Below, piece by piece: positions 1-64,000 of a DNA stretch of 64,000 bases. Origin of the DNA: Squalus acanthias (taxonomy: Eukaryota); NCBI GenBank assembly GCA_030390025.1, contig CM059432.1, positions 46,812,001-46,876,000 on the forward strand, read 5' to 3'. Under the pieces are notes generated by a model, which did not search any database, was not told the DNA's origin, and was given only the letters and a program-made list of their open reading frames with translations. The number at the start of each line of letters is the position of its first letter. Within the stretch, counting starts at the first letter, position 1. Made by a program: the position numbers and the translations under genes.

Positions 1-2603
1 GGACGGATCAAGGACAGAATCTATTTGGTTAGAATTAAGAAATAATAGAGGTGCCATTACACTACCAGGTGTATTCTATAGGCCACCAACTAGTAGGAAA
101 GATATAGAAGAGCAAATTTGCAGGGAAATTACAGAGAGGTGCAAGAACTATAGAGTAGTGATAATGGGGGACTTCAATTATCCGAATATAGACTGGGACA
201 GCAATAGTGTAAAGGGCAGAGAGGGGGAAGAATTTCTGAAGTGTGTTCAGGAGAACTTTTTGATCATTACGTTTCCGGCCCAACGAGGAAGGAGGCATTG
301 CTGGATCTGGTTCTGGGGAATGAGGTAGGTCAAGTGGAGCAAGTGTCAGTAGGTTAACATTTAGGGAACAGTAATGATAGTATCATAAGATTTAGATTAG
401 CTATAGAAAAGGACATGGAGCAATCTAGAGTAAAAATACATAATTGGAGGAAAACAAATTTCAGTGGGTTGAGAACGGATCTGCCCGGGTAAATTGGAAT
501 CAAAGATTGGCAGGCAAAACTGTAATTGAACAATGGGCTGCCTTTAAAGAGGAGATGGTTCGGGTACAGTCGAGATATATTCCCATGAGGGGGAAAGGTA
601 GGGCAATTAAAGTTAGAGCTCCCTGGATGTCGAAAGAGATAGAGCGTAAGATGAAGCAGAAAAAGAGCGCGTATGACAGATGTCAGCTTGAGAATTAGGC
701 TGAATATAGAAAGTTCAGAGGGGAAGTGAAAAAGAAAATAAGAGGGGCAAAGAGAGAGTATGAGAATAGATTGGCAGCTAACATAAAAGGGAATTCAAAA
801 GTCTTCTATAGGCTTTATAATAAACGGGTAGTAAGAGGAGGTGTGGGGCCAATTAGGGACCAAAAAGGAGACCTACACATGGAGGCAGAGGGCATGGCTG
901 AGGTACTAAATGAGTAATTTGCATTTGACTTCACCAAGGAAGAAGATGCTGCCAAAGTCATAGTGAAAGAGGAGGCAGTGGAGATACTGGATGAGATAAA
1001 AATTGATAAACAGGAGATATGAGAAAAGCTATCTGTACTTAAAGTTGGTAAGTCACCAGGACCGGATGGGATACATCCTAGGATGCTGAGGGAAATTAAG
1101 GAGGAAATCGTGGAGGTACTGGCCAGAATCATCCAATCCTCCTTAGACACAGGGGTGGTGCCAGAGGACTGGATAACTGCAAATGTTACACCCTTGTTCA
1201 AAAAACGGTGTAAGGATAAACACAGCAACTACAGGCCAGTCAGTTTAACCTCGGTAGTGCGGAAGCTTTTAGAAATGATAATCAGGGACAAAGTTAACAG
1301 TCAATTGGAAACGTGAGGATTAATTAAGGAAAGCCAGCACAGATTTGTTAAGGCAAATCGTGTTTAACTAACTTGATCAAGTTTTTTGATGAGGTAACAG
1401 AGAGGGTTGATGAGGACAATGCGATTGATGTGGTGTACAAGGACTTCCAAAAGGCGTTTGATAAAGTGCCACATAATAGGCTTGCCAGCAAAGTTGAAGC
1501 CCATGGAATAAAAGGAACAGTGGTAGCATGGATATGAAATTGGCTAAGTGACAGGAAACAGAGAGTAGTGGTGAACGGTTGTTTTTCGGACTAGAGAAAG
1601 ATATACAGTGTTGTTTCCCAGGGATCGGTACTAGGACCACTGCTTCTTGATATATATTAATGACTTGGATTTGGGTGTACAGGGCACAATTTCAAAATTT
1701 GCAGATGACACAAAACTTGGAAGTATAGTGAACACTGAGGAGGATAGTGATAGACTTCAAGAAGACATAGACAGGCTGGTGCAATGGGCGGACCACGTGA
1801 CAGATGAAATTTAACTCCAAAAAGTGCAAAGTGATACATTTTGGTAGGAAAAATGAGGAGAGGCAATATAAACTAAAGGGTACAATCCTAAAGGGGGTGC
1901 ATGAACAGAGAGAACTGGGGGTATATTTGCACAAATCATTGAAGGTGGCAAGGCAGGTTGAGAAAGCGGTTAAAAAAAGCACACGGGATCCTGGGCTTCG
2001 TAAATAGAGGAATAGAGAACAAAAGCAAGGAAGTTACGGTGAACCTTTATAAAACACTGGTTCAGCCTCAACTAGAGGATTGTGTCCAATTCTGGGCACC
2101 GCACTTTAGGAAGAATGTGTAGGCCTTAGAGAGGGTGCAGAAAAGATTTACGAGAATGATTCCAGGGATGAGGGACTTCAGTTACATGGATAGACGAGAG
2201 AAGTTGGGGTTGTTCTCCTTAGAGCAGAGAAGGTTGAGAGGAGATTTGAAAGAGGTGTTCAAAATCAAGAGGGGTCTAGACAGAGTAGATAGAGCAAAAC
2301 TATTTCCATTGGTGGAAGGGTTGAGAACCAGAGGAAACAGATTTAAGATGATTGGTAAAAGAACCAAAGGCGACATACGCAGCGAGTGGTTAGGATCTGG
2401 AATGCACTGCCTGAAAGGATGGTGGAGGCCGACTCAATCATGGCTTTCAAAAGGGAATTGGATAAGTACCAGAAGGAAAAAAATTTGCAGAGCTACGGGA
2501 AAGGGCGGGGGAGTGGGCCTAGCGTAACTGCTCTTGCAGAGAGCCGGCACGGGCTCGACAGGCTGAATGACCTCCTTCTGTGCTGTAACTATTCTATGAT
2601 TCT
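1..2603 (+). mobile_element. CR1-type LINE, degraded ORF2 (APE endonuclease to reverse transcriptase) with 3' tail
   Basis: Fragmented frames carry MGDFNYP, NYRPVSLTSVV, FADDTKL and LFSLEQRRLRGDL. Ends in a ctatgatt-type repeat near 2600. Many stops and frameshifts. Confidence 0.95.
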
Positions 2604-3060
2604 AAAAGCTTGATCAAAGAGGTGGGTTTCATAGAAGGCCTTAAAGGAGCAGAAGGAGGTGGAGAGGCAGAGAGGTTTAGGGAGGGATTTCCAGAGCCTA
2701 AGGCCTGGATGGCTGAAGGCACAGCTGCCAATCATGGGGCGAAGGCAGTGGGGGAAGCACAAGAGGGCTGAATTGAAGGAACGTAGAGTTCTGAGGGTTG
2801 TAGGTCTGGAAAAGGTTACAGAGATAGGGAGGGGTGAGGCCATGAAGGGATTTAAACACAAAGACAAGAATGTTAAATGAGAGGTATTGGGGGACCTAGA
2901 TCCAATGTAAGTCACCGAGCACAGGGGTAAGGGGTGACTGGGATTTGGTGCAGGATACGATACGAGCAGCAGAGTTTTGGATGAGGTGAAGTTTATGGAG
3001 GGTGGACAATGGGAAGCTGGCCAGGTGAGCATTGGAATAGTCTGGTCTGGAGGTGATATG
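2604..3060 (-). mobile_element. L2 LINE 3' fragment
   Basis: Minus-strand SRPDYSNAHLA..LHKLHLIQNSAARIV..PLTPVLGDLHW is a typical L2 ORF2 C-terminal motif. Confidence 0.85.
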
Positions 3061-3065
3061 ACTAT

Positions 3066-3955
3066 TCCAAAGGAGGACATTAATAAACTTGCAGAATGGG
3101 CATATAATTGGCAAATGAAGTTCAACACAGATAAATGTGAGGTATTACATTTTAGTAGGAAGAATAGGGAGGTCACTTATCACTTGGGAGGTGTGAGTCT
3201 AGGAGGGGTAGGGGAACAAAGGGATCTAGGAGTACAAATACACAAATCATTAAAAGTTGCGACACAGGTTAGCAAGGCCATAACAAAAGCAAACCAAGCA
3301 CTAGGGTTTATTTCTAGAGGGATAGAATTGAAAAGTAGGGAAGTTATGCTAAATCTGTAACCCATATCGAATCTTGGTTAGACTACACTTAGAGTACTGC
3401 GTACAGTTCTGGTCGCCATATTATAAAAAGGATATAGAGGCACTGGAGAGGGTGCAGAGAAGATTTACAAGGATGATACCAGAAATGTGAGGGTATACAT
3501 CTCAGGAAAGGATGAACAGGCTGGGTCTCTTTTCTCTTGAAAAAAAAAGGCTGAGGGGTGACTTAATAGAGGTCTTTAAAATTATGAAAAATTTTGATAG
3601 AGTGGATACAGAGAGAATGTTTCCACTTGTGGGGAAGAGCATAACTAGAGACCATCAATATAAGATAATCACCAAGAAATCAAATAGGAAATTCAGAGGA
3701 AACTTCTTTACCCAAAGAGTGGGGAGAATGTGGAACTCGCTACCACAGGGAGTGGTTGAAACAAATAATATCGATGCATTTAAGGGGAGGCTAGACAAGC
3801 ATATGAGGAAAAAGCGAATACAGGGTTATGCTGATAGATTTAGACGAGGAAAGACGGGAGAAGGCTCGAGTGGAGCATAAACGTTGGCATGGACTGGTTG
3901 GGCCAAATGGTCTGTTTCTGTGCCGTATATCCTATGTAATCCTATATAATCCTAT
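3066..3955 (+). mobile_element. CR1 LINE 3' fragment lying between two L2 pieces
   Basis: WQMKFNTDKCEVLH, RLGLFSLEKKRLRGDLIEVFKI. Tail of aatcctat-type repeats at about 3928-3955. Confidence 0.93.
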
Positions 3956-4000
3956 TTCAAATCCCTGTGCTCCCATCACCAGAATTTACAACGCTAGTTA

Positions 4001-4252
4001 AATGATAGATTCTCTGGCTACGATTGGATAGCAAGAGTGGAACCAAGCGGACGGGCAGTCCCACTGGGCTAGACAATAAAGGAGAGGCAGTGGAGGAGGA
4101 TGTGTGGTCGACAATGTGAAAGGCTGCAGAGAGGTCGAGAAGGATGAGGAGGAATAGTGCACCACAGTCACAGAGGATCTCATTTGTGACATTGATTAGG
4201 GCTGTTTCAGTGATGTGGCAGGGGCAGAAACCTGATTAGAGAGATTCAAACA
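4001..4252 (-). mobile_element. L2 LINE reverse transcriptase fragment
   Basis: Minus-strand HITETALINVTNEILCD..LLILLDLSAAFHIVDH is the L2 RT motif. Same strand as 2604-3060. Confidence 0.85.
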
Positions 4253-5715
4253 ATGAGTTGCAGTGCCAGCTGCTCTCAGGAAAGCCTAGCCTACATTCAT
4301 CCCAACCTGCGGTCCTTAAAGGATGGCCTGTTAGACCGCAACCAACAAGATAAGTTTTTTAAATATACTTACCTGAAATGTGGAACCGGGAAGAGCAGGA
4401 GCGCTTCTCCTGACCCCATGTTAAAAGTACGTGGGCCTCAACGGGCCCTTCAGAGAATATCAAGGGAGGCACAGATGGTAGCTGTGTGCTTATCTAAGAG
4501 GAATTCAAGCCTGGGCTGGAAGCAGGAGAGTAGGAAGGCAGTAGAGTAGTGATGGATTGAGGTAGGGTTTGGAGGGTATGCAAAGCACCCGCAATGGAGG
4601 AATGAGAGGTGGCATGACTGGGTGATAGAAAGGGCCCATCAATAAAACGAGGTGGCTCCCTTCTCCTTGTGGGGTGTGAGTTTAAAGAGGACATTTCCTG
4701 CTGTTCCCTAGATAAATAGGGCCCATCCTGGCTAAGGGGCCAGGGATAAGACAATTAACTCTCATTGTATTAGTTGTGAATGCCAAACCATCTGGCTTCA
4801 ATACTGAATGCCTGCAGCCTGTGGCCTTTTTTTAACATATGCAAATTAATTCTGTTTTGAAACACTATTTAAACATAACTCAATCGCCAAATTCTTTCCG
4901 TGAAGAAAGAAAAATGAAAAAAAAATCCCACAACATAACAAGGGGGAAAATGTGCCAAGATTCTTATTTCTGACCAATATCCTGTGACTTTTCCAGAAAG
5001 TGTGCATGTAGATGGTGGATGAGGACAAGATTGTTCATAGCTCTGGTCGCCATAATGGTTGAATAACCTGCCAGCATGCGCTATGCATGCTCACATGTGA
5101 AGAATGGTAACTTGGAGAAGGTACAGGTGAGTTGCTGCATCAGTACTCAGCACGAGTCAGCGCACTCAGGTATGGAGGGAGAAGATTAAATTAAATTATC
5201 ACTTTTGAGGCTATTTGGATGGACCCAGTTCCACCAGGATTTCACTCAACGTAACTAGCGTTGCAAATTCTGGTGATGGGAGCACAGGGATTTGAAATAG
5301 GATTACATAGGATTACATTGGATATACGGCACAGAAACAGGCCATTCAGCCCAACCAGTCCATGCCGGCGTTTATGCTCCACATGAGCCTCCTCCTGTCT
5401 TTCCTCATCTAAATCTATCAGCATAACCCTCTATTTCCTTTTCCCTCATATGCTTGACTAGCCTCTCCTTAAATGCATCTATACTATTCGCTTCAACCAC
5501 TCCCTGTGGTAGCGAGTTCCACATTCTCACCAATCTTTGGGTGAATAAATTTCTTCTGAATTCTCTATTGGATTTCTTGGTGACTATCTTATATTGATGT
5601 CCTCTCATTATGCTCTTCCCCACAAGTGGAAACATTCTCTCTGTATCCACTCTATCAAACCCTTTCATCATTTTAAAGACCTCTATTAGGTCACCCCTCA
5701 GCCTTCTTTTTTCAA

Positions 5716-6249
5716 AAATGAGAAGTCGCACAACACCAGGTTATAGTCCAACAGTTTTATTTAAAATTACGAGCTTTCGGAGCTGCTGCCCCTTCGACAG
5801 GTAGAGGTACAGTGAGGGAATCAAATACACAGTATATATACACAGAGAGCGACTTGTCTGCAGAGATACAATCCGTCAGGAAGGCACTACATCAAAGACA
5901 CATCAGAGCACAGCCAAGACAATGAGGTGGGTCACAGGGGGTCCAACGTGTCAAATGCTGCCATCTGCAGTTGAGCTCCTAACTTTTTTTTTTTTTTTTT
6001 TTTTTGGTTGGGTTTTGTTTTGTGTGTTTTTTTTTAAACTGGAAAGACAGACAACGATGTCGCGTCACGTTCTGTAGCGTGACATGAACCCGAGATCCCT
6101 ATTGAGGCCGTCCTCATGGGTGCGGAACTTGGCTATCAGTTTCTGCTCGATGATTTTGCGTTGTCGTGTGTCTCGAAGGCCGCCTTGGAGAACGCTAACC
6201 CGCAGATCCGAGGCTAAATGTCCTTGAATGCTGAAGTGTTCCCCGACTC
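5716..6249 (-). mobile_element. Penelope-like element 3' fragment (GIY-YIG C-terminus plus terminal region)
   Basis: ORF 6065-6256: VGEHFSIQGH..RKIIEQKLIAKFRTHEDGLNRD. Flanked by ttttcaa at 5709-5715 and 6250-6256. Confidence 0.88.
5768..5803 (-). ncRNA. Minimal hammerhead ribozyme motif, core mutated
   Basis: Minus strand: TAC-CTGTCGA-A-GGGGC-AGCA-GCTCC-GAAA-GC-TC-GTA. Stem I is TAC/GTA; CTGTCGA deviates from CUGANGA. Confidence 0.65.
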
Positions 6250-8575
6250 TTTTCAAGATAAAAGAGACCCAGCCTGTTCATCCTTTCCTGATATGTATAC
6301 CCTCGCATTTCTGTTATCATCCTTGTAAATCTTCTCTACACCCTCTCCAGTGCCTGTATATCCTTATTATAATATGGCAACCAGAACTGTACGCAGTACT
6401 TTAAGTGTGGTCTAACCAAGGTTCGATACAGGTTACAGGTTTAGCATAACTTCCCTACTTTTCAATTCTATCCCTCTAGAAATAAACCCTAGAGCTTGGT
6501 TTGCTTTTTTTATGGCCTTGTTAACCTGTGTCGCAACTTTTAATGATTTGTGTATTTGTACTCCGAGATCCCTTTGTTCCTCTATGCCACCTAGACTCGC
6601 ACCCTCCAAGTGATAAGTGACCTCCCTATTCTTCCTACCAAAATGTAATATCTCACATTTATCTGTGTTGAACCTCATTTGCCAATTATATGCCCATTCT
6701 GCAGGTTTATTAATGTCCTCCTGTAACTTGTTGCAGTCCTCCTCAGTATTGTCTATCCCCCCCAATTTGGTGTCATCCGCAAATTTAGAAATTGTGTTTT
6801 TGATTCCTAAGTCTAAATCGTTAATGTAAATTGTGAACAGCAGTAGTCCCAGCACTGATCCTTGTGGAACACCACTCCACCTTCTGACACTATGAATAGC
6901 TACCCTTTACTCCTACTTTCTGTTCTGAAGCCAGCCAGCAATCAATTCTGCTACTTGTCCCCTGACTCCGCATTCTCTGACCTTTGTCATCAGTCTATTA
7001 TGGGGTACCTTATCGAAGGCCTTTTGAAAATCTAAATAAATTACATCTACTGCATTACCATTGTCTACTCTCTGTTACCTCTTCAAAAAATTCAATAAGG
7101 TTGGTCAAGCAAGACTTTCCCTTTTGAAATCCATGTTGACTATTCATTATTATATTTTTAGTTTCTACATGTTCTTCTATTTTCTCCTTTAGTAGGGATT
7201 CCATTATTTTTCCTACCACCGATGTTAAGCTGACTGGTCTATAATTCCCTGGACACGTTCTATCCTCCTTCTTAAATATCGGTATTACGTTAGCTATCTG
7301 CCAGTCCTCTGGCACTATACCTTTTTCTAACAAATTATTAAATATGCGTGGTAATGCCTCTGCTATCTCTTCCCTAGATTCTTTTAAAATGCGTGGGTTT
7401 TATCCTCTTTGAGTTTGATTAATTTATTTAATATAGCCCCTTTTTTTATTTTAAATGCACTTATCTCATTACTAATCTCATCATCCAATGCCATGTCCAC
7501 CTGTTCTATCTCCCTGGTAAATACTGAAACAAAATTATTATTATATAATTATGATATAAAAAAATAGGGTCTGTTCACTTCTGCCAGCAGAGGTGGTACC
7601 CCAGGATTTCAAGGCTTATTAGTCCAATAAATATCACATTATGCCCAGAATAGCAAAAGAACTTGCTGCAAATGTGGGATTTGAATGATGTCACTCAACA
7701 TCAATTCATCCAGGGAAACAGATCTATCATGATTTGTCAAATTATGTTGATGGATCAGTGATTGTTTTAAAATTTTGTGGCAGGTCTTTTGTTAATTCAT
7801 CAACAGATCAAGTACTTTGACAAGCTACTTTCATAGACATTCACAAACAGGAAATGTCAGCTGGGTTTAAATAAAGGTAGGGATGTTAAAAGGGTGCTCT
7901 TTTATATTTATTGATATTTGTAGAAAATTCTTTCATGTGCTCTGACAGAACACAACAGTGCCTCAGTGAAATCATTAACAATCATGTTTGCCATCCATCG
8001 TTCATTCATATGTTCGAGAAATTGCAGAGAATCTGAAAAAGTCAGTTACTTTGCTATAACAGAAATTTCATTAATTAGGTAATATATATATAATTGTTTT
8101 TGGGAGGGAGGAATTGGAGGGAGTGACGACACAAAATCAGAACCGTAGCGCATACTTGTGGGGCAAATCGCGCAGGATGCCATATTGGTGAGGACATTAG
8201 CATGCGCAGTGAACGCCCGCCGGAAGTAAGCAGAGTAGGCAGACCATGACGTCAATAAGCGTGCAACACTGATTTGATGCCAGCGCTGCCATTTTGAAGC
8301 TCAACGCTCCAGCCAAATGACTTTCTTAAGCTCGCACAGCTGAACATGCATTCAGCAGCAGGAAGGAACCCCTACCAGTGCTATTTAAAGGGATCATCAA
8401 CTACTTAAAGGTTAGTTGCTGGTTGATTTCTTCTGGCTGTTGGTATGCATCTACAAGTGTTTGGTGCTTCCTATAGTTATTTAAAGTTACCAAAGTCTAC
8501 AGGGAGTGGTATGGCAGGTGCTAAAGGACTTTTTCCTGAGTTCAAGGCTCCTGCACAAACTACTTGCTGCCAGAC

Positions 8576-9741
8576 ATGGGTGCACTAGTAGGAATTCCCC
8601 TTGGAATGTAGCATGACTTGGAGAATGAGGAGAGAGCACACAAAGCAGGACAAGCTGCTGGAAGAGGGAGGAGGGGGAGTAGGGCTCTCAGCAGGAGGCT
8701 ATATCCGTCCAGGGTGTTCAGGGAGCAATTCTCCTACCTGAACCTCAGTGAGGAACAATGTGTGAGGCATCTGCGCTTCAGTACAGTCATCCTCACTGAA
8801 ATCTGCCACCTGCTGCAGCCACAACTGCAACCTCAGAGCAGGGCATGGACCGCATTGCCAGTGGCTGTGAAGGTGACCGTGGTGATGAACTCTTATGCAT
8901 CGGGCTCCTTCCATGCTGGAGCTGGAGATATTTGCAAAATTTCGCAGTTTGCCATCCACTGTTGTGTAAGTGAAGTCACTGACGATGTCTATTCAAAGAG
9001 AGCTGACTACATTTCATTCTCTCTTGCCAGAGAGCAGTAGGCAGAGTGAGCACGCAGCTTCGCAAGGGTTGCAGGCTTCCTTATGGTGTAGGGTGCCATT
9101 GACTGCAGCACATCGCTTTGCGGGCGCCGCATGTCAACTCAACTCTGCCAATTACTGGAACTGAAAGGGATTCCACTTCCTCAACGTCCAGCTGGTGTGC
9201 GACCATAGGCAGCAAATCATGCAGGTCAATGCTCAGTATTCTGGCAGCAGTCATGATGCCTTCATTTTGCGGCAGTCTGTTGTGTCATCTGAATTTGAGC
9301 CACCATGGCAAACCAAACAGTGGCTACTGGGTGACACGGGCTATCCACGGATGACATGGCTCATGCCTCATGGCTCCGGTGCACAACCCACGCACACATG
9401 CGCAGAATGCATAAAATGAAAGCCATGCTGCCACACGAAATGTGATATAGCATACCATTGGCGTGCTGAAACAATGCTTCCACTGCCTGGACCACTCTGG
9501 AGGCATCCTGCAGTACTCAACAGAAAGGGTATCAAGATTTGTGGTGGTCTGCTGCATGCTGCGCAACCTCGCAATCTTGAAGGCAGAGCCAGGTATACAG
9601 CAAGCAACTGAGGAGGAGGAAGAGGAAGAAGAGCAGGAGGAGGAGGAGGAGGAGCAGGAAGATGAAGGGAGGTGGCAACCTAGACATCCCCTTTCTGGCT
9701 GGGCTGTCCGTGCAGAACTCATCCTAGTGCGATACCGATAA
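8576..9741 (+). pseudogene. Harbinger (HARBI1-like) DDE transposase pseudogene
   Basis: [48 protein letters not shown] and an acidic tail. Stops and frameshifts present. Confidence 0.9.
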
Positions 9742-9906
9742 CCACAACCCCAATACCCCATTCACCAACAGTACCACACCTTACCTTCCCTCTGTCACTA
9801 ACCATCAGATCGTCCTCTTGACATAATGCAAAAATAAAAGCCTCCACAAAATAAACATTACACAAATTTATAAATCAATTCAAGCCATACTGCCTACAAA
9901 CGTCAA

Positions 9907-11539
9907 CTAATCACCCTTGTGCATTCCCTTAGTGCCTGTCTGCCATGTGCCTCTGCCTGGCCTAGAAGGCCAGGCTGTGGACTGCACCATCTTGGCATGG
10001 GCGGCAGCAGTCTGGGCTGGCTGGCTGGATGGCCTACAGGCAACAGCAAGGGCACTGGCGGAGTGGCAGGGCTGGGAGGATGAATGCTGTCATCCTGAGA
10101 GAGGACAGCAGGTTTGTGTTCCACGGAGTCACTGCCAGTCCCCTGGGGTGGCACCTCAGCAATCCTAGTAATTTGTTGGAGGACAGATTGCTGTGACACC
10201 CTGCAAGCTCCTTTGAACATTGGAATCCGCAGCCATGATGGCAGCGGTCTGAGCTTCCACTGCAGCACTCAGACGTTGGGTAGCTGCTGTTTGTGCTGCA
10301 ATGGAACCTGAGACATCAGCCATCATGGTTGGGTCCACACATATGCTAATGGAGTTGGCCACCACTTCCATGCTAGAAAGGATGGGCTCCAAGCCCTGTG
10401 CCAAGTTGGTGCTGGACTCCTCCATGCTCCTTGTCATTGCATGCAGGCTTTCTGGCTGGCTTCCCAATACACCAAACATTTCATTGTGCATACTCATCAG
10501 CCTTCTTCTGTAGCCTGCCCCATTGAAGTGCTCATCTGAGCCCTCTGCGGCAGAACTCGTGTGCGACCTCGCCCTCCGGCAAGCTGCCACCTGCACTATG
10601 CTTGCACCCTGCCCTGGCCACAGGCCACCCGTGCCCGGTGTCTCACCACATGCAGATCCCGCCTCTATTCTATCCTCTAAATTATGCGTAGTATCAGTAT
10701 CTGAGCTGGTGGCTGCGAGTGTGAAATCGAGTGATGGTGTGTCTTCATGTTCACGATCTTTCTGCTCTTCCGCTACTGCCTAGCCAGGTTGCAGTTCTTC
10801 AGTATCTGAAAGGAGAAAAGCTCAAGAGTAAGGTTGTGGTGAGAGGGGTGGGGGCGGAAGCAAGAGGTGCATGCTTACACCATCTGAAGCTTGTAAATTA
10901 AAAGAGATTGTGGGATGAGGGGGAAGTGGGCTGTGAGAAGGAGGATTAGGTATGAGGATATCGTTACCTTCTATGGTTTCAGCTCTGCTGCTGACCATGG
11001 CCGCAGCAATGGCCTTCCTAATAATGGAGAGCACCGTCTCCTCCATGTGTGGTGCAATCTGTTTGGGTGATGTGGCTGTCATGGTTGAATAGCTTTCAGT
11101 GTGTAGCTTTGAGCTGTGGGTGTGAGGCTTGCAGCAGTGCTAAGCGTATGAGGGTGAGGTGAAGCTATGAATGTTAGGTATGAATCCTGTTTGATAGGGA
11201 TTGTTGGTAGGTGAGTGATGGGGGTGTGGTGCATTGAGCAGTGGCTGAGGGTAGTGGTGCAGTTGGTAGTATATGGCATTGGAAGATAAGTTCAATGACC
11301 TTGATCACTCGTGTGAGGTAATTGAACTTCTTGCAGCATTTCATCTAGGTCCTCAGGGCTTAACTCCTGGCATTGACCGTCACGGGTATCTGCTCCCAAT
11401 CCCTTCTGAGCATGTGTCTGGAGTGCCTCCTGCCCCCCTGTGGATATAGCACATCTCTCCTCCTTTCCACCTCCTCCACCAAGGCCTCCAGTGCCGCGTT
11501 GGAAAACTTTGCAGCACGCTCTCTGCCTTGTTGTGACAT
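9907..11539 (-). pseudogene. Harbinger Myb/SANT-like partner gene, multi-exon, degraded
   Basis: Exon 1 reads MSQQGRERAAKFSNAALEALVEEVERRRDVLYPQG with a donor near 11299. Later exons encode a coiled-coil region (ORF 10165-10596). Confidence 0.8.
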
Positions 11540-12215
11540 TGCTGAGTGTTTCCCAGGTCAGAATCAGTTGTATACGACTTCAGCACTTGCTCCAGCCACA
11601 ATGCACCTCCCCTTTAAAAGGTACAGGCTAGCTTTAAGTAGTGCAGACTACTTTTAACTGGTGCTAGCCTCTCACAATTTTGGGCCCCCTGCTGATGCGT
11701 GCAGCCAGTCAACAGCGCGGTTAGCGTTGGCTGGATGCTGCAATCATGTTAATCAGCAGGCAGCATGAGGTTAGCATTGCTGTTGTTGTTGCTGCCTGCA
11801 TCACATTGAACGGGCGCAGGTTACTCGTGCATCGCGATCCCTGCGCCTGTTTTCGGGGGCTATCAAATTCAGCCCCCTGAATCTTTAAGTGAATCAGAAA
11901 TCAAATTGATGTCTGGCAATGTCATGTACTTAATCTGAAACAGTACTTTGATTAAAGCCCAATTCAATACTTTGTAATCTTATGTTTAAGTTAGAGTTGC
12001 TCTTGTTTTGAAGTTCTAAGACATGGATTAAACCAAGCTGGCAAAGAATATCTGATCATATTGTGTGAGATTTAAAATGATTTAAGCAGTGCCCTCATAA
12101 GCCTGCAAAAAGAGTTGCTGTTGCTTTTTTCTCATTAAATACAAAGTGGCGTGCTATTTTTAAACTATTCCTAAGTAAAAGATAAAAAAACTGTTTTGTA
12201 GCTACTATTCTCAAT

Positions 12216-12405
12216 CAATGTTCCCTTTAAGCTGCGCGGCCGCACAGCGCTCTGCAGCTCCCATGGAGCCGGCTCTCCAGCTTTTAAATAGGAAAAACCG
12301 CATAGAAAAAGATAGAATAGAAAAAGCGCATGCGCGGTATTTTGAATGGGCCTCGCAGCCCCTTAAAGGGGCCGCGCACCCTAAAAACAATTAACCGGAA
12401 CATTG
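12216..12405. mobile_element. hAT-type MITE
   Basis: TIRs caatgttcc / ggaacattg. Imperfect 8-bp TSD ttctcaat / ctctcaac. Confidence 0.75.
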
Positions 12406-13209
12406 CTCTCAACATATGATTAATGATGCTTCATTTTGAATTATGTCTATAAGAGATTTCACAGTTGTTGTTATGTGCCCATTAAGTCAGTAGTTTCAAG
12501 TGACAATTCTTTGGTTAACATTTAAACTTTTAGGGCCAGCTTTTGGGGCAGATCTAGAGTAGGATGGACCTTCTGCCTACTCCATTGATATGTCTCTAAC
12601 TCTGGCCCACTTTCCAGGGTTGGGATATCTCAGGTGGGCACCCACATCATCAGCAGTGCAGCTGTGGCACAGACCTCAGGGGAGGGTGGGAGTGGAAATT
12701 TGCTCTGGCACCTTGTTGCAGCACAAGTGGGCTCTAGGACTGCCTTTTTCTATGTGCCCTTGTTTTTTTAAATAGAACTGATTCGACACTACAAGTGATT
12801 TCTCGGCAGAAACCGATCTTAATTCTCACACCCAACCCAAACCAACTCGCTTAGCAACACTGGATGCTCAAGATATACAGGCATCTATGGTGCCCTGTGA
12901 TGCTAGGGTGCAAATAGAAGGAACTACATTGTTCAAAATGTAGGGAAAGTTTTGATAACTTTCCTGGGAAACAAACAACAAACCCTTTACTATAATTGCT
13001 ATTAGGTACTGGACGATCTTATGCTGCCGTAACATTTTCCTTGAATTTTCTAAAGAGAATAGAGTTACACAATAGACCTTCCTTAAAGTTTAAAAAATGA
13101 AAAAGTAAATTTATTAAACAATTACTTTCTTTCATCTATTTCCTCAAAGTGAAAAAAAAGGATTCCTAAAAACAAATCGATTCTCATAACTGTTTTTTAA
13201 ATATACATA

Positions 13210-15012
13210 GGGGGTGTTAAATTGGATAACCCCGAAAACGGGCGCAGGGATCGTGATGCGCGATTAACCCGCGCCCGTTGATTGAAATGCAGACAAGACG
13301 CCAACTTCGTGCTGCCTGTGCATTTCCATGATTTCTGCATGCAGACAGCCCTCCCCGCACTGTTCATTTGCTGCATGCATCAGCAGGAGGCCCAATGTCG
13401 TTAGTGCCTAGCACTACTTAAAGCTAGCCTGCACCTCTTAAAGGCAGGTGATGCTGAGATCATTCTGAATATTGTGCTGTGGAAGAATCAACAATGGCTG
13501 ACCATGGGAGAGAGCATGCACTAAGGTTTTCAGACAGTGCACTGGAGGTCTTGGTGTAAGAGGCGGAAAGAAGAGATGTCCTGTACCCTCAGGGGGGCTG
13601 GAGGCCCTCCAGACACATGCTCAGAAGGCAGTGGCAAGAGATAGCGGAGGAGTTCAATGCCTGGAGTGTAGCCCCAAGGACCTGGATGCATTGCAGGAAG
13701 AATTTTAATGATCTCACATGAGTTGTAAAGGTCAGTGAGTGCATCTTCAAATGCCATAACCCAGCAACTGCACCACTAGCCTCATCCACTGCTCAATTCA
13801 CTACACCCCTATCACTCACCTACCCACAATCTCTATCAATCAAGACTCATACCTAACATTCATATGCTTTACCTCATGCTCATGCACTGTTGCAAGCCTC
13901 GCACCAACATCTCGAAGCTTGCACACACTGGCAGCTATTCAACCATGACAGCCACATTACTCAAACATAGTGCACGACACTCACTGACACATTCCCTCTC
14001 TCTTGCAGGAGAAGGTGGCGCACAACTGGAAGCAGCAGGAATTAACGGGAGGGGAAGAGGTGCGTCTACATGTTTTAACCTCCATGGAGGAGACAGTGCT
14101 GGCTATTATCGGAAGGGCCATTACTGAGGCCGTGGCCACCGGCGGGGCTGAAGCAATTGAAGATGAGGGTATCTACATACCTAATACTGCTTTTCTCATT
14201 CTACTTCTCCCTAATCCCTCAATCTCTTCTGATTTACAAAATGGAGATGGTGTAAGCATGCACTTCTTACTTTCTCCTTTCCCCTCACCACAACCCAACC
14301 CTTTGTCGCTTTATCATTTCAGAGACTCAAGAACTGCAACCTGCCCAGGCAGTGGAGAAAGTGCCAGAAGAAAGTGAAGATGAAGACACACCATCACTCG
14401 ATTTCACACTCGCAGCCACAAACTCAGATATTGACACTGCATGTAATTTAGAGGATAGCATAGAGGCGGGATCTGCATGTGGTGAAACACCGGACACAAG
14501 TGCGCTGGAGCCACTGCTGGGGGAAGGGATAGCACAGGTGCCAGCTCGCTAGAGGGCAAGGTCGCACATTAGTTCTGTTGCAGAGGACACAGATGAGGAG
14601 ATCGATGGGCCAGGCTACAGAAGAAAGTTGATGGGTGTACACCGATGCTCCCCAATCACATGGTCCCACGAAGGCCGCTCACCAGCTACTGCCACTGGAA
14701 GAGATATCAAATTTAAAGGGCCAGGCAGGAAAAAAAAATTAGAGGGAACATTGGTGTACACACCCAAATGCTTGGTGCACTAGAAACAGCGAGATGTAGC
14801 TTACATCTCCAGCAGCAGTCTGGAAGGAGCCAGGTGCATAAAAGTTCAGAGCCACGGTCTCCTAGACAGCCACAGGCAATGTGGTCCTTGTGCTGCTCTG
14901 AGGTTGGAGTTGTGGCTGCAGCAGTTCGCAGATTTCAGTAATGACCTCTTTAGTGAAACGCAGACGTCTCAAGCATTGATCATCGCTGAAGTTCAGGTAC
15001 GAGAATTGCTCT
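13210..15012. mobile_element. Internally deleted Harbinger, same family as 8102-11877 in opposite orientation
   Basis: 13210-13290 is reverse-complementary to about 11800-11877. Myb exons on plus start at ATG 13494 (MADHGREHALRFSDSALEVLV). Transposase fragment on minus at about 14791-15012 (EQFSYLNFSDDQCLRRLRF). Confidence 0.85.
14643..14753. mobile_element. hAT-type MITE inserted in a Harbinger Myb exon
   Basis: Perfect 8-bp TSD gtgtacac (14635-14642 and 14754-14761). Ends cgatgctccc / gggaacattg. Confidence 0.85.
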
Positions 15013-15029
15013 CTTCTGCTGTCCTGGCC

Positions 15030-15203
15030 ATTATTTATCAACCAACATCTCTAAAACAAATTAGCAAATTATTTATCTCACTGCTGTTGATGGGACATTG
15101 CTGTGTGCAAATTGGCAGCTGCAATTCCCTACAAAAGTGACTACACTTCAAAAATACTTCATTGGCTGTAAAGCCCTTTGGAATCTCCAGAGGTCATGAA
15201 ATG
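15030..15203 (+). mobile_element. Deu-domain SINE fragment (SacSINE1/AmnSINE-like)
   Basis: tgctgtgtgcaaattggcagctgc...gtgactacacttcaaaaatacttcattggctgtaaagc. Confidence 0.75.
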
Positions 15204-15209
15204 TACATT

Positions 15210-15530
15210 GGGCCGTAATTTGTGGTCCCTATGGGTAGCACGCTCCTGTAAGGGCCGCGCAAGTTCCGGGTTTTCGCGCGCAAAACGCATGCGCGAAAGC
15301 CCAGAACTTGCGATCTGTCAAGAATTTTCTTAACAGATCCAATGCATCCCCGGGAAAAGGGCATTCATGGGCGAAGAGTTGGGCTATTTGCCCAACTTCT
15401 ACCCAGCGAATGCACGTGAAATTCTTACGCCTGGTAAAAGCCTGCTTTTACCAGAGTAAAAGTTTAAAAAAACATAAAAATAAAATGTTATCAATCATTT
15501 ATACATTAAAAACCCTGTGCAATAAGGTGT
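15210..15530. mobile_element. Truncated Harbinger-type MITE, family of 37002-37764
   Basis: Starts gggccgtaatttg and is reverse-complementary to about 37440-37764. Confidence 0.8.
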
Positions 15531-16350
15531 CTGGATCGATCTGACGGCACCCTGCAATGTAGTCCTGCTAGTGTCTCAAGGGTTGTAGTTGTGCCCTGTA
15601 TTCTACAGAACTTTGCTTTAGAAAGATGCTCAGCAGAAGAAGCCCGCATGGGCAGCAAGAGGACAGTGGTAGGCTGAAGAGGCTACAGCCTGCTGAAAGA
15701 GAGATTTGTGCCATTATCATACAGGAGACTTCTCTTAAATACCATATCTAGCTAATACATTAACAAATCCGTGTACATCTACCCCCTTCTCTCCATAAAT
15801 ATGCCATTACCTACAGATGCTTCTCCATGCGCAGCAACTCACAAAGCTTCCTTTCACGCCAGTGCAAAAAAACAGCTTTGGCACTTTCCAAGAATGATGT
15901 CTGCACAGCCATAATTTTAATGTGAAACCATACCGTGTGTGTGCCTAGTATTTACTTCCACAATGCTTCCCCTTGATGATAGTGTGTGATGCATGTACTC
16001 TTAAACCTAGACTTGTGCTTCCCCAGGAGCTATCTCAGTGGCAAGGGTGTATGAGGTGGATGCTGTGTTGTCGTTGGGGTTTTCCAGGTAGCTAAGTCCT
16101 GAGATGGACCTTCTGCAGGCTGCACCTGCTGTCTGGCCCTGCTCGTGTATTCTCATGATCATTCATCTGCAGGAAAGCAGACTTAATGGTACCAATGAAA
16201 TCAGTGAAGCCCTGCTCTATGGTTCCCTGTAACTAATTGCCAAGCCTTTCGAAGCTGCAAGTTTGCAGTGTGTTTGTCTTGTCAGTGCGTTTGTCTTGTC
16301 AGTGCTCTTCTGCAGGTGACATGTGAGCTGCTATGTGCATGCTATTATTA

Positions 16351-16701
16351 CAGGTTGAGCATCCCAAATCCGGAGTTCCGGAATACGGAATGTTCCGGAT
16401 TCCAGAATGTTCTGGAATCCGGACTCCGGGACAATTGGTGGCAGGGGTCCGGAATCCGTAAAATGTTCCAGAATCCGGACACCCTGAGGGAGGCTTACCA
16501 AAAACCGGAAATAGCGCAACCTGGGCCCAGGTATTTCCGCACTCAGAACGTGTTTCTGATGTCCGAAGTCCAGAAATATCGCAACCTGGGCTCGGGCGTT
16601 TCCGGACTTCGGACATCAGAAACACGTTCTCAAGTCCGGAAAAACCCGAAAACCGGCTCGGCCTCAGTCCCGAGGTTGCCGGATTTGGGACGCTCAACCT
16701 G
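16351..16701. mobile_element. Tc1/mariner (Tigger/pogo-type) MITE
   Basis: 23-bp TIR caggttgagcatcccaaatccgg with 1 mismatch, TA on both sides, internal tccgga repeats. Confidence 0.88.
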
Positions 16702-18138
16702 TATCCCCCTACTGCATATGTGTCATGGAGCATCTATTGAGTGAAAGAATGCTGCTAAAAGGAGCCAGTGATCTCTGCAGGTTTTACAGCTGATCTCTCT
16801 GAGGGTGCAGCATATGAACATTTATGGTGTACATATGTATATAAAGTACCTTGGCACTTCTGATGCCAGTGAACTTTTTCCTCATTTGCCCCCAGGAATG
16901 GCAGACCTGGGAGAATGCATTAATTCAGTCAGTGACCTCCATCCATGCAGCTTGTTTCTACAGAGCTCAGCACCAAACAGGGTCAACCTTCTTTGTTGCA
17001 CTTCCAGCAGTAAAATCTCCAACAAATCATTACTGAAGGCACATACCTTTGATGCTGCCCTCATCACACACTTGCTTCAAATCACTTACACCCTTCAGCT
17101 GAACAATTGCAGGCAGCGCCCCTTTAGCAGCAAGAAGCAGCCCTGATTTTGGCAGACTCAGAAAATCAGGACTGGGATAGTAATTGCAGATGGACAATTT
17201 GATTTTATTGCATATATATTACATACTTTTCAGCCAAGCAATTTAATGTTATTGTATTGAGCATCAGCATGTTTGGGGAATTGGGATTGGGAGCAATTGG
17301 GACAGTTTTATTTTATCATGGCCAATTTTATTTTATTGGATATATATTTTTGAGCTTTAGTACAAAGCAATTTAATTTTATTATATTCGGCATCAATGTG
17401 GTTAAGAAAGGAGGGGGAAAGGGAGAAGGGAGTTGGGAGCAGGGGGAGGAAATTGCTCCTAATTCCCTCCATTTATTTCACATAATCTGAACATTGCAAT
17501 ACATGCACTTCATCTTTTCTTTTGATTTAACACTACTCCTTTCTCTTAATTTTTTTTTGCTGATCAAACACCTTTGCCTAGAATTTGCACAGGCATTCTT
17601 CGGCAGAAGATCAGCTGAACCTTTGGAGAAATGGCATCAATGGCTATAAACTTCCATTTATGTCTTTTTTCCAGAGTTTCTGCCAATTTTCCACTGAAGT
17701 TACAAAGGAAATGGGGAAGACCCTGGAAATTCTCCCTCTTCGTTCATTCATCTGTCTTTTTTCTGCTTATAACTGGTCAATTCGATTTTCCTCCTCCACT
17801 CCCTTTATTGTTTCTGCAATCTATCTCTTTTCCTAAATTATTTTTGTATTTATATATTAACCTCATCTATTTCAAATTTCTCTACTTGTTCTTTCTGGTT
17901 ACTTTTATTTTCCCTACTGCCTTCCTTCCTAGTTTAAATGACTTTTCACTTCCCTATTTATCCTTTTTGCCAGTACATCAGCTTCCTTCATGTGCAGATG
18001 TAGCCCATCCTTGCGGAATAATTCCCATCTTCCCCAGAACTGATGCTTATGCCCACAAAGCCAAAACCTGCTTCCTGATAACAACTCTTTAGCTATGTGT
18101 TGAGCTCCTTAACATTCCTATCCATCCCTATTCCAGCA

Positions 18139-19069
18139 TGTACCTGGGGGAGTAATCCGAAGACTAGCACACTTTATGTTCTGCTCCTAGGCCTAGGCCT
18201 AGAAATTCGAGTAGGCCGGAAACCTGCTGGTATGTTAGCATAGGACTTAGGATAGCAGTTGATTGAATAGGAATTGAGTGGGGAAGGAATCAAAGAAGGA
18301 GTATTCAAACTTGTGCAAGCAGACTGGAATCCTTTGAAGTTCAGATACTTTGAAAAGAAAAGCTTATCAATTTAAACAATCAAAATATTAAAGGAAAATC
18401 TATTTTAAACATCCCTGACAAGAAGAACTTTAATACAAAAGAGAACTTTTAATTATGGCTAAACCACATTAAAATGCAAGTTGAGATCAGGAATATGGAG
18501 GAACATTTTTAACAAACATTACTCAGGAAAAAAATGCAGTTCCAACCAAGGACAAATCTGGGGTTGCTATGGAACCAGTGGAACCGACCAGCACTGTCTT
18601 GAGATAAGACCCTCATTAAACTGCAACAAGTGACATGCATGATGAACTAACCTCACTAAACTTTGAACCAACCATGAACAACAAGGGGACAAACCATGCT
18701 TGAAGGAGCCAATCATTGAGGTGTACATGTGAAAGCCATGAGAAAAGTCTGAACACAAAAAATGTAAGAACTGACACAATACTTTTTTTTACTGCAGTCG
18801 GCCAAGATAAACATATCCTGGTCTAACGAAGAAAAGACATCTAAAGATTTCAACAGACTTCATGTGATCGTCAGTTTGGCCACAGGGCACTTGAAGACTC
18901 TAGGACAGGTTAAGTTGGGTTCTTATTTAATCCGTGTGTTAGTGGTTAAACAAAAGATCTCTATGAGAGATAGTGTATCTGTGTGGTTTTCTGCTAAAGT
19001 GGATTCAGGTCTATGAACCCCACTCTAACACCTCATGTGGGAGGTGTGAAAGTCATAATTACTCCTACA
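18139..19069 (+). mobile_element. Putative 5' LTR
   Basis: Ends attactcctaCA three bases before a PBS. Candidate start TGta..ggagtaat is imperfectly complementary to that end; the start is inferred. Confidence 0.55.
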
Positions 19070-19072
19070 TAA

Positions 19073-19090
19073 TGGTGCCCGAACAGGGAC
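19073..19090 (+). promoter_or_regulatory. Primer-binding site complementary to the tRNA-Lys3 (UUU) 3' end
   Basis: tggtgcccgaacagggac matches TGGCGCCCGAACAGGGAC at 17 of 18 positions. Confidence 0.85.
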
Positions 19091-22000
19091 CTGAGCACTA
19101 AGACAGACCACCGGAATAGATTAGTAGACTAGGCTGTGTATACTAGCTACTATGGAAGACCTAACAAAGTGCCTGAAGAAGGAGCTGTGCGCTCAATGTG
19201 AGAAGCTGTGTGCTCAATGTGAGGGGCTATGTACTCAAATAGCAGTGAACGAGAAGCCGTGGCAAGTGGTGTGCTCTGTGTGTGAGAATGATTCTTCGAG
19301 CCAGAAGAACAGGGAGGTTTTCTGGTTATTAGCCCTCAAAGAGAAAGCACAAGTAGTGAAGGGGTTAACTGGAAAGAGGAGTGAAGGGTCAAGACAGTTC
19401 ATCACAGAAAGTACAGAGGTTGTTCAGGAGAGTGTGGAGTTAATATCACGGAGTTAAGATCAGGCCTTTCACAGCATACAAATGTTGTAAAAGTGTTCCA
19501 TAAAAAACCTTGGGTTAGACACTTGAGGTGTAAAAAAAGGGTTAGGAAAAAGTGAAAGGAGTTTAAAAAAAACGCACAGCAAAAGTTAAAGTTGCTGTGA
19601 GAAAGAATAAGTGTGAAATAGGATAAGTGTTTTCAGCAAGTTCTGGTTTAATTTAAAAAGTGGAAAAATTTCCAAAAGTGTGTGTGTGTCTTTTTTTCTT
19701 TGGTTTGAAAGTCCTCTTTAGAAGGTGTCTGTGCAGTTGTTTTTTTGTTAGCACCACCTACGGTTCTGTGCACAGAGCTAAAAGCTGTTTAACCCTTTGT
19801 AGTCTTGTCTTGTATGTTGGAGTATTAAGCATTTGTGGCCGGAATTTTAACCTATAAAAACAGGTGGGTTTGGAGCATGGGGGTAGTTAAATTGTTAAAA
19901 ATGGGATTCCTGACTTGATCCCGCCTCCAACCCGCCTACTTCCGGTTTTAAGGTTGGCGGGATGGGGCGGGCGACCAACCCGCTCCCAGGAGGCGTAACG
20001 TCAATTTAAATATTATAATGAGGCTGGAAGCCTCTTTTTTAACCTCCATTTTGTTTTTAACTGCAGGGCCTGCAGGAAACCCGGCCTCCCAGGTTTCCCG
20101 ACTGCATCGGAGCCCGCCCCCAACCCGCCTCCCTCCAGAAAATTCCGGCCAATGTTTTTCTACAAGCGTGTGCTGTTTTGTTAATTTTCTGCTCTATGTA
20201 TGTATACATATGTGTATTATTTTTTGATACTTGAGTCATGTTTTTGGTTTTTGAACCGATTTAAACTGTGAATATTCTTGGGCTCGCAACCTGGGAATAT
20301 TACTTAAATCTGGCACTTTGAGTTCATAACCCATTAAAGAGATCAATATTTCTAAGTTGCATAAAAGTATGAAAGTGTAAGTGTGGTTTGAGTAAGTATG
20401 TTTATTTCAATTTAAGATTGTGCACCCAGAATTGGGGAAAAAAATAAACTTTGAATTACATTTTAAGTTAAAGACACAGATGTGGATTTATATTGACTAA
20501 AGATTATTTGTGCAACTGTGAAAAAGATAAGCTTCAGCCTTGAAGTTTCGGTTGCCATGGTGTCTGGTAGAAAATGAATTTGAACTCTTCAAAGCACTTT
20601 GTTTTAATTGGATTACAGTAAAAAAAACACTATTGTTTTATGCAGTTTAAATTAAAAAGGTGTAGTCTTGTTTTAAATCAATTTGAACGTTTACAAAGCA
20701 CTACCTTCATAATTTGGTTACTGCAAGTTCTGAGATATGCTATCGTGATTGACTCCTCGCCCACTCTCTAAGGTTTTGACAAGTAAGAAGTAATCAGAAA
20801 TTGTAAATTGGTTGGAAAAAAAAGGATAAATTAGTCCATGATGAAATAAAGAAAGGAGAAAGGAAAATATTCTGTCCCTTTTCTACTGTTAAAAGCTACA
20901 AGATTTAAGTGTATTGTCCCTTTAAAAAACCTATCGGAATATTTCAGAGTCACAAGCAGTGGGGAAGCTCCACTTTTTTTCCTTTTGTACAGAGTGTTAA
21001 AGATTTTTTGTTTCAATGTGAAAGCTAACCTTTTCTTCAGTTATATTCAGAATGTAACAGTCACTTGTAAAGCCGCCTGAAGGAAGAGAAAAAATAAAGA
21101 TGACAATTTACTGGGTTTCTGTAAGCACTTGTTTTTCTTTTTGATTATTTTATCTGTTCTGTATTGTGTTTAATTAATAAAATATTTTTTTAATTTTAAT
21201 TTTATTTTAAATTAATAAAATATTAGCCTGAATTAAATTGGAATTATTAAGGTTAATTAACCTATTAAATTGTGAAATCCTAACTTTCATTGTGGCCACA
21301 GTGAAATTCTGGCTGTTGTAAATTGTGTGAAAGTCTATAGTTCCAGATATGAGATTCTCACATTTAAAATAATTGGCAGTTTTGAATTTATTTTTAAATG
21401 TTTAATGATTTGAATTGGAATTTTGGGACATTTGAGGTGATTTCTGTTTGTTTAACTGATTAGTGGTACTGGAATGTGTGTGAAAAAAGGGAGGAATGTT
21501 AATACTATGATGCAGTATAACGATCTGGAGACATCTTGTCGTTGGATTGTATTACAGAATTGTCTCACAGAATGTTTAAAGTGGATAGTGGTGCTGCTAA
21601 TGATTTATGCTGTTTTTAACTCCTGGGGATAGATAAAATTTGGTAACATTTTTGTGCCTTCATGGCTTATGTTTTTAAAAACTGGAAGTAAAAGAGAAGC
21701 TGAATTTTTTTTCGGAATTTAATTGAATCAGGAAATGTTGTGCAAGTTTTAAAAGGTACAAAGACTGGGGGGGGAAATGTAAAAGTCTGTTTTTTTCATT
21801 CGAAAGTGAAGTGACACAATTGCATGCATCTGACGATATTTACTCCGCCTTCTTATAAACCTGCAAAGGAGTTAACCCTGTCCGCTGATAGCTGGGGTTT
21901 TTTCACCACACAACAACTTTTGTCTTGCTGATTGTAAATTTATATATTAGGCATTATTGAATTTAAGTTTTTTAATTTTAAGTGGCTACTTCCCCACAGT

Positions 22001-23950
22001 AACAGAAGGAATTTTATAAATTGACAAATTAACCCCTGCTGTGAAGCAGAGCCACAATGGATTCTGTTTTTCTTTTGTTTTTAAATAGGTGGTCATCGCA
22101 TGGATACTGATGGCGCAGTAAGAGATCCAGCAGATTTAAGAACTTATCTGGAGACATCGGTAGATATCAAATGTCACAGCACAGTGACGATTTTGGACTT
22201 AAGATTTTGCCTTTTAAGGGTTTGGACTTAACCTATTCAGCGTCATTTGTTAACTTATTCAGTGTCATTTGTTATCTTCCCAAGACAGAGTGCTCGAGAG
22301 GGGGGAGATATGGAAGTTACTTCCAAAGTAATTGCAAGCACGCCTGTCCAAGCCTGGGCATCATTTGTTTCTGAAATTGGAATTGATTAAAAAAAATTTA
22401 TGAGTTGCCATTTCAAGCACTCGAGAAGGGAAAAGTTATCTGAAGTTTAAGGGGATAATCAAATTTTCTTTAAAAGAAAAGAGAGGGGTACAGTCCAGGT
22501 GGTTCCTGGAAGAAAGCTTTGGGGGAAATAAAATTGAACATTGACAAAACCTGTCAGTTCAACAATATTGCTATTTGTATTGAGGTAGTTTTGAACTGAC
22601 AAGATGGACTCAGGCACAATGTAGCACAATATTTTCAGAAATAAAAGATTCTAGAAGAAGTTTGATTAAGTAAAACAAAATGTGTTAATAACTTGGACCA
22701 AGTGGGAACATTTGATCTATGTTTTAAAGATATTATGAGAATATTGTATTGGACAGTAAAGTTCCTCCAGGGCTGGTGAATGAGAATAGAATGGTAATTA
22801 ATGGGATGCACCACTTAGGATGCAAGATAGAAACATGAAAATTACACCACCAAATGGGAATTTTTCTGAAAATCATTTTCTTAGGTAAATTGGAATAAAT
22901 CACCTGGGTGCAATTGACCAAAAGATATCAATCTGGTATTAATGTACATTCTAGAGAAAGTCATGAACGTGTAGTTAAGAATAGTAAATTGAAAGATGTG
23001 TGAGTGAGTGAGTGAAAAGCAATTAGCATGCGGAAATGCATGGTGGATTTGCACTGAAAAATGGGTCTCAGACATGCTCAGTTACTTGATAACCGCACGA
23101 AATGAAATGGTCAATGTGGCTTAGGAGAGTGAGACAACTTTTTAAATCATCAAGGCACTGACACATACTCCATAGAGAAACCATACTTTGAAACAATTAG
23201 GATAGAGTTAAACATACTGGTACTTGGCAGAGGGATTAAAATTAAAGAAAAGAGCAATATGGAATTTGGATTGGGACAATTGAGGGCTAGAGAGAAATCA
23301 TACTTAGCAAGAATTATCCACAAGATGGATACAAGTAAAAGGAGAGCTGGAGAATCTTTTATGTCCATCATTTCTTGATTATATGGCAAACTGTAACTTT
23401 CTGTACAATGTATTTGTGATTTTCTTTCTCTTTATTATGATGTGTTGCTTGAGACGTAAGCTTAGAAGACATGGTCGACGTGCTAATATCTTAGAATTAA
23501 TGGGCCTTCTGCAGAAGGATAACAAATAAGATTGAGTTGGAATGATGGACCCTTAAGGCAGGGGCTGTATGAATATAGGCTGAGGAGGATATTTAGAAGG
23601 AATAGGCTTGAAAGGGGTTAAATAACAAAGTTTCAGCTGGAATTACTTTTCTGCAGAAATGGACTTGGTTTAGGCCCTCAAATCAACTGGTGGCAGGTGG
23701 AGTATGTCTGATTTGTACAAAAATGTTGTTATTGCAGGCCAAGGATGGGAGGACCAGTTTCTGAGATGAAGCTATCTGTACTGTTACGTTTTATCATGTC
23801 TAGATGTAGTCATGCTACTAACTAACTAACTATTTGTTTCCAATATTAAAGCTTTGCTAGACTGTGGTTTAATATTAAGATTGCCAGTTTATAGTTTTAT
23901 TAAGTTAGTACAGTTTTATTAATTTGGCCTTATTTCTCCTCTGTTAAAAA
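19091..23950 (+). mobile_element. Highly decayed internal region of an LTR retroelement or ERV
   Basis: Follows the PBS. Short ORF at 19152, splice-acceptor-like tract ending AG at 22088, hydrophobic segment plus basic tail at 23401-23529. Right boundary approximate. Confidence 0.5.
19837..20150. mobile_element. Harbinger-type MITE
   Basis: TIR ggccggaatttt / aaaattccggcc. Confidence 0.8.
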
Positions 23951-25238
23951 CTAGACTCTAATTAGAACCCGTTGTCATCAAGATCCTGGGTTGCATCATC
24001 ACCATGGAAACAGAAACCAAGAACAGAGAAAGCTTCTAGGGAGTCTAAAAACAAAAATAAGGGAGACCTTGGGCTCGATTTTAATAGCCCTGAGGAGGCG
24101 GATCTGTTGGGGAAAATTGGAAAAAATGGCTTCAGACACCCAACCCACCTCCATCCCGCCCCCACCCGATTTTCCTGAGTGTCTGTTTAGCCGCTCCCAA
24201 ACTAACCCATCTGGAACCAGTGGGACAGGTAGTTAAGGCAGTTAATAGCCTGTTAACTGCCTTGCTAATCCTATTTTCATAATGGTTTCCCCATTTTCGT
24301 GCTTCTGGCTCCCGTGTCACGACTTGTCAGAAACAGGCTAGGTTCAAGGAGACGAGTTGCTGGAGGACATGATTTGTATGCATTGGTAGAGCGCTTTAAA
24401 AGCGCCGCTGAAACATGGCTGACATTCAAATGCAACAACTTTGCTGTTGTAGGTGTGGGATAACATTTTGCACATCTTCTGACTGTTCAAGCTGACACCC
24501 ATCTGCAGTGTGGCATGAATGGAATCATTTCAGGCCACTTCGACTGCGCTTGCAAGATTGTTGCCTCAAATGGAAATCTATAGCAAGGGGATGGGAAACA
24601 CTTATGCCCTCTCATCCTGGTCCTCATAATCTGAGGAGTAGCAGCCACGTGGCTCAGCGCAGATCGGAGTGGGAGTGGGAGTGCCTTGCATGCCCTGTTG
24701 TGACCAATGCAGCATCCCTCCAGTTCACTGCTGCCCGTCAACCAGGGTATGCACACTGCCATGCCACATTAGCATAAGCTTACTCTTCAACCATAGGTGG
24801 CCACCATATGGCTCTGTAATTGCAGGCAACACTTGTCCAATGTCATATTTCATCTCTGCTATACCCTGTTATTTCCTATCATTTTTACCATCAGCATTAC
24901 AAAAGCAAGTCGCCCTGAGCCCTCAATGCGCTTTTGCCATTTCCCATAACACATAGGCCACACAATCAACTGTTTGACATAATTTATCTTTAACACATGA
25001 CAAAAGGATCATAAACCAGTATGAGTCAGGGAAAAAAAATCACCCAAGTGACTCCCCTTGTTACTATAGGTGCTTAATTTTTCTCTTACGGGTGCTTCTA
25101 TGTGGTGCTTCCCCTGTGGCTTCAGCAGATGTAGAGTCACCTTGCTGATTAGGATGTTGTGCCTGCTTAGACGCCTTTGGCGGGTGTCCTCTGGGTTTGG
25201 GAGCCTGGGAGGGCTCTTCAAAAGTCTGCTCTTCCTGC

Positions 25239-26070
25239 AGGTGAGCATCAGCAGGTGGTGGAGACAGGAACAGCAGTGGAGAGTCCGCGGCGGAGGGCGC
25301 AGGACTCTCCTAGCTCTGCTCCGCTGCATGTGGACCCTGTGCCTCTGGGTCCACCCAGAAATAGAGCTGTGCTGGAACTCCAGGAGCAGGTGCAGGAGTC
25401 TCTGACAGGTCTTGTCTCCAGGGTCACTGCAAGTGTGGAGAGGATGGAGGAGTCCAACTCTAATCTGAGCAGTGCCGTTGGGGAGGCAATGGCACATATA
25501 CGCAGCACCACGGAAAGGCTGGCTATGGCCATGGAGGAAATAAGTCGCCAGAGTCAGGAAAACATGGTGATTGTTCAGAATAGACTGACATCTCTGGAGG
25601 AGCGATGGGCAGCTATTGAACAGAGATACCAGAGCTTCATGGAAGTCCTTTTGAGTAGGACTGCCAGTGCAGAGACGGGTCCCCTATGGCCCCCCTGATG
25701 TGCAGCAAGGTGCTCTCAAGCCACTTGCAAGCGATGAGGTGGACCTGACCCATGAGAGGGAAGTTGGTGGTAGACAACAAAGAAGTGGGGGTTCCTCTCT
25801 AAGCGCCCACACTCCATGCCGCTGCGTAGCCCTCGGTCAGAGCCCCACCAGAGTCCGCACCCAACTGAGATGGGTGTCTCAGCCCCTGCACTGCCGCAGG
25901 AGGAGCAGAAGTTTGGCGAGCCCTCACAGACTCATAAACCCAGAAGACGCCCGCCAAAGGTGTCGAAGCAGGAGCAGCATCAAAGTGAGCAAGGGGCCTC
26001 CACTTCTGCTAAAGCCATAGGGGGAGCACCACGTAGGAGCACACGTAAGAGAAAAATAAAGCACCATTAG
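25239..26070 (+). pseudogene. Harbinger Myb-partner last exon fragment (coiled coil, basic C-terminus)
   Basis: ORFs 25177-25698, 25667-26020 and 25816-26070 are homologous to 44480-45400. Ends RRSTRKRKIKHH*. Confidence 0.82.
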
Positions 26071-26323
26071 TCACAGGGGTAGCCACTTGGGTGAATGTTT
26101 GTGTATTGATGAAATGCCATCCCTGTTTGAAAGTATAAAAATGATTTGATGGCAAATTGTTGGCGTGATGGCATCTGTTATTTCGCCTTAGGCAGCTCCA
26201 CATTGCGGGCTCCGCGACACTTGCGTGGTCAGGTTGGTGGCCAGAGTGAAAGGAGGCCAGAGAGTCAGGTCTATTGTCTATCATGTCTTAAGATGGAGCC
26301 AAGGACATGTCAGCATAGGCAAC

Positions 26324-27566
26324 CTATTCAAATCTGGCCAGGATAAGTGCATGCCTTGCATCATGGGCAGCCATGTGCTCGCGTGCTGCCACTGCTGCTG
26401 GTCGATAGGCCGGCACTCGGTCCTCCTCCTGCTCCTCCTCCTCATCCTCCTCCTCCTCATCCTTATCTGAGGAGGCTATGAACTGAGCCACTTGCTCATC
26501 AGGAAGCTGCAAGCCACGAAGCTGTGCCATGTTGTGCAGTGCACAGCAGACCACAACCATTCTGGAGACCCTGGCTGCTGAATACTGCAGGACTCCACCT
26601 GATCTGTCAAGGCATCAGAATCACATCTTCAACAAGCCAATGGTTTGCTCGATGATGGACCTGGTCAAAGTGTGGCTGGCGTTGTAGTGCTCTTCAGCCT
26701 CGTTAGCTGGCCTCCTGATCGGCGTCATCAGCCACTTCTTTAGGGGGTAGCCCTTGTCACCAAGGAGCCATCCGTTAAGTTGGTTTGGCGGATTGAAGAG
26801 CGGAGGAACACTAGAGTTCTGCAGGATGAAAGAGTCATGGCAACTACCACAGAACTTGGCGCAAACATGCAAAATCTCCTTCTTGTGGTTGCACAACAGT
26901 TGTACGTTGAGGGAGTGGAAGCCCTTGCGGTTGACAAAGATAGCTGGGTTGTGATGGGGTGCCCTAAGGGCCACGTGTGCAGTCTATGACGCCCTGCACC
27001 ATTGGCAAGCCTGCCATATTTTCAAAGCCAACTGAGCGCGCGGTTACGCTTGCTTGATCCCTTGAGAAGTGGATGTAATTGTGGGCCTTTGCGAAAAGGG
27101 CATCGGTAACCTGCGTGATGCAACTGGGACGGCCGACTGGGAGATGCCGCTGATGTCTGCTGATGATCCCTGGAAGGAGCCCGAGGCAAAAAAGTTCAGT
27201 GCGGTGGTGACTTTGACAGCCACTGGTAAAGGGTGTCCACACGCTCCTCTGGGCTCCAGGTGTTGGTGCAGCAGTCCGCAGATGTCTCTGACAACCTCTC
27301 GCAAATGTCTCAGCCTCCTTTGGCACTGCTGCTCACTCATGTTGAGGTAGCTCATCCTCTGTCTGTAAACCCTGAGAGGGGGGCTATCTCTTGCGGCGAG
27401 GTGCTTCGATGCGCTGGTGCCTTCTGCCCAGTGCAGCATCAGGTGGATGAGCAGGAGGTTGGGGCTCCTGCTGCTGTTGCTGCTGAGCTGCCTGGTTCTG
27501 CTGCTGCCGTGGCTGCTCCTCATCCGAATCTGAGCTCCATGGTGAAAGGAAATAAATGGTTTCCAT
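26324..27566 (-). pseudogene. Harbinger transposase pseudogene
   Basis: [67 protein letters not shown]. Frameshifted. Confidence 0.93.
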
Positions 27567-28276
27567 GCTGCTGGCAGATACCTCCGTTGGGGAAGCGCTC
27601 AGTCCAAGCGGGGAGAGGGTCTTCCAAGAAGGTCCCACAGTTGAGAGAATCATAGAATCATAGAAAGTTACAGCATGGAAGGAGGCCATTTCGGCCCATC
27701 GTGTCCGCGCCGGCCAACAAAGAGCTATCCAGCCTAATCCCACTTCCCAGCTCTTGGTCCGTAGCCCTGTAGGTTAGAGCATCCCAAGTGCATATCCAAG
27801 TACTTTTTAAATGTGGTTAGGGTTCCTGCCTCTACCATCCTTTCAGGCAGTGAGTTCCAGACCCCCACAACCCTCTGGGTGAAGAAATTTCCCCTCAAAT
27901 CCCCTCTAAACCATCCACCAATTACTTTAAATTTGTGCCCTCTGGTTTTTGACCCCTCTGCTAAGGGAAATAGGTCCTTTCTATCCACTTTATCTCTGCC
28001 CCTCATAATTTTATACACCTCAATAAGGTCTCCCCTCAGCCTCCTCTGTTCCAAGGAAAACAGACCCAGCCTATCCAGTCTTTCCTCATAGCTAAGATTC
28101 TCTACTCCCGGCAACATCCTTGTAAATCTCCTCTGTACCCTCTCTCGTGCAATCACATCTTTCCTGTAATGTGGTGACCAGAACTGCACGCAGTACTCTA
28201 GCTGAGGCCTAACTAGTGTTTTATACAGTTCAAGCATAACCCCCCTGCTCTTGTATTCTATGCCACGGCTAATAAA

Positions 28277-28475
28277 TCTGAGAAGTCGCCCAACACCAGG
28301 TTACAGTCCAACAGTTTTATTTGAAATCACAAGCTTTCGGAGCGCTGCTCCTTCACCTGACGAAGGAGCAGCGCTCCGAAAGCTTGTGATTTCAAATAAA
28401 ACTGTTGGACTATAACCTGGTGTTGTGCGACTTCTCACATTTGTCCACCCCAGTCCAACACCGGCATCTCCACAT
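28277..28475 (+). mobile_element. Fold-back Penelope-like mini-insertion
   Basis: Inverted arms of about 77 bp plus a unique tail of about 38 nt. 13-bp TSD cacggctaataaa (28264-28276 and 28476-28488). Homologous to 5719-5800. Confidence 0.9.
28353..28389 (+). ncRNA. Minimal type I hammerhead ribozyme motif with intact core
   Basis: TCAC-CTGACGA-A-GGAGC-AGC-GCTCC-GAAA-GC-TT-GTGA. Palindromic AGCT stem III; predicted cleavage after CUU (28385). Confidence 0.78.
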
Positions 28476-31400
28476 CACGGCTAATAAAGGCAAGCATTCT
28501 GTATGCCATCTTGACCACCTTATCTACCTGGCCTGCTACCTTCAGGGATCTGTGGACATGCACTCCAAGGTCCCTTTGTTCCTCTACACTACTCAGCGTC
28601 CTACCATTTAATGTGTATTCCCTTTCCTTGTTAGCCCTCCTCAAATGCATTACCTCAAACTTCTCCGGATTGAATTCCATTTGCCACTGTTCTGCCCACC
28701 TGACCAATTTATTGATGTCTTCCTACAGTCTACAGCTTCCTTCTTCAGTATCAACCACACAGCCGATTTTAGTATCATCTGCAAATTTCTTAATCATACC
28801 CCCTATATTCAAGTCTAGTTCATTGATATATACCACAAAAAGCAAGGGACCTAGTACTGAGCCCTGCGGAACCCCACTGGAAACAGCCTTCCAGTCACAA
28901 AAACACCCATCAACCATTACCCTCTGCTTCCTGTCTCCGAGCCAGTTTTGAATCCAACTTGACACTTTGCTCTGGATCCCATGGGCTTTTAACTTCGTGA
29001 CCAGTCTGCCACGTGGAACCTTATCAAAAGCCTTGCTAAAGTCCATATACACTACATCAAACACACTACCCTCATCTACCCTCCTCATTACCTCCTCAAA
29101 AAATTCAATCAAGTTTGTCAGACACGACCTTCCCTTAACAAATCTGTGCTGACTATCCTTGATTAATCCGTGTCTTTCTAAATGAAGATTTATCCAGTCC
29201 TTCAGAATTCTTTCCAATAATTTTCCCACCACCAAGGTTAGGCTGACTGGCCTGTAATTACTCGGTCTATCCTTTTCTGCCTTTTTAAACAAGGGTACCA
29301 CATAAGCAGTCCTCCGGCACCACACCTGAAGCCAGAAAGGATTGAAAAATGATGGTCAGGGCCTCTGCTATTTCCTCTTTTGCTTCGCTTAACAGCCTGG
29401 GATGCATTTCATCCGGGCCTGGGGATTTATCCACTTTGAAAGCTGCTAAACCCCTAAATACTTCTTCTCTCACTATGTTTATTTCATCTAATATTTCACA
29501 CTCCTCCCCCTGATAGCAGAGATAGAAGTTGCAGCACCTCCGACTTTGGTAGGCCTGCTGACAGTGCTGAAAGACCTTTTGAACAAAAGTTCTGCCACCT
29601 GCAACTGACCCCTGATGAAAGCTACGTTTTAATGGTGGAGCTGTAGCTGTGAGGAGGCCACCCACTTGTCAACCCGCCAGGTTTAGCTGGTGTGGTTTAG
29701 GAGGGCCGTGGAACATGCTGAAACTGTGGTAAAATAACGAGGGCCTGTCAAAATAGGATTATAGAGGCCCTTAACTACTATTTAAGGGTCTTAACCACCT
29801 CTCTGGACTGCTGGAAGTGGGACCGAATCACACCCATCAAAACCGCCTCTGGCAAATTTGCGCGGAGGCGGGTTCCAAACCAGCACAGTTTTTGCCATTT
29901 TGCCAACTATCCCGCCTCCAAACCCGCCTCCTCGGGGCTGGGAAAATCGCCCCCTTTGTTATTTAACCCCTTTCAAGCCTATTCCCACCTCTATCATTTA
30001 ATCTCGAATCAGTGAGAAGGAAGACAAAAAATAGCAACAAGATGGCCTAGACAAGCAGGAGGGTGAAGCACATTCTGCAGCTGCTAGAACCATTCATCAG
30101 CCTCTCATTGACAAGACCCTATCCAGCCATTGCATCAACAGTCATTCTCTACATCTTCTCCATGTCTTTAAGAAATATTCCTTCATCTACCCTTCTACAC
30201 ACTGCCAAAGATCCCATTTGTGTCACCTGCGGATATATTATCTAACACCATAACAAGAACACTTTCTGGATATAGTACAATTTCATAGCCACCAAATTGT
30301 ATTACCCTAAATGTGATGCATGTGTCTTCCTAGTGTTAAGCACCCTTGTCCTATACAACCTAGTACTTCTTCTATGTGCTCCCCCACTGCAGGAGTATGT
30401 GAGGTGGCTGGCTGCTATGTGTCGATCAAAGGGTGTTGTGATTAGCCTTGGCCTCTCTGAGATAAGTCTTCACATGGCCCAGCTTGTGGCACTACCATTT
30501 CTGCAGTTGCGTAGGTGGCCTGCCCATGCTTATTTCTGGATGTGTTGTTATCCTGAGAGACAGCACCATCATCCATGCCCAGTCCACCCTTGCATCTGCC
30601 TCTGGACATTGTCTCACCATGCCAATTGATTGCATGACAGCAGACTTAATGACTGCAATTAAATTGTTGAAGCCTAATTAACAGTTTTCTCCATCCAATT
30701 CCCAAGCCTGCACAAGCAATATTAAAAAGCCTCTTACATTGTAGCCAAAGGCCTCTATGGCAGCAGACTGAACATTCATGACATATGTTTCAAGTGGCCT
30801 TAGGGATTCTGCCATGGAAGGCTCCACTGCAGATGTTGGAGTGCAGTGTTGGGATCATCAATAATGCGCATATCCGAGTAGTAGACTCCTCCACACTAGG
30901 TATTATTTGTTGAAAGTTGCTTGGCAAGGCCTCTAAAGCAGCAATCTTTGATAACCAGAAAACATTCTTCTTTTAAAAATAGGTTGCCTGAGATTCAAAT
31001 CCATGATCTCATAATGCAGAATGGGTGCAAGCTGATCATCCGCTTCCACCAAGTGGATTCTGCCCACTTGAAGTCTGTATAACATACTGTCCACCTCTTG
31101 CTAATGGGAGAGCAAAGTAACGCCTACATAAGGCTGTCTTTGAACACTTCCCAGCTGGAGGGATGTTCTCAGTCTCTCTCTCAGATGCAACTCCTTCCTG
31201 GCAGTTAGCCCCTACTATATAGCCCAGCAGCTCTTTTCAGTAGTAAACGAGTAGTAATTTTTGGTATGATAATTAATGATAATTGTTTCACGACATTTAA
31301 GTGGAATGGGAGCAAATTGTAAAAACGTACTGGAAAGCCAGCAATAGTTACATAATTTAAAAAATCTGCTTATAATTAGAAGAACTATTTTTTTGAACTT

Positions 31401-32573
31401 TTTTTTCTTTTAGGTTGACTTGATCTAATTAAGACTGCCAGAAAACTGTAACTAAAATATTTCAAAGAGAGGAATTAATCATATGGTAAATTTTAAGAAT
31501 TAGCCCTCTCTGTGCAGAGCTTCACATGATGGGAGTTCATGTCGGGATTTCAGATGCAGAGGTCAGTTCATCTTGCAGAATTTCCAGCCATTATTTTACA
31601 TATCAAGAATTTAGGCAGAAGAGTTCAGTGCACCCTGAATAATTTTCTGTCCATTAAAGCTTCATAATGCAAAGTACTGCACCGACAGCATTAATTTGGT
31701 AAATTTATCTCTCTGTGTGTTTATTTTAAATTGCACAGATAATTTTAGGTTTCCTTTATTTTAGAAAACCAAAAAAAAGATTGACTAAATTATCATCACC
31801 GCTTTAGTATCTTAAATGTCTATTAATTCATAATAGTAGCATGCCTACTGAAGCAGATTTAGGGAGGGGATTCCGTGCAAACTGCCAAATGCTGGAAATG
31901 CATAAAATAAAGTGTAAAAAATCTCATATTTCCTGGGGGTAATATAATGAATCTTGTGCATTCAACAGATATCTCTTATATTCAGTTATTACTTGACTTG
32001 TCCATTTCTGGGCTGTGCAAACATTTCTACTAGTTTTTTAGGTTGCCATGTATGCAGTTCACCACATGTTCTAGTCCTACTTCCAGTACTCCTGGAGGTC
32101 AAGAATGTTATGACAGCTTTACAATCCAACTAGGCTCAATCCCAGTCCTACTCCGCTTGTTAGTAGTGGGACAAGGAGCCATTATAGACTTGTCCAGGTT
32201 TCACTCCAGGCAGCAAGAAAGTGCATCTCTCAATACCGGCACAACCTAATGCCCTCCACAGCAAACATGGGCAAAAAAACCCTGGGACATCTGCCAAATG
32301 GAGCAAATGGTACACAGACTGCCTGGAACTAGGAAAACACTGGAAGATGTGGACACCTATCTCCATGCCTGTTCCCCAGAAACACCAAGCCCCATAAATG
32401 AAGAGATCCCAGGCATTGTCTGCATATATATCTGCATTGTCAGTGCAACCTACAAAACAACACATACTGTACTTTTTTACTCAGTTTCCTGTTGTCACCC
32501 GAGAAAGTATGTAAACTCTTGCATATTTAGATGTTAACTAGATAAAGTTATATATAATATAAATTATTCCTAC

Positions 32574-32692
32574 CATTTTTGAAGTTGAATCGAGCAAAGG
32601 ATCGTGAGACTGAGAGGTCACTGAGTGACCAAGCATCGTGTAAGGCCTGGCACAACCTTTCAGGATCATATAGAATGCCTGATTTCCAAATA
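32574..32692 (-). CDS. CNBD1: Coding exon of a cyclic nucleotide-binding domain-containing protein 1-like gene
   Basis: Acceptor ttgtgcAG and donor GTagg; 119 nt. Reads (V)FGNQAFYMILKGCARPYTMLGHSVTSQSHDPLLDSTSKM, phase-compatible with the 35700-35845 exon. Resembles my recollection of CNBD1 FYVILKGLARP. Confidence 0.82.
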
Positions 32693-33999
32693 CTGCACAA
32701 AATACAAACAATTTCTGATTAAGAAATAACTGTATGGCTTTACTGAACTTAGCATAAAGCTTTGCAGGTTATAGAGAAAAGAGAACCAAAATTCCTCAAG
32801 CGTTACTCTGGCAGGAGTCCAGCAGAATCCACTTGTGCCACAAAACAATTGTAACAAAATCTTCAGGGGTCCAAGCCAAGCCTCAGAGTCCCACTTCTGC
32901 TAGGCAGCAGGCTAGTATGCCTCTTTTCACCTGGCATATTGGATTGCCGGCAGATTGCTAAGCCAGAGCCAAGGAAACACCCCCTCTGACTAGGTACCTT
33001 GTTTGGGTTGGGTGGAGGTTCCACCCCAAAGAGAGCCCGGAGGGTAATGGCAGCGCAGGCCAAAAACATCGGCCTTCTGTCGCACTCCTGCCCAACTTAG
33101 GGCGTTGGAAGGCTCGAGGATATTCAAGGATGTAGTTTTTCTACTGATGTTATTGACTCAACTATTTTCCCTGCATTCTGGCCCTGAGATTGGCAAGATA
33201 TCAAACAACAATAGTTTCATTGGTATCATACACAAAACACAAGCAACAGTGGATTTTTTTTGCAAAACCCTGAATATTTTCAAAATTAAGGATAAAATGC
33301 AAACAGGTAGGCTTCCTGAGCTCCTGAAAAATATATTTTTGAAACAAATGTGGAGCACTGCAAATTTATAAATGACTTTGGTGAGCTATGGAAGAATATC
33401 ATACTGTTGTTAAAAGAGGGTAGTAAGTTTATCACAATATAAAGGATCACTACAGAGATTTTTAAATAAACATTCGGAATGCAAATTTTATTTTGAGTAT
33501 AATGTAATAAAAAGTGCAATAAAAAGATTTTTAAGTGTTGTTGTAAGCTTGGCAATTGTTGCCATATTGTTTGGAAGCTAAATGATAAGTTACTAAATGT
33601 TTTTGGAAGAATGCTTACCTACCCATTAAACCCTAATATTGATTTTTTTCAAGCATGTGTAAATGATGCAAACTTCAATTCACACAGCAGATTGGACAAT
33701 GCAACGCCAGTTCTAATTATGTAGTTCAGCACTACTTAAATGGCTTAATCAGCATTTAAACCACTGCATTTGTGCATGGCAGAGCACACCTGCAGCATTT
33801 TGAAATTGCTGACAAATGTAGAATCCCCAAGAAACACTTGCTTTGATAACAGAGTCAGAGCTCCTAATAGAAGTGCAGGATGGCGGAACTCATAACAGCA
33901 GAGAGGATCAATGCATAACACTGTGGTTTTGGATCCATGGGAGGAATGCACGTCATGCTTTTCTTTTGATAAATTTGAAAGAAAAGAGTGCCAGCACCT

Positions 34000-34480
34000 C
34001 ATAACTTTGCCAGCTCAGATACTGGCATTACGTATACTTTAGAGGATAGGCTAGAGGAGGGGTCTTTACATGGTTAATGACTGGCACAAGTGTGCAGGAG
34101 CTAGGGCAGGGGGATAAGATCCCACAGGTGCCAGCTTGCCAGAGGGTGATATCGCATACTAGTACTTCTACGGAAGACTCAGATGCAGACTTCGAGGGGC
34201 CCAGGCTGCCGAAGAAGGCTGATGGGCATACATCAGGAAATGCTAGGTGCACTGGACCTGCCAGCGAGCTTGCACACAATGGCTCAGAGCATGGAGATGT
34301 CCAGCTCCAACTCGTGTCAAGGATTTGCGCAAACCATTCTATCCAACGTGGGCCAAGTGATCAGCTCCATCAGCACAACAGTGGCACCCGCCATGATGGA
34401 GCCTCTGCTGACAGCTCTGATAGCTGTCATAGAAGCTCAGACGGCTGCCATCCATGGATCCAGAGATAACTTCAGCAGAT
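34000..34480 (+). pseudogene. Harbinger Myb-partner exon fragment
   Basis: RRRLMGIHQEMLGAL..MAQSMEMSSSN is homologous to ORF 10165-10596. Confidence 0.75.
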
Positions 34481-34584
34481 AATCTTGCCCAAGCTATTTT
34501 TTCACTGAAATAGTACTATTTATAGTTTAAAAATGGAGGGAGAATAATCAACAAAGATCCAAATACTGGGCTTACTGACATTCA

Positions 34585-35477
34585 GGGGTAAAAATTCAGT
34601 TGGTTGCGCCTCCCGTTAGCGCCTTAAGAGGGCACTAATGGGGCGCAAAGCCGCTAACGCCCGGGCGCAGCGATGTTTGCGCCGCTCGGGAACTTAACTA
34701 GAGATTGTGCGGCGGCGCTAAACCTTACCGCTGCGACCACCTGCGCACGCAGATTGTGACGTCATTCCATGGTGCAACGCCCTTGTGGCGCCTCGGAGTG
34801 GAAATTGAGTGGCGCCCCCTGCCTTACCGCCTGGCGCATCCAACGACCAGAAGACTGGAACGCTATCAATCGCTGTGGGGCTGGGGGGGGCGCTATTTAA
34901 AGGGGGCCTCTTCCTGTCTTTTATTGTTGGTGGCATTTTTGAACTACGCATTCTGAGAGAGAAAGGGAGAGACTTCTGGAGAGATTCAACGTTGTGTGAA
35001 GGAGTTTTGGGTACTGAGCAGCACTTTGCAGGTTCATTTTGATTTGCCATTCCTTGTATCGATTTAGCTGAGACTGTGGGAGCTGCACTCTGAGCTCTTT
35101 GCCTGGTACTCTCCATTGTTCTTTCCAGCACATTTGATGTGCAAGTCTCTCCAGGCCGAGATTCAAGGCTGCAATGAACAGGATGTGGATGGAAAGCAAG
35201 ATTAACCATCCCCTTTAAGAACTGGCCCGTGCCATTGTGTGTGTGTTCCATTGCTGACTGACATTACATGAGCTTCGCCAGCGCTCTGAGTTAGCGCCTC
35301 ACTCCTTGGCCTTTGCGCCTTAAGACAGGTGTGCAGCGCCTGCTTTAGCGCTCCACTCACCTCCCGGGGCGGTAAAAGTGAAGTTTCCAGTCAGTGCCGA
35401 TAATTAGCGCCAGGCGCTAATATTTGCGTCCAGACAATATTTGCGCCCCAAATGGGGCGCGACCTAATTTCTACCCC
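34585..35477. mobile_element. Harbinger-type non-autonomous element (MITE)
   Basis: TIR ggggtaaaaatt / aatttctacccc, TSD TCA. Same family as 62173-62856. Confidence 0.85.
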
Positions 35478-35699
35478 TCAGTTTGTTCACTCATCGCTAT
35501 ATTTATGACCTATTTTATGGCAATTGTTTTGTGAACTGGATTAGTCGCATAAAAAAGGTAGTAAGATAGTTGAATCTGGAAAATTTGAACCATGTACATT
35601 TATGCCTACTTCAGTATATGGAATAAAAAACAAACACATAAAAATTGTCAATTCAAAATTAGTATATTACAAACATACAAGCAAGGTACAAAGAGATAC

Positions 35700-35845
35700 C
35701 TGTGGAACCTATCTCCCATGATTCCATGATCATCTGTTCACTGAGTTGTTTCAGCTCCTGGTCTGTAAACTGTGCATCGATTTCTGGAAACATCTTCAGT
35801 ATTTTATAAGTATTCAGACGCTCGGAGCGTGTTCTGTGAAAAGGG
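35700..35845 (-). CDS. CNBD1: Coding exon of a CNBD1-like gene
   Basis: Pyrimidine tract with tttgtAG acceptor and GTatc donor; 146 nt. Reads PFHRTRSERLNTYKILKMFPEIDAQFTDQELKQLSEQMIMESWEIGST. Resembles my recollection of CNBD1 PIHRT..LKTIP..LKTLS..ETWLKGST. Confidence 0.85.
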
Positions 35846-37001
35846 CTACAAAGAAGATTGAAAAGCATGTGAGAAGACAATAATCCGATCTGTCTTTGCA
35901 AATAGATGGCACCTTTGCTTTATCTCTTTCGTTTGTTTTTTTGGATTACTCAGAAAATCTCAACATGTAGCTGTACCTCAGTCACAGACAAGGCTAAACA
36001 CACATTTTCTTCAATCAATTGTACAAATGTCTCTAATAAATTGCAGTGAATATAAGATTAGGCTGCTTTTTCTCTGAGACATTTTCAACCACAACAAATA
36101 CTTAGCTGAATAAACAGCATTCCCTAGCTCTTCAGATTTCAATAAAAGATGGAACATGCTTTTATAAAGAAGTTCTTTTTATAAATTGAGAAAACAAGGT
36201 GAAGGAGCAAAGCATTCAGTCATAAGGGTCAAGTCTCCAGTTGTGTGCTCAGACAAGAATCCAGCAGATAGACCAAATGCTGGCAATGCTATGCTTTGAA
36301 TTCCCCACCAAAATGTTTTAAAGTTTTTGGAAGCTTTGTTGAGAGCTTGTGCCGGTCTTATTAAACCCCCTAATATAATGCAAATGTATTTATATGGGTC
36401 TCCATGGCCCTAAAATTTGTGGACTTTCACAAATGCAGGTAAGCAGGACCCCATCTACCCATGCCTGAAGTTGCTAACTTCATCCCAAATTGCAGCGGCA
36501 GGGTAATTGAATGGCCAGGGCACGTGCATTGTGCTTGATATGATCCAAAGAAGCTTTTACCTGTTGCAATCGTCTGGTCTCAATGAAGCATATGAAGCTC
36601 TTGGGGAAGGGATTGCCTTTCTCTAAAGATCTGGGGCTCTCTTAAGGCCCTCAGCTGGCATGAGCTGCTCTGAAGCCTTTTAAGAGTAGAATTTCCCATA
36701 GGAGCCCAGAACTCCCTAGAAATACCCCCTTGACATTGGGTGGGTATGAGGTGGAAGATCTGTTCATGGCCCTCCCACCAGAATTTAAAGGTCTGGTGTA
36801 GACAGGGCAGAGGCCTGGCATAACCAAATTCTTTCCTAAATTCCTGCCCCCCGGACAGAAAGCGTCCTTTCCACCTTCCTGCAGCCTAGGAATTTCCAGG
36901 GCAATTTGTTTCCTATCCTCTACTCTTGTAGCATTCTTGACTGTATAAATGAGGTGATTCTGGGCTTCCATGCTGATTGTTTGAAAAATTGGATTCTTAA
37001 T

Positions 37002-37764
37002 GGCCCTGAATTTGCGGTCGGAGGCTTCCCGTGGGGAAATGCCTCCGATCCTCAAATAAAATCCACGCTTACCTGGTGGTCCGGGAGGTACAGAGACTCA
37101 CGGTCCTAGGCCTCTCCGGGTGCCCGTGGGAAGAGGCCCACGTATCCCGGGCGCAGGCGGATCGCAAGCGCCCCGGGATCACATGGGCCGGCCCAACGAA
37201 TGACAGAAGGGAATCCCCATTCATGCTTATGGAGATTCCGTATGTACGGAAACCTCATAAGCATGAATGAAAATACCCCAAAAAATACATCTACACTTCA
37301 AATTAATTTTTTTTAATTACTTATTTATAATTAATTAAAATGGCATTTAATTAAATAATTAAAACAAAAATGTAATGTTTTGAAAAATAAATTTACATGT
37401 TTTAAAGGGGCTAAAAATAAACGTGCCTTATTTCACAGGTTTTTAAATGTATAAATTACTGATAAAATTTTATTTTTCTGTTTTTTAAAACTCTTGAGAG
37501 GTAAAAGCAGGCCTTATGCCTGCTTTTACCAGGCTTAAGAATTTCACAGATATTCGCTGAGCAGAAGTTGGGCAAATAGCCCGACTCTCCGCCCACGGAT
37601 GTCCATTTCCCAGGGATGCAGATGAGCCCTCAAAAAAATTCTTGACAGATTGCAAGTTCCGGGTTTTAGCACATGCGCAGCGCATGCCTAAACCCGGAAC
37701 TTGCGCAGCCCTTACGGGCGCATACACCCTCGTACGCACCTGTAGGGGCTGCAAATTACGGCCC
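37002..37764. mobile_element. Harbinger-type MITE
   Basis: TIR ggccctgaatttgc / gcaaattacggccc, TSD AAT. Confidence 0.85.
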
Positions 37765-37959
37765 AATGCTGGGACTGACTGACCGTTGATGGTTTGCAAC
37801 TTGGTTCATTTCATACTACTGTTGCTGCATTATTAGTTTTGCATTACTTCCTTCAGCTGTTTGCTGCTGCATTTTTCAGCATAGAATTTCTTTTGCATAA
37901 ACCCAGAGCCACACCTGCCAGCAGTTGCAAACCTTAGCTAAAACCACAGTGATTAGCCT

Positions 37960-38310
37960 GGGTATTCCATTGGGCATTCCAATGGCAGTTAAGGGCTTGG
38001 AGGAGAAAGAGGAGTTCAAGCAAGGGAAAGAAAGGCAGGTGTGCTTGTATATCAGGAGTTGGGTGCTCATTCAGAATAGGCCCAGGAACGAAGTTTTCAA
38101 ACCCAGGCACACCTATGTTGCCATGTCTGAGGAAACCTGCCTTCATTGTCTCTGCTTTATGACAGAGATTGTCACCAAGTTTGCCATCCACTGGAGCCTC
38201 ACTCACAATGATCTAGCATATTGACAGCGTTGCTCATTGTTGGGAAGATCACCACAGCATTGAACTTTTACACAACCGGATACTTTCACGCAACTATTGA
38301 TGACATTTGT
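37960..38310 (+). pseudogene. Harbinger transposase N-terminal fragment
   Basis: VFKPRHTYVAMSEETCLHCLCF..KITTALNFYTTGYF. Confidence 0.7.
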
Positions 38311-39550
38311 TAGATTAAAATGGGCCTCCCTCCGACAACAGCAAGGGGGCTTGCTGCCTGCCTGTTTCCTGTCCAGGGTTAAAATCAGGGCTATTATTAC
38401 GCATCAAGAATCAGTAACATATTTTGTACTGTGATGTAATTAATGCGCTAGGTATACTACACAAAGTACTTTAGTATCAAGGTCCTTTTGGGTTTGCACA
38501 ATAGACAAAATCTTCTGAGACCCCATCCCATTGGCTGGGCCCTGTCTACAGCAGGCAGTTTGTCAGAAAATTGCAAGTGCACCGACCACATTTCCCATTC
38601 ACTTAAATCATTGCACCAGTCTACGCTGAATTCAAACGCAGGTTCCAGAGGTGAAAGACAGTGTACAAAACTACTGCAATAACTGTCCTGCATTTAATTT
38701 AAAAGCAGTACTGGCTATATTTTTCTTTGAAATCCTTGGAAGTTTTGATACTGACATTCTTGTATTTATTTTCTATTCAGGATGTTCCTATTTCTATTGT
38801 TTCCCAGAGAGTAAGTAAAAAATGCTATGCTCTTGAATTTGAAGGTAACTTGAGGACTTCCTGGTAACTGTTGTTAGTTTTAAGCCTTGCTCAGAAGTTG
38901 CAGCTGATAAAACTGGCGATAATTATGCACAGTGTGTAATCTAAACAGAAGGACTTAATGTGACAAAATCTACATAAAATTCACACCAGGGTTAACGTGC
39001 TTTCTACAAATGTACTATAAACAACAACATTGGCAACTTATCCAGAACAAGAAAAACAAAATGTCCTTACAGAACTATGCTAACGATTAGGTCTTAATTT
39101 TACACATCATTGTATTGTGCTCGTAAAAAATGCAAGTAGCACAGAAATAAATTGGTTAAGTTTCATTTAATTGTGTTGTTTAGGCTGCCTTTTATGACAG
39201 AATGAGATGGCATAGATAAATTAGCTGATGCCTCGACATGGTCTGATTGGGTTATTATTTATGAAACCAATTATATTGAAAGAATTTACAGAGCTTCTCA
39301 GATCATATGTCAGCAAGCACACAGCTGTGAATGGATGAATCCTTATTTATATACAACTCATCATATTCCAAGCTATCGCTAGCTATCCCAATCATGGTTA
39401 AAGATATAACAATGTGATTTGTTTACTGAAAAAGGAGCTCTCACAATATCAAAGAGTACCTCGGTAATGAAACATGTCATCCTAACAACTTTAATAAATC
39501 ATTGGCACTTGTAAATAAAGCCAGGCAGAGCCAACAACAGCAGAGTCAAT

Positions 39551-41425
39551 GGGGTAATTGTAACAGGCAAGAACGGGTGGGTTGTGGTCGGGTGTGTAAA
39601 TTCGTAGAAAAAAAAATCGCGACCACAACCCGGCTCGAACACACTGACTTCCGGGTTTCACTGAGGTGTGTTTGGCTGCTTGCGAGCAACCTACTCGCTG
39701 GAGTCGGCAAGATCATCAGCGCAGGCGGGTGGGCAATGCAGACATCATTTAAGGTGATAATTGGATGCAAATGATGGCTTTTTCACAGGAATTTAACTTT
39801 CCTTCAGATTTAACATCTCCAGCTTGGGAAACTGACCAGTAAAAAGGAGGCAAGTTACAGGTGCACTTCATGAGGGTCTATCAACTTCAGATAGCCCGCA
39901 CTTAATAAATGCTCAGTTCTTACAGCTGCTTTATCAGTTCTCTCTGACAAACATTTAGCAGAGAGTTCTTGTCACCATACACGTTTTGGAGAACATTGGA
40001 GGCTTTCAAACAGAAACTGGCAGGATGGGAGGCAACTTGGATGTTTTTGACAGTACATCAGGGGAGGAAGATAATCACCATCCACCGCAGCGACGATGTG
40101 CTCTGGTGGGATCAGTAGGTGCACAGGAGAGAGGTGTACAGGAGAGGGGCCGAGGTCACAGGAGGCACTACCCACGTAACAGGGTTTACAGACAAAGGCT
40201 CAGCTTCCTTGACCTCTCAGAAGAGCAGTGCTTCCACAGTCTGAGGTTGTCACGACAGGTGCTCGCAGACATCTGCAGCCTCCTAGAAGAAGAACTGCTA
40301 CCTGCTGGATCTGGTGGACACGCATTAGCAGTGGCTGTGAAATTCACCACCACCCTCAATTTTTTTTGCCTCTGGTTCCTTCTAGGGCACTACCGGAGAC
40401 ATAGAGAGTCTCGCAGTCTGATGCACATAAATGCATGGCAGGTGATGGATGGATTGTTTGCCTGGGCTGGGAGTTATGAAAACTTCCCCTGTGATAACAA
40501 TAGCCAGAATGACCGGGCAGTCACATTCGTGTCTCTGGCTGGCTACCCACAGGTACAGGGTGCAATCGATTGCACACTTGTGGCAATCTGAGCACCACCA
40601 CAGCAACTAAGAGTTTTTATCAACCACAAGGGATACTATTCCATCAATGCACACATGGTGTGCAACCACAACAAAAGGTTCATACAGGTGTGTGCCAGAT
40701 TCCCTGGGAGCTGTCATGATGCCTTCATACTGCGGCGGTTCAACATTTCAGATCTTTCGTTCCAGGAAGCAGACTTAAGGGCTGCCTCATCTGAAACAAC
40801 TTGGTTCATGACACCTCTGAGGAAAGCCATCAATGAGGCGCAGCAATGTCATCGGAATGTTCAAGATATGCTTCAAGTGCCTAGATAGGTCTGGTGGTGC
40901 CCTTCAATACTCATCAGCAAGGGTGTCCAGAATAATAGTGGAGTGCTGCGTCCTGCACAACATTGCACAGCAGAGAGGATTGTAGGTGGAGGACGAAGGT
41001 GCTCATCAGTCATTTTCAGATGAGGAGAATATTGACGGGGGAGGAAGAGGAGGAATGTGGAGATAGGGCACCCATTGCCAGATCAGCCACATACATTTCT
41101 GCCAGGGATGCCTTAATAGCTTGAAGGCTCAGCTAGTGGTGACTCACACAGGAACACATCACAAATGAAATCCTCCAGCCTGCTCCCACCCCCGCGCCAA
41201 TGCCCCCCCATCCCCCTTTGCACTAAACAGTCCTTCAACCACATCCGCCCAATGGGTCCTGTCATGTATTGACATTCATCATGAATCAAGTGAAAGAGCA
41301 AGTTGACACTTGGGACGTAATAATAAGCAAGACGTGGAAATGGTGCTGATCACAACATAACATTTTGTCAAACACACATGTGCATACCCTTGGTGAATTA
41401 CAATAGCTTTCTCTTACACTTCCTA
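39551..41425 (+). mobile_element. Harbinger element, transposase half (pseudogene about 40025-41136)
   Basis: End aat|ggggtaattgtaac. RVYRQRLSFLDLSEEQC, VQGAIDCT, RFPGSCHDAFIL, CCVLHN. Confidence 0.88.
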
Positions 41426-42498
41426 TGTGGTTCAATAAGGAGTGTAGAAGAGCATGCCAGGAGCAGCACCAGGCGTACCTAAAAAGCAGAACCAGCATGC
41501 TACAGACAGAGCGAAGCGATACCACAATCAACAGATCAGATCAAAGCTCTGCAGTCCTGCCACATCCAATCGGGAATGGTGGTGGACCATTAAACAACTA
41601 ACGGGAGGAGGTGGCTCCCTGAATATCCCCATCCTCAATGATGGTGGAGTCAAGCACATCAACGTAAAAGACAAAGCTGAAGTGTTTGCAACCATCTTCA
41701 TCCAGAAGTGCCGAGTGGATGATCCATATCGTCCTCCTCCTGAGGTTCCCACCACCACAGAAGCCAGTCTTCAACCAATTCAATTCACTCCACGTGATAT
41801 TAAGAAAGGGCTGAGCGCACTGGATACAGCAAAGGCTATGGGCCCCGACAACATCCCGGCTATCGTGCTGAAGACTTGTAGTCCAGAACTAGCCGTGCCT
41901 CTAGCCAGGCTGCTCCAGTACAGCTATAACACTGACATGTATCCGACAATGTGGAAAACTGCCCAGGTATGTCCTATCCACAAAAAGCAGGACAAATCCA
42001 ATACAGCCAATTACTGCTCCATCAGTCTACTCTCAATCATCAGCAAAGTGATGGAAGGTGTCGTCGACAGTGCTATTAAGCAGCACTTACTCACCAATAA
42101 CCTGCTCACTGATGCCCAGTTTGGGTTCCGTCAGGACCACTCGGCTCCAGACCTCATTACAGCCTTGGTCCAAACATGGACAAAGGAGCTGAATTCCAGA
42201 GGTGAGGTGACAGTGACATTAAGGCAGCATTTGATCGAGTGTGGCATCAAGGAGCCTTAGTAAAACTGAAGTCAATGAGAATCGGGGGGAAAACTCTCTA
42301 CTGGCGGGAGTCATACCTAGCACAAAGGAAGATGGTTGTGGTAGTTGAAGGTCAATCATTTCAGCCCCAGGACATCGCTGCAGAAGTCCTAGGCCTAACC
42401 ATCTTCAGCTGCTTCATCAATGACCTTCCCTCCAACATAAGGTCAGAAATGGGGATGTTCGCTGATGACTGCACAGTGTTCAGTGCTATTCGCAACTC
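41426..42498 (+). mobile_element. LINE RT fragment of a different CR1/L2-group family
   Basis: ORF 41454-42260: KAMGPDNIP, NYCSISLLSIISKVME, QFGFRQDHS; then FADDCTV. Clearly divergent from the other CR1 copies. Confidence 0.88.
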
Positions 42499-42639
42499 AG
42501 GCTTTGTGCAGGGGGTCAACATTGCAAGAGAAGTCGTCTACCCACAGGGGTCAGGAGTCCCTCCAGAATGAAAGATGTGGGACCAGATCACCGAGGCCGT
42601 CACTTCCAGCAATGTCACCCTACGACCTGGCTTCAGTGG

Positions 42640-42901
42640 AGGAGGAGGAAAGGAGAGGACGGAAGAGAGGGAAGGAGAGGAGGAGGAGGAAAGGGAGGAA
42701 AGGAGGAAAGGCGAGGAGGAGGAGGAAAGGAGAGGAGGAGGAAAGGCGAGGGGGAAGAGGAAAGGAGAGGAGAGGAGGAGGAAAGGCGAGGAGAGGAGGA
42801 GGAAAGGAGAGGAGAGGAGGAGGAAAGGAGAGGAGAAGGAAAGGGGAGTAGAGGAGGAAGAAAGGAGAGGGGAGGAAAGGGGAGAGGAGAGGAAGAAGAA
42901 A
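42640..42901. repeat. GA-rich polypurine tandem repeat (about 21-bp units, gaggagaggaggaggaaagga/c)
   Basis: Directly visible. Confidence 0.95.
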
Positions 42902-43464
42902 CAACACCGTCACTCGATTTCACACACCCAGCCACCAGCTCCTCGAGGTTGACCAGCAAGACCATTTACAGTGTCCCGCACTGAAAGTCAGCAGCCTTCC
43001 ACCAGCCATGCTGCAGCCACTGGGGTAGCACTGTGTGACATCAGTAGGATAGGCAAAGGCACACACAAGACAGTCACTAAGAGAGTGCATAAGGGTGATG
43101 AGTTGATTTCTTTATGTCATATTGGATGGATAGGTGTATAAAGTTGGATTGGAAAGTTTGCTTTGTGGTGGCTTTTATTTTAGCATTGTGGCCAAGAGGA
43201 CGCTGTGATGGTCAGTAACAGAAGTAAGGTAAGGTGTGGGACCCTGTTGAAAGGGGAATTGGGGTTGTGGTCACTGGTACCGCGGATGATTCCATCCCGG
43301 ATATCCCGACCAGAACGGGGCTGTCTGGGCTGCATCCTTCCTTCTGTTTCCTCCTCTTCTGCATCTTCCTCTTCCCTCTGCGAGCGGATGCTGGAAATCT
43401 GAAATAAAAGCAGAAAATGCTAGAAATACTCAGCAAGTCAGGCAGCATATCGAACTGAGACATG

Positions 43465-46400
43465 GGGCTCGATTTTGCCAGGCCGGAGGAGGCGGGATTG
43501 GAGGAGTGTGAGGTGGTAAAATCCCCAAAAATGGCGGGTGGGCCCGATCCCGCCTTCATCCTGCCTCCGAGCAATTTTCCCAAATGCATGTTTTCTGACC
43601 CCGTTTCCATCCCGCCTCCAAGAGGCAGGATAGACCCTTAAGGCCCTTAACAACCAGTTAAGTGCCTCTATAATCCCATTTTGAGAGGCCTTTCTGATTT
43701 TACCACTTTTCCCACGTCCTGCACGTCTCCTCTGGAACACGCCAGTGAATCCTGGCGGCCTCACACGTGGACTGCTTACTAACAGCTGCAGCTCCACCAT
43801 TAAAAAGGAGTTTTCAGCAATCATCATTTGCAGGTGGCAGAACTTTGTTGTCTCAGGTCTGGGGGAACTTTTAGCAGGCATACCCATTGTTGTGGAAGTT
43901 TGGAGCCTGACACCCATCTCCAGTGTGACCTCCTGGGAAACCCCTCTCGCCACCTTGACTGAGCGCTTCCTCAACTGAAGCATATACCAGAAGCATGGGA
44001 ACCATTTATTTCCTTTCCTCCTGGACATCAGATTCGGACGAAGACCAGCCGTGACAGCAGCAGAACCATGAACAACAGCACCACCAACAGCAACAGCAAC
44101 AACAGGAGCGCCAAGCTGCTGCTCACCCACCTGAAGCTACACAGGCCAGAAGGCGCCAGCGCATGACCACATTGCTGCCCGGGATGCAAGGGACGCACTC
44201 ATCTTGGCCAGATTTGCTTAGCCTGCACAATCAAACACTTTTGCCTCGCACCTTCTTATCAGACCATTGACAATGGCCAAGAACCTGCGGATTCCTATCA
44301 CTCTGATCACCATACTGACAATTGCAAGTCGCCCTAAGCCCTCAATGTGGAAGTCCCATTAACGAAATGACACACGCCACAACTGCAACAGTTTGCCATC
44401 AGAATTTTTTACGACAATAAGCAACTGATGGCTTTTCAAAATTAAACACATTACACCCAAGTGACTACCCTTGTGACTACTTGTGCATTATCTTCCTCTT
44501 ACGCGTGCTCCTATGTGGTGCTTCCCCTGTGGCTTCAGCAGATGTGGAGGCCCCTTGCTCACTTTCTTGCTGCTCCTGTCCCGACACCTTTGCCGGGCGT
44601 CCTCTGGGGTTGCGAACCTGTGAGGGCTCGGCAACAGTCTACTGCTCCTGCGGCTGTGCAGGGGTTGAGACGCCGATCTCAGTTGGGTCCGGACTCTGGT
44701 GGGGCTCTGACCGAGGGCTCTGCAGTGGCATGGTCGTGTGAGCGCTTGGAGAGGAGCCCCCACTTCCTTGTTGTATGCCACCAACATCCCTCTCATGGGT
44801 CAGCCCCACTTCAGAGCTAGCAAGTGGCTGGACAGCACCTTGCTGCACTGCAGGGGGGCCCGTGAGGACCTGTTTCTGCACTGGAAGTCCTACTCCAGAG
44901 ATCTTGCATGAAGGTCTGGTTTGTTTTCTCAATAGCTGACCATCGCTCCTCAAGAGATGTCAGTCTATTCTGAACAATTACCATGTTTTCCATACCCTGG
45001 CGACTAAGCTCCTCCATGGACGTAGCCATCCTCTCCTCTACCGTAGCCATCCTCTCCTCTACGGTAGCCAGCCTTACCATGGAGGTAGCCATCCTTTCCA
45101 AGGAGGTTGCCATCCTTTCCGTGGTGATGCGTTCATGCGCCAACGCTTCCACAAAGGCTCTGCTCATGTTAGCAATGGACTCCTCCATTCGCTCCACACT
45201 CGCAGCGACCATGGAGACAAAACCTGCCAGAGACTCCTGCACCTGTTCCTGGAGTTCCAGCACCGCTCTCCTTCTGGATGGACCCGGAGGCACAGGGTCG
45301 ACATGCAGCGGAGCCGAGCTGGGAGCATCCTCTCCACTGCGACGAGGACTCTCCACTGCTGTCCCTGTCTCCACCATCTGCTGATGCTCACTTGTGAGCT
45401 GTGATACACCAGGTGACAACTCTACTCTATGTCCCGAAGGTCCCACCGAGGTGTGAGTGTCTGCGCTGGTGCAGGGTGCGCTTAATTCTGCTGACAGAGC
45501 GCCCTCAGAGGTTGCAGCTTCCTCTGAGGAGTCTAGAAGCTCAGGCTCTTCCTCCTGGACAGTGGGGACGGGGGCTCTCGATGGTCCTGTGGGGGAGTAA
45601 AGGAAAGAGTTGAGATGTGAGGTAAAGTTTGCATGCACATTGAAATGTGCAGATGATCATAAGTCAATCTGTTAGAGCATCAGAATCATTATCAGTCACT
45701 CATGCAATGTCAATGAGAGAGATGCTCAACTATTCTGTCACCAGCTTGCTGTGATGCGCCTGCCTGTCCGTCCCCCACTTGGGAATCCTCCTCGATTCTG
45801 GCAATTTCCAGGGCCGCCTCCTCCGAGGTGGTGAGCTGGGCTACTGAAGGTGGCCCTCCTCCTGTCCTCGCTCTTTCCCTCATATCGTGGGCTCTCTTTT
45901 CCTGCAATGAGGGACACAAGTGGAGTTTGAGTGAGAATGAAGGAGTGAGTGTACAGAATGCATACCATAGATGCTTAGAAGGAGACAAAGGGCCCTCCCT
46001 GTGTGTTGTAAGTTGTTGTCATTGCGTCACAGTGATGGGGAGTGTGAGGGCTGCATGGTAGAATAGTTAAGTGAATGTGACCATAGAGAGCGAGGGAATG
46101 GGTAAGGGTGCAGGGTTGTAAGTGTCAAGTGGGATGTGGAGGAAGAGGTTGGCAAAGCTGAGTGCTGGTGAGGAGAGGCGATAGGGATCAGATTGAGGGT
46201 GATGGGAAAGTCATACTCACTTTTCCTGTGCGGAGAAGGTCATGAAACCTCTTCCTGCACTGCAGCCAGGTTCTGCGGCACATAGAGATGGCATTGACCT
46301 CCTGGGCCACTTGCAGCCACACAGCTTTAGTCTGTTGTGGTGGCTGTTTTCTCCCTGAGGAAGGGAAGAGCACCTCCTTATTAGATCTTGCTCCCTGCAC

Positions 46401-46742
46401 CAGAGCTTGGAGGGAGGGCTCATCAAAGCGAGGTGCACACTTTTGCTTGCTGGTGGACATGGTCGGTAAATGAAGTCCTTCATACAATGTCCAAAGCGTT
46501 TCCAGTCTCCAGAAGAATCAAGGCTGCTTGCAGGCCTTAAATCCAACAGCATTGATGATGTCATCGGAGGCGACTTTCTGTATGAAAAAAGACTAATTGG
46601 GCCAGTGGTTCCCACACACAGGAAATCAATTGCCCAATTAGGGGAAAATCCCACTTTTTCAACACATCACTTAGGAGTCGGGGTCCTGACACGATTTCCA
46701 CCTGACACGCCCCAGCCCGCCCACACTGACAAAATCCAGCCC
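43465..46742. mobile_element. Non-autonomous Harbinger with transposase deleted and Myb/SANT gene retained
   Basis: TIR gggctcgattttgcc / gacaaaatccagccc, TSD ATG. Only about 230 bp of transposase start and end remain (about 43994-44221). Confidence 0.9.
44817..46460 (-). CDS. Three-exon Myb/SANT-like Harbinger partner gene (exons 46460-46221, 45901-45742, 45586-44817)
   Basis: MSTSKQKCAPRFDEPSLQALV..WLQVAQEVNA..RTWLQCRKRFHDL. GT-AG boundaries with phases 0 and 1 join without a stop into ORF 44817-45638. Confidence 0.8.
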
Positions 46743-49700
46743 ATGAACTCTGTTTCTTTCTCCACAGAAGCTGTACTGCCTGACCAGCTGAGTATTTCCA
46801 GCATTTTCTGTCTTCTCAGAGGCCTTCCTCTTACCATCCGAGGCCTTGCAAGCATCCAGCAGCACACCCTGCACACTTCAAACACTTTTAACATGTATTA
46901 GACCAAGCCACTACTTCAATAAAATATAAAATATCCAGTCCAAAAGCTTAAATGCAAACTTTCCTGAAAGATGTGTATGTCCCTTTAAGAAGTGCTGACA
47001 GCGTCTCTTGTCAGTCTGCTGCACGCTCGCTTTTCAGAGCGAACTTAGGACCCAACACTAAACTCAGTGCTAAGATCCAAGTTTGCAGAGTGTGATGTTA
47101 AGTCAGTGTAGACGTCAGGCTCTCCATATTTGCATCTCCAGGCCTAGCGCTGCTATCAGCAGCACTAAGACCCTCACCAAAATGGCGGCCGCTGAATCCC
47201 GCGCCAGAGAAGGGCGTTAGAGTGGCGGCGGCCATTTTTTTCCCAGGATTGCTGCGTAACTCGAGGCGGTAAATAGCCCAATTTCTGGACCTATTTTTCT
47301 AATATAGGTTTAGGTTTATTAACAGCAACACAAAATATATCTTTTCATTTACTTTTTTTTCTATACATTATTTTCTTGTTCTATTTCTCTCAAGGGAATT
47401 TCTTTTACAGCTGTGAAAAGATTTTGATCATGGTAATGATAAGATGATGAATATATTCAATTTTCGCAAAAGTGTTTGGAAGGCATTGGAATCCAAATAT
47501 TTCTGCATTTACCAATTACATAAAGATGGTATGAAGGATATTCTTGACTCAAAGCTGTTAAATCGTAATGACTCTCGTGATAATCCTACTACTGTACAAT
47601 CATATTTCAAGACTACTGATCAATACTCATTTACTGGTTATTTTTGCTAATTTTTTAAAACAATATATGGGTACTATTCTATTTGTAAATATTAAGAATC
47701 AGTTAATGTTGGACAATTAACACATCAGAGACAAAGGCCCCGATTTTAACTGCTCCCACCTGCCGAAAACTGGGTGGGGAGCAGTTAAAATAACGGGTGT
47801 CAGTTACCACCACGATTCCCACTTCCTTCCTGGTGTGTCCCCATATTAACCTGCTCTTTTGAGCAGGTGAGCAGGACAACTGCAGGAAGAAAGTGGAGTC
47901 CTGTTTTAAATATCATCAGGATCCGATCTGCAATATCAACCAGGGGGCTGAGCGAGGGGTGGGCAGTGTCATCTTCACCGTCAGGCAAAACCTGCTGGGA
48001 GCCTGAGCCTGGGCCAGAAGAGGCCCAGCAGGTAAGTTTAAAATGTATTTTTCAGGTATATGATAACAGCTTAAAGATAACAGCCAGGCATGACATCCAG
48101 GTGTAACTGCTAGTCATGCTAGGCACGACACAACACTTCCTGGAAGCACAGGAAGTGCCGCACACACAAAGCTTGTAATATATTACTAGCTGAGGTCCCA
48201 TGGTGATCCAGAATAGGGGTGTTATGCCAAGTATTATTATCAGGGGCATTGATTTATCAGCATGAAGATGGTTCTGCAATCTAGGAACAGTAACAATTAA
48301 GCCTGGGGTTTGGTAGTACTGGGATGGGGGTTTCATACTCAAGCAGTAGTTTCAGAAAGTCCCTGTGGTCTGGAAGAAATAGAACAAAGACCCTGGCATT
48401 AAAGAATACTATGCAGAGGGGTTCAGGAGGTTTTGGTCAGGATCTGGAATCAATGAGACGAGGGTCCTGTGATCCGAGACTACTGGTGCTGTCTTGGGAT
48501 CATGGAACACTAGGAAGGGCCTACTAGGGTCTGGAGGCACAGGATGGTTCTGAAAAGATACTGGGACCTGGGAGCAGGAGGGGTCCAAGAAGTACTATGG
48601 AGAACAGTCCCAGGGTTCAGGAAAATTGAGCAGGGGACCCAAGAGCACAGGAGGACAGGGTCTGGCAATACTGAGGATGGATGAGATCTGGCAGTATTCG
48701 GAAGGCAGGGTCTGGCAGCCATGAGGGATTGGGGGCCCTAGGAAATTAGGGACCAAAATATCCTCGGGACACTTTGGATGATCAGTTGCCCCTCCAGCAT
48801 GTTCCACCTCTCAGTCTCCTCCTTGGCCTTTCCACACCCTCTTTTGAGTAATCAAACATCCCCCGCTGCTTTAGCCACTGTTTGCCAATTTCTACCTTGA
48901 ACTCCTACCTTAAAGTGTTTAGTTTATTTGTCATCTTTTATAGTCTTAAACAGAAATTTCCACAAGCAAACAAAAATTACCTCATAAATTGTATTTAATA
49001 TCTGCTGCTACTTCCAGCAGGAAATTCTAGAAGTGATGGAGGGTCAACAGGAGCTAGCAGAATGCCTTCCTACCCTGCCTGCTCCACTGCCACCTGAAAT
49101 CTTTCACAAAAATTTCAAGGAGTAATTTTATTTGTGCAGCGAGAGGAAAAACTTCTGTGATTTCCACTACTGCTTGCTTTAGGGAAAATTATGTTGCAGC
49201 TGACTAGCTAACTGTGCTTATGTTTTGAATGAAAGAGTGTACAATTTAATTTAAGATTATTCTATTTGTTCACATTCCCTAAACTAGTAACCATATAATG
49301 TGCTTTATTGGTGCACATAATACTTCAGAAAATCTAATAAAATTGAGGTCTTGAATCTTTATTCCACAAAGGAATGCTGAAACAATAAATGAGACAAAAA
49401 TATACATGGTAAGAAAATTCAATACCGTTCAACAAATAGCAAAGAAAAGTCTTGAATCTATCACACTGTTCCTTAAGTCATTAAAAATAACATCCAGTGA
49501 TCTATTCACTTGCTCAAGAAGCGTCATCAGAAAATGCAGACACAGCAGTTGTACTTTGTTTCCCTATTAGAGGAAACACACTCAACTGACTTCCTTTCCT
49601 TACTGCGTCAAGACTTCCCGTCCCTGTCATTAGAAACATTAGTGTAAACCTAAGCAACGTACATCCTTTGCATATTACAATTTTCCATTATTACATGCAA

Positions 49701-51449
49701 CTTGGTCATTGTCACAAGTCAAAGGCTCATAGGAATGCTAAGCTTCTACAGGAAATACCTGCTTGACTTGTGCTTCCATGAAGTAGAAATTGGCACATAA
49801 ACATTATACCAGCCAGGGCAGAAGTACCACAAAGCAAATACTAAAGCTGTTGTTAATCTGCTGGTTAACCGAGTAGCTCAACTGGTCAAGAATGTTTTAA
49901 CCCATAGGTTGTCAGTTTGAGAGCTACCTGTCACGCAAACTCACATGCCTCAAGATAGAATGCCATATGGAACCATGATGTACACATTTGGGGTGGGGGG
50001 GGAGTGAAGAAACTCATATGGTCCCATTTGTCCAACTTGAACAGTTAAATCATACCTAGAGTAGAATTAAAAGGCAGCAGCCCAGACTGTCCTTGCTTGT
50101 CAGCTGAAGGAGGGCACATTGCACCTAGCACGAAATGTGAAAATAAAAACCTAAAACACTAATTAATGTGCTACTTACTATTAATTATTAAATCATGTTT
50201 ATATTTTATGTCAATTCATATTAAGTGACTATTCTCCTTTACTGGTGATAGTTGAGGCCAGATTCTCTGGGTATCTCTGCATTGCTTACAGATGAGAGAA
50301 CAGGCACGGGCAGGAGCAATTTAAATGAGAGCTTCAGTATGGTGCAACTGCAAGAATGATAAATTATTTTATCCCTGCATGTATCTTTTTGTAGAAAACT
50401 TTAAAAAAAAACATTTACAGGACTCCTCTGTGCCACCTCTGATCGATCACAGGAAGTAGAAGCCCAAAATACAGAGGCCATAGGGGCGACCTTTAACTTC
50501 CGCCCAAAATGGGTGCAAAGCCGGGCCGCATCTGAATGCTGCTGACAACCTGTGGTCACCAATTTGCCAGTTGTGGGAGAGCAGGAACATGGAAGCTACC
50601 CTGCTGAGCTGGCTGGGGAGGGGTGGGTGAGTAGCCAATCTAGGAGTGGATCGAGCACGCCCAGCATTAGCCTGCTATATTTTTGTGGAGCCGACCAGAA
50701 CTCCTTCTCCTCCTGGCCACACATAAATTCCCCCAAAGACATTTTTGGCCCTTTTCACAAGTAGACAACAAGCAGTCCCTCTAAGGGCCACTGGTTAGGC
50801 CACTCAATGCCTGGTATAAATGGATGGAGTGTGCGCAGTCATTGACCCCAAACGTTGGGGGTAATTTTAACCCCCAAAAATGGGTGTGTTTGGGTCGGGT
50901 GGGATGTTAAAATGTAAAAAATCTCAAACACGAACCCAAATCCGTATTGTAAAATTATATCAAAAAGGATTGATGAACATTTTCTCCATCGGATAAATTC
51001 AGTACTCCAATTAGGGATTATGGGTCAGAGAAAGGACTACAAAACTATAGCCCTGATTTTATGACCTGCACTCCTATATCAATTCACCCTTATATTCCAT
51101 GCTCAGGCAATTTTCTTAAAATATTTTTAAAGTAAATAATTTTCACAGTAACACCATATTCTATTTATTTCTCATAAAAAATCATCAACAAAAAAATTAT
51201 CTATAGGGATTAGATTCTTAGCAACAAAGGATTTCCAGCATGCTGGGAAACTCTTCATTAAACAACGGAAACATTACTTCCCTGGAGTGGAAATCCTGTC
51301 TGTGTGAGACAGCATCCTTTTGTGTATTGTCATGTACTTTCAGTCATCTTTGTGGTGTGGTATCCGTGATAAGATTAACTGTGAAAGCAAATTCTGAACG
51401 ATAACATTTTTAGTGTGTTCACTATCCACTATCCTCTGTTGTGTTTTTG

Positions 51450-51562
51450 GTTTCCTACATTACAACAGCGACTACACTTCAAAAGTACTTAATTGGCGGT
51501 AAACAGGTTTGGGATGACCCGAGGCCACGAAAGGCCCGATATAAATGCAACTTCTTTCTTTT
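51450..51562 (+). mobile_element. Deu-SINE / L2-tail 3' fragment
   Basis: cagcgactacacttcaaaagtacttaattggc...tataaatgcaacttctttcttt; homologous to 15130-15200. Confidence 0.75.
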
Positions 51563-51924
51563 TGGTGTTTCACAATAATCATACATGTGTTAACAGAGCC
51601 AAAGTGCACTTCAATAGGGTGGCACTGGGTATGCTGTTTTATTGTTTAAAGTTTGTAAAGCCCATGATAATTCTATCTTCTGTTTTTGTTTTCCCTCTCA
51701 TAAATCAAGACAAAAGTACCAGCTCAACAGAGCTAAGTTTAACTTTAAACCTTCACAAAAAGGTTGATTTCCCCCCCAAAAAAAACTGATTAACAGAATT
51801 CTCTGCAGGTTTAATTTTTCACAAACAGATTAAAGTGATAACAAAGAATATTGTACAGCATTTACAAATAATACATGCATTATGTATGCTGTTAGAAGGG
51901 TTCTCACAAGCCTTAATACAAAAG

Positions 51925-52526
51925 AAAAATACTGCGGATTCTGGAAATCTGAAGTAAAAATAGAAAATGCTGGAAATATTCAGCAGGTCAGGCAGCGTCT
52001 GTGGAGAGAGAAACAGAGTAAACGTTTCAGGTCGATGACCTTTCGCCAGAACTGGAAAAAGTTAGAGATGTAACAGATTTTAAGCAAGTGCAGGGGCAGG
52101 GAAAGGGGGGAAGAAAGAACAAAAGGGAAGGTCTGTGATAGGGTGGAAGGCATGAGTGATTAAATGACAAAAGGTAAGATATTACAAAGCAAAAGGAGAT
52201 GGTAATGGGACAAATAAAGAAACAAAAGATGAGTCTAGATGAGGTGTAAATGGGAATGGCAGAATCGTCAACAGGTACCATCTGAAAAAATAGGGGCAGA
52301 GGTTATGGTCTGAAATTGTTGAACTCTATGTTGAGTCCAGAAGGCTGTAAAGTGCCTTTGCAGAACACTTCCGTTCAGTCCGGGACCCCAAGCTTCCAGA
52401 CGCCTGTCACTTTAATTCTCCACTCCACTCCCATCTGACCTCTCTGTCCTCAGCCTCTTACACTGTACCAACGAAGCTCAAGGTAAGCTCGAGGAAGAGC
52501 ATCTCATCTTTAGATTAGGCACTTTG
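51925..52526 (-). mobile_element. Penelope-like element 3' part with an inverted 5' segment
   Basis: Minus strand GTLQPSGLNIEFNNFR from 52357. Plus strand AEHFRSV..ACHFNS..KLEEEHLIFRLGTL at 52358-52526. Degenerate hammerhead at 52017-52053. Confidence 0.85.
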
Positions 52527-52580
52527 GTGTCATCCGCAAATTTAGTAATTGTGTTTTTGATTCCAAAGTCTAAATCGTTC

Positions 52581-55500
52581 ACTCCGATGGGGAGTGTTTG
52601 CTAATGCTGTTGGGGAGGGTTTAAACTAAAATGGCAGGGGGTTGGGAACCTGTGCAGGGAGACAGAGGAAAGGGAAGCAAGGATAGAAGCAAAAGACAGG
52701 AAGGAGAAAACCAACAGTGGAAGTCAGAGAAATCAAGGGTGTAAATCAAACATGGCCACAGTAAACAATAATTCTAAAAGGTCTAAGAGTGTTAAAAAAA
52801 CAAGCCTGAAGGCTTTGTGTCTTAATGCGAGGAGCATTCGTAATAAGGTGGATGAATTAGCTGTGCAAATAGATGTAAACGGATATGATATAATTGGGAT
52901 TACGGAGACATGGCTCCAGGGTGACCAAAGCTGGGAATTCAACATCCAGGGGTATTCAATATTTAGGAAGGACAGGCAAAAAGGAAAAGGAGGTGGGGTA
53001 GCATTGCTGGTTAAAGAGGAGATTAACACAATAGTAAGGAAGGATATTAGCTCTGATGATGTGGAATCTGTATGGGTAGAGCTGAGAAATACCATGGGGC
53101 AGAAAACGTTAGTGGGAGTTGTATACAGACCCCCAAACAGTAATGCAGAGGTTGAGGATGGCATTAAACAGGAAATTAGAGATGCATGCAGTAAGGGCAC
53201 AGCAGTTATCATGGGTGACTTTAATCTACATATAGATTGGGCTAACCAAATTAGTAACAATACTGTGGAAGAGGAATTCCTAGAGTGTATACGAGATGGT
53301 TTCCTGGACCAATATGTCGAAGAACCAACTAGAGATCAGGCCATCTTAGACTGGGTATTATGTAATGAGAAAGGATTAATTAGCAATCTTGTTGTGCGAG
53401 GCCCCTTGGGGAGGAGCGATCATAATATGATAGAATTCTTCATTAAGATGGAGAGTGAAGTAGTAGTTGACTCAGAGACTAGGGTACTGAATTTAAATAA
53501 AGGAAACTACGATGGTATGAGGCGCGAGTTGGCATGGATGGATTGGGGAATGTTACTTAAGGGTTGACGATGGATAGGCAATGGCAAACATTTAAAGATC
53601 AAATGGATGAACTACAGAATTTGTTCATCCCTGTTTGGCATAAAAATAAAACAAAAAAAGTAACTCACCCGTGGCTAACAAGGGAAATTAGGGATAGCAT
53701 AAGATCCAAGGAGAGGACATATAAATTGGCCCGAAAAAGCATCAAACCTGAGGATTGGGAGCAGTTTAGGATTCAGCAAAGGAGGACAAAGGGATTAATT
53801 AAGAGGCAGAAAATTGAGTATGAGAGTAAGCTTGCAGGGAACATAAAAACTGACTGTAAAAGCTTCTATTGATATGCGAAGAGAAAAAGATTGATGAAGT
53901 CAAGCGTAGGTCCCTTGCAGTCAGAATCAGGGGAATTTATAATGGGGAAAAAAGAAATGGCAGAGCAATTAAATACATACTTTGGTTCTGTCTTCACAAA
54001 GGAGGACACAAATAACCTCCCAGAGATGTCGGGGAACATAGGGTCTAATGAGAGGGAGTAACTGAATGAAATCAGTATTTGTAGAGAAATGGTGTTAGGG
54101 AAATTGACGGGATTGAAGGCCGATAAATCCCCAGGGCCTGATAATCTACATCCTAGGGTAGTTAAGGAAGTGGCCCTAGAAATAGTAGATGCATTGTTGG
54201 TCATCTTCCAAAATTCTATAGACTCTGGAACAGTTCCCATGGATTGGAGGGTAGCTAATGTAACCCCACTATTTAAAAAAGGTGGTAGAGAGAAAACGGG
54301 GAATTATAGACCGGTAAGCCTGACATCGGTAGTGGGGAAAATGCTAGAGTCCACTATAAAATTTGTAATAGCAGAGCACTTGGAAAACAGTGACAGGATC
54401 GGACAAAGTCAACATGGATTTACAAAAGGTAAATCATGCTTGACTAATCTACTGGAATTTTTTGAGGATGTAACTGGTAGAATAGATAAGGGATAACCAG
54501 TGGATGTGGTGTATTTGGACTTTCAGAAGGCTTTCGATAAGGTCCCGCATAAGAGATTAGCGTGCAAAGTTAAAGCACGTGGGATTGGGGGTAAGGTACT
54601 GACTTGGATAGAAAATTGGTTGGCAGACAGGAAGCAAAGAGTTGGAATAAATGGGTCTTTTTCCGAGTGGCAGGCAGTGACTAGTGGGGTACCGCAGGGA
54701 TAGGTGCTAGCACCCCAGTTATTCACAATATATATTAATGATCTAGACGAGGGAACTAGATGTAATATCTCCAAGTTTGCAGACGACACAAAGCTGGGTG
54801 GGCGTGTGTGCTGTGAGGAGAATGCAGAGAAACTCCAGTATGATTTGGACAGGTTGGGTGATTGGGCAGATGCATGGCAGATGCAGTATAATGTGGATAA
54901 ATGCGAGGTTATCCACTTTGGTGGCAAAAACAGGAAGGCAGATTATTATCTGAACGGCAATAGATTGGGAAAAGGGGAAGTGCAACGAGACCTGGGTGTA
55001 CTTGTGCACCAGTCACTGAAGGTAAGCATGCAGGTGCAGCAGGCGGTTAAGAAGGCAAATGGTATGTTGGCCTTCATAGCGAGAGGATTCGAGTACAGGA
55101 GCAAGGATGTCTTGCTGCAGTTACACAGGGCCTTGGTGAGACCACACCTTGAGTATTGTGTGCAGTTTTGGTCGCCTTATCTGAGGAAGGATGTTATTGC
55201 CATGCAGGGAGTGCAGCGAAGATTCACCAGACTGATACCTGGGATGGCAGGAATGACGTATGAAGAGAGATTGGGTCGATTAGGCTTGTATTCGCTAGAG
55301 TTTAGAAAAATGAGAGGGGATCTCATTCAAACTTATAAAATTCTAACAGGACTAGACAGATTAGATGCAGGAAGGATGTTCCCGATGGCGGAGGAGTCCA
55401 GAACCAGGGGTCACAGTCTAAGGATAAGGGGTAAGCCATTTAGGACTGAGATGAGGAGGAATTTCTTCACCCAGAGAGTGGTGAACCTGTGGAATTCTCT

Positions 55501-55712
55501 ACCACAGAAAGCAGTTGAGGCCAATTCATTAAATATATTCAAGAAGGAGTTAGATATATTTCTTAAGGCTAAGGGGATCAAGGGATATGGGGAGAAAGCA
55601 GGGACAGGGTACTGAATTTGGATGATCCGCCATGATCGCATTTAATGGCGGAGCAGGCTCAAGGGGCCGAATGGCCTACTCCTGCTCCTATCTTCTATGT
55701 TTCTATGTTTCT
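52581..55712 (+). mobile_element. CR1 LINE: ORF1 end plus complete but interrupted ORF2
   Basis: Endonuclease ORF 52752-53567 (LNARSIRNK, ITETWL, MGDFN, SDH) and RT to 55615. Tail (ttctatgt)n. Confidence 0.97.
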
Positions 55713-56779
55713 ATATAAATTGTGAACAACAGTGGTCCCAGCACTGATCCATGGCTGGAGAGATGATGCAGGAGGGAGGGCTTTAGATTCCTGAGGCATT
55801 GGCACCATTTCTGGGGAAGTTGGGACCTGTACAAGCCGGACGGATTACACCTCAACAGAGCCGGGACCAATATTCTCGCGGGGAGGTTTGCTAGTGCTGT
55901 TGGGGAGGGTTTAAACTAGCTTGGCAGGGGGATGGGCACTAGCATATAGGAGTAGAAAAGAGGAATAAGGTGCATAAAAGAGTGATTGTGTTGGATAGTA
56001 CTAGAGAAGAAAGTAGTACTAGAGGCAGAAGTAGTACCATATTAGATAGGAGCAGACTAAGAAAGACTACGAAAAAAATCAAAAATGTGTTTAGAAAGCC
56101 TGTGCATAAATGCACAAAGTGTGGTGAATAAGGTTGGTGAGCTACAAGCACAATTAGCCGCGTGGCAATCTGATGTTGTGGCAATAACGGAAACGTGGCT
56201 TAAAAACGGTGAGGACTGGGCACTTAATATTCAAGGGTACAAGGTGTTCAGAAAAGATAGGGAAGGAAAAAAGGGAGGTGGGGTGGCAGTGCTGATTAAG
56301 GAAGACATTGTAGTGTTGGAAAGGGAGGATGTTCTTGAGGGGACAAGGACAGAATCCATTTGGTTAGAGTTGAGGAGCAAAAAGTTTATGATCACGCTAT
56401 TGGGGGTATTCTATAGGCCTCCAAATAGTGAGAGGGAGGTAGAGGAGCAAATCTGCAGGGAAATCACAGATATGCAAGAGTTATAGAGTGGTGATATTGG
56501 GGGACATTAATTACCCAAATATCGATTGGGATAATGCTAGGGTAAAGGAAATGGAGGGGGAAGAATTTCTGAAATGTGTTCAGGAGAATTTCCTTGACCA
56601 GTATGTTCTTGGCCCAACTAGGAAAGAGGCATTGCTGAATCTGGTGCTGAGGAATGAGGTGGGCTAGGTTGACCAAGTGTCTGTGGGAGAATGCTTGGGT
56701 AGATTTAGATTTAGATTAGCAATGGAGAGGAGCAAGGAACAATTTAGAGTGGAACTTCTAAACTGGAATAGGGCTAACT

Positions 56780-59268
56780 ACATAAGAACATAAGAAATAG
56801 GAGCAGGAATAGGCCACTTGGCCCCTCGAGCCTGCTCCACCATTCAATAAGATCATGGCTGATCTTGGGCTCAAAGCCCCTTCCCCGCCCGCTCCACATA
56901 ACCCTTCACTCCCTTATCTTGCAAAAATCTGTCTATCTCCACCTTAAATGTATTTAATAACCCAGCCTCAACAGCTCTCTGGGGCAGAGAATTCCACAGA
57001 TTTACGACCCTCTGAGAGAAGAAATTCCTCCTCATCTCAGTTCTAAAAGGGCGACCCTTTATTCTAAAACTGTGGCCCCGAGTTCTAGATTTCCCCACAA
57101 GGGGAAACACCCTCTCTGCATCTACCTTGTCGTGCCCCCTCAGTATCTTATATGTTTCAATAAGATCACCTCTCATTCTTCTAAATTCCAAAGAGTATGG
57201 GCCCAGCCTGCTCAACCTTTCCTCATAAGTCAACCCCCTCATCTCTGGAATTAACCTAGTGAATCATCTCTGAACTGCCTCCAATGCAAGTATATCCTTC
57301 CTTAAATAAGGAGACCAAAACTGTATGCTGTACTCAAGGTGTGGTCTCACCAATACCCTGTAGAGTTGTAGCAGGACTTCCCTGCTTTTATACTCCAACC
57401 CCCTTGAAATAAAGGCCAAAATTCCATTTGCCTTTTTGATTACTTGCTGTACCTGCATACTAACTTTTTGTGTTTCATGCACAAGGACCTCCAGGTCCCT
57501 CTGAACTGTAGCATTTTGTAATCTCTCTCCATTTAAATAATAATTGGCTTTTTTATTTTTCCTGCGAAAGTGCATTACCGCGCACTTTCCCACATTATAC
57601 TCCATCTGCCAAATGTTTGCCCACTCACTTAGCCTGACTATATCCCTTTGCAGATTCTTTGAGTCCTCTGCACAACTTGCTTCCCCACCCATCTTTGTAT
57701 CATCCACAAACTTGGCTACATTACACTCGGTCCCTTCTTCCAAGTTATTAATGTAGATTGTAAATAGTTGAGGCCCCAGCACTGATCCCTGTGGCACCCC
57801 ACTAGTTACTGTTTGCCAACCGGAAAATGACCCATTTATCCCGACTCTCTGCTTTCTGTTAGTTAGCCAATTCTCTAACCATGCTAATATATTACCCCAA
57901 ATTCTGTGAGCTCTTATCTTATGCAGTAACCTTTTATGTGGCACCTTATCGAATGCCTTCTGGAAATCCAAATATACCACATCTACTGGTTCACCTTTGT
58001 CCACCCTGCTTGTTACATCCTCAAAGAACTCCAGCAAATTTGTTAAACATGATTTCCCTTTCATAAAACCATGCTGACTCTGCTTGACTGCATTATGATT
58101 TTCCAAATGGCCCTGCTACTGCTTCCTTAATGAAGGACTCCAGCATTTTCCCAATGACAGATGTTAGGCTAACTGGTCTATAGTTTCCTGCTTTCTGTCT
58201 CCCTCCTTTCTTAAATAGGGGTGTTACATTTGCGGTTTTCCAATCCGCTGGGTCCTCCCCAGAGTCCAGGGAATTTTGGTATATTGCAACCAATGCATTC
58301 ACTATCTCTGCAGCCATTTCTTTTAAGACCCTGGGATGCAGGCCATCTGGTCCAGGGGACTTGTTGTCTTTTAGTCCCATTATTTTACCAAGTACTATTT
58401 CCCTAGTGATAGTGATTGTCTTTAGTTGCCCCCTCCCTATGGCCCCTTGATTATCCATTTTTGGGATGTTGTTAGTGTCTTCTACCGTGAAGACAGATAC
58501 AAAATATTTGTTCAGAGCCTCTGCCATTTCCCCATTCTCCATTATTAATTCCCCAGTCTCATCCTCTAAGGGACCAACATTTACTTTAGCTACCCTCTTC
58601 CTTTTTATATACCTGTAGAAGCTCTTACTATCTGTTTTAATGTTTCTTGCCAGTTTTCTCTCATAATTCATCTTCTCTCTCTTTATTATTTTTTTAGTCA
58701 TCCTTTGCAGGTTTTTAAAAATTTCCCAATCCTCTGGTCTCCCACCAATCTAGGCAACATTGTATGCCTTTGATTTCAAATTGATACCATCCTTTACTTC
58801 CTTGGTTAGCCACGGATGGTGCTCCCTTCTCTTAAAATCTTTCTTTCTTACTAGAATATATTTTTGTTGAGAGTTATGAAATATCTCCTTAAATGTCCGC
58901 CACTGCATTTCAACTGTCTTACCCTTTAATTTATTTTTCCAGTCCACTTTAGCCAGTTCTGCCCTCATGCCATTGTAATTGCCTTTGTTTAAGATCAGGA
59001 CACTGGTTTGAGATACAACTTTCTCACCCTCCAACTGAATTTGAAATTCAACCATGCTATGATCACTCTTTCCTAGAGGATCCTTTACTGTGAGATCATT
59101 TATTAATTCTGTCTCATTACACAGTACCAGATCCAAGATAGCCTGCTCCCTGGTTGGTTCCATTACATACTGTTCTAGGAAACCATCCCGGATGCACTCT
59201 ATGAACTCCTCCTCAAGACTACCATGGCCAATTTGATTTGTCCAATCAATATGGAGATTAAAATCACT
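56780..59268 (-). mobile_element. CR1 LINE nested antisense in the previous CR1
   Basis: ORFs 58750-59163, 58093-58701, 57264-58106 and 56871-57242. Tail (ttcttatg)n. Host sequence gctaact|tcaatggg rejoins across it. Confidence 0.95.
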
Positions 59269-61313
59269 TCAATGGGATGTGAAAGGATCTAGCCAAGGTA
59301 AAATGGAACCAAAGACTGACAGGAAAAACTGTAACAGAACAATGGGTGATCTTTAAGGAGGAGATGTTCCAAGTAGAGGCTAGGTACATTCCAACAAGAG
59401 GGAAGGATAAGGGAACCAAAGCAAGGGCTCCTTGGATGATGAGGGAGATAGAGAAGATGATGAAACAAAAAAAGAGGGTGTATGATGCATGTCAGGTGAA
59501 TTCTTCAAGGGAGAACCAGACCAAATACAATAAGTTGAGAGGGGAAGTGAAGATGAAAATAAGATTGGCAAAGAGAGAATATGAGAGTAGAATGGTGGTT
59601 AACATAAAAGGGAACCCAAAAATCTTCTATCGGCATGTAAACAGTAAGCAAGTAGTAAGAGGCGGGGTGGGGCCTATTAGAGACAAAGAAGGTGATATAT
59701 GCTTAGAGGCACAGGGCAAGGCTAGAATACTCAATGAGTACTTTTTATTGGTGTTTACTAAGGAAGTGGATGCTGACAAAATATCGGTGGAAGTGGAAAA
59801 GGTAGAAGCAATGGAAGGGGTGAAAATTGATAGACAGGATGTACTAGAAAGGCTGGGTATGCATAGAGTGGACAAGTCGTCTGGTCCAGATGGTTTGCAT
59901 CCCAGGTTGCCAAGGGAACTGGGGGAGGAGATAGCGGAAGGGCTTGCCATAATTTTCCAATCTTCCCTAGATGCGGAGGAGGTGCCTGAGGATTGGAAAG
60001 TGGCAAATGTGACACCATTGTTCAAGAAAGGGCGTAAGGACAATCCTAGTAACTACAGGCCAGTCAGTTTAACATCAGTGGTGGGTAAAGTTTTAGAAAC
60101 AATAATCAAGGAAAATATTAATAGGCACTTGGAGAGGTTTAAGCAAATTAAGGAGAGCCAACACGGATTTGTAAAAGGCACATAGAAGGCTGGTTAACAA
60201 AATTGAGGATCATGGAATAGGTGGGTCAGTGGCAGCTTGGCTAAGGAATTGGCTTAAGGACAGAAAACAGCGAGTTGTGGTAAATGGCTGTTTTTCAGAC
60301 TGGAGGATGGTAAACAGTGGTGTTCCCCAAGGGTCAGTGCTGAGGCCACTGCCTTTTTTGATATATATATATATATAAATGACCTGGATATTGGAATACA
60401 GAGTAAAATTTCTAAATTTGCCAATGACACCAAACTTGGGGGTGTGGCAAACAGTGATGATGATACCAATCGACTGCAACAGGACATAGAAAGGCTAGCA
60501 GAATGGGCAGACAAGTGGCAGATGGAATCTAATACAGAGAAGTGTGAGGTGATGCATTTTGGCAGAAGGTACAGGGAGAGGCAATGTACACTTAATGGCA
60601 CAGTTTTAAAGAGTGTGCAGAGACAGAGGGACCTGGGAGTTAATGTGCATAGATCCCTGAAGTTGGCAGAACATATTGAGAGAGTGGTTAGAAAAACATA
60701 TGGGATCTTGGGCTTCATAATAGAGGTATTGAGTACAAAAGTAGAGAAGTTATGCTGAACCTAAAGCACTGGTTAGGCCACAACTGGGGTATTGCGTCCA
60801 GTTCTGGTCACCACACTTTAGGATGTGAAGGCCTTGAGAGGGTGCAGAGGAGATTTACCAGAATGGTTCTGGGGATGGGGGATCTTAGTTACAAGGACAG
60901 GTTGGAGAAGCTGGGTTTGTTTTCATTAGAACAAAGGAGGTTGAGAGGTGATTTGATAGAGGTGTACAAGATTATGACGGGTTTGGATAGGCTAGACAGG
61001 GAAAGGCTGTTCCCACTAGTTGATGGTACAAGGACTAGGGGACACAGATTTAAGGTTTTAGGCAAGAAATACAGGGGGAATGTGAGGAAAAACTTTTTTA
61101 CGATTGGTGAGGACCTGGAATTCGCTGCCGACGGAAGTGGTGGAAGCAGAGACACTCAATGTTTTCAAGGGGGACTGGAGAGGCACTTGAGGGAAATAAA
61201 CTTGCAGGGCTACGGGGATAGAGCGGGGGAATGGGACTGACTGGATTGCGCTACAGAGAGCCGGCATGGACTAAATGGGCCGAATGGCCTCCTTCTGTGC
61301 CGTATAACTCTAT

Positions 61314-62161
61314 GGGCTGGATTTTACCAGCCCTGAGGAGGCAGGGTTGGAGGCGGGACTGCTGGGAAAATCACAAAGAATGGAAGCGGGTCCCAAACCC
61401 GCTCCCAACCCGCCTCCAACCAATCTTCCCGGGAGTCAGGTCCCCGATTTGCGGAGGGACCTGACTCCTAGCGGCGGGAAGAGGATTATAGCCACTTAAG
61501 TGCCCGTTAACAGGCAGTTAAGAGGCTTTTTCCCATTTTGCGACTTCTGTTGCGGGCTTCCCTACATCAGGGAACCCCGCCAGGGTAAGTGAGGCATGCT
61601 GTGGGTCTGTTATAATGTTTTTGTATAGATGACAGCTGCAGGAGTGGTGTGAAGGATGCAATGGGACACTGGTGAGTATCAGAGGTAAGGAAATGTTGGG
61701 AAAGCCATTTTTAATGTGTTTAGATTTTTCTGTCGGTGACAAGCTTTGAAGTGTTTGTGTGGTCTCACTCTTTGGGAGAAGTGATAGATTGCTTCTGTAC
61801 CCTTACCTGCAGCTGCCATCTGATTTATCCTAAGGAGAGAGTCATTGGAGAGCTTGGGTGCTAGGGCTCACCTTTGTACAGTGATTGTCAGTGTTTGACA
61901 GCACCTCAATGCTGTCAAACACTGTCAAATCATCTGTCAAAAACAAATGTTTCATGTCCCTTTAAGAAAACCGGCATATGAAGCGTCATCAACTGACGTC
62001 ATCTGACACCGGCTTTCCCTTACTTGGCCAGCAATCCCGCAGGGCGGGCTTAACAAGGCCAATCAGGGGAAAATAGCGTCTGTGCGTCAGACGTCGCTGG
62101 GGGCAGGACTAGAAGGCTGCAGTCCAGCCCCCAACTCGTCTCGGTAAGTAAAGTCCAGCCC
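61314..62161. mobile_element. Harbinger non-autonomous element in a CR1 tail
   Basis: TIR gggctggattttac / gtaaagtccagccc, TSD TAT. Left end is related to 24071 and 43465. Confidence 0.88.
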
Positions 62162-62172
62162 TATGACTCTAT

Positions 62173-62856
62173 GGGGTCAAAACTGGGTCGCACCCCCTTT
62201 AGGGCGCTAACTACACCGGGGTTAGCGTCCCCTAACCAAAATTCACTGGTAGCGCCCCAAGAGGGAGGCGGGGCACTACTAGAAGCGCCCCGCCTCCCGC
62301 TTGTGGCGCTACGATTGAATAACACGGCGCTACGTGCCATAGCGCCATGTGCCGCGGTACTGCAGGCCTACCTCCCCTTATTAAAGGGGAGGGGCCTCGT
62401 GCAGCACAACCCGGGGCCCAGCTGGGCCACCAGGGATCAGAGTGCCGGCAAAAGAGCCTGCAGGGGGGCTTCACAGGAGGCCGGGGACGGCAATGGGGGC
62501 AGGTGCTGGCAGGTGTCCAGCAACAAAAATGGCGACCCGGCACCTCCCCTTTAATTTGTGCCGCCCCAGCTGCATATACGCCCCCCTGACCATGTCTGAC
62601 AGAGCGTCCGGCTGTAAGTCAGAGGGCGCTACTGAAGATCGCGGCTGGTGCGTGAGCAGGGAGCTGCGCACAGCGATGACGTCATCGGCGGAAGCGCAGC
62701 GCCGCGGGGCGCTAACAGTTACTGCCGCCGCTACACTCCCGCTGAATTTCGCGGGAGGTGTTAGCGGTGCCGTGCCCGGGCACTAGTTGCTTTGCGCCCC
62801 GTTAGCGCCCTCTTAGGACACTAACGGGAGGCGCAAATCAATCAAATTTTTCCCCC
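62173..62856. mobile_element. Harbinger-type MITE in a CR1 tail
   Basis: Ends ggggtcaaaact / aaatttttccccc, flanked by TAT and AAT. Right end is reverse-complementary to 34585-34650. Confidence 0.85.
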
Positions 62857-63293
62857 AATGACTCTATGACTATGATCCTTGTGGAACACCACTACCCACC
62901 TTCTACCACTGTGAATAGCTACCTTTTACCCCTACTCTCTGCTTTCTGTCTTGAAGCCAGTTAGCTATCCATTCTGCTATTTGTCCCCTAACTCCACATT
63001 CTCTGACCTTGTTCATTAGTCTATTATGGGGTACCTTATCGAAGGCCTTTTGAAAATCTAGATAAATGGCATCTACTGCATTACCATTGTCTACTCTCTG
63101 TTACCTCTTCAAAAAATTCAAGCAAGACTTTCCCTTTTGAAATCCATGCCGACTATTCATTACTATGTTTTTGGTTTCTAGATGTTCTTCTATTTTCTCA
63201 TTCGTAGAGATTCCATTATTTTTCCTACCACCAATGTTAAGCTGACTGGTCTATAATTCCCTGGACATGTTCTATCCCCCCTTCTTAAATATA

Positions 63294-63489
63294 TGATGTG
63301 GAGATGCCGGTGTTGGACTGGGGTGGACAAATGTGAGAAGTCGCACAACACCAGGTTATAGTCCAACAGCTTTATTTAAAATCACAAGCTTTCGGAGCGC
63401 TGCTCCTTCATCAGGAGCAGCGCTCCGAAAGCTTGTGATTTCAAATAAAGCTGTTGGACTATAACCTGGTGTTATGCGACTTCTCACAT
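63294..63489 (-). mobile_element. Fold-back Penelope-like mini-insertion with hammerhead core (63382-63415)
   Basis: 12-bp TSD ttcttaaatata (63282-63293 and 63490-63501). Minus strand CTGATGA-A-GGAGC-AGC-GCTCC-GAAA-GC-TT-GTGA. Nearly identical to 28277-28475. Confidence 0.9.
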
Positions 63490-64000
63490 TTCTTAAATAT
63501 AGGTATTACGTTAGCTATCCGCCAGGCCTCTGGCACTACACCTTTTTCTAACGAATTAGTAAATATGCGTAGTAATGCCTCTGCTATCTCTTCCCTAGAT
63601 TCTTTTAAAATGTGTGGATGCAATCCATCCGGACCGGGGTTTTATCGTCTTTGAGTTTGATTAGTTTATTTAATACATCCCCTCTTTTTATTTTAAATGC
63701 ACTTATCTCATTACTAATGTCATGATCTCATGTCATGTCCACCTGTTCTATCTCCTGGTAAATACTGAAGCAAAATAATTATTCAATATTCCTGCCATCT
63801 CTCTGTTGTTACCTGTGGTATTATCCTGTCTATCCCTTAATGGCCCTATTCTCATCCTAACCTTCCTTTTTTTATTGATGTGCCTGTAAAATATTTTACT
63901 ATTTTGTTTTATATTTTGATGGGTCCAGTATGAGCACATAGCTGCACCTTCAAGAGGGGGTCTTATACAAAACTGCATGTAAATCATGCCTCATTAACAA

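Follow-up and report, generated by a model that had tools for sequence, protein, structure and literature searches.

Introduction

Inverted 5'-truncated copies, one-sided tails of 30-40 bp, TSDs and head-to-head palindromes are already described for Penelope-like elements (PLEs) in the available sections of PMC3846280 and PMC8557442, and the origin of PLE tandem and inverted structures, like the role of the hammerhead, is described as unresolved (PMC8557442, PMC11167929). In the Adineta vaga elements Pen2a, Pen2 and Pen3a, an inverted pLTR lies head-to-head with the direct one and is the shorter of the two; A. vaga PLEs also have a palindrome at the inverted junction (PMC3846280), a one-sided tail of 30-40 bp and a TSD around the whole unit (PMC3846280; scheme in PMC8557442). 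The same features recur in two insertions in the 64,000-nucleotide stretch of Squalus acanthias DNA analysed here (the window), but unlike in A. vaga, nothing lies between the pLTR ends, and the whole insert of ~200 bp is folded at a hammerhead core. The available text of PMC3846280 proposes antisense self-priming and does not mention a hammerhead. A search by title and start of abstract, with most subscription journals and Repbase/Dfam outside its range, returned no published account of such short palindromes, here called stumps, folded at a hammerhead core.

For PAc, a PLE of Anolis carolinensis, the available sections of PMC11167929 report that both target strands are nicked and extended, that reverse transcription starts at two internal sites bracketing the tail, that uncleaved RNA is the main template in vitro, and that 5' truncation of the RNA shortens the product, hammerhead mutants having no effect on insertion size. 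Two RT starts around the tail, AT-rich targets and extension of both ends are common to PAc and the shark inserts (PMC11167929). The PAc starts lie at +111 to +118 from an ORF start coinciding with stem II (PMC11167929); in the shark inserts, the distance from the start of stem II to the tail end is 111-113 nt. PAc belongs to the Poseidon clade, whereas the shark relatives carry a CX4CX2C linker that Penelope/Poseidon lack (PMC8557442), and its data therefore transfer by analogy only. Inverted junctions are not dealt with in the available sections of PMC11167929.

Minimal hammerheads of metazoan PLEs have, like the one in our insertion 1, a short helix I, an extra base between positions 9 and 10.1, G10.1-C11.1 and a palindromic 15.2-16.2 (PMC4209133); pairs of them 100-700 bp apart on opposite strands are also mentioned in the available text. 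In the shark inserts, by contrast, one core occupies the tip of an 80-bp hairpin, a structure predicted to prevent the core from folding. Animal non-LTR retrozymes resemble the stumps in being small, non-coding, hammerhead-bearing and related to PLE pLTRs (bioRxiv 10.64898/2026.07.22.740005). They are, however, tandem direct repeats with active ribozymes, whereas the stumps occur singly as inverted pairs, with a ribozyme that is either sequestered or broken. We rejected an assignment to the non-LTR retrozymes, since tandem direct repeats are absent and only three loci in the window carry this sequence.

Twin priming of L1 also involves two opposite-strand primers on one RNA and gives an inverted product with junction microhomology, features that the stumps share. 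L1 starts at the poly(A) end and places its second primer at variable internal sites, whereas the stumps have fixed internal starts ~36 nt apart. As the architecture has already been published, the stumps are of value as test material rather than as a new system: a stump of 200 bp contains the two RT starts, the two cDNA ends and the TSD.

Two palindromic insertions in LINE hosts

An earlier note, made from the sequence alone, had placed palindromic insertions at 28277-28475 and 63294-63489, flanked by TSDs of 13 and 12 bp, and both the coordinates and the TSDs proved exact. The parts of the two insertions are as follows.

28264..28276, plus strand: left TSD of insertion 1, 13 bp, a perfect repeat
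28277..28354, minus strand: short arm of insertion 1, an inverted pLTR end with its outer end at site A
28355..28475, plus strand: long arm of insertion 1, made up of a pLTR end and the tail, which occupies about 28440-28475
28476..28488, plus strand: right TSD of insertion 1, 13 bp
63282..63293, plus strand: left TSD of insertion 2, 12 bp, a perfect repeat
63294..63415, minus strand: long arm of insertion 2, with tail
63413..63489, plus strand: short arm of insertion 2, lacking the core and ending at site A
63490..63501, plus strand: right TSD of insertion 2, 12 bp, present as a single copy in the empty paralog near 7270

The arms of insertion 1 (28274-28354 and 28362-28442; 81 nt, 96%, 7-nt loop) and insertion 2 (63329-63407 and 63413-63491; 79 nt, 97%, 5-nt loop) rank first and second in length among the 11 listed inverted repeats of the window. 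The predicted folding energy of insertion 1 is -138.5 kcal/mol (z -22), a stability reached by 0 of 200 shuffles; the short arm of this insertion has three extra element bases that overlap the TSD as microhomology. The one-sided tail, for which the note had given about 38 nt, measures 36-37 nt (33-38 nt under other ways of counting the terminal microhomology), and the few bases by which the inversion junctions were said to differ correspond to a 6-nt indel between the two centres. Mismatches between arms number 3/81 in insertion 1 and 2/79 in insertion 2, so the insertions are young, though not brand new.

Both palindromes are true insertions, because other LINE copies in the window can be aligned straight across the emptied sites. 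With the insert and one TSD removed, the flanks of insertion 2 align to the LINE copy at 7161-7396 (93% over 237 columns) and those of insertion 1 to six paralogous LINE stretches (66-71%). The hosts had been named as CR1 elements. Their identity as LINEs is supported by RVT_1 matches in three of the six translations scanned, and the QFWSP motif that adjoins insertion 1 in its host is of CR1 type. All three pLTR copies in the window (insertions 1 and 2 and the copy 3 described below) sit in LINEs. As LINEs cover at least 16,989 of the 64,000 bases, a figure whose seeds included the host LINEs, we did not accept these three of three as LINE targeting by the element.

At their outer ends, the insertions have 2-3 bases in common with the target (insertion 1: TTT and CA; insertion 2: TT), such that the boundaries of TSD and element overlap at 28274-28276, 28476-28477 and 63490-63491. 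These shared bases hint at short primer-template pairing, which PMC11167929 did not observe in PAc.

A third copy and the identity of the family

Within the window, BLAST with the long arm found one further locus only, at 5713-5802 on the minus strand (91% over 90 columns). The earlier note had counted two insertions; both are real, but the copy at this locus, copy 3, had been missed.

5716..6249, minus strand: copy 3, from a sister subfamily; a 5'-truncated insertion with a 7-bp TSD and with neither inversion nor tail
6074..6247, minus strand: C-terminal 58 codons of a PLE ORF in copy 3, 54/58 identical to the shark protein P0002

Copy 3 is 534 bp long, has an empty paralog at 3500-3570, and contains the endonuclease C-terminus, 3' UTR and pLTR end. 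It runs through the hammerhead into the ORF without inversion or fold-back, and it stops at site A, where the short arms stop. Site A is therefore an independent 3' end, used by copy 3 with a 7-bp TSD and with neither an inverted arm nor a tail.

The proposed derivation of the arms from an inverted Penelope pLTR is borne out by their match to copy 3, whose ORF end so closely resembles P0002. This shark protein has an RT with an RVT_1 match, the CX4CX2C linker and a GIY-YIG-like motif (VVY..YIG), and the matching protein P0005 has a GIY-YIG domain above cut-off; among the 28 matches to the copy 3 ORF, all named NCBI matches are from sharks. A CX2-5CxxC zinc-finger linker lies between RT and EN in 4/4 relatives checked, and such a linker is given as diagnostic of Neptune and Nematis in the available text of PMC8557442. 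Because of the CX4CX2C linker, we place the family with Neptune/Nematis, an assignment by motif that does not tell the two types apart. Judged from sequence, then, an EN+ Penelope-like element of Neptune/Nematis type supplied the pLTR ends that form the arms, with the link from arm to ORF passing through the sister subfamily of copy 3 rather than through the palindromes' own parent. The inverted 5'-truncated copy, the 30-40-bp one-sided tail and the TSD are all present in both palindromes, which are 5'-truncated PLE ends and the smallest form of the published pattern of an inverted pLTR with a one-sided tail.

No full-length shark ORF was present among the 37 cluster members listed. Isoforms of the shark gene models XRCC5, PPP1R12A-like, FAM210B, FAM204A and DIPK2Ab (proteins P0003, P0014, P0023, P0028 and P0036) match or cluster with the element ORF, reflecting either exonisation or annotation error.

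Hammerhead motif at the fold point

The palindromes had been described as both folded at a hammerhead ribozyme. This stands for insertion 1, which matches the minimal descriptor; insertion 2 fails it, because three of its four stem I pairs are gone.

28353..28389, plus strand: complete minimal type-I hammerhead of insertion 1, by descriptor match, with predicted cleavage
5768..5803, minus strand: hammerhead of copy 3, with a private A6-to-U core change, matching the relaxed core only

In insertion 1, the motif comprises a 4-bp stem I, the core CUGACGA at 28357-28363, an extra A, a 5-bp stem II, GAAA and the palindromic GC, with the predicted cut at 28385|28386. The strict descriptor gave a single match in the window, at 28357, against 0.01 per shuffle (100 shuffles), and relaxing it by one core base added copy 3. 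Insertion 2 retains the whole core, CUGAUGA, with 1 nt upstream of it. Stem I shows a compensatory change between copy 3 (UAC/GUA) and insertion 1 (CAC/GUG). The core change of copy 3 is private to it, as position 5797 is read as T at a depth of 568,930 of 569,636 in read-contig run X1. Rfam gave 0 hammerhead matches at gathering score in the window, and no hammerhead family was among the 13 matches at E<=10.

Stems I and II pair with a probability of 0.82-0.97 in the isolated long arm of insertion 1, and with a probability of 0.0 in both whole hairpins. From these predicted folds, the ribozyme would not be expected to work in transcripts of the inserts, whatever its role in the parent RNA. 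All 29 nt running from core C3 as far as the predicted cut are still present, which fits an uncleaved RNA template, as the earlier note had supposed, and agrees with the PAc data in vitro (PMC11167929). A cleaved and re-ligated RNA circle, as proposed in the available text of PMC4209133, is also compatible with the retained 29 nt, but it would have no 5' end for run-off.

Fold-point junctions

Both centres carry a short overlap between the arms.

28351..28354, plus strand: junction microhomology of insertion 1, CTTC, 4 nt (5 nt should N7 of the template core have been U)
63413..63415, plus strand: junction microhomology of insertion 2, AGG, 3 nt

The CTTC at 28351-28354 can be assigned either to the tip of the inverted arm or to native element sequence ahead of the core. 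Insertion 1 retains 2-6 nt of long-arm sequence upstream of C3, and insertion 2 retains 1 nt. Each fold point sits on an inverted micro-repeat of 3-5 nt around the core (CTTC/GAAG in insertion 1, CCT/AGG in insertion 2), and the two fold points differ. As the upstream context of the palindromes' own subfamily lies outside the window, we took it from the loose-end consensus of run X9, which comes from another organism and reads CTTCAC before the core (102 contigs, agreement 0.71), matching insertion 1. Given this native context, the two overlaps correspond to short inverted repeats already present on either side of the core in the element.

The arms of insertion 2 have one base in common that insertion 1 lacks. 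Taken with the differing centres, this base points to a separate formation event for each hairpin, with a single template or source, or the base could come from later homogenisation of the arms. That the junctions cluster at the core rests on two of two copies.

Survey of read contigs and sequence collections

Contigs of 4 of the 21 listed runs were aligned to copy 3 (8,970, 1,086, 7,871 and 1,482; 19,409 in total), and the family was abundant in all three organisms sampled by the contig runs. Among 24 of the 341 loose ends, 81 contigs of X1 leave copy 3 at 5719 into unrelated flanks (agreement 0.40) and 72 leave at 5713, where tail sequence adjoins the reference (agreement 0.41). One strand-change joint was found among the 19,409 contigs (X1, 5749 to 5794, asymmetric), junction contigs being short and stem II of copy 3 different; for these likely reasons, a single joint is no evidence against clustering at the core.

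Joints back to the pLTR end in the DNA runs start at 5747-5767, downstream of the core, in eight of nine cases. These positions lie 3-23 nt downstream of the predicted cut of copy 3 (5771|5770), and two X9 joints reach about 5768-5769 once subfamily bases are counted. Such joints could mark copies made from cleaved RNA, and alignment bias toward the reference explains them equally well. Depth in X1 stood at 0.83 M at 5790-5799, 0.09 M at 5810-5819 and 1.38 M at 5930-5939. We rejected the drop across the core as a signal of truncation, since depth is not copy number and mixes subfamily divergence with truncation.

A 25-nt pLTR pattern gave 0 matches in viral and metagenome contigs. With a 17-nt pattern, 33 metagenome and 22 prokaryote loci were returned, all 55 of which we dismissed as chance (longest arm alignment, 27 nt), and a search with P0002 for a related viral contig found none.

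Model for the origin of the palindromes

We favour a model in which two-ended priming, run-off near the RNA 5' end and joining by microhomology explain the stumps, and we give it about an equal chance of being right or wrong. Stump insertions would be built afresh at each integration. The element protein would bind an uncleaved transcript whose start lies within the pLTR, a few bases ahead of the hammerhead, and an AT-rich target would be nicked on both strands 12-13 bp apart; the TSDs are directly visible here, and two-strand nicking comes from PAc in vitro only. One target end would prime cDNA at the tail end (site B), giving the long arm with its tail, and the other would prime at the pLTR end (site A, about 36 nt upstream), giving the short arm without it. 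This two-start geometry is seen in both inserts, the start sites themselves having been demonstrated in vitro for PAc. With each start just 80-125 nt away from the core, transcription beginning immediately upstream of the core would provide a template for two short cDNAs, both running off at the RNA 5' end or close to it after 80-125 nt. Their 3' ends would then be joined, by whatever route, at the nearest short inverted repeat around the core. The ribozyme would mark the fold point solely through the adjoining transcript start, templates from an internal or downstream pLTR of a longer transcript would give copies that continue into the ORF, like copy 3, and the stumps would be dead on arrival.

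The putative transcription start just upstream of the core is suggested by a sequence motif in copy 3.

5811..5840, minus strand: TATATATA plus Inr-like TCACT in copy 3, a sequence motif only, with predicted +1 at 5813

Counted from the predicted +1 (5813), the TATA start is 27 nt away and core C3 (5800) follows 13 nt downstream. The pair of TATATATA and TCACT has two matches in the window against 0.27 expected, for a pattern picked after copy 3 had been seen, and it also occurs in a rotifer pLTR (PMC3846280). It belongs to the sister subfamily, the palindromes' own upstream region lying outside the window. Among 40 of the 47 variants listed, one falls in the TATA stretch, at 5839 (depth 3,008 of 63,998 in X1). 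The sole PLE promoter mapped experimentally in the available literature, that of D. virilis, is TATA-less, with its start 46 nt upstream of an intron (PMC2377424) whose end abuts the hammerhead (PMC4209133). Points against the favoured model include the number of junctions, two, the TATA-less D. virilis promoter, the identical product of self-priming by snap-back, and the contig survey, in which one strand-change joint rather than a cluster was seen, on a reference unsuited to the purpose. The base shared by the arms of insertion 2 also constrains a two-primer model, as it implies one template or source (or later homogenisation).

In such a snap-back, a tail-primed cDNA runs off near the RNA 5' end, folds on the micro-repeat and copies itself, with the end at site A arising when the second strand is resolved by the endonuclease or pairs with the target. 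We consider this fairly unlikely. Both junctions fit a 5-nt loop, the cDNA end of insertion 1 folds back in silico (-5.1 kcal/mol), and arms within an insertion have variants in common; self-priming has also been argued from palindromic head-to-head junctions, there with an antisense template (Arkhipova 2013, PMC3846280). Snap-back nevertheless needs a separate reason for the copied arm to stop at site A, which is also the 3' end of the non-inverted copy 3 and, by analogy, an RT start in PAc, and the 3-bp fold-back that it requires for insertion 2 is absent from the predicted minimum-energy fold. The earlier note had instead looked to the ribozyme, supposing that RT repeatedly stalls or switches there. 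Run-off with microhomology joining, which it had not considered, would explain the same junctions with no role for the ribozyme, and a fold point beside the ribozyme follows more simply from run-off at the RNA start than from the ribozyme itself. That RT stalls or switches at a folded, uncleaved and possibly protein-bound hammerhead, whose structure sets the fold point, is in our judgement unlikely. In its favour, two of two insertions have a long arm that stops 1-6 nt upstream of the core, inside or beside stem I, and a short arm that stops at the 3' edge of the core; stems I and II form with the high probability given above when the long arm of insertion 1 is folded alone, and the PAc hammerhead is protein-assisted (PMC11167929). 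However, an RT moving 3' to 5' has by then passed the 3' strand of stem I, stem II and the core, which leaves little structure to act as a stop; copy 3 passes through the hammerhead; and PAc core mutants leave product size unchanged, its length being set by 5' truncation (PMC11167929). We are equally doubtful that the element's own RT meets, in an uncleaved hammerhead bound by protein, a programmed signal to stop or switch strands. If it did, stereotyped hairpins of ~200 bp would make up a large share of shark Neptune insertions, PLE hammerheads would have a catalysis-independent role, and the element would itself create a source of dsRNA against the family.

Also raised earlier was a mobilised hairpin unit, that is, a non-autonomous, retrozyme- or MITE-like element of ~200 bp, and here the data speak against the claim and make it very unlikely. 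Its appeal lies in the near-identical size and ends and the clean TSDs of the two insertions, in the existence of non-autonomous PLE derivatives with hammerheads (bioRxiv 10.64898/2026.07.22.740005) and in the ability of pLTRs to mobilise other sequence in trans (PMC3846280). The centres differ, however, which argues against one master (several masters are compatible with two insertions), and the arms of each insertion have their own variant in common. The hammerhead stems are predicted to be unpaired in both whole hairpins, and PAc needs RNA to +172, ~55 nt past the RT start (PMC11167929), whereas a stump ends there and holds no such downstream RNA. Retrozymes are moreover tandem direct repeats, and palindromes or hairpins go unmentioned in the available text of bioRxiv 10.64898/2026.07.22.740005. 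It is also highly improbable that there is no special clustering at all, with a short-biased 5' truncation and a likeness that arose through selection of conspicuous palindromes. The sample of two allows it, and 5' ends do occur elsewhere, as in the asymmetric X1 joint and the eight of nine DNA-run joints, but those contig joints are biased toward the alignable part of the reference, and the two long-arm ends lie no more than 6 nt apart at about 120 nt from the start.

Other features of the window

A MITE-like element of 355 bp at 16349-16703 is bounded by 25-nt terminal inverted repeats (96%) starting with TA and contains numerous TCCGGA-like repeats as well as an inner inverted repeat of 32 nt; it is presumably a non-autonomous transposon of Tc1/mariner type. 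Imperfect palindromes lie at 62241-62320 (40-nt arms, 85%, no loop) and 37209-37278 (34-nt arms, 79%), with no pLTR kinship by BLAST and no match to the hammerhead descriptor. The stretch 62774-62856 matches 34585-34666 at 82%. Adjoining LINE copies in both orientations fill about 8.8 kb at 52589-61400, and the facing LINE copies at 53215-55708 and 56780-59267 are 70% alike over 2.5 kb.
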